Counted from the stretch's first letter, positions 1 through 64,000 are shown. The stretch: DNA of 64,000 nucleotides from an uncultured virus (IMG/VR IMGVR_UViG_3300042503_002084) (IMGVR_UViG_3300042503_002084), one strand, 5' to 3'. The notes: generated by a model not told the origin, from the sequence alone. Translations and numbers: made by a program.

Positions 1-663
1 AGAGGTATTGAAGGTGGAACAATTGAGATTGCGGAAAAATATGGTTGGGCGCCTGCAATCTACCATGAAATTTATAACCTATTGGATTATTATAAACGAG
101 GAGAAAAAGCAATACACGACGGAGACACTGTCGTTGAACTTGGTGGTAACATTGGCGTTTTCAATAGATGGGCATACAACCAAGGAGCGTCTAGGGTTAT
201 TTCATTTGAGCCAGATAAAAGATACTTTAAATTATTGTCATTGAATGCTGATCCTCGTTCAGTGTTATTTAATGCCGCTGGTAGTGATTCTATTGGTTCA
301 TTAACATTATATGAAAGCGAACACTTAGGTGGATCAAATTTATTTGGAACCCAAGAAGGCGCTAAGACGTATACCACTAGAACATATACTTTAGATTACT
401 TATTTGAAACTAAGTTAGTTGATAAAATTGATTTCTTAAAAGTCGATATTGAAGGTGCGGAGCATTATGCGTTCGCTGGGATATCAGATGAAAATTTAAG
501 TAAGGTTAAAAATATTGCAATGGAATATCACCATTCTCATTTTAACTATGATGACGATCTTAGAAACAGTTTAGTAAATAGAATGGTTAACAATGGTTTT
601 AAACCTTACATTCTTTTTATGGGATATAATAACGCATTACAAATGATATATTTTACAAGATGA
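1..663 (+). CDS. FkbM-family SAM-dependent methyltransferase (5' truncated by window edge)
   Basis: Frame is open from base 1. Motifs VVELGGNIG, ISFEP, IDFLKVDIEGAE and MEYH are typical of FkbM/Methyltransf_21. Confidence 0.85.
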   Translation, partial: RGIEGGTIEIAEKYGWAPAIYHEIYNLLDYYKRGEKAIHDGDTVVELGGNIGVFNRWAYNQGASRVISFEPDKRYFKLLSLNADPRSVLFNAAGSDSIGSLTLYESEHLGGSNLFGTQEGAKTYTTRTYTLDYLFETKLVDKIDFLKVDIEGAEHYAFAGISDENLSKVKNIAMEYHHSHFNYDDDLRNSLVNRMVNNGFKPYILFMGYNNALQMIYFTR

Positions 664-1316
664 GCACATTAGATATTTTAGCAAAATCGTATGGTACTGA
701 TAAATGTTCTGAAACACACAATTATTGTGTTAAGTATGAAAAATATTTACCATTTAATAGATGGGACGATTTAAAAATTTTAGAGATAGGTGTATTGGAT
801 GGTAAATCTCTTTTAACATGGAGAGATTATTATTATCGTTCACACATAACCGGTATCGATATTAATCCAGATTGTAAAAAATATAGTGGTGAAAGAATTT
901 CTGTTGAGATTGGTTCACAAGCCGACAATGTTTTCTTAAATGAAATCATGAGGGAGTATGGAAAATTTGATATGATACTAGATGATGGTTCCCATATGAA
1001 TTCACATATGATTTATTCTTTTGAGCATTTATTTGAATCAGTTAAATCTGGTGGTGTTTATGTAATTGAAGATGTTGGTTGTTCATATTGGGAAGATTAT
1101 GAAGGAGGTTATTTAAAACCAACATCTTGTATGGAATATTTTAAAGCATTGTCTGATGATATAAATTTCAGAGGACTAATGAACCATAACAAACCAAACG
1201 TACATGCAAGAAGAGAAGATTGGTTAATCGAGAACTCTGTAAGTATGCCAACGTGTAGAACGGATATCGAATCAATAAACTTCCTTAATGGAATTATTAT
1301 TATAACCAAGAGATAA
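660..1316 (+). CDS. Class I SAM-dependent (sugar O-)methyltransferase
   Basis: GTDK..HNY, ILEIGV, GIDI, GSQAD, DDGSH, GGVYVIED motifs (MycE/Methyltransf_24-like). Overlaps the upstream stop (ATGA). Confidence 0.85.
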   Translation: MSTLDILAKSYGTDKCSETHNYCVKYEKYLPFNRWDDLKILEIGVLDGKSLLTWRDYYYRSHITGIDINPDCKKYSGERISVEIGSQADNVFLNEIMREYGKFDMILDDGSHMNSHMIYSFEHLFESVKSGGVYVIEDVGCSYWEDYEGGYLKPTSCMEYFKALSDDINFRGLMNHNKPNVHARREDWLIENSVSMPTCRTDIESINFLNGIIIITKR

Positions 1317-4012
1317 TGGCTCACACAAATCAAATTTTATATTGTGAGTCGGTAAAAGCAAAGTACCCGCAATTTTTTAAAGGGGTTAAAGTTTTAGACA
1401 TCGGGTCATTAGATATCAATGGCTCAAATCGTTATCTTTTCGAGGATAGCGATTATTTAGGTATTGATGTTGGTGAGGGGCGTAATGTTGATTTAGTTTG
1501 CGTTGGTCACGAATTTAATGGTCCTGATAACTATTTCGATACCATCATATCAACTGAAGTTTTTGAACATGACATGTACTATGAAAAAACAATTCTTAAT
1601 GTCATGAGAATGTTAAAACCTGGTGGATTGTTTGTGTTTACTTGTGCGTCTACAGGAAGAGCGGAGCATGGAACAAGAAGAAGTGATGGTAGTTGGGCAG
1701 CACCATTACTAATGAATAAAGATGCGTGGGCGGATTATTATAAAAATTTAACTTCAGAAGACATTGAAGTTATTGATGGATTTAAAGAACATTTCCCCGA
1801 TGGGGTTTTCGGTTACAACGGTGAAAGTTGCGATTTATATTTCTCAGGAATAAAAAGTGATGTTGAAAGTTTTAAAAAAAAATATATGATTTTTAATGAT
1901 GATGTTTTTATTATCGATTGCTGGTTGGATACAAAAGAAAAAGAAGATACTTTAATAAATTTAATTAACAGAGTTAAAGTTTTCAATGTTCCAATTATAT
2001 TATGTGGACATTATCCGGTTAAACCGGAAATACAAAAGATGGTTGACTATTGTATCTATGACAAGAATAACGATATTTTATTAGAGAAGGACTTTAACCA
2101 ATATGATGTTGCTAGTGACAGATGGACAGAGATGGGCGACTACAGAGTTGTGAACAAAGTTAACTTTCACCATGATTACGCTATTTGGTTAACCATGAAA
2201 AATAGTTTTAACCTTGCAAATCAACTAGGAAAAAAATATATACATTTCTTAGAGTTTGATAATTTACCGGAAGAAACACAATATAGACAAGCATTCTTAG
2301 AGTATATAAGAAGTTTTGACGCTGTTGTGCAAGAATATGACGAAGGTTCAACAAAAACAGATGCACCATATTGTGCAACTTATATTTTTTCAATAAGAAC
2401 TGATATTGCTTTACGTGTCATTGAACAAATAAAAACAAAAGAAGAGTTTTTTAGAAACAGACCTAATGGTTGGCAGTTAGAAAAAGTGTTTTTACAAACA
2501 TTAAAAAATGTTACAAACAGCATATACGTTAGTAAGTACATGCCAAACGATGATGAGTTAAACATATTTGCTGCGTGGAATAGAAACGGGATATTAAGAA
2601 ATGGTGCTAGATTCCAGACGTATTTAGCCGTAGATAATCAGAATAAATTATATGCTCATTTTATATCCGGGTTTGATAACAAACCAGCAGATAAAGATTA
2701 TTTAATTGAAATTCATTATAATGGTAGAGGTAAGTTCTATATGGTAAATAAAAATATGTACCACCTAGAAGGGTTAGGTGAATTTATTCAAGGAGAAACA
2801 GTTAGAATTTATTACCAAGGGGTTGAGGTCTTTAGTGAACTATTAAAAGACAATGTTAACGAGTTTAAAAGAAAAAACCAACTCACTTGGAAAAATAAGA
2901 ACACAAACAGAAGAGTCAACGTAAACTTTGTCGATGGTCCCTTTGTTGAGATATTAGAAGATGTTGAAAATTTATACAATGTTAAATTTATTAATCAAGA
3001 TAATAATAAAATTGAGTTTGAGTTAAATTTAAAAAGTAATCACTGGGCTAGAACCGGTAAAAAGTATTTCGTTAACTGGTTAATTAAGATTCAAGGTATT
3101 GATAACGATTTTTATCATGAGCATGTATTTGATCCAGCAGGTAAAAGGTTTCTAGTGGCATTTGAATCAAAATCATTGGGTGACAATTTGGCTTGGATGG
3201 ATTATGTAGACAAATTTAGGTTAGATAAAAAATGTGAGGTCATTTGTTCTACTTTTAATAATGATTTATTTAAATCACAATATCCTAATATTGAATTCGT
3301 TAACCCTGGGGCGTTGGTTTCTAATTTATATGGCTTATTCAGGATCGGTTTATTTTACAAAACCGATGACAATGGTGTTAGAGGGGTAAATTATGAAAAC
3401 CATAAAACAGACCCTAAAAAAGAACCATTAGGAAAAGTAGCGTCAGATATTCTAGGTTTAACATATAATGAATCTAGAACTAAATTACCTAGAATTGGTA
3501 AGAATAAGCAAAAAAGAGTTTGTATTGCTATTCATTCGACAGCACAATGTAAGTATTGGAATAACCCAACTGGTTGGCAAGATGTTGTTGATTATTTAAA
3601 ATCAAAAGGTTATGAGGTTAGATTATTATCAAGAGAAGAAAACGGATATATGGGGAATTGGAACCCAAAAGGTGTTGTTCAACAAAAACCAAGTTCAACA
3701 GTAGAACTTATTAAAGTTTTACAAGAGTCAGAATTTTTTATTGGGATTAGTAGTGGACTTAGTTGGTTAGCGTGGGCTTCAGGTATTCCAGTTGTTTTAA
3801 TCTCAGGTTTTACCGATGTATCATTAGAACCGTTTGATAATGTGAAAAGAATTATCAACAAAGATGTTTGTAATAGTTGCTGGTCAAATTATGATTTTGA
3901 TGCAGGCGATTGGAATTGGTGCCCAGTCCAAAAGGGTACAGATAAACAATTTGAGTGTTCAAAATCAATTACAAGTGAAAATGTTATCAAAGAACTTGAG
4001 TTAATGATGTAA
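1316..4012 (+). CDS. Multidomain protein: methyltransferase + uncharacterised middle domain + Aah/TibC-like autotransporter O-heptosyltransferase
   Basis: N-term LDIGSLDING / ISTEVFEH / LKPGG. C-term SKSLGDNLAW, QCKYWNNPTGW, FFIGISSGLSWLAW, VVLISGFT and the four-Cys CNSCW...WNWCP...FECSKSI motif of the Aah/TibC family. Confidence 0.85.
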   Translation: MAHTNQILYCESVKAKYPQFFKGVKVLDIGSLDINGSNRYLFEDSDYLGIDVGEGRNVDLVCVGHEFNGPDNYFDTIISTEVFEHDMYYEKTILNVMRMLKPGGLFVFTCASTGRAEHGTRRSDGSWAAPLLMNKDAWADYYKNLTSEDIEVIDGFKEHFPDGVFGYNGESCDLYFSGIKSDVESFKKKYMIFNDDVFIIDCWLDTKEKEDTLINLINRVKVFNVPIILCGHYPVKPEIQKMVDYCIYDKNNDILLEKDFNQYDVASDRWTEMGDYRVVNKVNFHHDYAIWLTMKNSFNLANQLGKKYIHFLEFDNLPEETQYRQAFLEYIRSFDAVVQEYDEGSTKTDAPYCATYIFSIRTDIALRVIEQIKTKEEFFRNRPNGWQLEKVFLQTLKNVTNSIYVSKYMPNDDELNIFAAWNRNGILRNGARFQTYLAVDNQNKLYAHFISGFDNKPADKDYLIEIHYNGRGKFYMVNKNMYHLEGLGEFIQGETVRIYYQGVEVFSELLKDNVNEFKRKNQLTWKNKNTNRRVNVNFVDGPFVEILEDVENLYNVKFINQDNNKIEFELNLKSNHWARTGKKYFVNWLIKIQGIDNDFYHEHVFDPAGKRFLVAFESKSLGDNLAWMDYVDKFRLDKKCEVICSTFNNDLFKSQYPNIEFVNPGALVSNLYGLFRIGLFYKTDDNGVRGVNYENHKTDPKKEPLGKVASDILGLTYNESRTKLPRIGKNKQKRVCIAIHSTAQCKYWNNPTGWQDVVDYLKSKGYEVRLLSREENGYMGNWNPKGVVQQKPSSTVELIKVLQESEFFIGISSGLSWLAWASGIPVVLISGFTDVSLEPFDNVKRIINKDVCNSCWSNYDFDAGDWNWCPVQKGTDKQFECSKSITSENVIKELELMM

Positions 4013-4051
4013 AAGGGGTCATTTTTATTTCACTATAACTATTTACTGTGG

Positions 4052-4059
4052 TATTTATA
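4052..4059 (+). promoter_or_regulatory. TATTTATA motif, candidate phage late promoter, upstream of the tail fibre gene
   Basis: Same motif recurs just upstream of several other genes (41388, 51978, 60587, 61897; minus strand 44972, 32213, 28901). Confidence 0.5.
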
Positions 4060-4075
4060 GTAAAATAGAAAATTA

Positions 4076-7000
4076 ATGGAAATAATTGGTTCACTATCCA
4101 GTGTTTCGGGCTCGTTATCCGCTTCATTTTTTACCGGTTCATTCGTTGGTGATGGTAGTAGATTAACTGGTATTCCGATGAACGCGTTTTCCGGTTTTAC
4201 AGTTAGCCAGTTAAATGCTGGCGCCGCAACCGCCTCAATATCTGCAACAGATGGTTTTGTTGTAAATACAAAAACAAATATACAAGGTAATTTAGTTGTT
4301 ACCGGTTCAATAACCGCAACACAATATATAATCAGTTCATCTGTTATATATGCAACTGAATCGTACACGAGCGGGTCCCACAACTTTGGTAACTCTAGTG
4401 ACGATTTCCATAATTTTACTGGTAGTGTTAATATTAGTGGTTCATTAGTACTTAATGGAACATCATTTACTGCTGCAACTTCTGGTACATCAGGCACAAG
4501 CGGTACTTCGGGTACCTCTGGTAGTTCTGGTACTAGAGGTACATCAGGAACTTCGGGTACCTCTGGTAGTTCTGGTAGTTCTGGAACATCAGGTTCAAGT
4601 GGTACTTCGGGATCAAGTGGTTCGTCAGGAACAAGTGGATCAAGCGGAACTAGTGGTAGTTCTGGTTCTAGTGGAACATCGGGTTCTTCCGGAACTAGCG
4701 GAACCTCAGGTTCAAGCGGGTCTTCAGGTACATCAGGTTCTAGTGGAACGTCGGGTAGTTCTGGTTCTTCAGGAACATCAGGATCAAGTGGCTCTTCTGG
4801 TACATCTGGTTCATCAGGTTCCAGTGGTACAAGTGGCACATCAGGATCAAGTGGTACGAGCGGAACCTCAGGTTCTTCAGGATCATCTGGTACATCGGGT
4901 TCATCAGGTTCATCAGGAACGTCAGGATCTTCGGGTTCTTCTGGTACTAGAGGTACGTCTGGAACTAGTGGTACTTCGGGTTCATCAGGTTCATCAGGAA
5001 CAAGTGGATCTTCTGGGTCATCAGGAACTGCGGGAACGTCAGGTTCAAGTGGTAGTTCTGGTTCTAGTGGAACATCGGGTTCTTCTGGATCTTCTGGTAC
5101 AAGTGGCACATCTGGTTCTTCCGGAACTAGCGGTACTAGTGGTAGTTCAGGGTCCTCTGGTTCTACCGGTACATCAGGTACTTCAGGTTCTTCTGGTTCT
5201 AGTGGAACCGCAGGTTCTTCTGGTTCATCAGGAACGTCAGGTACATCAGGTTCAAGCGGTACCGCCGGTACATCAGGTTCAAGTGGCTCAAGTGGTACAT
5301 CGGGTTCTTCTGGTTCATCAGGATCTAGTGGTACGTCAGGAACTTCCGGTACGAGTGGTTCATCAGGTTCATCAGGAACAAGTGGTTCATCAGGTTCATC
5401 AGGAACAAGTGGAGCATTAACATTAAGTGGCACTCAAGATAATGGATTATTAACCTTAAATGGTAGTGCACCAAACGCAACAGTTGAAAGTAATTTAAGA
5501 TTTGACGGCTCGTTACTAACGGTTGTCGGTAATGAAACAATATCTGGTTCGTTAATTGTAACCCAAAATTTTACTGTTTTAGGGTCATCATCAATCCAAA
5601 ACATTAGTTCTTCTAATTTAGTTATTGGGACATCAATCGTAACTTTAAACACATTCTCACCATCATCTAGATATGCCGGTTTGAATATCATAGACAGTGG
5701 TTCAATTGGCGGTTCTGGTTCATTCTTATATGATGCCTTACAAGATGAATTTATATTTGTTCACAGAGGAAACGGTGTAAACGTAACGTCGTCCCATTTT
5801 ATAATGGGACCAGAAACTTACGATAACTTAGGAAACGAAACATATATCACCAGTAATCGTATCCCGAAAGGAAAGGGTAATGAACATCTTAATGATTCAA
5901 ATATAACTGATACTGGTACTGTAGTATCGATAAATTCAAATACAGAAATAACTGGCTCATTAAAAGTAACGAATGGTGTTTATGTAACAGGTTCGTTATT
6001 TATTAATGGTACATCATATACCGCAGCAACTTCAGGAACCAGTGGTACATCAGGTACATCAGGTACTAGTGGCAGTTCTGGATCAAGTGGTACGTCAGGA
6101 TCTTCGGGTTCTTCTGGTACTAGAGGTACTTCAGGAACTAGTGGTACATCTGGTAGTTCTGGTTCAAGCGGAACGTCAGGTTCTAATGGTTCAAGCGGTA
6201 CATCAGGTACATCAGGATCTTCGGGTTCTTCAGGTACTAGCGGTAGTTCAGGTTCTAGCGGAACATCTGGTTCTTCTGGTTCATCAGGTACGTCAGGTTC
6301 ATCAGGTACTTCTGGGTCTTCCGGATCGTCAGGAACCTCAGGTTCAAGTGGATCGTCAGGAACAGCAGGTACATCAGGTTCTTCAGGGTCTAGTGGGTCT
6401 TCTGGAACAAGTGGATCTTCTGGTAGTTCAGGTTCATCAGGTACTTCTGGTTCAAGTGGTAGTTCAGGAACCGCTGGAACATCAGGAACAAGTGGAACTT
6501 CAGGTAGTTCTGGTTCTTCAGGAGTAACGGGTGGAGTAAGATACAATTTCTCAACCTCAACAACAGATGCTGACCCAGGCGCAGGATTAGTTGCTTATAA
6601 TAGTGGAACAATTGGTTCGGTGTCATTCATTTATATTGATAACGTTGATCAGTTAAGTAACACGCAAACCGCTTGGTTTAATACTTGGTCAACATCAACA
6701 AACACAACAAATAGAGGAACTGTAACACTTTTTAGTAGAGATTCTGGAACAATTGTCAATATTTTTACAGTTACGGGCGCAGTAACTGCTGCGTCAGGAT
6801 ATTTTAAAATCCCAGTATCTTATGTAAGTGGTACTCTAGGTGCAAATAACGCACAACTTGCGATTGAATTCGCTAGAACAGGTAATGCTGGTTCTTCCGG
6901 ATCTTCTGGTACTAGTGGTACTTCAGGTACATCTGGAACAAGTGGTAGTTCAGGATCAAGTGGAACTGCTGGTACATCAGGTTCTTCAGGGTCTAGTGGA

Positions 7001-9301
7001 TCTTCTGGAACAAGTGGTAGTTCAGGGTCAAGTGGCACCTCAGGTTCTAACGGGTCGTCAGGAACGTCTGGCACATCAGGTAGTTCAGGATCTTCTGGAA
7101 CTTCAGGATCTAGTGGTTCGAGTGGTACAACCGGAACAAGTGGAACTGCGGGTACGTCAGGATCTAGTGGCTCAAGCGGAACTTCAGGATCAAGTGGTTC
7201 ATCTGGAACTAGAGGTACGTCAGGAACAAGTGGAACCTCAGGATCAAGTGGATCTTCTGGTTCATCTGGAACCTCAGGGTCTAGTGGATCTTCTGGTTCT
7301 ACCGGTACATCCGGTACTGCAGGTACATCGGGTTCTTCAGGTTCTTCTGGATCTAGCGGGACCTCGGGTTCAAGTGGTAGTTCAGGTACTTCTGGTACTT
7401 CAGTAACCATTTCAGGGGTTAACAATACTGTCGCAAAATACACATCATCAACTACTATTGGTAATTCTAATATTACGGATGATGGAACAACGATTAGGTT
7501 GGCTTCTAACTCAATTGTAACAGGTTCATTAACCGTTACAGGAAACTTAATAGCACAACAATTTATTGTTAGTTCATCGGTTAGTTACGTAACCACATCA
7601 TTCGCATCTGGTTCATCTAGGTTTGGTGATAGTATTGATGATACACATCAGTTTACTGGTTCAGTATTAGTAACAGGTTCATTTAGATTACCTACCGCAA
7701 GTTCTACAGGTAATATTACAGGTAATGCGGCAGGTCAATTATTCTATAACACAACTGACACAAACATATACAGATACAATGGTACAACATGGTTAAGTAA
7801 TGCTGGTACATCTGGAACAAGTGGTACTTCAGGAACAAGTGGATCAAGTGGCACATCAGGATCAAACGGATCTAGTGGGACGTCTGGCACATCTGGATCT
7901 TCAGGATCAAGTGGTACATCTGGTAGTTCTGGTTCATCTGGAACCTCAGGTTCTAATGGTTCAAGTGGCACATCTGGTAGTTCTGGTTCAAGTGGGTCAA
8001 GTGGTACATCAGGGTCAAGTGGTACATCTGGTACAAGTGGATCTTCTGGTTCATCTGGAACCTCAGGGTCTAGTGGATCTTCTGGTTCTACCGGTACATC
8101 CGGTACTGCAGGTACATCGGGTTCATCAGGATCTAGTGGTACTAGTGGTTCATCAGGATCAAGCGGAACAAGCGGGTCTAACGGTTCCTCAGGTACTAGC
8201 GGGACATCTGGTTCTTCTGGATCTTCTGGTACTTCAGGTAGTTCAGGATCAAGTGGTACTAGAGGTACGTCAGGAACAAGTGGAACTTCAGGATCTAGTG
8301 GTTCAAGTGGTACGTCAGGATCAAGTGGTTCATCTGGAACAAGTGGTGGTACAGGTTCACCGGGTTCTAACGGTAGTTCAGGATCTAGTGGAACATCGGG
8401 TTCTTCAGGTTCTTCTGGATCTAGCGGGACCTCGGGTTCAAGTGGTAGTTCAGGATCTAGTGGAACATCGGGTTCAAGTGGTAGTTCAGGATCTAGTGGA
8501 ACATCGGGTTCTTCAGGGACTAGAGGTACATCAGGAACTTCTGGTACAAGTGGATCTTCTGGATCAAGCGGCACATCGGGTAGTTCGGGTAGTTCAGGTA
8601 CATCAGGAGCAAATGGTTCTCCAGGATCTAACGGATCATCAGGGTCTAGTGGATCATCAGGTTCGTCAGGTACATCAGGTGCAAATGGTTCACCAGGATC
8701 TAACGGATCATCAGGAAGTTCTGGTAGTTCTGGTTCGTCAGGTACATCAGGTGCAAATGGTTCACCAGGATCTAACGGATCATCAGGAAGTTCTGGTAGT
8801 TCTGGTTCGTCAGGTACAACAACAATTACAAACGCTAGTGATGATAGAGTAATGACAAGCACAGGTGGTGTTGGATTAAACGCCGAAGCAAACTTAACGT
8901 TTAATGGATCAACACTTGCTGTTACTGGTGCAATAACAACAACCGGTAACGTAACCGTTGGTGGTGTCTTAACAGAAAACTCATCATTACGATATAAGAA
9001 AGATGTTGAAACTCTTAAATATGGTTTAGAGATACTCTTACAATTAAGAGGTGTTAGGTATGTTAGAAAAGATAATGGAATAACTGAGATTGGAGTTATC
9101 GCGGAAGAAATGGAAGAAATTTTACCAGAGATAGTTTTGAAAAATGATGAAGGTCAAGTTGATTCGGTTTCATATGGTAGATTGTCGGCAATATTCATTG
9201 AAGCGATAAAAGAATTGAAACACGAATTAATGGAACAAAACCATGTTATTAACGAGCAGAACTTGATTATTAACGAATTAAAACGTAAATTAGATCTATA
9301 A
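4076..9301 (+). CDS. Long tail fibre/adhesin with four Gly-X-Ser (GSS/GTS) repeat blocks and a C-terminal Peptidase_S74 intramolecular chaperone
   Basis: 1741 aa. C-terminal SSLRYKKDVETL...GVIAEE...VSYGRL..IFIEAIKEL plus coiled coil is the S74 signature. Beta-rich TGS linker domains lie between the repeat blocks. Confidence 0.85.
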   Translation: MEIIGSLSSVSGSLSASFFTGSFVGDGSRLTGIPMNAFSGFTVSQLNAGAATASISATDGFVVNTKTNIQGNLVVTGSITATQYIISSSVIYATESYTSGSHNFGNSSDDFHNFTGSVNISGSLVLNGTSFTAATSGTSGTSGTSGTSGSSGTRGTSGTSGTSGSSGSSGTSGSSGTSGSSGSSGTSGSSGTSGSSGSSGTSGSSGTSGTSGSSGSSGTSGSSGTSGSSGSSGTSGSSGSSGTSGSSGSSGTSGTSGSSGTSGTSGSSGSSGTSGSSGSSGTSGSSGSSGTRGTSGTSGTSGSSGSSGTSGSSGSSGTAGTSGSSGSSGSSGTSGSSGSSGTSGTSGSSGTSGTSGSSGSSGSTGTSGTSGSSGSSGTAGSSGSSGTSGTSGSSGTAGTSGSSGSSGTSGSSGSSGSSGTSGTSGTSGSSGSSGTSGSSGSSGTSGALTLSGTQDNGLLTLNGSAPNATVESNLRFDGSLLTVVGNETISGSLIVTQNFTVLGSSSIQNISSSNLVIGTSIVTLNTFSPSSRYAGLNIIDSGSIGGSGSFLYDALQDEFIFVHRGNGVNVTSSHFIMGPETYDNLGNETYITSNRIPKGKGNEHLNDSNITDTGTVVSINSNTEITGSLKVTNGVYVTGSLFINGTSYTAATSGTSGTSGTSGTSGSSGSSGTSGSSGSSGTRGTSGTSGTSGSSGSSGTSGSNGSSGTSGTSGSSGSSGTSGSSGSSGTSGSSGSSGTSGSSGTSGSSGSSGTSGSSGSSGTAGTSGSSGSSGSSGTSGSSGSSGSSGTSGSSGSSGTAGTSGTSGTSGSSGSSGVTGGVRYNFSTSTTDADPGAGLVAYNSGTIGSVSFIYIDNVDQLSNTQTAWFNTWSTSTNTTNRGTVTLFSRDSGTIVNIFTVTGAVTAASGYFKIPVSYVSGTLGANNAQLAIEFARTGNAGSSGSSGTSGTSGTSGTSGSSGSSGTAGTSGSSGSSGSSGTSGSSGSSGTSGSNGSSGTSGTSGSSGSSGTSGSSGSSGTTGTSGTAGTSGSSGSSGTSGSSGSSGTRGTSGTSGTSGSSGSSGSSGTSGSSGSSGSTGTSGTAGTSGSSGSSGSSGTSGSSGSSGTSGTSVTISGVNNTVAKYTSSTTIGNSNITDDGTTIRLASNSIVTGSLTVTGNLIAQQFIVSSSVSYVTTSFASGSSRFGDSIDDTHQFTGSVLVTGSFRLPTASSTGNITGNAAGQLFYNTTDTNIYRYNGTTWLSNAGTSGTSGTSGTSGSSGTSGSNGSSGTSGTSGSSGSSGTSGSSGSSGTSGSNGSSGTSGSSGSSGSSGTSGSSGTSGTSGSSGSSGTSGSSGSSGSTGTSGTAGTSGSSGSSGTSGSSGSSGTSGSNGSSGTSGTSGSSGSSGTSGSSGSSGTRGTSGTSGTSGSSGSSGTSGSSGSSGTSGGTGSPGSNGSSGSSGTSGSSGSSGSSGTSGSSGSSGSSGTSGSSGSSGSSGTSGSSGTRGTSGTSGTSGSSGSSGTSGSSGSSGTSGANGSPGSNGSSGSSGSSGSSGTSGANGSPGSNGSSGSSGSSGSSGTSGANGSPGSNGSSGSSGSSGSSGTTTITNASDDRVMTSTGGVGLNAEANLTFNGSTLAVTGAITTTGNVTVGGVLTENSSLRYKKDVETLKYGLEILLQLRGVRYVRKDNGITEIGVIAEEMEEILPEIVLKNDEGQVDSVSYGRLSAIFIEAIKELKHELMEQNHVINEQNLIINELKRKLDL
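4478..5413 (+). repeat. Coding Gly-X-Ser triplet repeat block 1 (approximate bounds)
   Basis: Continuous GSS/GTS triplets with heavily varied codons. Confidence 0.95.
6029..6523 (+). repeat. Coding Gly-X-Ser triplet repeat block 2 (approximate bounds)
   Basis: Same triplet pattern as block 1. Confidence 0.95.
6889..7402 (+). repeat. Coding Gly-X-Ser triplet repeat block 3 (approximate bounds)
   Basis: Same triplet pattern. Shares an ~85-90 bp exact DNA copy with block 4 (~7250-7335 vs ~8040-8124). Confidence 0.95.
7805..8817 (+). repeat. Coding Gly-X-Ser repeat block 4, ending in 72-bp tandem units (GTSGANGSPGSNGSSGSSGSSGSS)
   Basis: GGTTCGTCAGGTACA recurs at 8660, 8732 and 8804 (72-bp period). 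Confidence 0.95.
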
Positions 9302-10287
9302 TGCAAGTTAACGGAGATGTAAATTTTACTGGTACCCTTTCAATTCAAGGTAGAGACGTAAAACAATACCTTGATAATCACTATGAACTAGGTTTAGTTT
9401 TAATTAGAGGACTTATTGGTGGTGGGTATATTGGTAGTACAATATATGACACAATCACAACATTAAAATATTCAACTGATGCCTGGGCAACAAGTTCAGC
9501 AACATTAACTCAGGCAGTAAAATATGGTGGTTGGGCATCTGCTCACACCGCTGGATATGTTTTCTTAAATCAACAAGATAATCGTACTGGTAACAATAAA
9601 GTTGTGTTTGCATCTGAAACTGTTACAACAATTGGTGCCAGAGGTTATTCTGGTACCTCACCCTCATCAATACAACATGGTGTTGGTTATGAAACAACCG
9701 GAGTTCCTTTTGGGACTAAAGCATATACTTTAGGTACCGAATCTACTGGTTATGATAAATTAACATTCTCAACAGACACATTTGCATCAGCAACAGATGC
9801 GAACATTCCAACCAACTATCACTCTGTTGGTTGGTTTGATAAAGAATATGGATATCACTATGCTGGTGCAACAAATAGAACTGCAATTTATCCATTCGCA
9901 ACAGAAAGTTGGGGTACATTATCAACAACAAATACACCAGTTGGATTTGGTTTTCCCCAAGTATATTTAGAAAAAGGATTAAACACAAAAAAAGGTAAAT
10001 TTTATTTAGCAGGTAGCGCTTCTTGGTATAATAATACATTATTCCAATTTAGAAATAACATAACGACTTGGTCAGTTAATTATGGAAGCCAAACACTACC
10101 AAACTGTGAAACAGCCGGAACTATGGGGCAAAACCATGGTTATTTGGCTGGAGGTTATCAATCAAACATTGCGGGCGGACAAAACGCTCACTCAGACAAG
10201 ATTTATCACGATACAGATTCTGTTGTTAACATTGCAGACGCACCTAGACCATTATCATCTGGTTCACCAATGTGGAGTTCAATATAA
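9301..10287 (+). CDS. Putative tail-associated beta-propeller-like protein, paralog 1
   Basis: Shares GGGYI, QHGVGY, WFDK, KGLNTK, GYxAGGY and DAPRxLS..PMWS with the next two ORFs. Kelch-like GG motifs. Confidence 0.6.
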   Translation: MQVNGDVNFTGTLSIQGRDVKQYLDNHYELGLVLIRGLIGGGYIGSTIYDTITTLKYSTDAWATSSATLTQAVKYGGWASAHTAGYVFLNQQDNRTGNNKVVFASETVTTIGARGYSGTSPSSIQHGVGYETTGVPFGTKAYTLGTESTGYDKLTFSTDTFASATDANIPTNYHSVGWFDKEYGYHYAGATNRTAIYPFATESWGTLSTTNTPVGFGFPQVYLEKGLNTKKGKFYLAGSASWYNNTLFQFRNNITTWSVNYGSQTLPNCETAGTMGQNHGYLAGGYQSNIAGGQNAHSDKIYHDTDSVVNIADAPRPLSSGSPMWSSI

Positions 10288-10293
10288 AATGTT

Positions 10294-11256
10294 ATGATAA
10301 TAAATGGTGGATTAAATTTTACGGGAACAATGAAGTACAATGGTTCACAATTGAACCTTGAGTACATTGCAGATGATTATAGAAACGGATTAACATTAAC
10401 TAAAGGATATATTGGTGGTGGTTATATTAGTAACGCTGGCTGGACTGTCGTAACAACAATACAAAATTCAACAGATACTTGGGGAACTTCAGCAAACGCA
10501 GCATTAGGTACCCCACATAGATATGGTGCAACCTTTTCATCACATATAAATGGTTATATTTTGTACGGTGATGGTTCATATAGAATAAATAAAAAAATGG
10601 CCTTTAGCACCGAGTCAGTAACTGATATCGCAAATCGTTCATATGGTAATTATCCTTGTTCCATACAGCATGGTGTTGGATATAATAGTGATGGCACATT
10701 TTATGGAACTAGAGGGTATACATTAGCAAATAGTTCTAGTAACTATGAAAAATTTACATTTCCATCAGACACATTTACAACAGCATCCGATGGAAACATA
10801 TACACTGGTGATCAATCATATTGTGAATCTTGGTTTGATAAACATTACGGATGGTCTCTTGCTAACGATGGCGTAACTAGAAGATACACATTTTCAAGTG
10901 AAACTTGGGCGACAAGATCACCATCACCAAACTACACACAAACATTATCATATTGGGGTAAAGGTTTATCAACAAAAGACGCAAAATCATATGTTCACGC
11001 CGGTGGAATTGCTTTTCCTTTTATGAAATTCATGCACTTAACTGAATCATATGTTACAAATCCATATGCCCAAACATTAGACAATGACGAACAATCACCA
11101 GTTATGGGGCAGAGTCATGGTTATTGGGCTGGCGGATATAACGGTGCTCAGAATGCACACACTGATAGAGTAGAATCCAATACGGATACTGTGATAAAAA
11201 TATTAGATGCACCAAGAGCGTTAAGCGCTGGAGCAGCAATGTGGAGTGGGTATTAA
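10294..11256 (+). CDS. Putative tail-associated beta-propeller-like protein, paralog 2
   Basis: Same motif series as 9301-10287. Confidence 0.6.
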   Translation: MIINGGLNFTGTMKYNGSQLNLEYIADDYRNGLTLTKGYIGGGYISNAGWTVVTTIQNSTDTWGTSANAALGTPHRYGATFSSHINGYILYGDGSYRINKKMAFSTESVTDIANRSYGNYPCSIQHGVGYNSDGTFYGTRGYTLANSSSNYEKFTFPSDTFTTASDGNIYTGDQSYCESWFDKHYGWSLANDGVTRRYTFSSETWATRSPSPNYTQTLSYWGKGLSTKDAKSYVHAGGIAFPFMKFMHLTESYVTNPYAQTLDNDEQSPVMGQSHGYWAGGYNGAQNAHTDRVESNTDTVIKILDAPRALSAGAAMWSGY

Positions 11257-11266
11257 TTAATAATAT

Positions 11267-12886
11267 ATGATAGTAAACAGTAACATAGAGATTAGGGATA
11301 GGGTATACGGTTGGAGACAACCATCAACTTATCACATTAGAGGTACTGTATCTGGAACGAACAATTCAATATTTAGTTCTGGTAGTGGTTATACTGCAGT
11401 TGTATACAACTACACATTCGCCCCAGGAGAGGCGTTTATTGTTATAGCGTATTGGGCACACAATTACAGAGGTACTGGGTTTGTTTATGGACCAAACGTT
11501 AAACACACAGATTTTGATGGTTATTCGGCAGATGGTTATGGACCATACTGTGGCGCATTAAACACTTCCGGGTTTCCAAATGGATATAGCGCAACATTTT
11601 TTGGACAATACCACGCACCATTAGCAAGTGGTGGTGCCGCAACAACCGGGTATTGGTTTAAATGGCAAAGATCGTCAAACACATTATCTTTACAATATTC
11701 AACAGAAGGACCAAGTGGTCCGTGGACAAACTTTAACAGTGCAGGATCAACAACAATTGCGTCAACTGATGCTGTTTGTATTGTTGTTGGAGAAGCCGGA
11801 GACACTGAGGTATCACCATTAAGGTTAGAGTCGACACCAGCCAATATATACCACAATAGTAGAGCCGTATTTGCATATACGGAAGATTATTATAGATTTT
11901 CTTTAAATTTAATTAAAGGTTTTGCTGGCGGTGGGTACATCGGAAGTACACACTATTCTAGTATTGTTCAAATAGCATATGCAACTGACGCATGGTCAAC
12001 CACACCTTACGGATTAAGTTATACTACTTGGTATGGTACCGGTTTTAGTGGATTAAGTAATGGTTATGTAAATTTTACTGGAGGTAATAACTTTGCAACA
12101 GATAGATTTAACTTCCCAACACAAACTATTCAAGCAATGGCCGCTAGAACCTATAGTAGTAACGGTTCCCCATCGGCAACTCAACAAGGGGTTGGTTATC
12201 TACCTGTTTATAATCAAATATCAACATCACCAACAGCACCTGCAGGTGCTGGAAATTCAGCAGCAAGTACATACAATACTTTAGCATCATATGGTACAAA
12301 AGGATATGAAGTTGGCAAACAAACAACTAACTGGGAAGCATTAACGTTTTCAACTGAAGCGTGGCAAGCAAAAACTAGTGGACCATCTGGTGGATATGGT
12401 ATGGGTTGGTTTGATAAAGATTATAGTTGGCAATATGCTAGTGCGTATGGTGGTAATAATACTGTAACAAATAGAATGCCCCATTCAACTGAAACTTGGT
12501 CAAGTATAACAACAACAAGTAGTCCTGGTGCTTTAGGTATGCCATCTGGTGGCGCCGAAAAGGGTGTTAACTCCAAACAAGGTAAGTTTTATTTGGCTGG
12601 GAATTGGGGTGGTACTTATTGTGGTACTAGTGATGGTAATAGAATATTTAAGTTTGTTAATGCAACATCTACATGGACAGTAAATAGTAGTTCACAAACT
12701 AGATGGAACAACGAACATTGTGGTCTTATGGGTATGAATACGGGATATTTTGCTGGAGGATATAACTGCACTGATGGACAAAATGGACATACTGATAAAA
12801 TTAATTATAATTTAGATTCAATAGTTCAAATAGCAGATGCACCAAGATCGTTATCATCGGCATCACCAATGTGGTCATCCTATTGA
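11267..12886 (+). CDS. Putative tail-associated beta-propeller-like protein, paralog 3, with an extra N-terminal beta domain
   Basis: Same motif series, preceded by ~200 extra aa rich in aromatic residues and beta-strand pattern. Confidence 0.6.
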   Translation: MIVNSNIEIRDRVYGWRQPSTYHIRGTVSGTNNSIFSSGSGYTAVVYNYTFAPGEAFIVIAYWAHNYRGTGFVYGPNVKHTDFDGYSADGYGPYCGALNTSGFPNGYSATFFGQYHAPLASGGAATTGYWFKWQRSSNTLSLQYSTEGPSGPWTNFNSAGSTTIASTDAVCIVVGEAGDTEVSPLRLESTPANIYHNSRAVFAYTEDYYRFSLNLIKGFAGGGYIGSTHYSSIVQIAYATDAWSTTPYGLSYTTWYGTGFSGLSNGYVNFTGGNNFATDRFNFPTQTIQAMAARTYSSNGSPSATQQGVGYLPVYNQISTSPTAPAGAGNSAASTYNTLASYGTKGYEVGKQTTNWEALTFSTEAWQAKTSGPSGGYGMGWFDKDYSWQYASAYGGNNTVTNRMPHSTETWSSITTTSSPGALGMPSGGAEKGVNSKQGKFYLAGNWGGTYCGTSDGNRIFKFVNATSTWTVNSSSQTRWNNEHCGLMGMNTGYFAGGYNCTDGQNGHTDKINYNLDSIVQIADAPRSLSSASPMWSSY

Positions 12887-12925
12887 TTTATTGAAAAAAA
12901 TTATGTATATTAACAAAAAACAAAT

Positions 12926-13579
12926 ATGAAAGAAGATATTTTACCAAAAGAGTATAAAGATTTAATTTTCTCAATGTCAGAGTTTCAAATTAAACATTTT
13001 GTTATTGGATCGCAACACAATCCGTATAGACAATTTAAACAAATCCTATTAGAACTAGAAGTTAGAAATACCAATATGGAACAGATGGTTTTAGATATGG
13101 AGAAAAATCGATTAGAAAGAAATTTAGCAGAAGAAAAAATGGGATCAGAATCGTCACCAGCACAGAAAGCACTTTATCAACACGATATAAAGAAATTAGA
13201 TATTACCCATGAAAATGGTTTAAGAGCAATGGAAAGAACTAAATCTGAAATGGGGTTTCTTGAAAATATTTTAACAGAATTTAGAGCAGAATTTAATGTT
13301 GCGGAATTAATGGATAAACAAGATGAGTATGAACATGAATATTGGATAAAACGTTTAGCAACACAATCAGCATTAGAATTATTAACATCCGGCAGAATTG
13401 GTGTAGGTAATATGGAAGCGTTAATGCAAATGGGTTCAGATAATTTTAGAAAAGCACTTGTTGAAACAACTAGAATAACTAATCAAGTAAAAGAACAAGT
13501 GAAATATTTAGATATGATAGGAGATGATGAACTTCTTCAAAATAATGGGTCTAAAGAAATTGAATTTAAAGAGCAATAA
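12926..13579 (+). CDS. Hypothetical coiled-coil protein in the tail module
   Basis: 217-aa ORF, helical and charged, co-oriented with neighbours. Confidence 0.7.
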   Translation: MKEDILPKEYKDLIFSMSEFQIKHFVIGSQHNPYRQFKQILLELEVRNTNMEQMVLDMEKNRLERNLAEEKMGSESSPAQKALYQHDIKKLDITHENGLRAMERTKSEMGFLENILTEFRAEFNVAELMDKQDEYEHEYWIKRLATQSALELLTSGRIGVGNMEALMQMGSDNFRKALVETTRITNQVKEQVKYLDMIGDDELLQNNGSKEIEFKEQ

Positions 13580-13581
13580 AA

Positions 13582-14319
13582 ATGGATTACATAGCGTATA
13601 GAATACCACAAGGGGAAGGTCACCCAAACATAAGCGGAATTGAACAACTTAGATATGCAGAGAATTACTACATATGCTCTGTTATTGATATTAATTTAAT
13701 CTCAACCGGAATTATTCAAAAATACGGAATTGTTAAAGCAAACGAACAAGTTGTTAGAGGTTTAGAATTTTTTGTTGCAACCAGTGAGAGCGCAAAAATT
13801 TATAAAATATATTCTAGTGGACAAGCGCCGGAATTTTTTGATGAAGATTTCAATGTAGTTAATGGTGTTAGGATTAAAAGACCAATGGCTGATAATGAAG
13901 TTGTAGATAGATATGAAGCAATTCGTTGGGTGAGAAAACAAATGGTTAAAGATTATTATAAACAAAAATTTGAAACCTTAACTATAAATAAAACACCACA
14001 AGAAAGAGCAACGTGGCAAGCACAATTAAATGAAGCCGTTCAAATAGAAAATGGTGACACAACACCAACCCCTACGATAGATTTGCTATCAGCGGCTAAA
14101 GGCGTTAGTAGAACCGCATTGGCTAGTGGAATCATTTCTGCTAATGAAAGTTATAAACTACAAGTCGCACAATTATTTGCTGACGAAGAAACATACGTAA
14201 CACAATTAAATAACGCTTCTGGAGATGATATAATCAACGTTAGATTACCAGTATCAACAACAATTATACCTGGAGACACCAGATTTGGTGGTCAAACGGT
14301 AACAATATCAGGAGAGTAA
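13582..14319 (+). CDS. Hypothetical protein, possibly a tail fibre assembly chaperone
   Basis: ERATWQAQLNEA...TPTIDLLSAAKG resembles motifs in phage tail-assembly proteins. Position in the tail module. Confidence 0.5.
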   Translation: MDYIAYRIPQGEGHPNISGIEQLRYAENYYICSVIDINLISTGIIQKYGIVKANEQVVRGLEFFVATSESAKIYKIYSSGQAPEFFDEDFNVVNGVRIKRPMADNEVVDRYEAIRWVRKQMVKDYYKQKFETLTINKTPQERATWQAQLNEAVQIENGDTTPTPTIDLLSAAKGVSRTALASGIISANESYKLQVAQLFADEETYVTQLNNASGDDIINVRLPVSTTIIPGDTRFGGQTVTISGE

Positions 14320-14329
14320 AACCAAAATT

Positions 14330-15847
14330 ATGGAAATTAAAAAGATTGTCATTCTTGGCGGAGGAACCGCTGGAATAATGACTGCTGCATTATTATCAAA
14401 AGTATTTAAAAATAAATTAGATATTACTCTAATTCATTCTAACAAAATTGGAACCATAGGTGTTGGTGAAAGTTCAACTGCTAGTTTACATTCATTCATG
14501 AAGTACATTGGTTTACAAGAAAAAGATTGGATGGAAGAATCGTCCGCGACATATAAGTATGGTGGTAGATTTATGAATTGGTCATCAAGTGGTGATCATT
14601 TCGTTTTAGTGGAAGACGATGTAAAATTATTCGTTAATCAAAATACAAACTTATTACAACATATTGTATCTGAATATAAAAACGATCCACATAAGTTAAA
14701 AGAATTATTCATTACACCTAAATTAGCGTTAAACAATTTAACACCAAAGATAGACGATGATCAATTATATTCAGCAGTGTTTGATGAAATTGGTAGTGTC
14801 TATAGTTACAACTTTGATGCAATTAAATTTGCTGATGTTATTAAAAGAAAAGTTTGTATCCCTAATGGTGTTAAATTTGTGGAGGGGCAACTTAAACAAG
14901 TTAAATTAGATGATTTTGGTTTTATTAAAGATATAAAACTATGGGACCAACAAAAGTTTAAAGCGGATTTGTATATTGATTGTTCAGGATTCAAGGGGGC
15001 TTTAATTGAGTCAGTAATGAATGAACCATTTATTCCATTTAGTGATTCTTTGTTCTGCGATAAAGCAATTGCCGCACCAATCCCATACAAAGACAAAAAA
15101 ACTGAGATGGAACCATATTCTAGAATGTACACAATGACTAGTGGTTGGTTATGGAAAACACCAATCTATGATAGAATAGGTTCTGGTTATGTTTATTCAT
15201 CAAAACATATAAGTGATGAGGATGCTGAAAAAGAATTTAGGGAGTTTCATAATGGGTATGATGGTAAGGTGTTGAAAATCAATATGCGTGTTGGGACAAG
15301 AGAAAGAGTTGCAGTTAAAAATGTTGTTGCTTGTGGATTGTCAGGCGGATTCGCTGAACCAATGGAAGCGACAGGTATCTCAACATTCCAAGGTATTATG
15401 GTTACACTAGCAACAGAGTTAGAAAAATCAAATTTAAATTATACAACACAAACAATGGATGAAATCAATCGAGATAATATTGACATGATGATTGATATCA
15501 GAGATTTTATACAAGCACACTATCTTCTTTGTGAAAGAAACGACACCCCTTTCTGGAATGATGTACACACAAAATCATTTGTTCCAGACACACTAAATCA
15601 AAAACTTCACGTAATGTCAATTAAACCACCAGATAAATTATTTAGAGGTAGAATATTTGGAGCGGTTAACTGGTTTCAGTGGTTGTGGGCCATGGGCTTT
15701 TATAAAAACAATGGTTATAAATTAGATCCTAAGTACAAAGACATGTGTGAACATAAAGTGAATCTAATAAAAGAAGAATCGAATTCACTATCTAAAATTC
15801 TACCTAACCACTACGAATATTTAAAGAAGTTTTACGGGAGAGAATAG
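14330..15847 (+). CDS. Tryptophan halogenase-like flavoprotein
   Basis: IVILGGGTAG, IGVGES, ATYKYG, YIDCSGF, GWLWKTP (WxWxIP variant), RIGSGYVYSS, FAEPMEATG. Confidence 0.88.
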   Translation: MEIKKIVILGGGTAGIMTAALLSKVFKNKLDITLIHSNKIGTIGVGESSTASLHSFMKYIGLQEKDWMEESSATYKYGGRFMNWSSSGDHFVLVEDDVKLFVNQNTNLLQHIVSEYKNDPHKLKELFITPKLALNNLTPKIDDDQLYSAVFDEIGSVYSYNFDAIKFADVIKRKVCIPNGVKFVEGQLKQVKLDDFGFIKDIKLWDQQKFKADLYIDCSGFKGALIESVMNEPFIPFSDSLFCDKAIAAPIPYKDKKTEMEPYSRMYTMTSGWLWKTPIYDRIGSGYVYSSKHISDEDAEKEFREFHNGYDGKVLKINMRVGTRERVAVKNVVACGLSGGFAEPMEATGISTFQGIMVTLATELEKSNLNYTTQTMDEINRDNIDMMIDIRDFIQAHYLLCERNDTPFWNDVHTKSFVPDTLNQKLHVMSIKPPDKLFRGRIFGAVNWFQWLWAMGFYKNNGYKLDPKYKDMCEHKVNLIKEESNSLSKILPNHYEYLKKFYGRE

Positions 15848-15894
15848 TTTGTTTTACGATATTTTTTTTGTATATTAGTACAAACAAATTTATT

Positions 15895-16104
15895 ATGAAA
15901 CTATTCAATATTGGAGATGCGTCTCCTTCAGCAAGAATGACATTTTTATCAATCGGAGCAGTTGTCTTTATAGGTAACTGCTTGACTGGTTTAAGCGAGG
16001 TGAGTTGGGTGTTGTGGCTACCCCCAACTTTATTACCATTAGCCGCGTTAACCGGGGTTTGTCCTTTTAAAATTATTTGGGAGAAACTCGGATTTAAAAA
16101 ATAA
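15895..16104 (+). CDS. Small two-TM membrane protein (DUF2892/YgaP-like)
   Basis: Two hydrophobic segments and a TGVCP motif. ATG at 15895 follows a TATATTAG promoter-like element. Confidence 0.55.
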   Translation: MKLFNIGDASPSARMTFLSIGAVVFIGNCLTGLSEVSWVLWLPPTLLPLAALTGVCPFKIIWEKLGFKK

Positions 16105-16109
16105 CAAAG

Positions 16110-16991
16110 ATGAAAAAAACAATTGTAATGCTATCGCTAATGTTAGCATCAATGTTTGTTACTACAATGTCATTTGGACAATACAGTAGTACCGCAATCA
16201 AGAATGGGGTGGACCAAACAACCACGCAAACGGACACAGTCCCTAATCAATTACAAGAGATTGTTGTTACAGCAAAGAAGGTACCATTAATGACTAAAGT
16301 CGGTCCTTATGGTCAACCACTTTGGACAACAATTCGAATGTTTCCATCTACTAGGGTTTATGTAATGAATCCTCCAGGTACAGCAATGTACGAGAAATGG
16401 TTTGACGTTAGACAAAGAAGAAATGGTCCAGCACAAATCAGAATGAGAGATGAGTTTACATTTGGTTTAGGTAAACGATTACAATTAGATCTTTATTCAC
16501 ACACAGTTTATGATGGTGAAAATGGTGATAAGGAATTTAAATGGAGAGGATTCTCATGGGAGTTCAGATATGCACTTGCTGATTGGGGTAAACTCTGGGG
16601 TAATCCAACACTTTATTATGAAATGAAAATGTTAGATGGCCGTTGGGGTATTGAACCTAAACTATTATTAGGTGATAAGATAGGTAAAAAAGGCGTATGG
16701 GGTTTCAATGCGATCTACGAGGGTAACTTAGGTGGAACAAAAGAAGAACAAGAAAGAGAATACGCTTATACTGCATCATATGCAAACATTATTAACAATG
16801 ATTTAAGTTTAGGTGTTTCACATATGTTTAGATATAACGACTACGAAGGAACATCAACCGAATGGTATTTTGGTCCACTAGTTCAATATCGTTTTAGTAA
16901 CAAAGGTTATTTAAACATTGAACATATGCCAGGGTTATCAGACGCATCAAAACAATCAAGAACTTTAATTATATTTGGATGGAGATTTTAA
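16110..16991 (+). CDS. Putative outer-membrane beta-barrel protein
   Basis: Sec signal peptide, LQEIVVTA (TonB-box-like), alternating aromatic beta strands, C-terminal ...IFGWRF. Confidence 0.65.
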   Translation: MKKTIVMLSLMLASMFVTTMSFGQYSSTAIKNGVDQTTTQTDTVPNQLQEIVVTAKKVPLMTKVGPYGQPLWTTIRMFPSTRVYVMNPPGTAMYEKWFDVRQRRNGPAQIRMRDEFTFGLGKRLQLDLYSHTVYDGENGDKEFKWRGFSWEFRYALADWGKLWGNPTLYYEMKMLDGRWGIEPKLLLGDKIGKKGVWGFNAIYEGNLGGTKEEQEREYAYTASYANIINNDLSLGVSHMFRYNDYEGTSTEWYFGPLVQYRFSNKGYLNIEHMPGLSDASKQSRTLIIFGWRF

Positions 16992-17983
16992 TCAAAGGAC
17001 AAGAGTTTCTTGTCTACTTAATATTCATTATGTTCGTAACAGGTATCCTCAAAGAAAGAGGATACCTTATGGACATTTTCAGTTTGTTAGAACAAAAAGT
17101 TAAATCAAAAAAGATGGTGGTATTTTTAGTATCGCTATTCGGTGGCATCCTACCTATTCCAGGACGTGTTGCTTTGTCGGCGTCAATGTTGAATAGTATC
17201 GCACCAGTTGATAACAAGAAGCGTAAGAAGTTTGGTATCATTGATTACCTTGCAACGCATCATTACTATCTATGGTCCCCATTAGAGAAAACAGTAATCA
17301 TCCCTATGGCCGTGCTAGGTTTAACCTACATGCAGTTCATGTCATATATTTGGCCGCTGTTATTAATTTCTGGGCTGTATATTAGTTATTACATTTTATC
17401 ATTAGAAGACGATGAGATAGATATTGAAGTTAAAGATGGACCAATCAACTGGAAGAATATAACCAATGTCGTTTTACCATTTTTAGGTACCATACTTATT
17501 AGTTGTTTTACTGATCATTATTTCGGTGCATTCACAGTATTCACAGTATACCTAACATACTATTCAAATAGTTGGAAGAAACTTCTTGATTATATTAATT
17601 GGGAACTTATCTGGATTGTTGCTTTAGTAATTATTCTTGGTAACCTAGTTGGTTCTTATTACAGTGTAATTGAAGGATACATTAAACAATATAATAAACC
17701 AGAATATATTTTAATGGTATCAATGATATCTTTTTTATCCTCATTCTTATTAGGTTCTTCAGCAAAATATGCAAGTATTGTTAGTTTACTGACAAGTGTA
17801 TTTGGTATGCATTATTTTGTTTTATTCTTCACATTAGAATATTCTGCGTATTTAATTTCCCCGTCACATAAATGCTTACCAATAGGTCAAAAGTATTTTC
17901 ATACAGGATTTATGACATATCTTAAAGCATTAATAATTTGGATATCGATTATGATTACTTACGCGTTAATAACTGTTTTATGA
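16979..17983 (+). CDS. Multi-pass inner-membrane transporter (ion transporter superfamily/DUF401-like)
   Basis: About 9-10 TM segments, GILPIPGRVALSA and YLISPSHKCL motifs. Confidence 0.65.
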   Translation: MEILIKGQEFLVYLIFIMFVTGILKERGYLMDIFSLLEQKVKSKKMVVFLVSLFGGILPIPGRVALSASMLNSIAPVDNKKRKKFGIIDYLATHHYYLWSPLEKTVIIPMAVLGLTYMQFMSYIWPLLLISGLYISYYILSLEDDEIDIEVKDGPINWKNITNVVLPFLGTILISCFTDHYFGAFTVFTVYLTYYSNSWKKLLDYINWELIWIVALVIILGNLVGSYYSVIEGYIKQYNKPEYILMVSMISFLSSFLLGSSAKYASIVSLLTSVFGMHYFVLFFTLEYSAYLISPSHKCLPIGQKYFHTGFMTYLKALIIWISIMITYALITVL

Positions 17984-18543
17984 ATATAAAAGAAAATTTT
18001 AAAGTTCTCGGCAACATTGATGTAAACCCAATTCTTAATGAGTTTAAAAAAGTAACCCAAGATGATTGGGATAAGTACACATGGAGACAGGATGCGAATC
18101 CTATGCACAGTGCATCCAAATCCTTAGCAATTATCTATGATCAAGATTTTAGACACTTTAATACAACTAAACACGAGTTGTATGAGCGATTGAATTTTGA
18201 AACCATTATTAAACCGATGTTAGATATTCTTGAAAAAGAATATGGTCCCGGATATATTGTTAGAGCAGTATTAGTTAAACTACCTGCTGGTAATAGCATT
18301 AAATCGCATGTTGATACCGGTGGTTCATATAGTTTATCACATAGAATACATATACCGCTGATATGTGAACCAGATAAGGTTGAGTATATAGTAGACCAAG
18401 AACATAGATTTTTTGAAATAGGTCAAATGTTCGAATTAAATAACATGAGAACCCACGCAGTTAATAATAGTGGATCTATCGACAGAACAAATTTATTATT
18501 TGATTTTGCTAAATACGACGGTGATGGTTGGTGGTGGAAATAA
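17980..18543 (+). CDS. Aspartyl/asparaginyl beta-hydroxylase-like 2OG-Fe(II) oxygenase
   Basis: IKSHVD...RIHIPL...HAVNN...RTNLLFD (HxD...H facial triad). ATG at 17980 overlaps the upstream stop. Confidence 0.8.
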   Translation: MNIKENFKVLGNIDVNPILNEFKKVTQDDWDKYTWRQDANPMHSASKSLAIIYDQDFRHFNTTKHELYERLNFETIIKPMLDILEKEYGPGYIVRAVLVKLPAGNSIKSHVDTGGSYSLSHRIHIPLICEPDKVEYIVDQEHRFFEIGQMFELNNMRTHAVNNSGSIDRTNLLFDFAKYDGDGWWWK

Positions 18544-18554
18544 AAAAAAATAAA

Positions 18555-18821
18555 ATGAAACAAGAACCTAGGGGTAAATTTATTAAATCAGAACAAACTT
18601 TGGTGGTTTTAGAAACCATCGGTGTGATAATGAGAATCATGGCATTTGGTATGCTATCCATATTAAATAAGGATACACCATTTTTGTTAATGTGGATATG
18701 GAACACAGTTGATGCATTGATATTAACTTATTGTGCATGGGAAAGAAATAACACACCATACATTATCATGAACACATTCTGGTTAATAGTTGGGGCTGTG
18801 GGAATTTACAATAGTTGGTAA
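18555..18821 (+). CDS. Small membrane protein (three TM)
   Basis: Hydrophobic ORF. Likely ATG at 18555. Confidence 0.6.
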   Translation: MKQEPRGKFIKSEQTLVVLETIGVIMRIMAFGMLSILNKDTPFLLMWIWNTVDALILTYCAWERNNTPYIIMNTFWLIVGAVGIYNSW

Positions 18822-19925
18822 TTAGATTTTTTTTCTAATTTCAATTTGCATGTTACCTGTTTTATATTCCCCAACTTCATAGTGGGGAATACTTAATCTT
18901 AATCTATATAAGATCATCATATCCTCCATAGTAAACTCCCCTGTTTCATAAATCATAACATCAACGGTATCAGTTAATAAAAACTTAGATCTCAGATCAT
19001 AGTTAGTATTTTTTTGATTTACTTCGATGTAATCATCAGGTACTTCACCCAAATCTATTTTATCAAAGAAGGGTTCTATTTCGAATAATTTATTTTTATT
19101 CCTGGTCGTTAACCCCATAGTGAAAGATTTATAAATAAAATCTTTATCTTCCCAATACCTTGTTTCATTAAACGTTGAAATACTAATCCCCCATTTTCTA
19201 ACAAAATTCCTATTAGAATTAATTTCATATTGCATTCTATCGTTCTTAAATTCATTACTGAATCTAGATGTTTGTGAAACGAAGTGGTAAACAATAGCAC
19301 TATCACATGTCTTTAAGTTATAACCTTTAAGTTTTGCTCTAATTAAAAAATCATCATCTTCACAAAAACAAGGGAAAAAACTAAAACCATCAAAGTAACC
19401 AACTTCCTCAAACATTTTCTTATAGCCGCTCATAAAGAACACTGCACCATCATATAGATTGTTACTACCTTTCCATTGCTCAACATAATTATTGAAATTA
19501 AAATGATCAAAATCTAAGAAGGATGAACCTAAGTTCAAAATAACCTTTCCTGGCCTCCTGTGACCACTAAAAATAGGTGGTTCAATAGTTGTATAGGAAA
19601 GTAACATATCTTCCGTTAATAACCTCTCAATGGCCTCCAGAAACCCTTCCCCGATAATCATATCATTATGAATTAGAACAAGTTTCTCAGTATCGACTAT
19701 TTTAATTCCCGCATTGTATGTGTCTGAGAATGGTAACCTTTCGTCATCATGAATATAGGATAGGAAATCATCATCTAATGATTCTAACCATTCTTTAGTA
19801 CCGTCTGTTGATCCCCCGCTACTAATAACTAAAGGTGCTTCTGGGTATATTGTTCTTAATCTTTGATAACACTCCTTAGTTAATAATAAATTATTATATA
19901 CCGCAAGTACAAAACTTATATTCAT
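18822..19925 (-). CDS. Glycosyltransferase family 2
   Basis: ISFVLAVYN, GGSTDGT, LIHNDM, GYFD...CEDDDFLIR, VYHF. Confidence 0.85.
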   Translation of the reverse strand: MNISFVLAVYNNLLLTKECYQRLRTIYPEAPLVISSGGSTDGTKEWLESLDDDFLSYIHDDERLPFSDTYNAGIKIVDTEKLVLIHNDMIIGEGFLEAIERLLTEDMLLSYTTIEPPIFSGHRRPGKVILNLGSSFLDFDHFNFNNYVEQWKGSNNLYDGAVFFMSGYKKMFEEVGYFDGFSFFPCFCEDDDFLIRAKLKGYNLKTCDSAIVYHFVSQTSRFSNEFKNDRMQYEINSNRNFVRKWGISISTFNETRYWEDKDFIYKSFTMGLTTRNKNKLFEIEPFFDKIDLGEVPDDYIEVNQKNTNYDLRSKFLLTDTVDVMIYETGEFTMEDMMILYRLRLSIPHYEVGEYKTGNMQIEIRKKI

Positions 19926-20767
19926 TTAGTCAAATATTCTTTTATGTAATCCTCAATATTAATTTTTGGTACCCAACCTAAAACATCTTTAGCCAATGTT
20001 GAATCGCATAAAGTTACTTGTGCTTCACCTGGTTTCTCACCTAGATGAATTTTAACCTTACCGAACATTTCAGCAATGTCGTTGATTGAGTAATTCTTAC
20101 CTCTCCCTAATTCAAATATGTGACCCCACGCTTGTTTTTGTTCAATTAAAATCAATGCGTCCACAATATCATTAATGTGTGTGAAATCTCTTCTTTTCTC
20201 ACCATCACCATAAACTTCCAATGGTAAACCTTTCTCGATTAGATTTTCCCATTTACCAATTAAAGTACAATATCCACCTTCTTTTAAATGATGTGGACCA
20301 TACACATTATAAAATCTAGCAATCGATGCCTTCAATTCAAAATGTGTTTGATATAAATTAATGATCTCTTCACCAATATCTTTGCTGAAGGTATACGGAT
20401 TTTTAAATTTACCACTATGATGTGAACTGCTTCCAGCATACACCAAAGGTATTTTATAATCTCTACAATAATTCACAACATACATTGTACCTAAACTATT
20501 TGTTTCGAAATATTCTACCGGTTGTTTAAACGACGGTTGTATTCTAGCGATCGCGGCTAAATGGTAAACTAAATCAAAATCACCGTAGTGAGCAAAGTTA
20601 CTTACGTTGATAATATCCTTTTCTATATATGTTGCGCCATCAACATGGTTACTTTCAAAACCACTATTATAGTTATCTATTGATACTACTGAATGACCCT
20701 CACTAACCAAACGTTTAATTAAATTGGTACCAACAAAGCCAGCACCACCAGTTACTAATATATTCAT
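19922..20767 (-). CDS. NAD-dependent nucleotide-sugar epimerase/dehydratase
   Basis: ILVTGGAGFVG, HLAA, PYTFSK (YxxxK), RFYNVYGP, RDFTH. Confidence 0.92.
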   Translation of the reverse strand: MNILVTGGAGFVGTNLIKRLVSEGHSVVSIDNYNSGFESNHVDGATYIEKDIINVSNFAHYGDFDLVYHLAAIARIQPSFKQPVEYFETNSLGTMYVVNYCRDYKIPLVYAGSSSHHSGKFKNPYTFSKDIGEEIINLYQTHFELKASIARFYNVYGPHHLKEGGYCTLIGKWENLIEKGLPLEVYGDGEKRRDFTHINDIVDALILIEQKQAWGHIFELGRGKNYSINDIAEMFGKVKIHLGEKPGEAQVTLCDSTLAKDVLGWVPKINIEDYIKEYLTK

Positions 20768-20777
20768 TATCTATTGT

Positions 20778-21386
20778 TTAAAATGGTAATTTATAATCTT
20801 TATCCTCTTTTTGTTTTTTAATGAACACAACGGACTCAATAAAAGTTATTGACTCAACACCAAACCTATTTTCTATTGTATAGTTTTTATCACAACGGTT
20901 GTTATTTTTTTCGATGGCATATGTTGCATTTATGTCATCCACTAAAGTTTTTAAAAATTCGATTGTTGTGAAATTACCTTTTCCTCCTCCGAAGTTCGGC
21001 CAATAAGATGTGTGTAAATCCTCTATAACATACCATCCGCCTGGCGATAGTTTAGGAAACATAACGTTAAATGTAACTAGTTGTTGATTCACTGTGTGAC
21101 CACCGTCATCAATTATAATGTCATAACCACCTAAAGAGTTTAAAAACTCCACATTTTCCTGATCGCCGATAATGACTTTAATCTTATTATTTTCGTCAGA
21201 AAATTTTAAACATCCGGGATCAATATCTACACCAACAATTTCAGTATCAGGAAACATGTTCCTCCAATATAATAAAGATTTACCGCTTTGAACACCAATT
21301 TCTAATATTCTAAGAGGATTAACATTTTTAAATTTATCTTCATACTCCACAAAATAATGTTCATATTTTCTACCTTCTCTTTGCAT
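20778..21386 (-). CDS. Class I SAM-dependent methyltransferase (similar to 660-1316)
   Basis: ILEIGV, VGVDI, GDQ, IIDDGGH, GGWYVIED. Confidence 0.85.
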   Translation of the reverse strand: MQREGRKYEHYFVEYEDKFKNVNPLRILEIGVQSGKSLLYWRNMFPDTEIVGVDIDPGCLKFSDENNKIKVIIGDQENVEFLNSLGGYDIIIDDGGHTVNQQLVTFNVMFPKLSPGGWYVIEDLHTSYWPNFGGGKGNFTTIEFLKTLVDDINATYAIEKNNNRCDKNYTIENRFGVESITFIESVVFIKKQKEDKDYKLPF

Positions 21387-21389
21387 AGA

Positions 21390-22157
21390 TTAAATTAAAT
21401 TAAAATTTTTTAAACCTTTATTCTCGCTTTCAATGTTTGAACTTTGAGTACCAGATATGTAACCTCTCTCACCTTCAACACAAAACTCTGAAACTCTGTA
21501 ATATGGTGACCCTTGAAAAACCTTGATACCATTCTTAACAATAAAATTCATTAAAGGATACACGGTATTATTCCAATCACTAACTTGATGAACATCTCTG
21601 TTACCAAATTTCTCACCAACCCTTGTTAATTTTACCATAGACAAATCAAATTTACCACCAATCTTTTCTATCATAGATTTTTTAAAAAATTCACAAGAAC
21701 CTCTTAACATACCTATTGGGGCACCTACACTATTTGTCCATATTTCCCACTTATCAAATAACTCATGTTCTATAATTTTCTTAAACCAATCATCTTTAAG
21801 AATTAAATTATCATCATGTGTGAATAACATTAACTCATAATCTTGGTAATTATATTCCTCTAACCATTGATTAGAACAACCCCAGTCACCAACAGTGTTT
21901 GGGTATTCTTTGTATACCCAACCCAAACTTTCAATTTCTTCGATTGTTGCGATCTTATTGTAAAGTTTTTCATCTAAATGTTTTCTATCACCCTTCAGAA
22001 CAACATCCTTTTTTTCAATTTCAGAATATTGCGGCTCTCTATGTGAAATGCAAAATATATCCATCGACCAACCATCTGGAAGTATTTGTTTAGATATGGC
22101 TTCATAAAAATGTAATGGGTAATGCCACCCAGAACAAACTACTGCAATTTTTTTCAT
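21390..22157 (-). CDS. Hypothetical protein, possible GT-A fold glycosyltransferase
   Basis: LFTHDD (DxD-like) motif, located in the glycan operon. Confidence 0.5.
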   Translation of the reverse strand: MKKIAVVCSGWHYPLHFYEAISKQILPDGWSMDIFCISHREPQYSEIEKKDVVLKGDRKHLDEKLYNKIATIEEIESLGWVYKEYPNTVGDWGCSNQWLEEYNYQDYELMLFTHDDNLILKDDWFKKIIEHELFDKWEIWTNSVGAPIGMLRGSCEFFKKSMIEKIGGKFDLSMVKLTRVGEKFGNRDVHQVSDWNNTVYPLMNFIVKNGIKVFQGSPYYRVSEFCVEGERGYISGTQSSNIESENKGLKNFNLI

Positions 22158-22711
22158 AATAATATTTTCGAAACTGATGGGAAGTTTTGATTTAAAACCT
22201 CGTAGTTTATTGTATTCTTGATTGAATTTATCGGTACTTTATTATACTTCTTCATCCAATCAATATTATCTCTTTCGATAGAACCACCCTCAAATATCAT
22301 TGTTGACCCACTTTCAAGTTTATTTTTTACTTTATTAAAAACATCACTTATAATGTTGCCATCATTTGATATATCTAAATGAAGTAAATCAAAATCTTCA
22401 ACAACCCAATCACTCATGTTCATTTGTTTTAATTCAATAAAATCAAGTAATGAATATTTTCTAATTGATTCCCTTGTCTTATCAATTGTTGAATGTTTAT
22501 ATGGATAGGCATCCCACAAATCATAGCAGGTAATTTTACCGCCATTATTAAGTTCTTGCAACGCCATAGCCATACTAATTGCAGAATAACCATTTAACGT
22601 ACCGAATTCAATTATTTTCTTTGGTTTTAATTCTAAAACCAAATTATATAATGTTTGTCCAATATCATGTTCACTATACGAACTTTCAACCTCAGGATTT
22701 TTATAAATCAT
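22154..22711 (-). CDS. Class I SAM-dependent methyltransferase (Methyltransf_24-like)
   Basis: IIEFGTLNGYSA, FDLLHLD. Confidence 0.75.
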   Translation of the reverse strand: MIYKNPEVESSYSEHDIGQTLYNLVLELKPKKIIEFGTLNGYSAISMAMALQELNNGGKITCYDLWDAYPYKHSTIDKTRESIRKYSLLDFIELKQMNMSDWVVEDFDLLHLDISNDGNIISDVFNKVKNKLESGSTMIFEGGSIERDNIDWMKKYNKVPINSIKNTINYEVLNQNFPSVSKILL

Positions 22712-22712
22712 A

Positions 22713-23897
22713 TTACCAACCTTTTTTTATGCAATCAACAATATATTCTCTTTCTTCTTTAGAAACCCACCAACCAACAGGTATTGATGATACTTTTTTA
22801 ATTGTACTATCTAAATTAGGTAACATATTTTTATATTCTCTAACGCAAGAATGGACATCATTTCTTTCATGAACCTGGGATGTCGCGATGCCCTTTTCAG
22901 CCATATATCTCTGGAAATCATCTCTATTGTCAACAAGAATACTGTAAATCCAGAAAGAAGATTCTCTGTCTTTATGTCTTTCTAATAATTCGATACCACT
23001 AACGTTTTTAAGTTCCTTATCGTAAAATTTAGCATTCTCTTTATGTTTAGATGTTATCTCATCAACATGCTTGAAATTCTCGTTACCTATGGATGCGTTT
23101 ATATCATTCATGTGGAATTTAAAACCCCATTCAGGTATGTCAGATTCACATCTAAAATCTTTTCTATTCCCATCTCTATCAATACCATACCATCTTAGTA
23201 GTTTTCCTCTTTTATAAAGATCATCATGAGGTAAAAATAACAAACCACCATCACCAGAAGTGATATGTTTTATCGCTTGTAAACTAAATGTACAAATGTT
23301 TCCATGAGTACCAATAAGTTTATTCTTGTACTTACTACCCATAGCGTGTGCACAATCTTCAATGATTGCTGGTTTAAACCCATACAACCTAAATGCTTGT
23401 TCTTGGATATCTTTTAACTTATCTAAATCAATAGGATACCCACCCCAATGCACAACAAAAATTGCTTTTGTTTTTGGTGTGATTTTTCTTGCTAAGTCAT
23501 CTAAATCCATATTCAATGTTTTTGGATCGATGTCTACCCATTTAATATTAAAATTATTCGCAAGTATTGGCCAATTAGTTGCGGTACACGTCAATGGTGT
23601 TGTTAATATTTCATCACCAACCTCAATGCCAGGCCAACTTGATTCATATTGAGCATATCCATCGATACCTTTTAAAAATTTATTTGGTTTTTTTAATAGG
23701 TGTAGTGCTAAATGTTCAGCAGATGTCGCCGAGTTTAATGTTAATATCTTATCGTGCCTGAAATACTGTTTAAGGTTTTCCTCAAACTCATCAACAACTG
23801 GACCCTGACCAATGAATCCGCTTTTCAACACATCTGATACTTTATCATTTACGGTATCAGACATAAACACTTTAAATAATGGAATATTTTTTTTCAT
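22713..23897 (-). CDS. DegT/DnrJ/EryC1/StrS sugar aminotransferase
   Basis: NSATSA, VHWGG, IIEDCAHA, FSLQAIKHITSGDGG (PLP-binding Lys). Confidence 0.93.
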   Translation of the reverse strand: MKKNIPLFKVFMSDTVNDKVSDVLKSGFIGQGPVVDEFEENLKQYFRHDKILTLNSATSAEHLALHLLKKPNKFLKGIDGYAQYESSWPGIEVGDEILTTPLTCTATNWPILANNFNIKWVDIDPKTLNMDLDDLARKITPKTKAIFVVHWGGYPIDLDKLKDIQEQAFRLYGFKPAIIEDCAHAMGSKYKNKLIGTHGNICTFSLQAIKHITSGDGGLLFLPHDDLYKRGKLLRWYGIDRDGNRKDFRCESDIPEWGFKFHMNDINASIGNENFKHVDEITSKHKENAKFYDKELKNVSGIELLERHKDRESSFWIYSILVDNRDDFQRYMAEKGIATSQVHERNDVHSCVREYKNMLPNLDSTIKKVSSIPVGWWVSKEEREYIVDCIKKGW

Positions 23898-23949
23898 TTA
23901 CTATTTTATTTACTACAATTTAATTATTTTTTTTTATATTTTAAAGGTT

Positions 23950-24546
23950 TTAAAAACGTGTCCAGTTAAATCTAATTCTTTTAGTTTTTTCTAAATTCAC
24001 TTTCCTTCCGTATAGTGTGGAATTTATATGTGTGTCACGCTCTAAGTTTGATGAACTTTCTTTGGCGTAAACTTTTACTTTTAAATCATCAAGTTTAACC
24101 ACATTTAAAAATCTAGAACACTTTTTATGAAAGTGTAGATCGTCATAACCATAATTACCACAAAAATCTTCATCATAACCACCAATCTTTTCAAAATCGT
24201 CTTTATGTATCATGAAAACATTAATACTTTTTTTAGTATCTTCCCTACCCAAATAATAAACGGTTCCAACTTCCTTATATAATGAATTCAATCTATCGTA
24301 AATGTCTCTTGTTAATAAATGATCAATGTCCAAACAAATCACCCATCCATTTAATTCTTGAAACCCTAGGTTTCTTGCTCCTGGTTGATTCCATTTAATA
24401 TCATCAATTACCCTTAATACTTCGATACCATCAATAGACCCTAATGGCTCTTTGGAACAATCGTCAACAATCATTGTTTTTATCCCTTGCTCAACTATTT
24501 GGGGTATCCTTTCTTTCTGTCCAAAATATGTGTACAGTACTGTCAT
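23950..24546 (-). CDS. Glycosyltransferase (GT2/GT7-C-like)
   Basis: IVDDCS, ARNLG, LDID, IGGYDEDF.GNYGYDD. Confidence 0.8.
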   Translation of the reverse strand: MTVLYTYFGQKERIPQIVEQGIKTMIVDDCSKEPLGSIDGIEVLRVIDDIKWNQPGARNLGFQELNGWVICLDIDHLLTRDIYDRLNSLYKEVGTVYYLGREDTKKSINVFMIHKDDFEKIGGYDEDFCGNYGYDDLHFHKKCSRFLNVVKLDDLKVKVYAKESSSNLERDTHINSTLYGRKVNLEKTKRIRFNWTRF

Positions 24547-24548
24547 GT

Positions 24549-25247
24549 TTAACGCTTTAAATGTCTACCCTGATCTGCAAAATATTCGTTACCACCCATT
24601 TCACCTTGCATTGTGAATAGATTTGCGTAACCCTTTAACTTTTTTTTCTTTATTTTATTACCCATCTTCCATAGACAATAAGGGAAACTAATTTGATCTC
24701 TAGAACTAAATCTACAAATTTGTTCCCACCACATTAATTGCAACTCTTTAACTGCGTCACTTGTCTTAACAATGAATGTAGACATTTCAAATAATCCATA
24801 CATACTCGGCATTCTATTAACCATATAATGATCATACTGCGATTGAATATTTTCTCTAAGATCTAAATTCCATTGTGCACATGCATTCATTTCCTGATAT
24901 ATACATTTTCTGTCAGGATGTTTGAATACCATGACATCACTATCCACACCATACTCGTCAATAATTAACTGTGGGTCTTTTTTAAGTTGATGGTTACCAT
25001 CTTCCCAAATAATGTATTCATACTGAGGAAACATAACCGCAGATAAAATTTTATAAGGTTTAGCGTCTCTTCTGTCTTTATACTTATCTATGGTTGAGAA
25101 TTTTAAAACTTCCCTTTGTTCCCACACGGTTCCTTCTGTTTTTTTATCAACATAAGCGATGTAGTCACAGTTATCAAATATAACTGGTGGGTCAATTAAT
25201 TTATCCTTATCGTTAGTTATTGCTGTTAATACTAAGAATTTTTTCAT
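24549..25247 (-). CDS. DUF616/TOD1-MUCI70-like glycosyltransferase domain protein
   Basis: IWEDGN, HPDRKCIYQE, WWEQI..FSSRDQISFPY. Confidence 0.75.
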   Translation of the reverse strand: MKKFLVLTAITNDKDKLIDPPVIFDNCDYIAYVDKKTEGTVWEQREVLKFSTIDKYKDRRDAKPYKILSAVMFPQYEYIIWEDGNHQLKKDPQLIIDEYGVDSDVMVFKHPDRKCIYQEMNACAQWNLDLRENIQSQYDHYMVNRMPSMYGLFEMSTFIVKTSDAVKELQLMWWEQICRFSSRDQISFPYCLWKMGNKIKKKKLKGYANLFTMQGEMGGNEYFADQGRHLKR

Positions 25248-25873
25248 TATATTGTGGTATAAAAGTTGTTTTGTTTTTCTTGTTTTTGAATTGTTTTGTG
25301 ATGCTCAATAAAATACAACTCATCGTTTGTTGGTAAAACTGAAAATCTAGTCCCACCGATAATCTTTTCATGAACTCTACCATACCATGACATTTTCTTT
25401 CTATAAACCCTACCTTGATAATCAGGAAAATTAACCCAACCTTTCTCGTTAACTTTCCAGCCCCATTTGGTGATATGTTCTTCAGTTATACCAGATACCG
25501 TATTGATTCTTGGTAGATAAAATAAATCAACTTCCTGATTTAACAAAACAATTTCCCAAATATTCTTAACAAGATATTCACTTATCATTTCATCAGCATC
25601 TAATTGAAAGATATAATCACCCGTACAGTATGAGTTTAATATGTTTTTCCAATCAGCGAAGTTATTCTTAAAGTCCAAAGATCTCCAGGTTTGGATGTTC
25701 GGTTTAAGGTTATACGGTAAAAGGAAATCTAACACCTCTTTTGATCCATTTGTTTCGTCAAATAGAATAACAACCTCATCCTCTACTCTTTTATGCTCCA
25801 AAAGAAATGGAACTAATCTTTTTATTTCATCTAGTTCATTACAAACAGTAATTGCAAAACTAATCTTGTTCAT
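25247..25873 (-). CDS. Glycosyltransferase family 2
   Basis: ISFAITVCNE, NFADWKN, IFQLDADE, PDYQGR, VHE. Confidence 0.85.
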   Translation of the reverse strand: MNKISFAITVCNELDEIKRLVPFLLEHKRVEDEVVILFDETNGSKEVLDFLLPYNLKPNIQTWRSLDFKNNFADWKNILNSYCTGDYIFQLDADEMISEYLVKNIWEIVLLNQEVDLFYLPRINTVSGITEEHITKWGWKVNEKGWVNFPDYQGRVYRKKMSWYGRVHEKIIGGTRFSVLPTNDELYFIEHHKTIQKQEKQNNFYTTI

Positions 25874-25874
25874 T

Positions 25875-27131
25875 TTATTTTATTTTCTCTAATTTAGGTA
25901 GTTTAATGTCAACCATTTTTGGTTGAGGAATAATCGGTTGTAGATACGTTGCTAATTTATTTTTCATCTCTTCCATAGTGAACTTAACACTGTTCTCTAA
26001 CCTTAAATTTTCTGAACGCTCAATAAATTTTTCATATTGATTGTATACAATACTCATCACCTCCCCAAATTCATTGTAGTTAGCAGTAAACCATTTAGAA
26101 CCTTTCAATATAAACGTATCAACAGCACTATCATGAACTTCAGTTAACGTTCCACCAATTAATACTGCTTTATCTATTGGTAGAAAATCTTTATGTCCAG
26201 ACCAGTTAGATGCTATAATTGGTTTACCTGTCATTGAAAACTCTAGTAACGGTCTACCAAACCCTTCACCCTTAGTGATTGACACCATACCCTTTACTTT
26301 AGGGTGGTTATAAAGTTCGTTCATTTCTTCATCAGATAATTCACCGAACAATAGATAAACAGATGGCGGGTTTTCAATTTGACCAACAACATCTTGGATC
26401 TTTCTTCTCATTTCTTCTCTTGCCATTACAGAAAATCCAGCATAAGATGTTTTTAAAATTAACGCTGGCGCATTTTCAAGGTCTTTGAATTTTTGTGTAA
26501 ACACCCTCAACAACATGCCTATGTCTTTCCTATCTTGACCAACGTCACCTTTTAACCAATGACCAACAAATAGATAGCAGAAATCTTCTTTAATGTGTGA
26601 AAGATCAAAGGTACCATTCGGCGTATTATTAAAAATTTTAGTATTAACACCTTCAAACAACACCTCAATATTTTTATTAATTTTATGTTGCTTTAATAAT
26701 CTACCGGTCCTGTTTTCTGTTTCATTATATACTGTTGTGAGTAACACATCTTTTGAAAATTCTGATGTAGTAATAACCAAATCCATTTTGTTACAACCGT
26801 CGACCCATTCTTTAGGTGCAACAGTCGTTTCAATACCTGCCGTTATTCCAATGTTAAACCTGCCTTTAGGTGTAAATTCGTTTGGGACAGTCACCTCAAT
26901 ATAAATGTCTGGTGTAGTATTAATTGCTAAAACAATATTTGATTCAATCCAATTATGAAATGGGTTTTTAGAATCTAATGCTGTCAAAGGGGTTCCACCC
27001 CATAAGCAACTATCTATTTTAATATCATATAAATCTAATTCGTACAATGCTTGTAAAATATCTCTAGCATGTGCACCATATCCGCTTCTTGTTTTAACTG
27101 GTCCTCTAAATAATAAAAATGGTTTACTCAT
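25875..27131 (-). CDS. Glycosyltransferase, GT4/GT-B
   Basis: SGYG, FVGHW...RKD, GEGFGRPLLE, IASNWSGH. Confidence 0.85.
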   Translation of the reverse strand: MSKPFLLFRGPVKTRSGYGAHARDILQALYELDLYDIKIDSCLWGGTPLTALDSKNPFHNWIESNIVLAINTTPDIYIEVTVPNEFTPKGRFNIGITAGIETTVAPKEWVDGCNKMDLVITTSEFSKDVLLTTVYNETENRTGRLLKQHKINKNIEVLFEGVNTKIFNNTPNGTFDLSHIKEDFCYLFVGHWLKGDVGQDRKDIGMLLRVFTQKFKDLENAPALILKTSYAGFSVMAREEMRRKIQDVVGQIENPPSVYLLFGELSDEEMNELYNHPKVKGMVSITKGEGFGRPLLEFSMTGKPIIASNWSGHKDFLPIDKAVLIGGTLTEVHDSAVDTFILKGSKWFTANYNEFGEVMSIVYNQYEKFIERSENLRLENSVKFTMEEMKNKLATYLQPIIPQPKMVDIKLPKLEKIK

Positions 27132-28489
27132 ATTACTTTGTATATATCGTATTTTTTTCTTGGTTTATAGTTTTTTAAAGTTGTTTCCACTCCCTCAACT
27201 ATTTTATTACACATCACTTCCGATGAAAGATTATCAATTGCGAATGTTCTACCTATTAAACCTTTTTCTTTTCTATTGTCTTTACCTAAATCGTACATTT
27301 CTTTAATAGCATCAGCAACATCATTGTTATTAACTCTGTCGTCATAAATGTATGGTGTTACAGGTGAACCGTTTAAGTTAATTGCTGCAGGCCAAACTGG
27401 AATTACCCATTCGCCATTTGCTGGAACATCTTCGTGCCTTCCTATGTTATGTAATGAACCGATTTTTACATAATCATCAGCAGAAAAATTAAATCCACAT
27501 TGATCTTGTAATCCACCAGTAACATTAACAATGATGGGTGTTCCCGCCATTATACTTTCTGCGGTAGTTAAACCAAAACCTTCATTGTTTGCTATGTTTA
27601 TTGTGCAATCAACAATGTTATATATTTTATTTAATGTCTCTTGCTCAATCTTAGAATTAGTAAATCTAACATCATAGTCAGGACAAAGTTTTTTAACAAC
27701 CGCTGGTAAATCGGTTCCATTATTGTCTACTGGCGCCGTGTGCATTAATAACAAACATTTACTTGCTTGCTCCTTTGTCAATTTATCACAGAACAATTTG
27801 TAAGAATAGATAACATCAGATGGTTGTTTTCTACGTATATTTCTATTGTTATAAAATAGAATAAAATCATATTCTTTACCACCACAAAGTTTACCTTTTA
27901 ATTCCTCATCAATAAGATCCATCGGCCTAAACACTTTAGGATTAATACCGTGTGGGACATAAGAAACCTGCCAATCTTCTAATTTTTTCTGTGTAACATG
28001 TTCAGTTAACGCAGAAATTCTTTTTACTAAACCATATGTTTGCATAGATATACAACCAATCCAATCACAACTTTCATAATAATCTCTATTATAATCAGGA
28101 TCAGGTAAGTTATCCCACACGTGGTAGTAAAGAATTGGAACTTGTTGTCTAATTTCATGTTCAGCATCATATAACCAATGCCAGTAATGTGGGTCCGTGA
28201 AATGTAAAATAACATCTGGTTTCTCAAATGCAATTAATTTTCTTAATATATGGATATCACCATACCCATTATTTGGGTATATTTTAAGATTAGCGTCCGC
28301 AATCCCGGTTCTTTTTCTAACATCTTCATTGACGTCAACAATTTTACCTGCTTCAGCATGATTAACCGCAGCACCTAATTGAACCCAATCAAATTTATCT
28401 AGTGTACCCATGACAATCTCTTTTGACATAGTGGAAATACCAGAAGTCATTCTAAGATCATCAGATAATAATAGTATCTTTTTCTTCAT
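27128..28489 (-). CDS. Glycosyltransferase, GT4/GT-B
   Basis: PHGI, NRNIRRK, NEGFGLTTAES...GTPII..TGGLQDQ. Confidence 0.88.
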   Translation of the reverse strand: MKKKILLLSDDLRMTSGISTMSKEIVMGTLDKFDWVQLGAAVNHAEAGKIVDVNEDVRKRTGIADANLKIYPNNGYGDIHILRKLIAFEKPDVILHFTDPHYWHWLYDAEHEIRQQVPILYYHVWDNLPDPDYNRDYYESCDWIGCISMQTYGLVKRISALTEHVTQKKLEDWQVSYVPHGINPKVFRPMDLIDEELKGKLCGGKEYDFILFYNNRNIRRKQPSDVIYSYKLFCDKLTKEQASKCLLLMHTAPVDNNGTDLPAVVKKLCPDYDVRFTNSKIEQETLNKIYNIVDCTINIANNEGFGLTTAESIMAGTPIIVNVTGGLQDQCGFNFSADDYVKIGSLHNIGRHEDVPANGEWVIPVWPAAINLNGSPVTPYIYDDRVNNNDVADAIKEMYDLGKDNRKEKGLIGRTFAIDNLSSEVMCNKIVEGVETTLKNYKPRKKYDIYKVI

Positions 28490-28492
28490 TAA

Positions 28493-28690
28493 TTAGAACT
28501 TTTTTTCTGAAGTGTGTGTAATTTTATGGGTGTTAATTTTTAAACGAAAATCTTCGTCATTGTTGTATAAGTCCATACATCTATTAACTAATTTTTGGAG
28601 GTTTATTGTCCCATCAATAACCTCAACCTTGAACTTCTTATAAAGTTCATCAACAACATGAACAGTTGTTAGTTTTGTTTTTGCTTTCAT
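28493..28690 (-). CDS. Small protein, possibly ribbon-helix-helix DNA-binding, heading the glycan operon
   Basis: MKAKTKLTTVHVVDELYKKFK...LQKLVNRCMDLY (strand-helix-helix pattern). ATG at 28690. Confidence 0.5.
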   Translation of the reverse strand: MKAKTKLTTVHVVDELYKKFKVEVIDGTINLQKLVNRCMDLYNNDEDFRLKINTHKITHTSEKKF

Positions 28691-28721
28691 AATTATGTAT
28701 ATCAGTATATATAGTAAGGTC

Positions 28722-28746
28722 AAAAAAAATGGACTTAGTCCATTTT
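28722..28746 (-). terminator. Intrinsic terminator
   Basis: AAAATGGAC-TAA-GTCCATTTT hairpin running into a T tract on the minus strand, immediately after the 28748-28885 ORF. Confidence 0.6.
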
Positions 28747-28747
28747 A

Positions 28748-28885
28748 TTACCTTTTATCGCCAATATTCTTTAATAGCGTTGTCATTTTTAACACTTGAT
28801 CTTGAGTTGTTGCTTGAGGTACAGTAGGCGTAACTGTAGGGGTTTGTGCACTTTCTACCTTCTTTTTTTTACATCCGCATGCCAT
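28748..28885 (-). CDS. Small basic protein starting MACGCKKKK
   Basis: 45-aa ORF with upstream TATTTAT (28901-28907) and a downstream terminator. Confidence 0.6.
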   Translation of the reverse strand: MACGCKKKKVESAQTPTVTPTVPQATTQDQVLKMTTLLKNIGDKR

Positions 28886-29002
28886 GGTATTTCTTTTTAA
28901 ATAAATAGTTATTTTACATAAAATATGCATTTTACTTTACATTTTAAACAATAAATTCGCCTAATTTTTTTTATTTTAAAATTTTTTTTGTATATTAGGG
29001 GT

Positions 29003-29194
29003 ATGAACGCAATATTTGGTGGTTTATTAGAAATACAATCGGACGAACAACTTGAAGAGATGGTCAATACCATGGACTCTACTCTAGCGGTTAAATTATT
29101 AGAATTTGCTCTGGAAAACTGTACAGACAAATTTACTTTACTTGAGAATCACTTGATTTACAAGTGTTTAGAAACAATAAAAAACAATAAATAA
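29003..29194 (+). CDS. Hypothetical protein
   Basis: ATG just after a TATATTAG promoter-like motif. Confidence 0.6.
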   Translation: MNAIFGGLLEIQSDEQLEEMVNTMDSTLAVKLLEFALENCTDKFTLLENHLIYKCLETIKNNK

Positions 29195-29195
29195 G

Positions 29196-29486
29196 ATGGA
29201 CTTAACAGCAGAAATGGAGAATTACAACAAGGTTAAAGACATTGTGCTGAACAAATTAGTAAGTGAGGGTCTATTAGACCAATCTGATTCAGAAGAATTT
29301 TCTGAAAGATGTCAGGTTTTGGCTTACAAAGGTAAATGGTTTAGTAAATGGTTTGACAAGAATGTAAAATCTGAAAATTCTAGTGCCAATCCTGATAGTT
29401 ATTACATTCGCATAGTTGAACTCAAAGAAAGAGAAGACGATGTGGATCGTTTATTAAGAAGAACAACAGGCAACTATGACGAATAA
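29196..29486 (+). CDS. Hypothetical protein
   Basis: Tightly packed ORF. Confidence 0.6.
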   Translation: MDLTAEMENYNKVKDIVLNKLVSEGLLDQSDSEEFSERCQVLAYKGKWFSKWFDKNVKSENSSANPDSYYIRIVELKEREDDVDRLLRRTTGNYDE

Positions 29487-29697
29487 AAAAGTATATTTAA
29501 AAGATTTTTTTGTTTATAAAAAGAAACATCATTGGTTTATAATACCAACGGTTGTTTTCTTTTATAATAAAGAAACTTTCTTAGAGACGGGCGTTTACAG
29601 TCCATCCTGGGGATTAACAATAAGATGGTTAACATACATGATTGGTTTTCAAATACAAGAAGGGTATGAAATAAATCAAGACAAAACTAACAAATGA
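29476..29697 (+). CDS. Hypothetical protein
   Basis: Overlaps both neighbours in an operon-like way. Confidence 0.55.
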   Translation: MTNKKVYLKDFFVYKKKHHWFIIPTVVFFYNKETFLETGVYSPSWGLTIRWLTYMIGFQIQEGYEINQDKTNK

Positions 29698-30236
29698 GAA
29701 AATATTACGGATCATTCATTATATTAATTTTAGTGTTATCACTATACAGAATAATACCAGGCAGACCATACGGCTTTGCTCCACAAATAGCCGTAGCATT
29801 ATTTTCTGGATCATTATTTTTTGATAATAAGAAATTAGCATTCTTGATGCCCTTGTTATCAATGTTTATTAGCGATGTTTTTTATGAATTCCTTTACATT
29901 AATAATATGTGGGATATTCCAGGTTTTTATAATGGTCAAATATTAAACTACATAACATTGATGTCAATTGTTCTAATTGGATTTATAACAAAAAATAATT
30001 TTTATTCAATCATTAAAGGTTCCATCATTGGGCCGGTTGCTTATTTTTTAATTAGTAACTATACTGTTTGGATTAGTGGTGGTGGTTATCATAGAACAAC
30101 TTTAATAGAATGTTACGTGGATGGTTTACCATTTTTTAAAACATCAATGTATGCCACATTATTTTTTAGTTTTATGTTATTTGGTTTATATAAACTAGTG
30201 AACAAAAAAGAAGTGTTAAATGAACAGTATCGATAA
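29694..30236 (+). CDS. DUF6580-like putative transport membrane protein
   Basis: FAPQIAVALFSG, PLLSMFISD, YFLISN, CYVDGLPFF. About 5 TM segments. Confidence 0.7.
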   Translation: MRKYYGSFIILILVLSLYRIIPGRPYGFAPQIAVALFSGSLFFDNKKLAFLMPLLSMFISDVFYEFLYINNMWDIPGFYNGQILNYITLMSIVLIGFITKNNFYSIIKGSIIGPVAYFLISNYTVWISGGGYHRTTLIECYVDGLPFFKTSMYATLFFSFMLFGLYKLVNKKEVLNEQYR

Positions 30237-31317
30237 ACAATATCAGAATCTTCTACAAGATATTCTATATAATGGTGTGAGTAAAACAGATAGAACTGGA
30301 ACCGGAACCATATCTGTGTTTGCTCGTCAAATCCGTCATAAAATGAATGAAGGATTTCCGTTACTTACAACAAAGAAAATGGCGTGGAAGACAATGGTGA
30401 CAGAACTATTGTGGTTCCTCCAAGGTTCTACTAATATCAAATATCTTGTTGATAATGGTTGTCATATTTGGGATGGGGACGCTTATCAAAACTATCTTAA
30501 AAATTCATCAACAACTATAGGTGGCATACATTTGTCTAAAGACGAATTTATTTATCATGTTAAGAATGACGAGATCTGGGGTAAAAAATGGGGAGAACTT
30601 GGACCTATCTATGGTAAACAATGGAGAAAGTGGGAATTACCAAACTATTCAATCGAACATGTCGAATACGGATTTGATAATAATTTACATGTAGACCAAA
30701 TCCAAAACCTAATTAATGAACTGAAATCAAATCCAGATAGTAGAAGATTGATGGTTAGTGCTTGGAATGTTGGAGAATTAAATGATATGGTTTTACCACC
30801 ATGTCATTATGGATTTCAAGTTTACACCAGAAAGTTAACAGGAGAAGAAATGTGGGACTTATTAAAAAAGAAAGTTGGTGATGAAAGATTTAAATCAATG
30901 GTTGACGATGTAGTCCCATTTGGTGGTGGATTGAGTGAAGAGTTAGAATCGAATAACATTCCCAAACGAGCAATTTCATTAATGTGGAATCAAAGAAGTG
31001 TTGACACATTTTTGGGTTTACCATTTAATATTGCTTCATATGGTTTGCTATTAGAAATTATTGCTAAGATAGTGAATATGATTCCAGAAGAATTGATTGG
31101 AAATTTAGGTGACGTTCATTTATATTCAAACCATATTGAACAGGCAAAGGAACAAATAACTAGACACTCATTTGATTTACCTAAGTTACAACTACCTAAA
31201 ACAGATGCGTTTTGGGTGGGGTTTGATGTTAGTTTATTTGGTCATTTAGATCCAACGGATTTTACAATACAGAATTATCAATCACACCCATCAATTAAAG
31301 CACCATTAAGTAACTAA
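30220..31317 (+). CDS. thyA: Thymidylate synthase
   Basis: DRTGTGT, FPLLTTKK, ELLWF, GPIYGKQWR, PDSRR, LPPCH, QRSVD.FLGLPFNIASY, GDVHLY.NH. Confidence 0.97.
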   Translation: MNSIDKQYQNLLQDILYNGVSKTDRTGTGTISVFARQIRHKMNEGFPLLTTKKMAWKTMVTELLWFLQGSTNIKYLVDNGCHIWDGDAYQNYLKNSSTTIGGIHLSKDEFIYHVKNDEIWGKKWGELGPIYGKQWRKWELPNYSIEHVEYGFDNNLHVDQIQNLINELKSNPDSRRLMVSAWNVGELNDMVLPPCHYGFQVYTRKLTGEEMWDLLKKKVGDERFKSMVDDVVPFGGGLSEELESNNIPKRAISLMWNQRSVDTFLGLPFNIASYGLLLEIIAKIVNMIPEELIGNLGDVHLYSNHIEQAKEQITRHSFDLPKLQLPKTDAFWVGFDVSLFGHLDPTDFTIQNYQSHPSIKAPLSN

Positions 31318-31318
31318 C

Positions 31319-31555
31319 ATGTTTATTCACATCACACCAGATGAATTAGAGGAAGAATTTAGAGAGTCCTGGAAATTGGGACACATAATACATCCATCAA
31401 TTGATTATGCGGACAACGCAATTTACGCGGTGTTCGAAGGTAAAATTGTAATTATATTCCGGTTTAATAAGTATGGCTGGATTAACGACAATAGGTTTAA
31501 CGATTACACAATAAGTGCAGGTAGCGCAGGAATAACAATATCAATTAACATATGA
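31319..31555 (+). CDS. Hypothetical protein
   Basis: Tightly packed ORF. Confidence 0.55.
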   Translation: MFIHITPDELEEEFRESWKLGHIIHPSIDYADNAIYAVFEGKIVIIFRFNKYGWINDNRFNDYTISAGSAGITISINI

Positions 31556-32076
31556 GTAAAAAAGTTTACACCAAAGGAGGAGACAAAGGATATACATCGC
31601 TTTTAAGTGGTGAAAGAGTCCATAAAACAGATCGTAGAATCGACGCTGTTGGAACCCTTGATGAATTGAATTCATTTATAGGTTTATTAAGATCTGAAAT
31701 GCACATCAGCACACAATTAGAACAAATCCAATGGAATTTGTTCAACGCTGGTGCCATTGTAATTAAAGATGACGATAAGTTTGAATTAATAGACATAAAA
31801 GAAGAGGACATTACGACCCTTGAAAGTGCAATGGATGAAATGCAGAGTAAACTCCCCGAATTAAAGAATTTCATCCTACCAAAAGGATCTAGAGCCGTAT
31901 GTTTGGCTCATGTTTGTCGAACAGTATGTAGAAGAGCGGAAAGAATCTTAAATGAAACGGATAATGAACATATAGCAAAATACCTTAATAGGTTGAGTGA
32001 CTATTTCTTTGTTCTGGCTCGTTTTATCGGTCATGAACAAGACATTAACGAAACATTATGGAAAACAAGGGATTAA
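31552..32076 (+). CDS. PduO-type ATP:cob(I)alamin adenosyltransferase
   Basis: KVYTKGGDKGYTSL, GTLDELNS, FILP, RTVCRRAER, YLNRLSDYFF. Confidence 0.93.
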   Translation: MSKKVYTKGGDKGYTSLLSGERVHKTDRRIDAVGTLDELNSFIGLLRSEMHISTQLEQIQWNLFNAGAIVIKDDDKFELIDIKEEDITTLESAMDEMQSKLPELKNFILPKGSRAVCLAHVCRTVCRRAERILNETDNEHIAKYLNRLSDYFFVLARFIGHEQDINETLWKTRD

Positions 32077-32201
32077 CGTCCCTGACCTCTGTAGTTTCTT
32101 TCTTTTCTATCGCTTTTGTTAAAAGATTTCTTCGCTTTACCACCCTTTCTTTTACCGAATGTGGTCTTATTTGAGGATCCTTTTGCTGTACCTTTAGCCA
32201 T
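32073..32201 (-). CDS. 42-aa highly basic peptide ending YRGQGR (not in ORF track)
   Basis: Translated by hand: MAKGTAKGSSNKTTFGKRKGGKAKKSFNKSDRKERNYRGQGR*. TATTTATA and an A-run lie upstream. Confidence 0.75.
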   Translation of the reverse strand: MAKGTAKGSSNKTTFGKRKGGKAKKSFNKSDRKERNYRGQGR

Positions 32202-32250
32202 GTGTTTTTTTTTATAAATACACCCATTTTTAATTCTAAATTTTTTTTAT

Positions 32251-32258
32251 TATATTTG
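32251..32258 (+). promoter_or_regulatory. Bacteroidota-type -7 promoter element (TATATTTG)
   Basis: Matches TAnnTTTG. Upstream of the 32285 ORF. Confidence 0.5.
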
Positions 32259-32284
32259 TTAAAACGTCTAAAACCCAGAGCACC

Positions 32285-34171
32285 ATGGAAGTATTAGTTC
32301 GACAAAGATTTCAGTTCGCAAAAATAAGCCCCCATAAGAATTACTGCAAGATAATTGAGGGCCCAAAATCAGTACAAATAGAGAATGTTGAAACACCAGT
32401 AGAAGATAAAGATTTAGGGTTGCTTGATACTCTAGTTTGTGGTACCACCATAACCACTTCCTTTGAAACCTTTGAAAGTTTATTTGATAATCTTGAAGTT
32501 GAGGAATATGTTAGATTATCTGAAAAAAAATATAAAAGAAGTGTCTATTTTCACACCGAGGATGGTGAGAATATAAATGTTCAAAAGTGTGCTTGGGGCA
32601 GAAAAACTGCTTTTTACACAACAAAGGATAGACACATAAAAAAACATTATGGTGACCCTTTCAGCAATATCCATATTGAAACAATAGAAAGAAAAATAAC
32701 TAAAAACGGTGACAAGTTAACCTTTAAGTTATATCGACATGTTAAATACAGAAATGTAAACTGGAAATTTTTTAAAAAATCTTCTAGCACCATTTCCGTA
32801 ACATTTAATTTAAGTACTGGTGACATTACAACAATTGAATGCGACCATAGCAAAAGAGGCATGACTAGATTTCGTAAGAATTCATTTATAAATCTTCAAC
32901 ACGCGATCCAAGGCCGCGGAATTATGTCAATATTTGCACCATATGAAGGAATACCTAAGGATCACAAACTTAGAAATGAAATGATGCAAGTGTTGAATTT
33001 TGAAGAATACTCTAAAGTGTTACATACTTTCTTTGATATTGATTATGATGTTAGAACCTTCCAACAACGTTTGTTTGATTCTATCGTCAAGAAGTTTGTT
33101 GAGGTTAAAAAAATTAAAGTACATAACAACTATGAACCTTTATTAGTTAATTGGTACCCAACTAAAAAATTTCTTAAAAGGAACGGTAACAAATTAATTG
33201 CAGCAATACTTGATAAAGTTAATTTAAAATCAAAATATTCAATTAAATTTTTACACCAACACCCACATATTAATTTTGCGTTCTTTATTAAGATATGTAA
33301 ATTATTTGGGGAAGATTGGGTGAGGTATGTGCCTAACATTAATAAAGATTTTTTTATCGGAACAACATTTAAAACAAGCAACTCAATATTTTCTGACCCT
33401 ATCGATAAGAATATTCCATTTAATCCATATGTTTTAACAGATAACGAGAAATCAAGATTAGTTAAACTTTGTAACGATCATGTTAAAAAAGATCACCCTT
33501 TAATAACTAGTGAAAATATTATCCTTGACATGTACGATCACTTTAACATGTTATTTCGTGTTAAACCTTATTATCCTGATTGGGAATTTAAAGGTCAAAC
33601 ACTTGAATTATTTAGACAAGAGCACGTTGAGTTATCTAAAATTGAAAGATTAATAAAAAAAGGTACATCAATAATCTATACATTTAATCAAGAAATGGTA
33701 GACAATATTGAAGAACCTATAATTGTTACGCACCCAGAATCAACAACACCAGTTACTTTATATCCTGTGATTTTAAAAAGGGAAGAAGAATATATTGAAG
33801 AGGGAGCACATATGCATCACTGCGTTGCATCATATGCAAATACTGACACATCTATTGTTATATCACTTAGACAAGAAAGTAAAGTTGGTGATGAAAGAGT
33901 TACCTCAGAGTATAAAACGAATACTGGACAATGTGTCCAATCTAGATATTTTTGTAATGATGCTCCACCGGAAATATTTCATACTGGATTAATTGTTTTA
34001 GAAAATAGAGTGCAGTTTTGGAAAACAAAAAATAAACTTAAGTCAGTTGAAAAAACCGTTGTACCATTGATTATCAATGGGTTAGAGATAAAACCGAAAG
34101 AAACGATAAATCTATTAGAGGAGATGATATTCGGATTGACAAACAATGAAATAGTACCTTTACCTTTTTAG
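32285..34171 (+). CDS. PcfJ-like domain protein
   Basis: C-terminal EEYIEEGAHMHHCVASY...SLR...RVT.EY motif. Confidence 0.7.
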   Translation: MEVLVRQRFQFAKISPHKNYCKIIEGPKSVQIENVETPVEDKDLGLLDTLVCGTTITTSFETFESLFDNLEVEEYVRLSEKKYKRSVYFHTEDGENINVQKCAWGRKTAFYTTKDRHIKKHYGDPFSNIHIETIERKITKNGDKLTFKLYRHVKYRNVNWKFFKKSSSTISVTFNLSTGDITTIECDHSKRGMTRFRKNSFINLQHAIQGRGIMSIFAPYEGIPKDHKLRNEMMQVLNFEEYSKVLHTFFDIDYDVRTFQQRLFDSIVKKFVEVKKIKVHNNYEPLLVNWYPTKKFLKRNGNKLIAAILDKVNLKSKYSIKFLHQHPHINFAFFIKICKLFGEDWVRYVPNINKDFFIGTTFKTSNSIFSDPIDKNIPFNPYVLTDNEKSRLVKLCNDHVKKDHPLITSENIILDMYDHFNMLFRVKPYYPDWEFKGQTLELFRQEHVELSKIERLIKKGTSIIYTFNQEMVDNIEEPIIVTHPESTTPVTLYPVILKREEEYIEEGAHMHHCVASYANTDTSIVISLRQESKVGDERVTSEYKTNTGQCVQSRYFCNDAPPEIFHTGLIVLENRVQFWKTKNKLKSVEKTVVPLIINGLEIKPKETINLLEEMIFGLTNNEIVPLPF

Positions 34172-34224
34172 GATTTAAAATCTTATATATTCCATTTATA
34201 TTAATACAAATGCGTATTATTTAA

Positions 34225-35622
34225 ATGGAATTATTATATAGGTACGAACAAGAAAAAAAAGAAAAGCAAAAAAATTTATCGGCAACCTGCGTATTAACCG
34301 TTTCATCGGATTCTGATTTTTTAATATACACAGGTGATTTCTTTAGTGAGTTCATGAGGATTGGTAATAAGAATGCAATCACATTTACACATGAATTTGT
34401 TTTAAATAAAAAGAACGGTGACTTCACCGTAACGTATAGAATAGATGCGATGAAGCAAAGATCCTATAGGTTATATAAACCAGGTAATTGGGTTAAGAAA
34501 AATAACTTTCAATTCTTAAATGATTTAATTGATAGGGGTTTTTATAATGGTGAGAAGCGAATTAATTACTGGGGAGTTAAATATAAAAAAGCAATATCAG
34601 AAGCGTTTAACATATTCCTTAATGAATTAAGTGAACCAATGGCCGGTTCGTATCTAGAAGATAAGAACTACTTAGACAAACCATACATTTCTCCTTTATA
34701 TGACTTGCTCGTGGATTATCATTTATTAATAAAGAAGATTAAACCACATGACGACATTTATAATGATATATTATACGATTACCCCAAACCAACCTGGTTA
34801 AAGAAGAATGACAACAAGTTTATACCAGCATTATTAGATTCATATGGAATTAAGGGTGGGTATCTAATTAAAGAGTTATCGCATAGAACAACCAAGAACC
34901 CAATAATGATTAAGTCATTAAATTTTCTATGTAAACTGTTCGGTGAGAACTACATTGATTATCTTAAAAAGATTAATTGGAAAGAGATTTGTACAGAAAA
35001 AGTAACACCAAAAGTTTTTTATACCTGCAAGAACACATCTGAGAAAGATTTCATTGTTAAAACATTAAACAACTGGGACAACCTCAATTTATTATTTGAT
35101 GGTCAACTTAAATCAATTTATGAAGCATTCTCAACAAAAGCATTCATTGAAGATCGTGGAATTGAATTGAAGTTTAAAAGTAAGAACACTTATGAGTTCC
35201 ATAATCTATTAGAAAAGTGGAAACTTATTAAGAAACATATTAAGATCGGATTTAAACTTAGATATCAATTACCAAAGGAGATTATTGAAGAACTAGAACA
35301 ACCAATAGTGCACGAAGAAAAAGTTTATACACCCATATTGGTTTTAAGTGAAGATCAATTTAGGATTGAAGGAATGTTAATGAAGAACTGTATGGGTGGG
35401 CAGTTTAATCTGGGAGCATATTACCTATATGTTGCAATATCATGCGGTTCTAAAAGAGTTAACATACAATATAGAAAAGGTAACTTGGCACAAGCCAGAG
35501 GTAAAACCAACATCGACTTACCGCAACAATTTCAAGAACCAGTAAATGTTTTTACAAAAAGAATGGAAAAGTACGGGAATCTAACCTGGAAGAAAGAAAA
35601 ATACGATTACATAACTAATTGA
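34225..35622 (+). CDS. PcfJ-like domain protein, paralog of 32285-34171
   Basis: EGMLMKNCM...QARGKTN. Shares YPxxxxLKxNxNKxIxAxLD and CKLFGE with the upstream paralog. Confidence 0.65.
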   Translation: MELLYRYEQEKKEKQKNLSATCVLTVSSDSDFLIYTGDFFSEFMRIGNKNAITFTHEFVLNKKNGDFTVTYRIDAMKQRSYRLYKPGNWVKKNNFQFLNDLIDRGFYNGEKRINYWGVKYKKAISEAFNIFLNELSEPMAGSYLEDKNYLDKPYISPLYDLLVDYHLLIKKIKPHDDIYNDILYDYPKPTWLKKNDNKFIPALLDSYGIKGGYLIKELSHRTTKNPIMIKSLNFLCKLFGENYIDYLKKINWKEICTEKVTPKVFYTCKNTSEKDFIVKTLNNWDNLNLLFDGQLKSIYEAFSTKAFIEDRGIELKFKSKNTYEFHNLLEKWKLIKKHIKIGFKLRYQLPKEIIEELEQPIVHEEKVYTPILVLSEDQFRIEGMLMKNCMGGQFNLGAYYLYVAISCGSKRVNIQYRKGNLAQARGKTNIDLPQQFQEPVNVFTKRMEKYGNLTWKKEKYDYITN

Positions 35623-35705
35623 TTATCAATTATGTTTTATTAAAATCACTAAAAATTTTTTTTTCTCATTTTTTATTTCTATATTAGTGTACTAATTTAT
35701 TAATT

Positions 35706-35942
35706 ATGGCAATTTTATTTGATTTAAAAACAATCAGAAAAACCTATTCAGTCATAAAAAAGACAATGGATCGGTTAGATGAACAGAGAAATGGGTTCAT
35801 TAAAGAAGCGAAACGTTATTCTAGAAAAAAAGATAAACAAAACGAACTTAAAGCCAAATCCGCAGCACTAGAACTTTCATACGCTAAAGATCAAATGAAT
35901 AAATTAAAAAACGAATTAAAAAACCAATTTAAATCTAAATAG
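35706..35942 (+). CDS. Hypothetical basic coiled-coil protein
   Basis: ORF downstream of a TATATTAG motif. Confidence 0.55.
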   Translation: MAILFDLKTIRKTYSVIKKTMDRLDEQRNGFIKEAKRYSRKKDKQNELKAKSAALELSYAKDQMNKLKNELKNQFKSK

Positions 35943-36070
35943 GTTATGGATCAACGTGAAATTCTAAATAAAAAATACGAAAACTACGAAAGAAAGAATA
36001 CTTTTTTCGGCTGGATGAAACACATCTATCTTGTTTTCTTATCTTTGCTAACTGAAAAAAAATACTATAA

Positions 36071-36238
36071 ATGATACAACCAAAAGAATCAAAATCAAAC
36101 TCCCATTTTTGGATTAGTTTATTTAAAAGCGTCATAAGAATTGGTGGTTGTTATTTTTTATTTAACGAACAGTTTGGTAATGCAGCAATATCGTTTGCAT
36201 CTGCAGAAATATTCGGTATTGCTGAAGAAATATTTTAA
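36071..36238 (+). CDS. Small membrane protein (55 aa, not in ORF track)
   Basis: Translated by hand: MIQPKESKSNSHFWISLFKSVIRIGG...AEIFGIAEEIF*. Confidence 0.6.
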   Translation: MIQPKESKSNSHFWISLFKSVIRIGGCYFLFNEQFGNAAISFASAEIFGIAEEIF

Positions 36239-36283
36239 CCATGAATTTTTATTTAACACAAGCATACGTAAAAAAACTAAAAC

Positions 36284-36577
36284 ATGATAAAGGAAAGACC
36301 AGTAAACAATTGGAACGAAACGACGTTCCAGAAACTAAACTTCAGCCCGCACCCAATGGGGATCGGAAATCAATGTATAGTACAATTCGAAAATGGATAT
36401 GGGGCTAGCATTGTAATCGGCGAACACACATATGGTGGACCTGATGGTCTTTATGAAATCGCTGTTTTCGGTAAAGACGGTCATATCACATACAGCACAC
36501 CAGTCACTGATGATGTGCTCGGATACCTAACAGAACAAGATGTTGAAAACACATTAGTTAAAATTAAAAATTTGTAA
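36284..36577 (+). CDS. Phage hypothetical protein
   Basis: FENGYGASIV...YGG..GLYEIAV motif, recognised from memory as common in phage ORFs. Confidence 0.7.
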   Translation: MIKERPVNNWNETTFQKLNFSPHPMGIGNQCIVQFENGYGASIVIGEHTYGGPDGLYEIAVFGKDGHITYSTPVTDDVLGYLTEQDVENTLVKIKNL

Positions 36578-36579
36578 TA

Positions 36580-36873
36580 ATGACAACTGAAACTAAACTA
36601 AGATTAGGAATGGTTATATCGGTATTATTACTATTATGGACAACAGTAATGTGGAATAATGATATCACAACTATTAAGTCGCAAAAAAATACTATTGATG
36701 ATTTAAACAAATCATTTGACAGTGTTTTATACCTTAAAGATAGTTTATACGACGAAAATTTTATTAAAAGCGTTGAATTAGGTAGAGACGAATTAACTTG
36801 GGAATATGTAAAAGAAAAATTCCCTAGCGTATATAACAATGCAATGAATTTTAGATCACATGAAACAGAATAA
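36580..36873 (+). CDS. Hypothetical membrane-anchored protein
   Basis: N-terminal TM segment plus coiled coil. Confidence 0.55.
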   Translation: MTTETKLRLGMVISVLLLLWTTVMWNNDITTIKSQKNTIDDLNKSFDSVLYLKDSLYDENFIKSVELGRDELTWEYVKEKFPSVYNNAMNFRSHETE

Positions 36874-37171
36874 TCAAGAAAACGAATACCACTTAGGTGG
36901 GAAATATATAAATGTAAAAAGTAGTTCAATAGTAAAACTGAATGAAGATTTTGTGGTCTTTACTCAAGACGGCCCGATATCTTTAGGTGTTGAAATTGTT
37001 GCTGACTTTAACGATATCCCTGAAAAATACCATGAAATATTTCTAAACGTTCTTACTTCGAAATATTTAAATAAGGTATCATTCGGCGACAACCCATTCT
37101 CTGAATGTAAACCAGTGGTGAAAAGAAAATGGTGGCAATTTTGGAAATCAAAGTACTTTCAACCACGATAA
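36860..37171 (+). CDS. Hypothetical protein
   Basis: ORF with a KRKWWQFWK motif near the C-terminus. Confidence 0.55.
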   Translation: MKQNNQENEYHLGGKYINVKSSSIVKLNEDFVVFTQDGPISLGVEIVADFNDIPEKYHEIFLNVLTSKYLNKVSFGDNPFSECKPVVKRKWWQFWKSKYFQPR

Positions 37172-37304
37172 AAACTAATACTATGTTAATATTTGGTGCT
37201 GCCTTATTAATCATTGCTGCTTGGTTGACTTTTGAAATATACCGAGCACCATTAATGGATGATAATGGTAACATAATAAAAAAAGGAAAAAAACTTAGTG
37301 ACCT

Positions 37305-37550
37305 ATGGCGAAAGCGACATTAGAATATGATTTGAGTGATCCGGACGATGTTATGGAACACAAAAGAGCGGTTAAATCTTTAGATATGGCAATGGCTCTA
37401 TGGGACATTGTACATAACACTAAAAAAGGTTTAGAATGGTCAATGGAGGGTAAAGAAATTGACAAATACGATGCTTTGGAATTGGTATATCAAAAGATAC
37501 ACGAAATATTAGATGACCACAACATAAACACTGACGAATTAATTAACTAA
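37305..37550 (+). CDS. Hypothetical protein
   Basis: MAKATLEYDL...; tightly packed ORF. Confidence 0.6.
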   Translation: MAKATLEYDLSDPDDVMEHKRAVKSLDMAMALWDIVHNTKKGLEWSMEGKEIDKYDALELVYQKIHEILDDHNINTDELIN

Positions 37551-37552
37551 CT

Positions 37553-37741
37553 ATGATTGAATTTATTAAAAAAAATCAAAAACACATAACAATGGCTGGT
37601 GCAATTTCATTGCTAATCCTTTGTTATTTTCAAAGAAAAGAGATTGCCAAATTAAGGGCAGATAAAAACACTGAAGCGTCGACCAAATCTTTTAATTTGG
37701 ATAGCGCAATACTTAAAACGGATAGTTCTATTTTAAAGTAA
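37553..37741 (+). CDS. Small membrane-anchored hypothetical protein
   Basis: Single TM segment, coupled to the next ORF. Confidence 0.5.
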   Translation: MIEFIKKNQKHITMAGAISLLILCYFQRKEIAKLRADKNTEASTKSFNLDSAILKTDSSILK

Positions 37742-38070
37742 TGATTACCATTAGTGATATAGCAATGGAACACTTAGTTTCTTTAATGATGGAAAGCAAC
37801 ATAAATCCAGACACACATTATTTAAGAGTTGGCGTTAAAGGTGGTGGGTGTAGTGGTCTTTCATATGTTATGGATTTTGATGATAAAATCACAGACATCG
37901 ATGAAGTTGTTGACTTAAAAATAATTAAAGTCGCCATTGATAAAAAATCTGTTTTATATCTATTCGGAACTGAATTACAATATTCCGGTGGACTAAACGG
38001 AAAAGGGTTTGTTTGGGTTAATCCAAACGCAAGCCGTACTTGTGGGTGCGGAGAAAGTTTTGCAGTTTAA
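37741..38070 (+). CDS. iscA: HesB/IscA iron-sulfur cluster assembly accessory protein
   Basis: LRVGVKGGGCSGLSY, NPNASRTCGCGESF. Confidence 0.93.
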   Translation: MITISDIAMEHLVSLMMESNINPDTHYLRVGVKGGGCSGLSYVMDFDDKITDIDEVVDLKIIKVAIDKKSVLYLFGTELQYSGGLNGKGFVWVNPNASRTCGCGESFAV

Positions 38071-38099
38071 AATATTAATTAACAATAAAAAATAAAATT

Positions 38100-38384
38100 A
38101 TGCCTTCATTTACACCAGACGATTTTGATATCGATCCAGGAGAATTTGTTGACGCGTGCAACACAAGAGAAAGAGACGAACTAATTAATGCCCTTGTTGA
38201 AGATGGTTATATTACAGAATCGCAACGAAATAAAAGGGTTGAGGGTTCTATCGGTAAACCAAATATGCAAGACACCATATTTTGGGAAAGTTTAGACCAT
38301 TTGAAAAAATGTAGAGATCTTCTGTCTATACATGAAGAAAACTATATCAATAACATGGCACACAAATATAAACATCTAAGATAG
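38100..38384 (+). CDS. Hypothetical protein
   Basis: ORF with A-rich leader. Confidence 0.6.
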   Translation: MPSFTPDDFDIDPGEFVDACNTRERDELINALVEDGYITESQRNKRVEGSIGKPNMQDTIFWESLDHLKKCRDLLSIHEENYINNMAHKYKHLR

Positions 38385-38653
38385 TGAGAATTAAAATAAA
38401 AGAATTCTTGATAATGTTTGGTATCCAAATATTGAACTACTCTTTATTATGTATAAATTATAGAGCGGTAGCCCACGCAAACTATTTCCAATCCGCCGTT
38501 AGTGACTTTGTTATAGCATCACTTAGTTTTTTTGTTATTAAAAAAATAGCGAATGGTGAAGATACTACACACCAATGGTTAGGGTACGCACTAGGTGGTG
38601 TCGTGGGATCAATTATTGGAATATATCTTTCAACAGTAATGTTAGGAAAATGA
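38384..38653 (+). CDS. Small membrane protein (three TM)
   Basis: GYALGGVVGSIIG motif. Confidence 0.6.
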   Translation: MRIKIKEFLIMFGIQILNYSLLCINYRAVAHANYFQSAVSDFVIASLSFFVIKKIANGEDTTHQWLGYALGGVVGSIIGIYLSTVMLGK

Positions 38654-38737
38654 TAATAGCAATTTTATTTTTAACATTAATAGTCACAACTTTTTTTGGT
38701 GTGTTCAATATGTTAAAACAGATAAAAAATTTACCTG

Positions 38738-39421
38738 ATGAAAATTAAACACCCTTTAGTAAAAGGTGAGGTGGTTGAAATTAAACCACGGGTTTACTGC
38801 GTTATGGTCGACGACAATTATGATAGAGCAATGTTGTTTTGTCGCTACCAAGAGTTCTATGAATCTCCGTATAAACAATTCAGAGGTAAACCATTTACCT
38901 GGGCTGAGTACATGAGATTTTATAAAAACGATCGTAAAGAAAATGTGTTCACTTACCCATATGATTGGAGTGGTTATAATATACCAAGTAACATAATGCA
39001 TAAAGCCAACCACATATTTTGTAAAGATACTGAGTATGATCAAATTATGAATGATATCTATTTTTATTGTGCAATTGATTCACAAAATAAAAATAATGGA
39101 ACAAGATGTGATTGGTATTTGATAGGTGCAAGCAGTAAGGATTTGAAAACTATGGACCACGAGATTGCACACGGATTATATTTTACTAATAAGGAATATA
39201 AGAAGTCAGTTAAAAAACTTATTAACACAATAAAACCCAAACATTATGATATTTTAAAGAAAAAACTTATCAAAATGGGGTATGCAGATGATAAGAAAAT
39301 TATTGATGATGAAATCCAAGCATTCATGTCCACTGGATTATATAATACGTTTGATAACGAGACATTTAAAAAGTACGAAAAGGAATTCATAAAGAATTTC
39401 AAATTATTTAATAAAACTTAA
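38738..39421 (+). CDS. Hypothetical protein with HExxH (zincin-like) motif
   Basis: RYQEFYES, DHEIAHG, DEIQAF. Confidence 0.6.
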   Translation: MKIKHPLVKGEVVEIKPRVYCVMVDDNYDRAMLFCRYQEFYESPYKQFRGKPFTWAEYMRFYKNDRKENVFTYPYDWSGYNIPSNIMHKANHIFCKDTEYDQIMNDIYFYCAIDSQNKNNGTRCDWYLIGASSKDLKTMDHEIAHGLYFTNKEYKKSVKKLINTIKPKHYDILKKKLIKMGYADDKKIIDDEIQAFMSTGLYNTFDNETFKKYEKEFIKNFKLFNKT

Positions 39422-39467
39422 AAAAATACCGTTTTCTTGATATATATGTATTAGAAAAAACATATTA

Positions 39468-39878
39468 ATGCAGGAAGAATTCGTACCTTATCATCAGCAC
39501 CTATTACTTAAATGTTGGATGATTAACCCACCTAAAGAAGTTGAGGTTCTCAATAAATGGTTTATCGATCTAGTACATAAGGTTGGTATGGTTGTAGTCG
39601 GAGGACCAACTAGCGTATACGTTGACTATCCAGGTAATGAAGGGTTAACCGGAACAGTTACTTTAGCCACATCACATTCATCAATACATATTTGGGACAA
39701 CCTAGAGTTACCAATGGCTCAGTTTGATATTTACAGTTGTAAATGTTTCACGTTAGAAGACGTTTTAGAACAATTTAAACCTTGGGGTATAGTTAAGGCC
39801 GAATGGGTAATGATCGACAGAAACAACAAACCAACAATAACACAAGAAGGTGTTTGGGTAAACCATGGGATCAATTAA
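39468..39878 (+). CDS. speD: Pyruvoyl-dependent S-adenosylmethionine decarboxylase-like proenzyme
   Basis: GLTGTVTLATSHSSIHIW and DIYSCK, versus canonical LAESHxxxHTW and DxFTCG. Confidence 0.75.
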   Translation: MQEEFVPYHQHLLLKCWMINPPKEVEVLNKWFIDLVHKVGMVVVGGPTSVYVDYPGNEGLTGTVTLATSHSSIHIWDNLELPMAQFDIYSCKCFTLEDVLEQFKPWGIVKAEWVMIDRNNKPTITQEGVWVNHGIN

Positions 39879-40197
39879 GAAAAATTGGTCTATAAATGAC
39901 TTACATGTTATATCATGGCTGTTTAAAGATGCGTTTTGGTGTCTTAAGTTCACATGGTTAGCAACCTTTATGGTTTTTCCTACAGCGTTTTTAACACTTT
40001 TCATTCTTTATAAAGAAAGGAATCACACAAATCTAATTTTATCTTTTTGGGTATTCATGAACATTTTTTGGATGCTATATGAAATCCAGAATTTCCCTGA
40101 GTGGCCCATTAAAGTGTTCATGTTCCTAGGTATTTTTAGTATCTTTGCTTACGTACTAAAGAAGCGTGCAGATGAAAGTGATATTCCTAGACATTGA
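39865..40197 (+). CDS. Small membrane protein
   Basis: LHVISWLFKDAFW; 3-4 TM segments. Confidence 0.6.
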   Translation: MGSIKKNWSINDLHVISWLFKDAFWCLKFTWLATFMVFPTAFLTLFILYKERNHTNLILSFWVFMNIFWMLYEIQNFPEWPIKVFMFLGIFSIFAYVLKKRADESDIPRH

Positions 40198-40684
40198 TGG
40201 GGTTTTAGCGACAAACAAAGAGTATATGGTAAACAGAACCAAGTTTCAGACAAAACACGCTGAAGCCAAGGAACTACGTATACCATACCCATACAACCCA
40301 CAATGTGTTAAAATTTTTAACGAAATAATTGAAGCAACCGATGCTACAATTGTTCTAAGTTCTGACTGGAGGTTTCATTGGAACCTTGATGAAATAGATA
40401 GAATATTTAAATTCAACGGTTTAAATAAATCACCCGAGTATTATACAATTAACAGAAAAAGAAAAATGAGTTCATCTCTTGGCGATGATCGCCATTGGCA
40501 AATAATGGAGTGGGTTAACCACAATAAACCAGATAGTTGGGTAGCGATAGACGATCTTAATTTAACCAGATCGTTTGAAGAAGGTGGTTATGGTCAAAAT
40601 TTCTTTTTAACTAATGATTCAGAAGGAATAAAGAAAATAGGGTTAAAGAATATGATAATTAATTTTTTTAATAACCCCCAATAA
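40172..40684 (+). CDS. HAD-superfamily phosphatase (Swiss Army Knife RNA-repair-like HAD)
   Basis: IFLDIDGVL, IVLSSDWR, WVAIDD. Confidence 0.8.
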   Translation: MKVIFLDIDGVLATNKEYMVNRTKFQTKHAEAKELRIPYPYNPQCVKIFNEIIEATDATIVLSSDWRFHWNLDEIDRIFKFNGLNKSPEYYTINRKRKMSSSLGDDRHWQIMEWVNHNKPDSWVAIDDLNLTRSFEEGGYGQNFFLTNDSEGIKKIGLKNMIINFFNNPQ

Positions 40685-41372
40685 CTTTTTCAATATGGCG
40701 GTATAAAACATCATTACCTACATCAGATAGATGAAAATCATTAACACCAACCTCATCAAAGATCCTTAGTTTATCTCTTTCAGCAATCCTACCAAATAAA
40801 AATTGGTTCTTTTCAAATTCAATAAATTTTAATTTCCCCATTTTATCGTGTAAAAACTGATAATTTGGTTTTTTAAAAGTTTCAATGACACATGTTGAGT
40901 CCCATAAATAATTAACATATTTTATATTGTTATGATTTAAATAACCATTTAATATATCAACATCTTTACAAAATTGGTCAAAATATAATTCTTCATCATA
41001 AAAATTTTGAATAAAAAAATTATAAAATGTGTTAATATTTTGATCTGAAATTTCCATTGTTAATTTTTCAGTAGGACTAAACACTGGTGAATGGAACTGT
41101 CCATCAAATTCACCCACATTATTAACTCTCCTGGGGAGATATAACCGACTTAAAAATGAATATTGAATAACAAATACGGTATGCTCTTTTTTATAATTTA
41201 GTTCGGTAAAATCATCCTTTGAAACGAAATCATATACATATTCCATGATTTTTTTAGGGCTGGCGCCGCTAGATGCACACATATGTGTTTGATATCTACC
41301 CCTAAATTTTTGATTGAACCCGCTTCTAGCGGTGTTTGAATCACCAAAAAAAACTACATTTTCCATAACCAT
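40668..41372 (-). CDS. SGNH/GDSL hydrolase-like protein
   Basis: FFGDSNT, SGAS, DFHLS (DxH). Confidence 0.55.
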   Translation of the reverse strand: MVMENVVFFGDSNTARSGFNQKFRGRYQTHMCASSGASPKKIMEYVYDFVSKDDFTELNYKKEHTVFVIQYSFLSRLYLPRRVNNVGEFDGQFHSPVFSPTEKLTMEISDQNINTFYNFFIQNFYDEELYFDQFCKDVDILNGYLNHNNIKYVNYLWDSTCVIETFKKPNYQFLHDKMGKLKFIEFEKNQFLFGRIAERDKLRIFDEVGVNDFHLSDVGNDVLYRHIEKVIGGY

Positions 41373-41387
41373 ATATACCTTACAACA

Positions 41388-41395
41388 TATTTATA
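41388..41395 (+). promoter_or_regulatory. TATTTATA candidate late promoter
   Basis: 4 nt before the ATG of 41400. Recurrent motif. Confidence 0.55.
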
Positions 41396-41399
41396 TACT

Positions 41400-43019
41400 A
41401 TGAAGGTTATCATTAACGAAAAACAATTAAAAGCGGTTTTAAAAACCGCCATTCACGAAGATCAGGATTCTGATTTATTGAATAAAATGTTATCCTGGAC
41501 AAAAGATAAAGCGGATAACGAACCTATAGGTGCCCAACCATTAGAGAAATCGGTTGACGAACCTGAAAAGGCGGATCTATTCACTGATGACGTAAAGTCA
41601 TTCTTCAATAAATTGGAGAATATCAGAGAGCCCCTTAAACAACAAAAATACGGTACAATGAAGTGGAAAGAAGGGGTTGAGGCCATACAAATGGCTTTAA
41701 TCATGCTTGGTTACGACTTACCAAAATTTGGCGTTGATGGGATGTTCGGTCCAGAAACCGCTGCCGCTGTTAACAAATATAAAAAAGACAATAACATACT
41801 TTCTGAATCAGTTTTATTGGACGAAAATTCAGAATATGGTGATATTAGTAATGATTTAGCGAATAAATTAGACGCAATAAAAAATGAATATGGTAAACCA
41901 TTTAAAATAAATTCAACATTTAGAGATCCTAAAAGAAACAAGGAAGTAGGTGGGGCTAAAAACTCAGCACACCTTAGAGGTAATGCTGTTGATATTAAAT
42001 TAGGTGATCGTACAAAAGAAGACACACTACGTTTTATTGAAATAGCGTCTAAAAATGGTATTGGTGGTATTGGTGTTTATAAGCCAGGTAGTGTTCATCT
42101 TGACGTTGAGAGTCGTAGAGCATGGGGTCCGACTCAACATAGAGCATCAGTTCCACCTTGGGCGGAAGCAACAATACAAGCACATGAAAAAAATAAAATA
42201 AATACGAACTACGCTTCTTTAGCGGGTGCCGCAGGAGGTTCAGCAGCAGGTTTAGGGGCTATTGGGGGTGCGATAGGAAAAACTCCAAGCACATCACAAA
42301 CTAGTACAGACACTGAAACGCCAAGAACATCTAAGGTTTCTGGTGGTCCTCGTAGTGATGATGATGAAACACCTATTTCACAAACAACTAATGAGCCAGC
42401 AACAGTTACACCAGAAATGGTCCAATCATTAGATGCTGACCTTAAAGAAAAAGGTGTTACTTCCGATGATCTAAGAGAACTTATTGATCCAGCAAAAATT
42501 AGCGGTGGTGACCCAGATGTATTTACCGATTTAGATTTAAGCACATCTGAAGGGTATTCTTTATATCAAAAAATATGTGATAATTTTATAGTAACTAGAA
42601 ACCCAACTAGCCCAGTAACTGGTAAAATGTTGGCAGACGGTGCTAAAATGGCTTTTGAAAATTATCAAAAATATATTCCACCTGAATTAGCGTTAGCACA
42701 AATAACAATAGAAGGTGGTTTAGCAACTGATTTAACTAACAGACCACATAGAACTAAGAATCCATTTAATGTTGGTAACACAAAATTAAAAGATAACCCA
42801 CAAACATCTTATATTAATGGTGTTAACATATATTATTCATTAATTGCCAGAAGATATATGGTTAACGGTAAAAATGCTGATAATTTAATTAGGGATTTTA
42901 AAAATAGCGACGGAAAAGAATATAGCGGAGTAAATTCAAATGATTACGAAAACACTCTAGTGTCACTAATTAATAGTATAAGAAAAAAGAATGAAAAAAT
43001 TTATAAAGCAATACCTTAA
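41400..43019 (+). CDS. Multidomain peptidoglycan hydrolase: PG-binding + Peptidase M15 + lysozyme/glucosaminidase-like domain, with MKxIIxExQ leader
   Basis: QMAL..LGY...VDGMFGPETAAAV (PG_binding_1). STFR...N..VGGA.NSAH..G.AVDI...GIGVY...VHLD (M15). LALAQITIEGG...NPFNVG. Confidence 0.8.
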   Translation: MKVIINEKQLKAVLKTAIHEDQDSDLLNKMLSWTKDKADNEPIGAQPLEKSVDEPEKADLFTDDVKSFFNKLENIREPLKQQKYGTMKWKEGVEAIQMALIMLGYDLPKFGVDGMFGPETAAAVNKYKKDNNILSESVLLDENSEYGDISNDLANKLDAIKNEYGKPFKINSTFRDPKRNKEVGGAKNSAHLRGNAVDIKLGDRTKEDTLRFIEIASKNGIGGIGVYKPGSVHLDVESRRAWGPTQHRASVPPWAEATIQAHEKNKINTNYASLAGAAGGSAAGLGAIGGAIGKTPSTSQTSTDTETPRTSKVSGGPRSDDDETPISQTTNEPATVTPEMVQSLDADLKEKGVTSDDLRELIDPAKISGGDPDVFTDLDLSTSEGYSLYQKICDNFIVTRNPTSPVTGKMLADGAKMAFENYQKYIPPELALAQITIEGGLATDLTNRPHRTKNPFNVGNTKLKDNPQTSYINGVNIYYSLIARRYMVNGKNADNLIRDFKNSDGKEYSGVNSNDYENTLVSLINSIRKKNEKIYKAIP

Positions 43020-44534
43020 ATGAAATTATTAATTACTGAAGAACAATATGAGCAATTATTAATGGAGGCCGATAAAAGGCAGGTCATTATAAATGTTTTA
43101 AAATTAAATCAAGCGTGGGCCGACGAGTTTCACAGTTTAAGTGATAAATTATCCGTTTGGGTTGCAGATACTTTCGTTAAAAAAATGATGGAAGAACATA
43201 ACGAAACTAAAGAAGAAGTTGTTACATATCTAAATGATAGAGGACCTAGAACACATGAGTGGCAAGGTATTTACAAACAAAACTACCAATATATATTTGA
43301 CTGGTTAAGAGGGACGCACGGACAAGTTAACCCTAGAGAATTAACATTTGATCAAGCATATCAAGGATCTACAGAATGGCATGATAGTTTGACGACTCAA
43401 GTTCAATTAAACTATAATGAAACTGGGGAAGTTTTTATTGATTACCGAAATGCCAGAGGCGTTGGGTTCTATTGGGTACATTTACATAAATCAAGTTGTA
43501 CCGATGAACAAGCAAGAATGGGGCATTGTGGTAGGGCGTCTAGAGGTCAATTAATTTCTTTGAGAGGTATTGATTCTGACGGTAATGGTGAATCGTATGT
43601 TACTATAGATTATAGTGATGGTATTTGTTACGATTTTCACTCAAGGGCAAACACGAAACCACCTGCTAGATATCATAGATATATTATGGACTTTTTAGTT
43701 AATACAACTTATCCTGTTGTTAAACTGAGTAGGAGCGCACATATGTACGAACAGAATTTCCATTTATCTGATTTAACGCAAGAACAAAGAGATTGGGTAT
43801 TCCAAAGAAATAATTCATTAAGATTTGATATTGAAGATGAAAACACATGGCCAGAAATCATTAATGCGATTCTTTCTGGTGAAATTGATGTTAACACATA
43901 CAACTTTAAAATTAAATTAAATTTATTAAAAAGATCTAATTATAATCCAGATTTAATGGCGATGATCACGCAGGATGACGAATCATTATTTGATACATTT
44001 ATGAATGATAATGATTTGTTTGGATATGATGCATCAAAAAGAGCGTTCTTCCACGTGTTTGGTGAACAATTAACAAATTACATAAATAACCCAGAGGTAT
44101 TCAACACGATTGAGAAATTCCAAAGTTTCCTAAGAAGAGTTAGTATGGTCTTTCTTGATGTATATGAAATGTTCTGTACTGCAATCGATAATGGATTTAA
44201 AAGGTTTTCAGAAAACATTCCTGAACTTATCTCAACACCAAGATTAAGAAAGAAAATATTAAAGTGTACTGATAGTGTTGATATGTTAAATCAATACTCT
44301 GATTTCACTGCGTTTGACGCTGAAGGTCACGCATTCGTTAGAATGGATGACGAGGACGCATTCTGGGGTGTTATTAATAGAGAAAATAACTTTATTATTG
44401 ATCCTGATTACGTTGCGTTAAGTTATAGTCCAATGGATAGAAATTTAAACATTCTTATTGGTAAGAAACGTGACGGTAAATTCTTTAAAATTTATTTAGA
44501 GACAGGTGAAGTCAAACCTTTAGCAGGTAGATAA
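43020..44534 (+). CDS. Hypothetical protein with MKLLITEEQ leader (putative virion protein)
   Basis: Leader shared with four other ORFs. EWHDSL...MGHCG region resembles PcfJ-like segments. Confidence 0.6.
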   Translation: MKLLITEEQYEQLLMEADKRQVIINVLKLNQAWADEFHSLSDKLSVWVADTFVKKMMEEHNETKEEVVTYLNDRGPRTHEWQGIYKQNYQYIFDWLRGTHGQVNPRELTFDQAYQGSTEWHDSLTTQVQLNYNETGEVFIDYRNARGVGFYWVHLHKSSCTDEQARMGHCGRASRGQLISLRGIDSDGNGESYVTIDYSDGICYDFHSRANTKPPARYHRYIMDFLVNTTYPVVKLSRSAHMYEQNFHLSDLTQEQRDWVFQRNNSLRFDIEDENTWPEIINAILSGEIDVNTYNFKIKLNLLKRSNYNPDLMAMITQDDESLFDTFMNDNDLFGYDASKRAFFHVFGEQLTNYINNPEVFNTIEKFQSFLRRVSMVFLDVYEMFCTAIDNGFKRFSENIPELISTPRLRKKILKCTDSVDMLNQYSDFTAFDAEGHAFVRMDDEDAFWGVINRENNFIIDPDYVALSYSPMDRNLNILIGKKRDGKFFKIYLETGEVKPLAGR

Positions 44535-44966
44535 TTAACGCTTAACCGGCGCAGTTATTTGTCCAGTAGGTAATATTTGCATACCATTAACATACGGTAA
44601 AGTATCGTTTGGTCCGTGAATTATCCAATCACCCTTTTTCTGTTGGATGTACACGTTTCTACAACGCAAAAACTGGTTTAATCTCTCTTTGGTTGTACTT
44701 GTCTCCCAACCACCCGTATTGAGTGTTATGAAGTCAGTAGCGTCAATTTTGATAATAAATGTGCTATGGTACTTTATCCCAACCTCAAATTCCCCTAATC
44801 TCTCTACTGTTGTATTATGTCCTAATTTTTTAACTTGCTTGGTGCCCAAAAAATTAGATAACCCTTCATAAGTAGCCACAGTACAAGACATTTTCGCTTC
44901 TGTTAAATGTACTTTTTCTACCAGATCTATTAATTGTTGTTCAGTTAAAATGATTTTCTTTCCCAT
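44535..44966 (-). CDS. Hypothetical protein with MGKKIILTEQQL leader
   Basis: LNTGGW.TSTTKERLN motif. TATTTATA 5 nt upstream on the minus strand. Confidence 0.7.
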   Translation of the reverse strand: MGKKIILTEQQLIDLVEKVHLTEAKMSCTVATYEGLSNFLGTKQVKKLGHNTTVERLGEFEVGIKYHSTFIIKIDATDFITLNTGGWETSTTKERLNQFLRCRNVYIQQKKGDWIIHGPNDTLPYVNGMQILPTGQITAPVKR

Positions 44967-45027
44967 AATAATATAAATATCCGGGAATTTTTTGTTTTTA
45001 TCCTTTTTTTTATTATATTAGGGTACT

Positions 45028-45270
45028 ATGAATTTAGAAGAAATATTAGAAATGTACCCTGAAGAGGAGTTTTTAAAAGCAGACGGTTTTGATGACGCTA
45101 TTATTGGCGTTGAGCCATCAAGCATGCGATTAGTTTATAATATGGATGCTATGTTAAACATATTGATTAGTGACGAGGAAATGACAGAAGAAGACGCCCT
45201 GGAGCATTTGGATTATAACGTATATGGTGCATACGTTGGCGAAAAAACACCAATTTACATAAACATTTAA
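45028..45270 (+). CDS. Phage hypothetical protein
   Basis: ADGFDDAIIG...YNVYGAYVGEKTP motif. Follows TATATTAG. Confidence 0.7.
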   Translation: MNLEEILEMYPEEEFLKADGFDDAIIGVEPSSMRLVYNMDAMLNILISDEEMTEEDALEHLDYNVYGAYVGEKTPIYINI

Positions 45271-45281
45271 AAAACATAAAT

Positions 45282-45719
45282 ATGAATATTAAACAGGCCT
45301 TAAAAAGAAAAAACAAGTTAGTTGGTTTAATGAATGAAGAGTTCGCTAAAGCCGCAAAATATAACGTAACAGATGAAGGTAATCCTAGACCTTATTCTGC
45401 AATTGATTCTATAACTAAATGGATGAAATTGAGTGATGAATTGGTTGATCTTAAAACAAAAATCCACATTGCTAACGCCCCAATGTATAGAAGAATTTTC
45501 ATGTTAGCGGAACTTAAAAATCAGGTTAAGTATTTAAAATCAATTGATTGCACTTCCGGTAAAGTACATAGTCGTTGGGAAAGTAGTGAACCAACAATTA
45601 AACACGCCGAATTAAATATTGTTGAGAGAGATAAAATGGTTAGCGGGTTAGAAGTCATGATAGAAAATATTCAAGACGAGTTAGATCAATGGAATCACAG
45701 CCAAATAATTGAAGATTAA
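45282..45719 (+). CDS. DIP1984/DUF6847-like helical-hairpin protein
   Basis: Pattern M.I.QALKRK..L...EG..P...L..LK.KI..AN...LAEL...LE..I..IQDELD.WN matches the family pattern as recalled. Confidence 0.6.
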   Translation: MNIKQALKRKNKLVGLMNEEFAKAAKYNVTDEGNPRPYSAIDSITKWMKLSDELVDLKTKIHIANAPMYRRIFMLAELKNQVKYLKSIDCTSGKVHSRWESSEPTIKHAELNIVERDKMVSGLEVMIENIQDELDQWNHSQIIED

Positions 45720-45724
45720 TTTAC

Positions 45725-45911
45725 GGTTGGGGGATAGAGAATAATGAGATATCAATGACGCGCTTCCATGCGCTTTAGCCAAAACTTGTATGTTCTGATA
45801 ACTAGATAAAGATTAAGCATTCAAAAATTACCCTTTATATAGTCAACATTAGTATCTTCATCAACATTTAAAATTCCTTCAAGATATTTTATTTGACTCT
45901 TGAACCCAACT
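45725..45911 (+). ncRNA. Putative structured ncRNA downstream of the DIP1984-like gene
   Basis: About 200-nt gap between co-oriented genes. 5' GGTTGGG..AGAG.AATAA..GATATC can pair with 3' GATATT.TTATT..CTCT..CCCAACT. Internal GCGC-TTCCAT-GCGC hairpin. Confidence 0.55.
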
Positions 45912-45920
45912 ATTTTTTTT

Positions 45921-46736
45921 ATGAATAACGTTTTAGTTACAGGTAAGAATGGATTTATTGCAAAGAATCTAATTAAAGAATTAGAATCAAAGGGGTATAT
46001 TGTTACCACAATAGATTACAACAATAAGGTTGTAGATATTAAAGACGAAATATACAACTTACTTAACAAACATAGGTTTGATGGGGTGTTTCATGTTGGC
46101 GCATGCTCTGACACACTAGAAACCGATGCTAATTATATGATGAGTCGTAATTACGAATCAACAAAAGCATATGCGGACTGGTGTGAATTGAATGATAAAA
46201 AGTTTATCTATTCGTCTTCTGCTGCAAATTACGGTGTTAATAATCTATACCCATCTAATCTTTATGGTTGGAGCAAATATGTTGGGGAGGATTACACAAA
46301 AAGAACAGGAGGAATTGCTCTCAGGTATTTTAACGTATATGGTGAGGGTGAAGAACATAAAAAGAAAATGGCTTCAGTCGCTTACCAAATGTTTGTGTCG
46401 GATAAAAAAAATAAAACAATACTATTATTTCCAGGATCACCAAAAAGAGATTTTGTTTATGTAAAAGATATTGTTGATTCAAATATATTTGCATATGAGA
46501 ATTACGAGAAGTTACGCGGAAAACATTATGACGTTGGTTCTGGAGAAGCAAGAACGTTTGAAGAAATGTTAAACTTAATGAACATTGAATACCAGTTAAC
46601 GGACTGGTCAGCAATACCTAAAGGTTACCAATTTTATACCAAAGCAGATCCTAATAAATTTATGCCAGGTTGGTCACCAAAATACAACTTGGAATTAGGG
46701 ATCGAGAGTTACTTAAAATATTTAAACAATGATTAA
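45921..46736 (+). CDS. hldD: ADP-L-glycero-D-manno-heptose 6-epimerase-like
   Basis: FHVGACSDT...YMMSRNY, FIYSSSAANYG, P.NLYGWSK, LRYFNVYG.GE.HK.KMASVA, RDFVYV, YQFYTKAD are characteristic of HldD/RfaD/GmhD. Confidence 0.85.
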   Translation: MNNVLVTGKNGFIAKNLIKELESKGYIVTTIDYNNKVVDIKDEIYNLLNKHRFDGVFHVGACSDTLETDANYMMSRNYESTKAYADWCELNDKKFIYSSSAANYGVNNLYPSNLYGWSKYVGEDYTKRTGGIALRYFNVYGEGEEHKKKMASVAYQMFVSDKKNKTILLFPGSPKRDFVYVKDIVDSNIFAYENYEKLRGKHYDVGSGEARTFEEMLNLMNIEYQLTDWSAIPKGYQFYTKADPNKFMPGWSPKYNLELGIESYLKYLNND

Positions 46737-47217
46737 AGACGGGATACACCTTTATTTAGATGACGTTAGAACACCTGTGGATGATAAATGGGAGGTAGTT
46801 AGAACACACGAAGAGTTGGTTCAACATATCAAATTACACGGTTTAGCAAACTACGAGGTTATATCACTTGATCATGATTTAGGTGAGACGGCTATGGTTG
46901 AATATTATTCCAATGTTAAACCTAATTTTGAATTAGATTATAAAAATATAGAAGAAAAAACTGGATACGATTCTGCAAAGTTTTTGGTGTCTGAGAGTAT
47001 GTCAAAAAATATTCCTCTACCACAAATTTATATTCACTCAGCAAATCCAATCGGTAGTGCTAATATGATGGGTTATGTTAATAATTACCTTAAGAACTGT
47101 CGACTACCCCAAATTTGTGTTAGGGTAAACATAGCACACACAATACACGAATCACATTTACTTAGTCCGGAAGCAAGAAAAGCAAAATGGTCTAGACCAA
47201 AACAAAACGAAGAATAA
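46729..47217 (+). CDS. Cyclic-phosphate-processing receiver domain protein
   Basis: LYLDDVRTP, ISLDHDLG, TGYD, IHSANP.G. Confidence 0.8.
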   Translation: MIKDGIHLYLDDVRTPVDDKWEVVRTHEELVQHIKLHGLANYEVISLDHDLGETAMVEYYSNVKPNFELDYKNIEEKTGYDSAKFLVSESMSKNIPLPQIYIHSANPIGSANMMGYVNNYLKNCRLPQICVRVNIAHTIHESHLLSPEARKAKWSRPKQNEE

Positions 47218-47528
47218 TGAGTTTTATAATAGGAGAAAAATGTGTTGGTGTATGTGACACGGTTTGTGTTAAAGTGTGTCCAGTTGATTGTATAAATGGA
47301 CCCATAGATGTTTCTGGGTTAGGTAAAGAAGTTACAACTATGACTAAAGAGGAATTGGCTGATAAACAACTTTATATTAACCCAACTTCCTGCATAAATT
47401 GTGGTGCATGTGTATCTGAATGTCCAACTGACGCGATATATTCTTCTGAAAAAGACGCAATCTATTTTAATGATTATCAATCAGTTATAAATAATTATGG
47501 GTTTTATGGGTTAGAATATAAACCATAA
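47217..47528 (+). CDS. Dicluster 4Fe-4S ferredoxin
   Basis: CVGVCDTVCVKVCPVDCI and CINCGACVSECP. Confidence 0.9.
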   Translation: MSFIIGEKCVGVCDTVCVKVCPVDCINGPIDVSGLGKEVTTMTKEELADKQLYINPTSCINCGACVSECPTDAIYSSEKDAIYFNDYQSVINNYGFYGLEYKP

Positions 47529-47541
47529 AATCAAGATTTTT

Positions 47542-47571
47542 TTTGTAGTATTAATAAAGTTACTATATTTG
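47542..47571 (+). promoter_or_regulatory. Bacteroidota-type promoter (TTTG ... TATATTTG)
   Basis: TTTG at 47542-47545 and TATATTTG at 47564-47571, upstream of the 47593 ORF. Confidence 0.55.
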
Positions 47572-47592
47572 CACTAACCAAACTTTTTAGTT

Positions 47593-48375
47593 ATGTTAGT
47601 ATCAATTGAAAAAGAACTCCAAAAGAAAGTTCAAACACAGAAAGAGAGATTTAAGTTAGACCCAGTCACCGAAGTTGAAAACATATTAAATGTTAATGCA
47701 ACTAAAGATCGAAAACTGTTGACTAACCTTGCTGGACATTCACAGTATGTTCAAGATCAAGAGATTCTGGATGGTTTTAAACATTTTCAATCTCTAGAAC
47801 AAAAATACGGCGGGTCTGTTTACATTAAAGATCAAATAAAAGAAATTGCCATTAAATACAGGTTAAGATTTGTCGCTAGTTGTTTTTATGCTGGTGATTT
47901 TGATGGTGAAGTGGCGTTTAAACTTAGGGCTTTTTGTGATAAACATAAAATAAGGCAGAAAGATATTGGTTCTAAATTTTATATCCTAGCGCCTAGCGAG
48001 ATATTACATCTGGTTGGGGACATTAATAATGGTATGAAGATTGATCCCTTACTTTTTTATAAGGTTGATGATAACCATTACCGTTTAATACATAAATGGG
48101 GAGATGATTTTACCGTTTTCAGACAAATAAAAGGGTTTAAGTGGAAAGGGTTTTGGCAATATTGGTTGACTAACACATTAACCCTATTACCGTTATTGTT
48201 TCTTTTATCATTTATGTTTACAAGTAATGTAACCTATTCATTACTAACATCTTTTGGCGGTAGCACTGCATTGGCCCATCTAATATGGAATAGAAATAAG
48301 TTAAAGGACTTCAAAATTGTACAATGGCACTTTAGCCCAGACAATTGGAATTCTTGTTGCAATTTTAAAAAATAA
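47593..48375 (+). CDS. Hypothetical protein with two C-terminal TM segments
   Basis: YRLRF, DPLLFY...LIHKWGDDF. Confidence 0.65.
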   Translation: MLVSIEKELQKKVQTQKERFKLDPVTEVENILNVNATKDRKLLTNLAGHSQYVQDQEILDGFKHFQSLEQKYGGSVYIKDQIKEIAIKYRLRFVASCFYAGDFDGEVAFKLRAFCDKHKIRQKDIGSKFYILAPSEILHLVGDINNGMKIDPLLFYKVDDNHYRLIHKWGDDFTVFRQIKGFKWKGFWQYWLTNTLTLLPLLFLLSFMFTSNVTYSLLTSFGGSTALAHLIWNRNKLKDFKIVQWHFSPDNWNSCCNFKK

Positions 48376-48428
48376 GCAATAATTTTTTTTTATGATTATT
48401 TTTATTTAAATTTAAAAAAAAACGCCAT

Positions 48429-49061
48429 ATGCAAATCACATTAGACACCAACAGTTGGCATTATAAACTTTACTCTAAAGTTGTTAACGAAAACCCACCT
48501 AAATCTTTATGTCCATACTTTTGGACCATTGTTGCTTTAGTTGTTTTTTCACCGTTTCTTTTGCTAATTTTTACTATGCTCACAGCAATAGAATGGTATG
48601 ATAAAATCAAGAAAAAGTATTTCCCTAAAAAAGAAATCCTAATGACGTATGAAGAATTAAATAAATATTGGGAGGAAGAAGATGCCAAAGATAGAAAAAG
48701 AGAAGAGTTTTGGAAAAATGTTGGGGATAAATTAAAATCAATCTTTTCATTATTTTTTATTGTTATTTTTTTATTTTTAATTTACGCATTTATTGCTACT
48801 AGTATAAAAATGGGTTGGTTATTGACTTTAAAAACTATAGGATTTTCCCTACTTATCGGTGGGAGTGTCGTCTTATTTTTTTGGTTATTAGGTAAATTTT
48901 TTAAAAAAATTGTTCCCGTATTTGGAAAAATTAAACCGAACAGTTGGTCAATAACAAAAATGATTGGTGGTATGGTTTACGCAACGTACACAAAAGCGTG
49001 CCCGTTGATTGAATGGAAAGGATTACAAACAGAAAACGAAGAAGAATATGATTTACGTTAG
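48429..49061 (+). CDS. Hypothetical membrane protein
   Basis: SWHYKLY...SLCPYFW...KACPLIEW; three TM segments. Confidence 0.65.
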   Translation: MQITLDTNSWHYKLYSKVVNENPPKSLCPYFWTIVALVVFSPFLLLIFTMLTAIEWYDKIKKKYFPKKEILMTYEELNKYWEEEDAKDRKREEFWKNVGDKLKSIFSLFFIVIFLFLIYAFIATSIKMGWLLTLKTIGFSLLIGGSVVLFFWLLGKFFKKIVPVFGKIKPNSWSITKMIGGMVYATYTKACPLIEWKGLQTENEEEYDLR

Positions 49062-49713
49062 TATAGACATCGAGACATCAGGACTAAACCATGATATGAA
49101 TCATGTGTTATCCATCGGCGCAATTATTGAAGATACAAATAAGAAACTTCCCTTTGAGGAGATTCCAAAGTTCAACGCAATTGTTCTTCAGAATAATATC
49201 CAAGGTTCACCAAGAGCCATCACAATGAACAAAGAAATTATTTCATTGATGGGTGAATATCTTGAAGGGGTCGATGAAGTTAGAGAAATTTTAAATAACA
49301 ACAGCGGTTATAAATTCTATGAAGAAGATGAAGTTGTCACAGAATTTTATCGTTTCCTTTTTGCGAATGGATATGGTTATGATCTAGGCCCTGGTAATTT
49401 TGTTAATACTATAGACGGTGTGGAATATCCCGCAATAAATGGTAAAACAAAACCAATTACATTAAATGTTGCGGGTAAAAACTTTGGGACATTTGATAAA
49501 CTATTCCTGCAAGAGTTACCTTGGTGGCAGAAGTTAATTAGAACTCGTCAAAGAGTTTTAGACCCGGCGATCCTATGTGTTGATTGGACTAATGACACAT
49601 CATTACCATCACTTACAACATGTAAGGAAAGAATGAATGTTGAAGGGATTGTTACACATAACGCATTAGAAGATGCTTGGGATGTTATTGAAATATTGAG
49701 AAAATTTTATTAA
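49048..49713 (+). CDS. DEDDh 3'-5' exonuclease
   Basis: SIDIETSGL, AGKNFGTFD, HNALEDA. Confidence 0.85.
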   Translation: MIYVSIDIETSGLNHDMNHVLSIGAIIEDTNKKLPFEEIPKFNAIVLQNNIQGSPRAITMNKEIISLMGEYLEGVDEVREILNNNSGYKFYEEDEVVTEFYRFLFANGYGYDLGPGNFVNTIDGVEYPAINGKTKPITLNVAGKNFGTFDKLFLQELPWWQKLIRTRQRVLDPAILCVDWTNDTSLPSLTTCKERMNVEGIVTHNALEDAWDVIEILRKFY

Positions 49714-49717
49714 TAGT

Positions 49718-50374
49718 ATGTTGAAGATAGAGAACGATAGAAAAGTGTGGGTGACCTCAGATACTCATTTTGGCCATGGAAACATATGTCGTGGAACAAC
49801 TAACTGGCGTTTACCTAATGGCGGAATTCCGATTAATCAAACAAGAGATTTTACAACATTAGATAAAATGAACGACGCGATCGTAAATAATATCAATGAG
49901 GTTGTGGGCCAAGAAGATGTGTTAATACATTTTGGTGATTGGTCGTTCGGTGGCTTCGAAAATATTGAAGCGTTAAGAAATAGAATTTTATGTCAAGAGG
50001 TGCATTTAATCTTAGGTAACCATGATCATCACATTGATAGAAATAGAGAATCATGTAAAGACCGATTTGCTAGCGTGCAGTGGTTCCTACAATTGAGTTA
50101 TATGGGTGAGACGATAGAATGTATGCATTATCCAATAAGTTCCTGGAATGGGCTTAGAAAAGGCCGTATTCACTTACATGGACATTGTCACTTACCCCAT
50201 TCACAAAAAATCACTAATGGTAGAAGAATGGATGTTGGTATGGATGGCCATCCAGAGTTCAGACCATATGATTTACATAAAGAAATTTTAAACCCAATGA
50301 AGAAAGTTACAATAGGTTCTGAATTGGGTCCATTAGATCACCACATTGATGACTTAAAAGGTATTGTAGGATGA
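49718..50374 (+). CDS. Calcineurin-like metallophosphoesterase
   Basis: TSDTHFGH, HFGD, GNHD, HYP, HLHGHCH, DVGMD. Confidence 0.88.
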   Translation: MLKIENDRKVWVTSDTHFGHGNICRGTTNWRLPNGGIPINQTRDFTTLDKMNDAIVNNINEVVGQEDVLIHFGDWSFGGFENIEALRNRILCQEVHLILGNHDHHIDRNRESCKDRFASVQWFLQLSYMGETIECMHYPISSWNGLRKGRIHLHGHCHLPHSQKITNGRRMDVGMDGHPEFRPYDLHKEILNPMKKVTIGSELGPLDHHIDDLKGIVG

Positions 50375-50565
50375 AAATGAAAAAGTACGAAGGAAACTAT
50401 GTTGACAATCTTTCTGAACAAAGTAAGAAATGGCTTGAAGAATATAGAAAGAAAACCCCCAAATCACGTAGAATAGAACAGACCGGTGAGAACTTTATTC
50501 GTAAACTAAGAAGAATGAGATCATTGGATCATTTACATAACAAAAGAAGAGATTTTTTATTATAA
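50371..50565 (+). CDS. Hypothetical basic protein
   Basis: Overlaps the upstream stop (ATGA). Confidence 0.5.
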   Translation: MKMKKYEGNYVDNLSEQSKKWLEEYRKKTPKSRRIEQTGENFIRKLRRMRSLDHLHNKRRDFLL

Positions 50566-50575
50566 ATTAACACAT

Positions 50576-50746
50576 ATGTTAGAATCATATTTAGTGGGTA
50601 TTGGATGTTCCTTCGTCCTGGCTGCCATCGCAGCATTTTTTTTAGTTAGAGGCACTGATTACATGAAAGAAAATCACCCCGACTATAAAGGTGAAGATTT
50701 TTTAAACTGGGACGAAGAAGAAAAAGAAAAAGAAAAAGAAAAATAG
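50576..50746 (+). CDS. Small single-TM protein (56 aa, not in ORF track)
   Basis: Translated by hand: MLESYLVGIG...RGTDYMKENHPDYKGEDFLNWDEEEKEKEKEK*. Confidence 0.6.
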   Translation: MLESYLVGIGCSFVLAAIAAFFLVRGTDYMKENHPDYKGEDFLNWDEEEKEKEKEK

Positions 50747-50749
50747 TTA

Positions 50750-51526
50750 ATGATGTTACATACATATGGTTGTAGTTGGACCGAAGGTGAAGGTGCTGAC
50801 AGGGAAGTCGAAGATAACATTAACGATAGAGACGAAAAAAGAATTCTCAGGAATAGTTTGTCTTGGCCAAAATTTTTGGGTGATAAACTAGATGTAATTG
50901 TTAGAAATAATGGGATATCCGGAAATGCTAACAATAAAATATTTAACCAGATAATCACAGACATTCAAGATGAAAGAATCCAAGAAAATGATTTAGTGGT
51001 CGTTATGTGGAGTTCATCCCTTCGTGACCACGTACCATTTTTACCTAAAGGCGAATGGGTTAGTTGGTCTACTAAACATCTTATGCAAGATCCTCACAGA
51101 TTTATTAATTCATTTAAAAGTGAAAATGAAAAGTTTGTTGAGTTTTTAGCATCATTCAAAGAGTACTTCATATTAAACTTATTCAATCAAAATTATTATA
51201 ATATTGTAAATCAAAATTACATTTTGTTTTTACAAAAAATATTTTCTTATTATAACATCAAATACATCATGTGCGACAGTATTGAACAAATGATTATTGG
51301 TTTACATAAAAAAGACGACATAACAAATTTGGTTAATAAAGAAAAATATTGGAATTTTAATAAACAAACTATTAGAGATTTCCTAAATAAAACCAACAGG
51401 TTAGATATCTGGGAATACCAGGATGTAACATATAGTACAAGAGCAACACAGCATCCAAACAAAATAGGTTATGAATTAATAGCCAATGAATTATATGAAT
51501 TTATTATCAAAAATAAAATTTTATAA
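50750..51526 (+). CDS. SGNH hydrolase-like protein
   Basis: YGCSWTEG, NNGISGNAN, VMWSS..R, QHPNKIGY. Confidence 0.65.
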   Translation: MMLHTYGCSWTEGEGADREVEDNINDRDEKRILRNSLSWPKFLGDKLDVIVRNNGISGNANNKIFNQIITDIQDERIQENDLVVVMWSSSLRDHVPFLPKGEWVSWSTKHLMQDPHRFINSFKSENEKFVEFLASFKEYFILNLFNQNYYNIVNQNYILFLQKIFSYYNIKYIMCDSIEQMIIGLHKKDDITNLVNKEKYWNFNKQTIRDFLNKTNRLDIWEYQDVTYSTRATQHPNKIGYELIANELYEFIIKNKIL

Positions 51527-51564
51527 TTCCAAGAATACCATTATTTTTGTTAAAATAATAAGAT

Positions 51565-51960
51565 ATGAAGAATACTACACTAAGTCCCTACATTTTTCCA
51601 GGTATCAAGAGAGAAGATTTAATAACTTCAGGATTCCCTTATCTGAAATCAAAACATCCTGCTTATACCAAAGAAGAAGTGATGGAAATTGTTAGTAAAG
51701 AATGCGGAGTAACCATAGAACAAATTGTATCTAGAAGGAGATTTCGTTTTATTGTTGAGGCGAGACAAATTCTTGCTAAAGTTTTAAAAGATAAATGTAG
51801 AATGACATTCGCCAATATTGGTAAAACAATTGGAGATAGGGACCACACCACAGCAATTCATTCGGTTTTATCCTATGACAACTTATACACCACTGACGAA
51901 TCTTTTCGTGAGAAAGCGGATAGTATAAATTACAAATTAAGTATAAAAAAACACGGTTAA
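51565..51960 (+). CDS. Stand-alone DnaA C-terminal (domain IV) DNA-binding protein
   Basis: SRRR..FIVEARQI....L......ANIGKTIGDRDHTTAIHSV matches the DnaA domain IV signature. No AAA+ domain. Confidence 0.85.
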   Translation: MKNTTLSPYIFPGIKREDLITSGFPYLKSKHPAYTKEEVMEIVSKECGVTIEQIVSRRRFRFIVEARQILAKVLKDKCRMTFANIGKTIGDRDHTTAIHSVLSYDNLYTTDESFREKADSINYKLSIKKHG

Positions 51961-51988
51961 ACTAACCGATAACCGGATATTTATTTGT

Positions 51989-53434
51989 ATGAAGTATATT
52001 ATATCCGAAAGCCAATGGCCTAGAATTAGACAAAAAAACATAGACGAGGACTTGTTTCTTAAGAAAGACCCAAAAGAGAACAAGTTAGTTATCTTCTCTG
52101 ATAAGACAGAAAAGAACGCACGAACCAAAGAAACCATAGCACTAGCAAAGGAATTCAGAAAATTAGGTTTTGATTGGAGACCCGAACTAGGTCACTGGAT
52201 AGGGGACTATTCCAAATTAGAAACAATCAATAATCTTATATCTTCCCATAACAAAATTAGGGAAATTATTCACGATCTTAGTTTGATCGAGGATTTTATT
52301 GCTGATACAGATGCTGATCCAACCAAGATGACCGCAATGATGGATAACTTGGACTCATATGTTAAAGACCTTGCAAATGCAACGGATCAAACAACAATGG
52401 ATGCTGCAATTAGAAATTACTTAACATTTTATAGTAGGTTCCACAGTTATAGTTTAGTCAATACCTGGCTTATCTACCTTCAAAAAAAGGACGCGACTAA
52501 GGTTGCTGGATACGATACTTGGAAAAAAAGTAATCGTGGCGTTAAAAAAGGTGCTACCGCTATTTGGATCAGGTACCCAATGCAAATTAAAAAAGGTGCT
52601 GAAGTCGATACAAGCGGTGTTGATTTTACACCCATCGATGATGCTGCTAGAAGCGGTCAAAGTTTTACTAAATTTTCTTGGGGTAAGATATATGATATTT
52701 CAGACACATACCCATTAAACGAGAAGGGTAACATCCCTGAAACACCGAAATGGTTTGCGGAAAACGAACCTAGTGATGTTGCGGATATGTTGATTGAACG
52801 TCTTAAACAATTCTGTGAAACAATCGGTATCAAATTAACTATGTCCGATTCTAAAAGTGGTGAAAAAGGATATAGTGCTGGTGAACATATTAATTTATCC
52901 TCAGACATATCTGGTGTTGGTCAAGCATCCACATTTGTACATGAAATGGCCCACGAATTATTGCACTGGAAAACCAAATCACCATTCCATATTGATGATG
53001 AGGATGCTAACACTCGAGAAATGAAAGAGTTGCAAGCGGAATCTGTATCATATGTCGTTTTAAAACACTATAATCTCCCAGTTAAACAACACCCAACGTA
53101 CCTTGCTTTATGGAGAGCAAACAAAGATAAGGTAATGAAGAACTTACAAGTAATTGTTAAGTGTTCCAAATATATTATCGATGGTATTGATGCAATGGAA
53201 GAAAGTCAGGAAGCACAGGTAGAAATAAGTGAAATGGGTGAAAATGATGTGAACCTACAAAGGGTATTAAAACACTACGATGAAGGCGACGATGACTTTA
53301 AAAGAAAGGTATCTATGACAATCACAGGTAGACCAAATTCAGATAGAGCAAAGATCAATTGGGCTTTAAGAGAAATGGGATATTTGGAAATTATGGATGT
53401 ACAATTTGAATTAGATATCTTAAATTTGGACTAA
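51989..53434 (+). CDS. ArdC-like ssDNA-binding N-domain + HExxH metallopeptidase-like domain, with MKYIISESQ leader
   Basis: FHSYSLVNTWLIYLQ..AT.VAGY.TW....R.VKKG..AI.I, IYDISDT, FVHEMAHELLH, ELQAESVSYVV. Confidence 0.8.
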   Translation: MKYIISESQWPRIRQKNIDEDLFLKKDPKENKLVIFSDKTEKNARTKETIALAKEFRKLGFDWRPELGHWIGDYSKLETINNLISSHNKIREIIHDLSLIEDFIADTDADPTKMTAMMDNLDSYVKDLANATDQTTMDAAIRNYLTFYSRFHSYSLVNTWLIYLQKKDATKVAGYDTWKKSNRGVKKGATAIWIRYPMQIKKGAEVDTSGVDFTPIDDAARSGQSFTKFSWGKIYDISDTYPLNEKGNIPETPKWFAENEPSDVADMLIERLKQFCETIGIKLTMSDSKSGEKGYSAGEHINLSSDISGVGQASTFVHEMAHELLHWKTKSPFHIDDEDANTREMKELQAESVSYVVLKHYNLPVKQHPTYLALWRANKDKVMKNLQVIVKCSKYIIDGIDAMEESQEAQVEISEMGENDVNLQRVLKHYDEGDDDFKRKVSMTITGRPNSDRAKINWALREMGYLEIMDVQFELDILNLD

Positions 53435-53562
53435 TATGAATATGAAAGAAAAATTACTAGACATACTTAAAGTCGTAGGAGCAACAGCAATTGTTGGCTT
53501 CGGCTTGTTTATTCTTTACTGGGGATTTAGAATGTTATTCTTTATCTTTTTCCGTCAGTAAA

Positions 53563-53928
53563 TTATCTAACGGGGTTCTGAGGTGTACCTAGATACATCA
53601 CTACCTTATCCCCTACTTTAAAGTTTGAGCAGGTACCTGCTGGGAATTCTATTACATGATCCCCAATACCAGTGTATGTTGGTGGTGTCATCTTATGTCT
53701 ATCAACTATTGGACAATTTGGGTGTAAATGGGTTATTCTGTTGTTTAGAACAAAGACAATATCTAAAGGGATTAGACAGTTCTTCATCCAAAAAGAATGG
53801 TGTCCTTTACCCATTTTAAACACCATACAGCCGTCCAGGGTGTCCCTACCCATCATTCCTCTTTGAATTTCTTCCGGAGTTGATAGGTACTCCGCCTTAA
53901 ATGTTTGATTTCCAATTCTTACTGACAT
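53563..53928 (-). CDS. DUF192 domain protein
   Basis: RGMMGR, FWMKNCLIPLDIVF, VIEFPAG. Confidence 0.85.
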   Translation of the reverse strand: MSVRIGNQTFKAEYLSTPEEIQRGMMGRDTLDGCMVFKMGKGHHSFWMKNCLIPLDIVFVLNNRITHLHPNCPIVDRHKMTPPTYTGIGDHVIEFPAGTCSNFKVGDKVVMYLGTPQNPVR

Positions 53929-53941
53929 ATCATATAATTAT

Positions 53942-53972
53942 TTTGCATTTCAAATATTATTTCTTAATTTTG
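53942..53972 (+). promoter_or_regulatory. Bacteroidota-type promoter (TTTG-19 nt-TAATTTTG)
   Basis: Matches the -33/-7 consensus. ATG of the 53977 ORF follows after 4 nt. Confidence 0.6.
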
Positions 53973-53976
53973 CCTC

Positions 53977-54216
53977 ATGAATAAAGAAAAATTCTATAAC
54001 ACATTATTAAAAAATGTAATCCAGATCGTTACAGTGGCCCTTGTGGCTGCTATCGTATCGTTTTTTATCTGGTATCTCCTTTTTTGGTTTTTAACTAAAG
54101 AGGCAAACGCATCGTTATGGTCTCTGTGGTATAAAATCCCATTTGTTTTTTTCGGTGTTATTACAACAATAGCACTTATTGATGTATTTTTAAATGCTAA
54201 AGAATGCGAAAACTAA
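53977..54216 (+). CDS. Small two-TM membrane protein
   Basis: Hydrophobic ORF directly after the promoter. Confidence 0.6.
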   Translation: MNKEKFYNTLLKNVIQIVTVALVAAIVSFFIWYLLFWFLTKEANASLWSLWYKIPFVFFGVITTIALIDVFLNAKECEN

Positions 54217-54347
54217 CATTATTATTTTTATTGGTGTTTTTAGTATCATGTAGTCCTCGAATGCACATTTTTGGTGGTATAATGAGAAAACACAACACCT
54301 CATTTAACAAATATTCATCAAAAAATCCGTACATTAAAAATAGATAA
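54204..54347 (+). CDS. Small putative lipoprotein (47 aa, not in ORF track)
   Basis: MRKLTLLFLLVFLVSC carries a lipobox-like LVSC. Fills the gap to 54349. Confidence 0.5.
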   Translation: MRKLTLLFLLVFLVSCSPRMHIFGGIMRKHNTSFNKYSSKNPYIKNR

Positions 54348-54348
54348 C

Positions 54349-55629
54349 ATGAAATACCATTATTTTTTATTTTTAATACTGTTATCTGCGTGTTCTAAAA
54401 CAGATGTTGCGCCAATTAAAACAGAAAACATCGTTATTAAGGAAACTTCTGTTGTGACTAGTGATGAGTTTTCACCTGTCGATACCACAACATCGTATTT
54501 TTGGGAGTATAAGAATTTTAACAATGGGCAATACTACGATGTTTTAGCCAGTTGTTTACCCCTCATTCAAAAAACTATAAGTGGCTTCACAACTTCAAAT
54601 GCTCATATGCAATTGGATTTTGATAATGATGGTTTAATGGACCTTGTTATTCAATCAACTAACTATGATGAATATAATGACGATAGTATTTTTGTTGTCC
54701 ATAATGATGGTAACGGAAAGTATTCAATAAAGTATTCATTTGTTGGTGTTGAGCAGGGCCGTAGAGCAATCGTGAATGACTTTGATAAGAATGGTTATCC
54801 CGATGTTATTATTGTTGGTACTCCTGGTGAAAGACCTAAAGACCCAACATTAAACATGAATGACCCTAAAAGATATCAAGTACCAATACACTTAAGATTT
54901 TTTAAAGATAAGATGGAAGCAACATATCTAAATGATTTTAAAGGTTACAACCACACAATAACTTCTGGTGATATAAATGGTGACGGATATGCAGATATAA
55001 TTGCACCTAACTTTTTTAATAATGGAAATGCTGTTGGTATTAATGACGGCAAAGGTAATTTTATTAAACAATCTTCACCATTTAATATCACAACTAATGA
55101 GAGAACTTGGGTTGAGTTATTTGACATCGATGGTGATAATAAATTAGATTTATTTTTGGCGTCATCTGGTAATGAAACAACAAAAGTTTATTATGGTAAT
55201 GGTTCTATGAATGAATTTCCTAATATTCAAGATTATGGGATAACATATTCATTTCAATTTAAGGATCTGAATGGCGACAAAAAGAAAGATGTTATTCTTA
55301 ATAGGATTAAACACCAAAATAATCCATATGATGGGTACAAACTTCAGTTCTTAATTAAAGATACTGTGGGCTACAAAGATGTTTCATCAATATACATAAG
55401 TAACCAATGGCAAAAATTGGTTGGTGATGCTAATAACCCACCAAAATGGTTTGATTATTTAGATCAAATAGATATGAATGGTGATGGATTTAGGGATCTA
55501 GTTGCCGGAAGGGCATCGTATGATTCTAAAGGACTTGTAAACGGTCCGCCAATCTATCAAGTACCTGTTTGGTTATGGGATAAACAAACAAAAACATATA
55601 AGGACACGCTCATTACAAAAATGAGATAA
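54349..55629 (+). CDS. FG-GAP/VCBS repeat lipoprotein
   Basis: Lipobox LSAC. Six DxDxDG..D-type repeats (DFDNDGLMD, DFDKNGYPD, DINGDGYAD, DIDGDNKLD, DLNGDKKKD, DMNGDGFRD). Confidence 0.85.
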   Translation: MKYHYFLFLILLSACSKTDVAPIKTENIVIKETSVVTSDEFSPVDTTTSYFWEYKNFNNGQYYDVLASCLPLIQKTISGFTTSNAHMQLDFDNDGLMDLVIQSTNYDEYNDDSIFVVHNDGNGKYSIKYSFVGVEQGRRAIVNDFDKNGYPDVIIVGTPGERPKDPTLNMNDPKRYQVPIHLRFFKDKMEATYLNDFKGYNHTITSGDINGDGYADIIAPNFFNNGNAVGINDGKGNFIKQSSPFNITTNERTWVELFDIDGDNKLDLFLASSGNETTKVYYGNGSMNEFPNIQDYGITYSFQFKDLNGDKKKDVILNRIKHQNNPYDGYKLQFLIKDTVGYKDVSSIYISNQWQKLVGDANNPPKWFDYLDQIDMNGDGFRDLVAGRASYDSKGLVNGPPIYQVPVWLWDKQTKTYKDTLITKMR

Positions 55630-55635
55630 TTCTTT

Positions 55636-55667
55636 AAAACCCAAAATTTCTTTTTTTGGGTTTTTTT
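55636..55667 (+). terminator. Intrinsic terminator
   Basis: AAAACCCAAAA...TTTTGGGTTTT hairpin plus T run right after the stop codon. Confidence 0.65.
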
Positions 55668-55684
55668 AATTATATTAATACCCT

Positions 55685-56032
55685 ATGATATATCAAAAAA
55701 TTTTACTCGGAATCTTGTTTGGTCTAATTGGTCAAATAGGTACGTTCATGCAATTACAAGGTTCTTATAAATACGGTTGGTATGGGAAGTACCAATGGTT
55801 AGTTATATTGGCAAGTGTGCCCCTTGGTTGGGTTTATATAAAATCGGTTAACTACTTTATCGAGGGTTTTGGTGGTCAAATATGGCCAAGCAGATTAGTT
55901 GGGTTTGGTGTTGGTGTTATTGTTTTTACACTAATGTCTCATTTTTTATTTAAAGAACCTCTAGACCTCAAGAATGGTATATGTTTATTGTTAGGATTTA
56001 CAATAGTTTTGATTCAATTGTTTGTAAAATAA
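55685..56032 (+). CDS. Small four-TM membrane protein (DMT/SMR-like)
   Basis: Four TM segments, FLFKEP motif before the last helix. Confidence 0.6.
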   Translation: MIYQKILLGILFGLIGQIGTFMQLQGSYKYGWYGKYQWLVILASVPLGWVYIKSVNYFIEGFGGQIWPSRLVGFGVGVIVFTLMSHFLFKEPLDLKNGICLLLGFTIVLIQLFVK

Positions 56033-56068
56033 TTTTTGGTTTTAATAAAAAAATGTTAAATTTGATTT

Positions 56069-56425
56069 ATGAATTTTATCAATAATCCATATAAAAATAG
56101 ATGCCAATTAGAAATTGGTTCAACATTTATATTCCGAGGCGACTATTGTACTGTAACAAGAATGAAACGTAATTTTTTTAATTACAGTATCCAAGGAACA
56201 AATATAAATGGATATATGTACTATGATTTTTATTTAAAAACCCCGTCAGCCGCTGGCAGAAAACTAAATTACGCTATGAAAAAGAAAACAATCAAGCAGA
56301 CCACAAAGAGTGACACAACAATCACTAAGAATCTCCCCCAACAAACAAAACATATTGGTCAACTAATGTTCGATATTGCTAATATGAAAAAGAAATTAAC
56401 ATATCTACAACTTAAAGATAATTGA
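56069..56425 (+). CDS. Hypothetical protein
   Basis: ATG 4 nt after TAAATTTG (56057-56064). Confidence 0.55.
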   Translation: MNFINNPYKNRCQLEIGSTFIFRGDYCTVTRMKRNFFNYSIQGTNINGYMYYDFYLKTPSAAGRKLNYAMKKKTIKQTTKSDTTITKNLPQQTKHIGQLMFDIANMKKKLTYLQLKDN

Positions 56426-56427
56426 CA

Positions 56428-56613
56428 ATGAGTAATGACAAACCAAACAAAGATGAAAAGATTTGTTATAACTGTAAGAACCTTTTATGGTTGGTAGGAA
56501 TCGGTCAAGGTATTAAATGTGACTTAGATAAAAAAAGTTTACCTAGTCGCTATTATACTTGTGATAATTTTGAAATAAAAAATGAATCAAATAAAAATGA
56601 TTCTGATAAATAA
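56428..56613 (+). CDS. Small Cys-rich hypothetical protein
   Basis: CYNC...C...C pattern. Confidence 0.5.
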   Translation: MSNDKPNKDEKICYNCKNLLWLVGIGQGIKCDLDKKSLPSRYYTCDNFEIKNESNKNDSDK

Positions 56614-56628
56614 TTAAAACTTAAACAC

Positions 56629-57216
56629 ATGAAAAACAGATCATTAGTTACAGCACTAAGACAATTCAGTCCAGATTTAAAGATTTCACTTAAAGCCCAT
56701 TTGCAATATGGTTGTGAAGAAGTTGGATATGGTTCTGGTGAATATGAGGGACTAAGTTTCTCACAAGATTATACCATTGGATGGAACGATGGTTATTTAA
56801 GCGCAGATGCTTGGGATGGTTACACCGTTCAAGATTTAATTGATGTGTTATTGGAAAAAACATTATCAAAGATCTCTGATGCTGACTTTGGTTTAAGACC
56901 AGGTGAACTTAGAAATGGTAATCCAGAGTACACAACAACATGGGAAGATGAAGAACCATCAGAAGATGATATGCCAGATGATGATCAACTATATAACATG
57001 ATGGAAATCGGTGACGCCGATTATAAATTCCAGGGACCACACGCTTTGGAAATTGAAGTTTATTATAATGATCAAGACGGTGAAGAATCGTCAATATCGT
57101 TTGTTTTAAACAACGATGAGGTTGATAGGAAACCAGATCCATTAGCGATTAAATTGATAAAATTCATGAGAGAAACTAGAAAATCAGCAAAGAAGAAAGT
57201 AGCAAAAAAGAAATAA
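56629..57216 (+). CDS. Hypothetical acidic protein with a basic tail
   Basis: 195-aa ORF. Confidence 0.65.
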   Translation: MKNRSLVTALRQFSPDLKISLKAHLQYGCEEVGYGSGEYEGLSFSQDYTIGWNDGYLSADAWDGYTVQDLIDVLLEKTLSKISDADFGLRPGELRNGNPEYTTTWEDEEPSEDDMPDDDQLYNMMEIGDADYKFQGPHALEIEVYYNDQDGEESSISFVLNNDEVDRKPDPLAIKLIKFMRETRKSAKKKVAKKK

Positions 57217-57334
57217 TATGAGAGAAGCATTTGAGGTAATGTCAGCACACCCACTATTAACACTATTCTTAGGTTTTGTAATAATAGCGTGTGTTACTGA
57301 AATAGCACACGCAATCAAAACAAAAAAATAACTT

Positions 57335-57613
57335 ATGACCAATCAATACAAAATTTTTAGACAATCTCATTTAGATGAATATGGTGTGGAAGGTTCAATA
57401 TCATATTACATCAGAGAACGCAAAACCTTTTTAGGTGTTCAATATTGGAAGGATATTACTCATGAAATATGTGGTATGGGTGATTGTTATAATATAAGAA
57501 CCCGTTTTGATTCTGAGGAGAAAGCGGAAACCTTTATTAAGGAAAAACTTTGCACAAAGATTGGTAAAGATAAGTGGGTGGAGAAAGAAGTAAAAGAATT
57601 AAATTGTGAATAA
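57335..57613 (+). CDS. Hypothetical protein
   Basis: ORF in a co-oriented array. Confidence 0.55.
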   Translation: MTNQYKIFRQSHLDEYGVEGSISYYIRERKTFLGVQYWKDITHEICGMGDCYNIRTRFDSEEKAETFIKEKLCTKIGKDKWVEKEVKELNCE

Positions 57614-57780
57614 TATGAGATTAAATGTAGAATTACTTGCAATTGATTTTTACAGAGTAGGAAGAAGTTGGATTTCTATTTTAGAAATCAATTATGGTCA
57701 CCCATTATTTTATATAGAATGGGGACAAGGTATGAAAGTACAAATCAGTTTTTTATTTGGACTAATTAAAAATTATTAAT

Positions 57781-58116
57781 ATGGAAAAGAAATTAGGAAA
57801 AATTGAATCAGTAAGATTTGGTCACGGAGGTTATCAAGATGCTTGTATTGGAATATCAGTTACATTAGGTAATGGTTCTTGGGGTGTTGGTGATTTTAAA
57901 GGGGCATGGGACCCAGAAATGATCAAACGCAGTGAATATACTCAATGGACTGAAGAAGATAGAACAAAAAGTATTGACGAGACAATTAGATTTGTTTCAA
58001 AACTTCTCAAAGACGCTAAAGTTAGTAGCGTAGATCAATTAAAAAATATTCCTGTTGAAGTTACCTTTGAAGGTATGTCTTTAAAAGAATGGAGAATATT
58101 AACCGAAGTATTATAA
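57781..58116 (+). CDS. Phage hypothetical protein
   Basis: GKIESVRFG.GGYQDA...IPVEVTF...WRILTEVL. Confidence 0.65.
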   Translation: MEKKLGKIESVRFGHGGYQDACIGISVTLGNGSWGVGDFKGAWDPEMIKRSEYTQWTEEDRTKSIDETIRFVSKLLKDAKVSSVDQLKNIPVEVTFEGMSLKEWRILTEVL

Positions 58117-58124
58117 TTTAAAAT

Positions 58125-58775
58125 ATGACAAACACACAATCACATGCACAAGTAGAATTAGATATTCTAAGTAAGAGTGTTCCAGATGCACTAATCCTGG
58201 AGTTTAAAGATGAGATCCTGGCGCTATGCGAGAAGTTCGGTAAGAGTGGACAGAGTGGTGGATCAGCACCATATGTTGCCGGAGCATTATCTTCTGCTGT
58301 AAAGAAATTATGTATGTTTCAAACCATTGCGCCACTTACTGGTGAAGATAGTGAATGGAGTGATATTACACAAGAAAATGGTGGAGAGATGTTTTATCAA
58401 AACAAAAGAAACTCAGCAGTATTCAAAGACAAAGATGGGGTTTGGTATCTTGACGCAATTGTATGGTGCGCGGATACTCCAGGTGAAAGCGGAAACAACT
58501 GGGATAATTTTTCTGGAACTGTTCAAGGAATTAAAAGTCGAGCATATATCAAAGAGTTTCCATTTGAACCAAAAACATTTCATATCAATGTAACAAGAGA
58601 AAAACTTCCATTTGATTGGGCTGAAGAACCGTTTTATCAAGACAGTGATTACTATATCACATCTGAGTTTGAAGAAACCGGTATTAAGAGATGGATTCCT
58701 GGTGACAAATATCGTTACATCATTAAAGATATGAAACAATTAGACGAAGTTTGGGGATATTATCAAAAAAAATAA
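58125..58775 (+). CDS. Phage hypothetical protein
   Basis: FGKSGQSGGSA...PLTGEDSEW...QNKRNSAVFK. Confidence 0.7.
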   Translation: MTNTQSHAQVELDILSKSVPDALILEFKDEILALCEKFGKSGQSGGSAPYVAGALSSAVKKLCMFQTIAPLTGEDSEWSDITQENGGEMFYQNKRNSAVFKDKDGVWYLDAIVWCADTPGESGNNWDNFSGTVQGIKSRAYIKEFPFEPKTFHINVTREKLPFDWAEEPFYQDSDYYITSEFEETGIKRWIPGDKYRYIIKDMKQLDEVWGYYQKK

Positions 58776-58778
58776 ATT

Positions 58779-59018
58779 ATGAAACCAAGAAAATTGACGC
58801 TTGAAAACTTAAAAGAAATAAGAAATAACACTTCACTAGAAACTAGTATCAGAATTGGATTAACAATGGCTGATTATGATAACTGGGATAATGGTGATTA
58901 CAATGGAGATAGAGAACTAATTAATAGACAAGTTGACATTGTGTTGTCTAATATAGAAGAGTGGGTGAAAAACAATTATGTTAATCCAATAAGAAAAAAA
59001 GATGAAAAGGTCCACTAA
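58779..59018 (+). CDS. Hypothetical protein
   Basis: Tightly packed ORF. Confidence 0.55.
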   Translation: MKPRKLTLENLKEIRNNTSLETSIRIGLTMADYDNWDNGDYNGDRELINRQVDIVLSNIEEWVKNNYVNPIRKKDEKVH

Positions 59019-59199
59019 AAACGAAAAAACATATACCGAACTTGATTATAGACGGTATATGAGAGTAATAAATACAGTTATAATGCATACCGAGGGTGGT
59101 ATGCGATCACTTGAACGTAATAAGAAAATTAGTTCATTATCATATGACCAATGGGTTGATTGGCAACAGGGTAAGTTAAAAATAGAAGATGTAAAATAA
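59002..59199 (+). CDS. Hypothetical protein
   Basis: Tightly packed ORF. Confidence 0.5.
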   Translation: MKRSTKNEKTYTELDYRRYMRVINTVIMHTEGGMRSLERNKKISSLSYDQWVDWQQGKLKIEDVK

Positions 59200-59206
59200 A
59201 AAAACT

Positions 59207-59497
59207 ATGATACGAATAAACGATATTGATATCTACAGAGATGGCGGAAGTGTTGGTATTTTCGGTTATGTTAGTCATAACGGTTTAGAAAAATCATCTT
59301 TCGTCGCACCTAGAGAACCTATTATTGTAATTGATAATTCAATCGGTACAACTACTCCAGGTGAGTGGTATCTAGGTTGGAAAGATAAAGGTGCTCAATT
59401 AATTCAAGATGAGGAATTTAAAAGTTTGGTGAAACAATCAATTCAAACTCAGGTTAACCACCTATTAAGAATGTTAGAAAAAATTAATAATTTATAA
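59207..59497 (+). CDS. Hypothetical protein
   Basis: YRDGGS motif; tightly packed ORF. Confidence 0.6.
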   Translation: MIRINDIDIYRDGGSVGIFGYVSHNGLEKSSFVAPREPIIVIDNSIGTTTPGEWYLGWKDKGAQLIQDEEFKSLVKQSIQTQVNHLLRMLEKINNL

Positions 59498-59498
59498 T

Positions 59499-59744
59499 AT
59501 GAACAACAGAGAAATGAAAATATCTGCAACAGGTCGTGAGTACTATGTGCTGAATAAAGATGAGGTAAAAGAATTAAATGAAGGTGTTGCACACATGCAA
59601 TATGTTAAAGGCATGTTGGAGTGGGATGATGATAGTAAATATCTTCTCGTTCCAGGCACTGGATCATTTGTTTTAAAAGGAAGTGTAAATGAATCTGATG
59701 ATGAGATATTGGGGGATTGGTTAAATCATTCAATTTACAAATAA
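59499..59744 (+). CDS. Hypothetical protein
   Basis: Tightly packed ORF. Confidence 0.55.
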   Translation: MNNREMKISATGREYYVLNKDEVKELNEGVAHMQYVKGMLEWDDDSKYLLVPGTGSFVLKGSVNESDDEILGDWLNHSIYK

Positions 59745-59971
59745 TGGAAGGAAGATTAAGTTACACAAACAATCACTGGATTGTAAATTATTCAAAATGT
59801 ATTCCTGGGAGAATGACGAAAGAATGGGGGTATGAACTACCTTTACATCCAGCCAATGTTCAATTATTCAATGAATGGGCGTTGGTTTTTGACAATGTGG
59901 AAGCAAGAATACTAACGAGTCCGGATGTTAATTTTGAGATTGTGGATGAGTGCGCAAAACTTATATTATGA
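59744..59971 (+). CDS. Hypothetical protein
   Basis: Likely ATG at 59744, overlapping the upstream TAA. Confidence 0.55.
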   Translation: MEGRLSYTNNHWIVNYSKCIPGRMTKEWGYELPLHPANVQLFNEWALVFDNVEARILTSPDVNFEIVDECAKLIL

Positions 59972-60213
59972 AATTAAAATACATCATGACTGAGTATGGT
60001 CCGGTGATCTTCCCAACCATGTTAATCCATTCAGAGGTTGCGGAGGGTTTGGGGAATATAGATTCCGCCGGGTTTGTTTATGTCGACTACAATAAGGAAG
60101 AAGATCGTTTTGATTGCAAACCGTTCGGTGAGAGCATTTCCGTGGGAGTAGCATCAAAAGAAAATGATAAAGCAAAACTAGATAAAATATTCAATGAAGA
60201 AGATTCTTTCTAA
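59968..60213 (+). CDS. Phage hypothetical protein
   Basis: PVIFP..L.H....SAGFV...C..FGESIS motif. ATGA overlap with the upstream ORF. Confidence 0.65.
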   Translation: MKLKYIMTEYGPVIFPTMLIHSEVAEGLGNIDSAGFVYVDYNKEEDRFDCKPFGESISVGVASKENDKAKLDKIFNEEDSF

Positions 60214-60541
60214 ATTCACAAAAGACAGGAAAAAACATTTCTATAGAATGGTAAAGGAGTATGAGGATGCAACTGCGCTAGAGATATGGGAAGGGATTAG
60301 GGATAACTTCTTATTTGGGTTTATAGCGGCAACCATTATTGTATTTGTATCATCAAAGAATGATTATGCGGTATTTGGTGCGTACATAACGTACTATTAT
60401 ATGTTGGGGAGGATTCAAAACCGTCCAAGATATGTCACCTCACTGGGGAAACTCATAGTATTCCCAATACCGTCCGCCGTAGGCGCTTTCGCGGGGTATA
60501 AGTTGTCCTATGTATTCCAGACACTGATAGGGCATATATAA
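60194..60541 (+). CDS. Small membrane protein
   Basis: Three TM segments. Confidence 0.6.
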   Translation: MKKILSKFTKDRKKHFYRMVKEYEDATALEIWEGIRDNFLFGFIAATIIVFVSSKNDYAVFGAYITYYYMLGRIQNRPRYVTSLGKLIVFPIPSAVGAFAGYKLSYVFQTLIGHI

Positions 60542-60598
60542 TGTTCCCCTACCCTATTTCCGCGGGTAGAACTACAATATAAAGGATATTTATATCTT

Positions 60599-61888
60599 AT
60601 GAAGAAGATTATTATTACTGAGAGTCAATTACAGACAATATTCCTAAATTTAAAAGAAGCAGAAGAAAGTAGAAAGGATATTATTCTATATGAAGATGAG
60701 AATGTAAAGTTTACGATTAATGTGGACGCTAAAGCAAATGAGGTGGTTATACCTATGGGGGATACCAAAAATGTGGGGATAAAGGTATTCAATAAGAGTG
60801 ACGCCTATATGGTATTAACCGCCAAAGGTAGTGAAGATTGGGGATATCGCGGGGAAAGTGATTTAACGTCCCCTAAACAACCAATTAAACCTAACGACTT
60901 TAAGTATATGTACTTTACGGTAGACGGAACTAGACAAAAATTGGGTGGGTATAATAGATCTGTTTTATATGTTACCTATATTACTAAGAAACTAACTAAA
61001 GAAGTAAAATTATCGGTTGCTTGGACTAGTTCAAGTCAAGAACAAACTGTTAACTATTGTAAACAGAAGTTTAATAATACGGAATTTCAGAATGCGAAAA
61101 CATTCTTATTAAACTGGCTAAAGGATCCTGTTACAATAAAGAAGTATATGAAAAACTGGGAATTACCTTTACCCGAGGTTCAAGATATATTCAATGACTA
61201 TAATAACACAATAAAGAACGCATACTTAGAATATGTCTCAAAACCTAAAGAATGGTTCTTGGCTAGGGTAGTAAGTAAGGGTTATAATGTTCTATTCAAC
61301 ACATCCAAAGGGGCACCAATAGAAATAAATTGTGTTCAAAGTATGTTGGATGATCATAAAGAAAGTGTGAAATCAATCCTTGTACATGAAATGCAACATC
61401 TATTGAATTTAGTACACCCTTGGCAGCCGGATGATAAAAGTGCAACAGTATCTGGTGCAATAGCAGGTAAGAGTTCATCTATCTTAGGTAAACTAACCGC
61501 TTTAATCGCTAATAAACAAACACAAAAAAAGGACGCTATAATAGAAAGATTGGAAAAAGATGGTTTTGAAACTTATAAAGCATACGATATAGCATCCCAG
61601 TATGAACGTCTAGCAACAGACGATGATCGCGCTAACTACACAACAAGACCTAATGAATTGTCTTCATTCATTTTAGGTTTTAGACAACAAATGAAATTAC
61701 AACCAGGACAAGACATCACCCCAGAACAAATTATTAATAGCAAAAATGATGCGCAAGGGTATTGGTTGTTAATGTTTTATCTTAGAAGCGGATTACCTTT
61801 GGTTACATTCTTATCTATGATTAATTCATATGCGGATGCAAATTTATCCGCAACAGGAAGAAAAGACGATACAGCCAACGCGGTTTAG
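60599..61888 (+). CDS. Protein with MKKIIITESQL leader and HExxH zincin motif
   Basis: ILVHEMQH and downstream Y...PNE. TATTTATA at 60587-60594. Confidence 0.7.
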   Translation: MKKIIITESQLQTIFLNLKEAEESRKDIILYEDENVKFTINVDAKANEVVIPMGDTKNVGIKVFNKSDAYMVLTAKGSEDWGYRGESDLTSPKQPIKPNDFKYMYFTVDGTRQKLGGYNRSVLYVTYITKKLTKEVKLSVAWTSSSQEQTVNYCKQKFNNTEFQNAKTFLLNWLKDPVTIKKYMKNWELPLPEVQDIFNDYNNTIKNAYLEYVSKPKEWFLARVVSKGYNVLFNTSKGAPIEINCVQSMLDDHKESVKSILVHEMQHLLNLVHPWQPDDKSATVSGAIAGKSSSILGKLTALIANKQTQKKDAIIERLEKDGFETYKAYDIASQYERLATDDDRANYTTRPNELSSFILGFRQQMKLQPGQDITPEQIINSKNDAQGYWLLMFYLRSGLPLVTFLSMINSYADANLSATGRKDDTANAV

Positions 61889-61907
61889 ATCACACATATT
61901 TATCTAC

Positions 61908-62600
61908 ATGAAAGTAGAAGCATTATTTATTTCCGATGTTCATCTCGGGTCCAAAGGATCAAACGCCGAAGGCGTTCTGGCGTTATTAAAGCGGTACGAA
62001 CCGCAAACATTATTCCTTGTGGGGGATATAATTGACGGCTGGCTTTTAAAAAGAAAGTTCCGTTGGCCCCAATCACACACGAATGTCATCAGGAAAATTC
62101 TCTCCTATTCCAAAAATAACACTAAGGTAATATACATTCCGGGGAACCACGACGAGTTCTTAAGGGATTATATTGAATATCATTTTGGGAATCTGGAGGT
62201 GCATAATGAGTACATCTGGAAGGATACATTCATAACCCACGGGGATTTATATGATGGTGTGGTTAAACTAAAGTGGTTGGGCGTCCTTGGAAGCATTGGA
62301 TATGATATGGCCATCTCCATTGACCGGACCTTAAAATCGCTGGGGATGAAACGCTCTTTATCTAAATTCTTAAAGAATAAGGTAAAGGAAGCGGTAAAGT
62401 TTATCACGTCTTTTGAGCACGAACTAATCCGCCAGGCGAAGAAACATAATTGCACCAATGTTATATGTGGTCACATTCATCACCCAGAGGATAGAATGAT
62501 AGATGGTGTCAGATATCTAAATTCCGGGGACTGGATTGAAAATAACTCCTATATTATATACAACGAAGGAAAATATCAATTACATGAATATAAAGGATAA
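61908..62600 (+). CDS. LpxH/PlcP-like metallophosphoesterase
   Basis: FISDVHLG, LVGDIIDGW, W.QSH.NVIRKIL, PGNHDE, HGD.YD, K.KVK.AV.FI, ICGHIH, NSGDW.E. ATG 4 nt after TATTTAT. Confidence 0.85.
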   Translation: MKVEALFISDVHLGSKGSNAEGVLALLKRYEPQTLFLVGDIIDGWLLKRKFRWPQSHTNVIRKILSYSKNNTKVIYIPGNHDEFLRDYIEYHFGNLEVHNEYIWKDTFITHGDLYDGVVKLKWLGVLGSIGYDMAISIDRTLKSLGMKRSLSKFLKNKVKEAVKFITSFEHELIRQAKKHNCTNVICGHIHHPEDRMIDGVRYLNSGDWIENNSYIIYNEGKYQLHEYKG

Positions 62601-63306
62601 ACTTACCATAGTAATTCCTTGTAGGAATGAAGAAAAGTATATAGAAAGAACAATAACTTCCATAGTAAAGCAATATGGTATAAAAGGTACTAGAGTAATA
62701 ATAGCAGATGCTAACTCTACAGATAATACTAGAAGTATAGTAGAATATCTCAAGAACACCTATAGGGATATTATCAACATAGAACTTATAGATGGAGGAA
62801 AGGTAGCGTATGGTAGAAATAAAGGTTCAGAACTTGTAAGTACCAAGTATATCTTATTCATGGATGCAGATGTGGTATTGTTAAATGAAAGGATAATAGA
62901 TAGTAGTGTATATAGAATGCAGCATGAACATCTAGATTTAATGACTAGTAAGATAAAGTCCTTAGGTAAGGATATACGAACAGCACTAATATTTCACCTA
63001 TTCAATCCCCTCAATAGGTTGATCTCCATAAAGACCCCCTTCGCAATTGGGACTTTCTTCTTAACCAAAACAGACGAATTCAGAAATAGAAATGGGTTCG
63101 ATGAAACCCTGCAACACTCAGAGGACTATGCACTATCTAGAACTTATAATCCTAGTAAGTTTAGAATATCGAAATACTATGTCGGTCAAGACGATAGAAG
63201 GTTTAAAAAGATGGGCTATATAGGAATGCTTAAACTAGTCATCCAGAATTATCTCCATAGGAATGATATAGAACACTACAGAAAAGACGTTAAGTACTGG
63301 GACTAA
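62584..63306 (+). CDS. Glycosyltransferase family 2
   Basis: IVIPCRNE, DANSTDNT, GRNKG, LFMDAD, GFDE..HSED, DRRF. Confidence 0.88.
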   Translation: MNIKDKLTIVIPCRNEEKYIERTITSIVKQYGIKGTRVIIADANSTDNTRSIVEYLKNTYRDIINIELIDGGKVAYGRNKGSELVSTKYILFMDADVVLLNERIIDSSVYRMQHEHLDLMTSKIKSLGKDIRTALIFHLFNPLNRLISIKTPFAIGTFFLTKTDEFRNRNGFDETLQHSEDYALSRTYNPSKFRISKYYVGQDDRRFKKMGYIGMLKLVIQNYLHRNDIEHYRKDVKYWD

Positions 63307-64000
63307 ACTTCCGACTTTGGCTCCGTTTTACTTCCGAGTTTGGCGTTCCTTCGGGTCTCATTTCGGGTCAAGCGAGGCCAACCGCCAGGTTGGGCGAGCG
63401 ATTAATTACTAGATAAAAACACCCCTAAAAAAGTCCCGTTTTTAGTGCTAATATCCGTACCTTTTTATCGTATGCGTATTTGACACCTAAATGTATGACA
63501 GAATGTCCATTTTTCCGCCTAGATGTATTACAATGTGGAAAAGTGGGAAAAAATGTTAATAAGTGGGAACTCCCTGGGGATTGACCCTTGACCGACTCAC
63601 GACCACATTTTCTAAAAATTTTTGTAATACCACGAAAATCAAGAATTAATTCCCCTCGCCGCCCCATAAAGGGGGTCGGCTCGGTGGCGCCCGTCATACG
63701 AAGTCCTAGTCATACAGCCAAATAAAGTTATCCACATATGTGGGTCATACACCCGGGTCAAGCGAGGCCCGAAGGGCCGAGCGTAATACTTGCTCCTTTA
63801 TAAAGTAATACGCTCGCCAGACCTTGCGGTCCGCCTCGCTCAGGTCCCGGACTTAGTTGCGGTCATACAGGGCGCACTAAAAACCCGGCCTTTCTGGACC
63901 GGGTCATACGAGCCCCGAAGGGGCGAGTACTTGCTCTATATAATGTCATACGGAATTAATCCTCATCCATAACATACGTACTGGTTCCCCAGTTACCTAT
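63307..64000. repeat. GC-richer non-coding repeat region (candidate origin/terminus)
   Basis: GTCATAC x6 plus one inverted copy, CGGGTCAAGCGAGGCC x2, four CGAG-hairpin-CGAG cassettes, ACTTCCGAnTTTGGC x2. Confidence 0.75.
63728..63736 (+). promoter_or_regulatory. Perfect DnaA box TTATCCACA
   Basis: Exact 9-mer, overlapping the palindrome CCACATATGTGG (63732-63743). Confidence 0.5.

Follow-up and report, generated by a model that had tools for sequence, protein, structure and literature searches.

Analysis of the window, the whole 64,000-nucleotide stretch of DNA from the uncultured virus IMGVR_UViG_3300042503_002084, revealed what is probably a large T4-like phage's cassette for virion glycosylation. 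Since a true relative of the protein O-heptosyltransferase TibC stands directly before a fibre built of Gly-Ser/Thr-Ser triplets, the phage probably sugar-coats its own fibre. We favour a reading in which the cassette O-glycosylates Ser and Thr residues of the fibre, most likely from ADP-heptose, and in which the glycan is extended and methylated, stabilizes the helix and coats the fibre. The enzyme family, its conserved catalytic residues, the composition of the fibre and the recurrent linkage of the two genes were observed directly.

Both plus-strand ORFs given in an earlier note on this DNA, 1316-4012 (898 aa) and 4076-9301 (1741 aa), are present, and the layout described there, with the enzyme beside a Ser-rich fibre as for Aah and TibC, was recovered: the fibre gene starts 64 nt after the gene of the TibC-type domain. 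Three closely packed genes, the last of which codes for the fusion protein carrying this domain, encode at least three methyltransferase and three glycosyltransferase domains in total (Table 1). The methyltransferases that the note had placed upstream of and within the fusion were likewise found, namely an FkbM domain (Methyltransf_21, E 4e-16; TIGR01444, E 2.1e-21), a class I SAM methyltransferase (PF13578, E 9.9e-6; phrog_21658, E 3.2e-30) and the N-terminal domain of the fusion (phrog_32762, E 1.7e-52; Pfam Methyltransf_11, E 2.9e-6). Stop and start codons overlap as ATGA between the first two genes and as TAATG between the second gene and the fusion gene. In relatives, the full-length form of the truncated first gene codes for about 914 aa with a GT4 glycosyltransferase and an FkbM domain; in locus L025, its counterpart (2945-5686) contains Glycos_transf_1 and FkbM, and the counterpart of the second gene occupies the identical position. 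The domain 1 methyltransferase is fused in L002, L020, L021, L025 and L028 and is a separate upstream gene in L035 and L036.

Table 1. Features of the cassette and of the putative donor-sugar gene
Feature	Position	Strand	Basis
FkbM-type methyltransferase domain, C-terminal part of gene truncated at window edge	1..663	+	Methyltransf_21, TIGR01444
Class I SAM methyltransferase (Methyltransf_24 / O-methyltransferase-like), 218 aa	660..1316	+	PF13578, phrog_21658
Domain 1 of 898-aa fusion, SAM-dependent methyltransferase, residues 1-181	1316..1858	+	phrog_32762, Methyltransf_11
Domain 2, GT-A / nucleotide-diphospho-sugar-transferase fold, residues ~190-432	1883..2611	+	AF2 model, structure matches
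Beta-sandwich linker domain, residues ~433-525	2612..2890	+	AF2 model secondary structure
Domain 3, TibC/Aah-type protein O-glycosyl(heptosyl)transferase, residues 532-894	2909..3997	+	TibC 4rap, TIGR04414, AF2
Collagen-like tail fibre, 1741 aa	4076..9301	+	Pfam Collagen, tail-fibre PHROGs
Gly-X-Y runs (five) between non-collagen domains	4484-5419, 6035-6529, 6881-7402, 7805-8821	+	Triplet count
Peptidase_S74 intramolecular chaperone domain, fibre C-terminus, residues 1636-1688	8981..9139	+	PF13884
ADP-glycero-manno-heptose 6-epimerase (HldD)-like SDR, 278 aa	45900..46736	+	TIGR02197

Domain 3 combines a beta-barrel, a GT-B core, a thumb and a four-Cys iron finger. It matched TibC from the PDB (4rap) in phmmer searches with an E-value of 1.2e-55, spanning TibC residues 29-379 of 406 (351/406 residues), and NCBIfam TIGR04414 with 282.1 bits (E 6.4e-84, model positions 10-371 of 374), beyond the curated equivalog cut-off of 200 bits. 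Its AF2 model (pLDDT 86.6) retrieved TibC (4rap/4rb4) by Foldseek with E 6e-33 and TM 0.85, compared to E 1.4e-8 and TM 0.53 for WaaC, and superposed on 4rap with TM 0.85/0.80 over 370-385 aligned columns. Domain 3 is a true relative of TibC, with a match far beyond chance, and the check proposed in the earlier note came out on the side of TibC rather than of generic GT9 or WaaC enzymes. The note had assigned the C-terminal third of the protein to this domain; its C-terminal place was borne out, and its size is closer to 40% of the protein. Identities as a generic GT9/LPS heptosyltransferase (RfaQ, E 7e-6, 25 bits against a cut-off of 467) and as heptosyltransferase I (E 4e-4, 19.7 bits against 185.3) were considered and rejected, and Pfam GT9 reached 21.6 bits, under its cut-off of 22.

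The Aah/TibC hallmark motifs reported earlier are all present: SLGD at residues 620-623, KYWNNPTGW at 746-754, IGISSGLSWLAW at 808-819, and the cysteines C852, C855, C869 and C881. Alignment to TibC equates D623 with D110, T742 with T226, K746 with K230 and W817 with W305. In TibC, Asp-110 is the catalytic base, Thr-226 and Lys-230 contact the beta-phosphate and Trp-305 contacts the heptose O4 (PMC4358343). We counted conservation over 59 distinct viral homologues and found the equivalents of D110 (as Asp), K230 and W305 in 59/59 and that of T226 in 58/59. The four cysteines align with Cys-339/342/358/370, which bind one iron in TibC (PMC4358343), and each is kept in 58/59 homologues; the finger that they form is a predicted iron site. 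The hydrophobic thumb tip of TibC (Phe-265/Val-266) aligns with Tyr778-Met779, positions where 32 of the 59 homologues have Y and 35 have M, and where other clades have polar residues. The position of TibC Pro-300 is Ser, like in AAH.

The pairing of a GSS/GTS fibre with a TibC-like enzyme stood up, and two elements that the earlier note had missed came to light: the fibre is collagen-like, and the middle domain of the fusion has a predicted GT-A fold. The AF2 model of the segment containing this domain (pLDDT 84, pTM 0.79) had GlcAT-P, alpha-1,3-GalT and COLGALT1 as its best Foldseek matches (E ~1e-5), and VIA-align returned Z-scores of 13-15 against GT-A transferases but also against nucleotidyltransferases. 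No Pfam family matched domain 2, D244 and D315 are invariant in an alignment of 23 homologues, and a Gly-rich nucleotidyltransferase loop is not visible in its sequence. Domain 2 is probably the second glycosyltransferase of the fusion protein. The linker domain that follows it has eight strands at segment positions 252-344 of the AF2 model.

Pfam analyses revealed a strong match of the fibre to the Collagen family (PF01391, E 3.6e-132), and the protein also matched tail-fibre PHROGs such as phrog_5073 (E 1.4e-135). Its GSS/GTS repeats are collagen Gly-X-Y triplets, 329 in all, arranged in five runs of 52-104 triplets each, with Ser (180) or Thr (143) at X and Ser (290) at Y. Pro occurs 4 and Arg 6 times in the 987 residues of these runs, from which Lys, Asp and Glu are missing, and the usual stabilizers of collagen, either Pro/Hyp or Lys-Asp/Glu salt bridges, are nearly absent. 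Salt bridges are described as the usual stabilizer of collagen, and a Gly-Pro-Thr peptide as turning triple-helical once its Thr is glycosylated (PMC11923368). The several hundred Ser/Thr residues claimed for the fibre were counted as 569 Ser and 248 Thr, and the S74 chaperone was retrieved with E 3e-10 (40.7 bits against a cut-off of 22). None of the window ORFs scanned matched the Pfam Autotransporter beta-domain.

Linkage of the enzyme to Ser/Thr fibre genes, a further point that the note had proposed to check, extends well beyond this virus. A Ser/Thr Gly-X-Y ORF occurs in 38/80 viral TibC loci compared to 0/80 control loci, which came from similar large phages and were matched in total length; since related phages have inherited much of this linkage as synteny, the independent linkage events are few (about three viral clades plus bacterial groups). 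Among the 59 distinct viral rows, the Gly-X-Y ORF is adjacent in 27, near in 2 and lacking in 18, and the flank is too short in 12. Linked rows fall into three separated clades (40-70% identity), and 18 of the 47 rows with sufficient flank, including one entire 16-row clade, have no Gly-X-Y ORF by the criterion used. In the clade of the window, this ORF usually starts 48-86 nt downstream of the enzyme on the same strand, and the pairing is kept despite changes in domain fusion, gene order and strand. In the reverse direction, 11/58 contigs retrieved by a GSSGTS DNA pattern carry a TibC-like ORF within 10 kb, and in 5 of 9 other whole records, among them the two with a completeness of 90% or more, a TibC-like ORF lies elsewhere. 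The cultured Microcystis phage Mel-JY01 carries the enzyme-fibre pair. In bacterial contigs, the enzyme accompanies a Ser/Thr Gly-X-Y ORF, in some cases coding for a small protein, in 13 of the best 80 loci. We found no paper on the pairing of a TibC-like enzyme with a collagen-like phage fibre.

The nature of the sugar is less directly supported than that of the enzyme. The HldD-like ORF, a possible donor-sugar enzyme, lies 42 kb from the cassette; its best NCBIfam match, TIGR02197 (E 3.8e-54), covers the entire model and is 40 orders of magnitude ahead of the runner-up GalE (E 3e-13), with 184 bits against an equivalog cut-off of 274.6, and every other heptose-gene match is likewise under its own cut-off. 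The ORF is 58% identical and orthologous to the epimerase of the complete relative G001, where three adjacent genes, the epimerase gene included, have rfaE domain II (adenylyltransferase-like), rfaE domain I (kinase-like) and heptose epimerase as best matches. The ORF, this heptose-activation trio and the Ser at the Pro-300 position provide indirect support for a heptose donor, and ADP-heptose would be the most likely one. The cassette might still glycosylate the fibre from a donor that differs from ADP-heptose in sugar or nucleotide, a reading that we consider unlikely; one candidate for such a donor would be a product of the phage sugar-nucleotide genes at 18.8-28.5 kb. In TibC, Arg-286 contacts the adenine N1 and its Ala mutant is inactive (PMC4358343). 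Because the corresponding residue is Leu798 in the window, at a site just preceded by indels in the alignment, and V/I/L in 30/59 viral homologues (Arg in 26/59), with Leu, Val or Ile throughout the clade of the window, the nucleotide may be other than ADP. The window also encodes an SDR dehydratase/epimerase and a PseC-like aminotransferase (E 1.6e-59), besides six more genes that resemble those of glycosyltransferases, GmhA was not found in the four related records searched, and matches to a heptose kinase/adenylyltransferase pair occur in 1/4 of these records and nowhere in the window. Against another donor count the invariant or nearly invariant contacts equivalent to Trp-305, to Thr-226 and to Lys-230, the passing of the TIGR04414 equivalog cut-off and the orthology of the HldD-like gene to a member of the G001 trio.

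Glycosyltransferases next to a phage fibre could instead alter the host surface (LPS/O-chain or a host protein) and block superinfection, their proximity to the fibre reflecting a hypervariable host-recognition region. Such a view has been published for the glycosyltransferases and rfaE of the pelagimyophage tail-fibre hypervariable region (PMC7029224), and it agrees with the many other sugar genes in the window. We nevertheless regard it as very improbable here: domain 3 is a member of the TibC family, which O-glycosylates proteins, and its scores against LPS heptosyltransferases are low, and the enzyme is associated with a single type of protein that is absent from the control loci, in a pairing that outlasts rearrangement and that bacterial contigs show again, there with small Gly-X-Y proteins. 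Little probability is also left to an enzyme acting on other virion or phage proteins (the products of 9301-12886, capsid or tail) and not chiefly on the collagen-like repeats. Three ORFs with 21-23% Ser/Thr do follow the fibre gene at 9301-12886, the enzymes of the 16-row clade lie near proteins with 30-34% Ser/Thr, and bacterial relatives adjoin varied large proteins (GH9, Hint_2, autotransporters); yet 20-30% Ser/Thr is ordinary in fibre proteins, and the Gly-X-Y fibre is the strongest and most repeated neighbour, usually less than 90 nt away.

The closest known systems are TibC-TibA and Aah-AIDA-I of E. coli (bacterial autotransporter heptosyltransferases, BAHT; TIGR04414; PDB 4RAP/4RB4), which share with the cassette the family by sequence and fold, the catalytic Asp, the Thr/Lys/Trp sugar contacts and the four-Cys iron finger. 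As in the Aah/AIDA-I plasmid locus, the enzyme gene directly precedes that of a surface fibre which is long, repetitive and rich in Ser (PMC4358343). However, the neighbour there is an autotransporter beta-helix, which TibC recognizes folded, whereas here it is a collagen-like phage fibre with an S74 chaperone, whose Gly-X-Y chains are the predicted acceptor; furthermore, the window enzyme is 32-39% identical, carries a methyltransferase and a GT-A-fold domain in the same chain, and has Leu in place of Arg-286. In a 139-row tree, every Gly-X-Y-linked enzyme falls on one side of a deep split (support 100), together with the viral enzymes including that of the window, and all six autotransporter-linked enzymes, including Aah beside AIDA-I, fall on the other. 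The GT9 enzymes WaaC, WaaF and WaaQ share the GT-B fold and the superfamily and use ADP-heptose as donor, but lack the barrel, thumb and iron finger and act on lipid A-Kdo instead of protein.

Among collagen-like proteins, BclA of the Bacillus cereus group exosporium has proline-rich repeats and glycosyltransferases that are not known to be TibC-like; Daubenspeck 2004 is reportedly the reference for the glycans of its collagen region. BclA resembles the fibre in being a prokaryotic collagen-like Gly-X-Thr fibre with short O-glycans on that region (PMC12357932), but is a spore surface protein and not a phage fibre. In Riftia cuticle collagen and the Gly-Pro-Thr(Gal) peptide, O-glycosylation replaces hydroxyproline as triple-helix stabilizer (PMC11923368); the one is an animal collagen, the other a model peptide, and they have Pro at X and galactose as the sugar, whereas X and Y are Ser/Thr here. 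Mycobacteriophage enzymes are described as glycosylating structural proteins of the phage itself (Freeman et al. 2023, Cell Host Microbe, cited in PMC12619734), but the glycans are on the C-termini of capsid and tail-tube subunits, and the citing passage mentions neither a TibC-type enzyme nor a collagen-like fibre.

For the favoured reading, we infer the fibre as acceptor, the identity of the sugar and the role of the glycan. Asp623 of the TibC-like domain would act as the base, moving a nucleotide-activated sugar onto hydroxyl groups of Ser and Thr in the Gly-Ser/Thr-Ser triplets; next, the glycan would be extended and O-methylated by the GT-A domain and the methyltransferases, and it would coat the fibre. 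Because the repeats lack proline and Lys-Asp/Glu salt bridges, the glycan probably also stabilizes the triple helix. More tentatively, and less likely than not, the fibre may be a collagen of a new kind, with a triple helix that requires sugar, the enzyme and fibre forming an obligate two-part module. The near-proline-free, Lys/Asp/Glu-free (Gly-Ser/Thr-Ser)n chain would then be unable to fold or stay folded unless glycosylated, and a ring-shaped TibC-like enzyme (TibC assembles as a dodecamer) would glycosylate it lengthwise, the glycans substituting for hydroxyproline and salt bridges. Such a module, a sister branch of the adhesin heptosyltransferases, may have spread among T4-like phages and into bacteria.

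The earlier note had proposed that this phage uses a TibC/Aah-type enzyme to heptosylate its own Ser/Thr-rich fibre, which is encoded next to it. The sequence of the solved TibC structure matches residues 539-890 of the 898-aa enzyme (TibC 29-379 of 406, E 1.2e-55), and the NCBIfam model TIGR04414 ("autotransporter strand-loop-strand O-heptosyltransferase") reaches 282.1 bits, well past its curated cut-off (200), compared to only 25 and 19.7 bits for LPS heptosyltransferase models. A structure search with an AlphaFold model of the domain (17 homologues, pLDDT 86.6, pTM 0.86) returned TibC at the top (E 6e-33, TM 0.85), followed by WaaC (E 1.4e-8, TM 0.53), confirming that the domain is nearer to TibC than to generic GT9/WaaC enzymes. 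None of 50,697 phage records matched the enzyme gene by megablast, only four phage records cover the TibC-like part by tblastn, and no PHROG family spans either this part or the middle part of the enzyme.

Excerpts of the TibC structural study (PMC4358343) identify Asp-110 as the catalytic base, Thr-226, Lys-230, Arg-286 and Trp-305 as sugar contacts, Phe-265/Val-266 as the thumb tip and Cys-339/342/358/370 as iron ligands. They also name Pro-300 as the residue governing stereoselectivity, its equivalent being Ser-294 in AAH, an enzyme able to use either heptose epimer. By alignment, the phage protein retains Asp, Thr, Lys and Trp (D623, T742, K746 and W817) and the four cysteines (C852/855/869/881), carries Y778/M779 at the thumb tip, and has L798 in place of Arg-286 and S812 in place of Pro-300. 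Among 59 distinct viral homologues, the catalytic Asp, the Lys and the Trp are present in all 59, the Thr and each of the four Cys in 58. The Pro-300 position is occupied by Ser in 33, Gly in 26 and Pro in none, while Arg-286 is retained in 26 and replaced by V, I or L in 30, including the entire clade of the window's enzyme. On the alignment, the loss of Arg-286 is the sole failure among the family features tested, with implications for the donor nucleotide.

The remainder of the enzyme consists of a SAM methyltransferase (residues 1-181, phrog_32762, E 1.7e-52) and a middle domain (residues 182-540) for which Pfam gave no match with a meaningful E-value in any of 23 homologues. A model built from these 23 homologues (pLDDT 84) predicts a GT-A/nucleotide-diphospho-sugar-transferase fold of ~240 residues followed by a beta-sandwich. 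The model matches GT-A glycosyltransferases and nucleotidyltransferases alike (Z 13-15); the best Foldseek matches are GlcAT-P, alpha-1,3-galactosyltransferase and the collagen galactosyltransferase COLGALT1 (E ~1e-5). In relatives, the middle domain is fused behind the TibC-like domain (L044, L051) or lies in the gene immediately upstream (L050, L057, L064, L067), the TibC-like domain is also fused, in varying order, to GT4, GT2, FkbM and other methyltransferase domains, and the gene upstream of the cassette codes for GT4 plus FkbM. These varied fusions, the co-travel of the middle domain and the upstream GT4-FkbM gene suggest that the cassette combines several modules for building and methylating a glycan rather than being a lone enzyme.

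Over its first 14 kb, the window forms a single tightly packed block on the + strand, in which the stop and start codons of the first and second genes, of the second gene and the enzyme gene, and of the fibre gene and the gene that follows it overlap; 64 nt separate the enzyme and fibre genes. A T4-type late promoter before the fibre gene was considered and rejected, as the motif occurs 9 times in the window where 13.5 occurrences would be expected, and never on the + strand within the 64-nt gap. A T4-type Gp23 capsid gene was found in five of five related or fibre-bearing records (170-336 kb). The G+C content of the window is 32%, and it carries many further sugar genes as well as other cargo (see table), of which the cobalamin adenosyltransferase, DUF6580, the DnaA C-terminal-domain-like ORF, the ArdC-like protein and the FG-GAP repeat protein are unusual for a phage.

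Coordinates of the features discussed, in the window unless another record is named
Feature	Coordinates	Strand	Evidence or remark
FkbM methyltransferase domain at the end of an ORF truncated by the window edge	1-663	+	Pfam E 4e-16
Methyltransf_24 enzyme	660-1316	+	Pfam; phrog_21658 E 3.2e-30
Methyltransferase/middle/TibC-like fusion, 898 aa	1316-4012	+	
Collagen-like fibre, 1741 aa	4076-9301	+	
Tryptophan halogenase homologue, full length	14330-15847	+	Pfam E 1e-105; phrog_2928 E 2.1e-104
Aspartyl/asparaginyl beta-hydroxylase-like ORF	17938-18543	+	Pfam E 1.4e-9; belongs with protein-modifying oxygenases; some kb away from the fibre block
Eleven sugar-related genes in a row	18822-28489	-	GT2, SDR epimerase/dehydratase, two Methyltransf_24, DegT/PseC-like aminotransferase (E 1.6e-59), GT2-like, TOD1/MUCI70-like transferase, GT2, two GT4
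DUF6580	29694-30236		
Cobalamin adenosyltransferase	31552-32076		E 4.7e-55; unusual phage cargo
HldD-like gene	45900-46736		E 3.8e-54
cREC_REC cyclic-phosphate-processing receiver and small 4Fe-4S ferredoxin	46729-47528	+	E 1e-21 and E 9.4e-15; directly 3' of the HldD-like gene
DnaA C-terminal-domain-like ORF	51565-51960		E 5.6e-17
ArdC-like protein	51989-53434		
FG-GAP repeat protein	54349-55629		Weak TcdB_toxin_midN match
Tad3, type I Thoeris inhibitor family	58125-58775	+	Pfam E 9.5e-25; counter-defence gene
Heptose-type cluster of related phage record G001, in locus L163 (51028-54822)	1492-2301, 2304-3068, 3046-3465, 3441-3734	-	
Giant Ser/Thr Gly-X-Y ORF of phage locus L258	295-16242	-	
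Open Gly-x-x frame of Mel-JY01 (PP395634.1)	2-3049	+	Relaxed Gly-every-third pattern, six-frame scan
Deposited hypothetical CDSs of Mel-JY01 at that place	1-651, 739-2298	-	

The fibre matches the Pfam Collagen family (E 3.6e-132) and, at residues 1636-1688, Peptidase_S74 (E 3e-10); its tail-fibre PHROG matches are mostly driven by repeats. It contains 329 Gly-X-Y triplets in five runs, with Ser (180) or Thr (143) at X and Ser (290) at Y, and these runs hold 4 Pro and 6 Arg but lack Lys, Asp and Glu altogether. The underlying DNA repeats share no more than 67-93% of their sequence and mix their codons, indicating that the Gly-X-Y pattern is maintained at the protein level. No other ORF of the window is of the Gly-X-Y type. 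Giant phage Ser/Thr Gly-X-Y ORFs, at L258, L310, L302 and L296, reach 5,316 codons and 3,411 residues in collagen-type runs.

Viral contigs yielded 131 relatives of the TibC-like part, the best 80 of which were taken with 8-kb flanks. A Gly-X-Y ORF, defined by runs of at least six triplets that total 45 residues or more, was present at 42 of these 80 loci, and at 38 of them at least 75% of the X/Y residues were Ser/Thr. Such a Ser/Thr ORF was found at none of 80 control loci of equal total length around thymidylate-synthase homologues of similar large phages, so that the proposed linkage of enzyme homologues to Ser/Thr-rich fibre genes holds. Among the 59 distinct enzymes (the window's included), the fibre gene lies within 2.5 kb for 27 and within 8 kb for 2; none was found for 18, and the flank was too short for 12. 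A clade of 16 rows has no Gly-X-Y ORF under the criterion used; several of its enzymes lie 2 kb from proteins with 30-34% Ser/Thr, one with a sub-threshold Collagen match.

Shared ancestry as the whole cause of the pairing was rejected. Members of the window's clade mostly have their fibre gene starting 48-86 nt past the enzyme gene on the same strand. The pairing is also present in a 47%-identity group (L027, L032, L040), in which the fibre genes of L040 lie on the opposite strand, and again in a 40-43%-identity group (L060-L078) with a different GT4-GT2-TibC fusion. The pairing turns up in separate clades with its fusions, spacing and strand changed, and in bacteria as well, so common descent would not be the whole explanation. 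In the reverse direction, a degenerate DNA pattern for GSSGTSGSSGTSG recovered 73 loci on 58 contigs, with a TibC-like ORF at 13 of the 73 loci (11 of the 58 contigs), many fibre genes (up to 5,316 codons) outrunning the 10-kb flank. Five of nine further whole records, including both that are at least 90% complete, carry a TibC-like gene elsewhere.

The cultured Microcystis phage Mel-JY01 codes, at 4750-8430 of PP395634.1, for a 1226-aa GT4/middle/TibC fusion deposited as "methyltransferase FkbM". A strict Ser/Thr-only six-triplet DNA pattern had no match in Mel-JY01. The relaxed pattern revealed a 1016-aa open Gly-x-x frame 1.7 kb upstream of the enzyme, with 606 residues in Gly-x-x runs and 79% Ser/Thr at X/Y. 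As this frame overruns the record start and minus-strand CDSs are annotated there, the collagen-like gene seems to be mis-annotated and split by the record start. Because Mel-JY01 is cultured and carries the pair, the idea of fibre glycosylation is directly testable.

More than 607 relatives of the TibC-like profile were found on bacterial and archaeal genome contigs. A Ser/Thr Gly-X-Y ORF lies beside 13 of the best 80 of these loci, all 13 among the most virus-like enzymes. Among 55 scanned downstream neighbours of at least 300 aa, we found an autotransporter beta-domain in 3, AIDA repeats in 2, collagen in 1, a second TibC-like gene in 11, a GH9-type ending in 7 and Hint_2 in 2. TibC-like genes precede a ~1,200-aa GH9-ending protein in Lentisphaeria/Victivallales MAGs (L219, L222, L226, L231, L241, L245, L250) and a Hint_2-domain protein in Acetobacteraceae (L193, L207), and form tandem pairs in Selenomonadales-type genomes. 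The acceptors of this family do not seem to be limited to autotransporters.

The window's domain is 38.7% identical to plasmid Aah-type enzymes adjoining AIDA-I. A FastTree phylogeny of 139 rows divides into two sides (split support 100), one with 57 cellular rows, including all 6 autotransporter-linked enzymes (the Aah anchor is one of these), and the other with 82 rows, including all 59 viral and all 13 Gly-X-Y-linked cellular rows. As the tree is a quick one with long branches and midpoint rooting, we used the split alone and read no direction of transfer from it. The closest cellular match among those listed (58% identity) is L173, on a 238-kb contig (JBIIER010000003.1) of a Pseudobdellovibrionaceae MAG; its enzyme falls inside the window's viral clade, 0.9 kb from a 100% Ser/Thr Gly-X-Y ORF, and the contig might represent a phage that was binned with a bacterial MAG.

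Whether the donor is a heptose is close to an even call. The HldD-like gene is by far best matched by the ADP-heptose 6-epimerase model, over its full length and below the equivalog cut-off, and its product is 58% identical to that of G001, a related record of 335,630 bp rated complete. There, the epimerase gene adjoins a kinase (best match rfaE domain I, E 1.5e-37) and an adenylyltransferase (rfaE domain II, E 6.2e-27), giving a cluster best matched by ADP-heptose epimerase, heptose-7-P kinase and heptose-1-P adenylyltransferase, with the gene of a 97-aa cupin ahead of it. GmhA was found in none of four related records, so one might speculate that the cupin is the missing isomerase; a single record among these four has the heptose kinase and adenylyltransferase, and the 64-kb window holds no counterpart of those of G001. 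The products of the eleven sugar-related genes on the - strand could synthesise an additional (amino, methylated) sugar or attach it.

We propose that the TibC-like domain would O-glycosylate Ser/Thr residues of the fibre Gly-X-Y runs, that the GT-A and GT4 domains would lengthen the glycan, and that three methyltransferases would methylate it. Excerpts of PMC11923368 describe Lys-Asp/Glu salt bridges as the general stabiliser of collagen helices and a Gly-Pro-Thr peptide that needs glycosylation of its Thr residues to become triple-helical. Since the fibre runs are devoid of Lys, Asp and Glu and very poor in Pro and Arg, a structural role for the glycan is plausible; the glycan may also shield the fibre or aid adhesion.

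To our knowledge, TibC/Aah have so far been linked to protein O-heptosylation only in a few Gram-negative pathogens, where they modify autotransporters and the modification is a virulence trait. Our literature search returned no paper joining heptosyltransferase, collagen-like protein and phage. Judged by titles and abstract openings, none of the literature naming TibC, heptosyltransferase and phage was on phage enzymes, and no title on collagen-like phage tail-fibre glycosylation or phage virion glycosylation concerned TibC-like enzymes. TibC-type enzymes appear to have a second substrate class, probably much larger than the autotransporter class, which comprises the collagen-like fibres that large aquatic phages carry and, in some bacteria, small Gly-X-Y proteins. 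What would be new about this BAHT-type enzyme is the class of its acceptor and the domains to which it is fused.

Glycosyltransferases of the tail-fibre region of T4-like phages are currently read as enzymes that act on the host surface or on phage DNA. A pelagimyophage study (PMC7029224) assigns glycosyltransferases of this kind, along with rfaE, to modification of the host O-chain, and phage virion glycosylation has been published for mycobacteriophages (as cited in PMC12619734). If true, our proposal would add a new chemistry to the few known phage virion glycosylation systems, account for proline-free Ser/Thr collagens, some of them thousands of residues long, provide a compact enzyme and acceptor pair for glycosylated collagen-like materials, and lead to a rereading of many tail-fibre-region glycosyltransferase genes of T4-like marine and freshwater phages.
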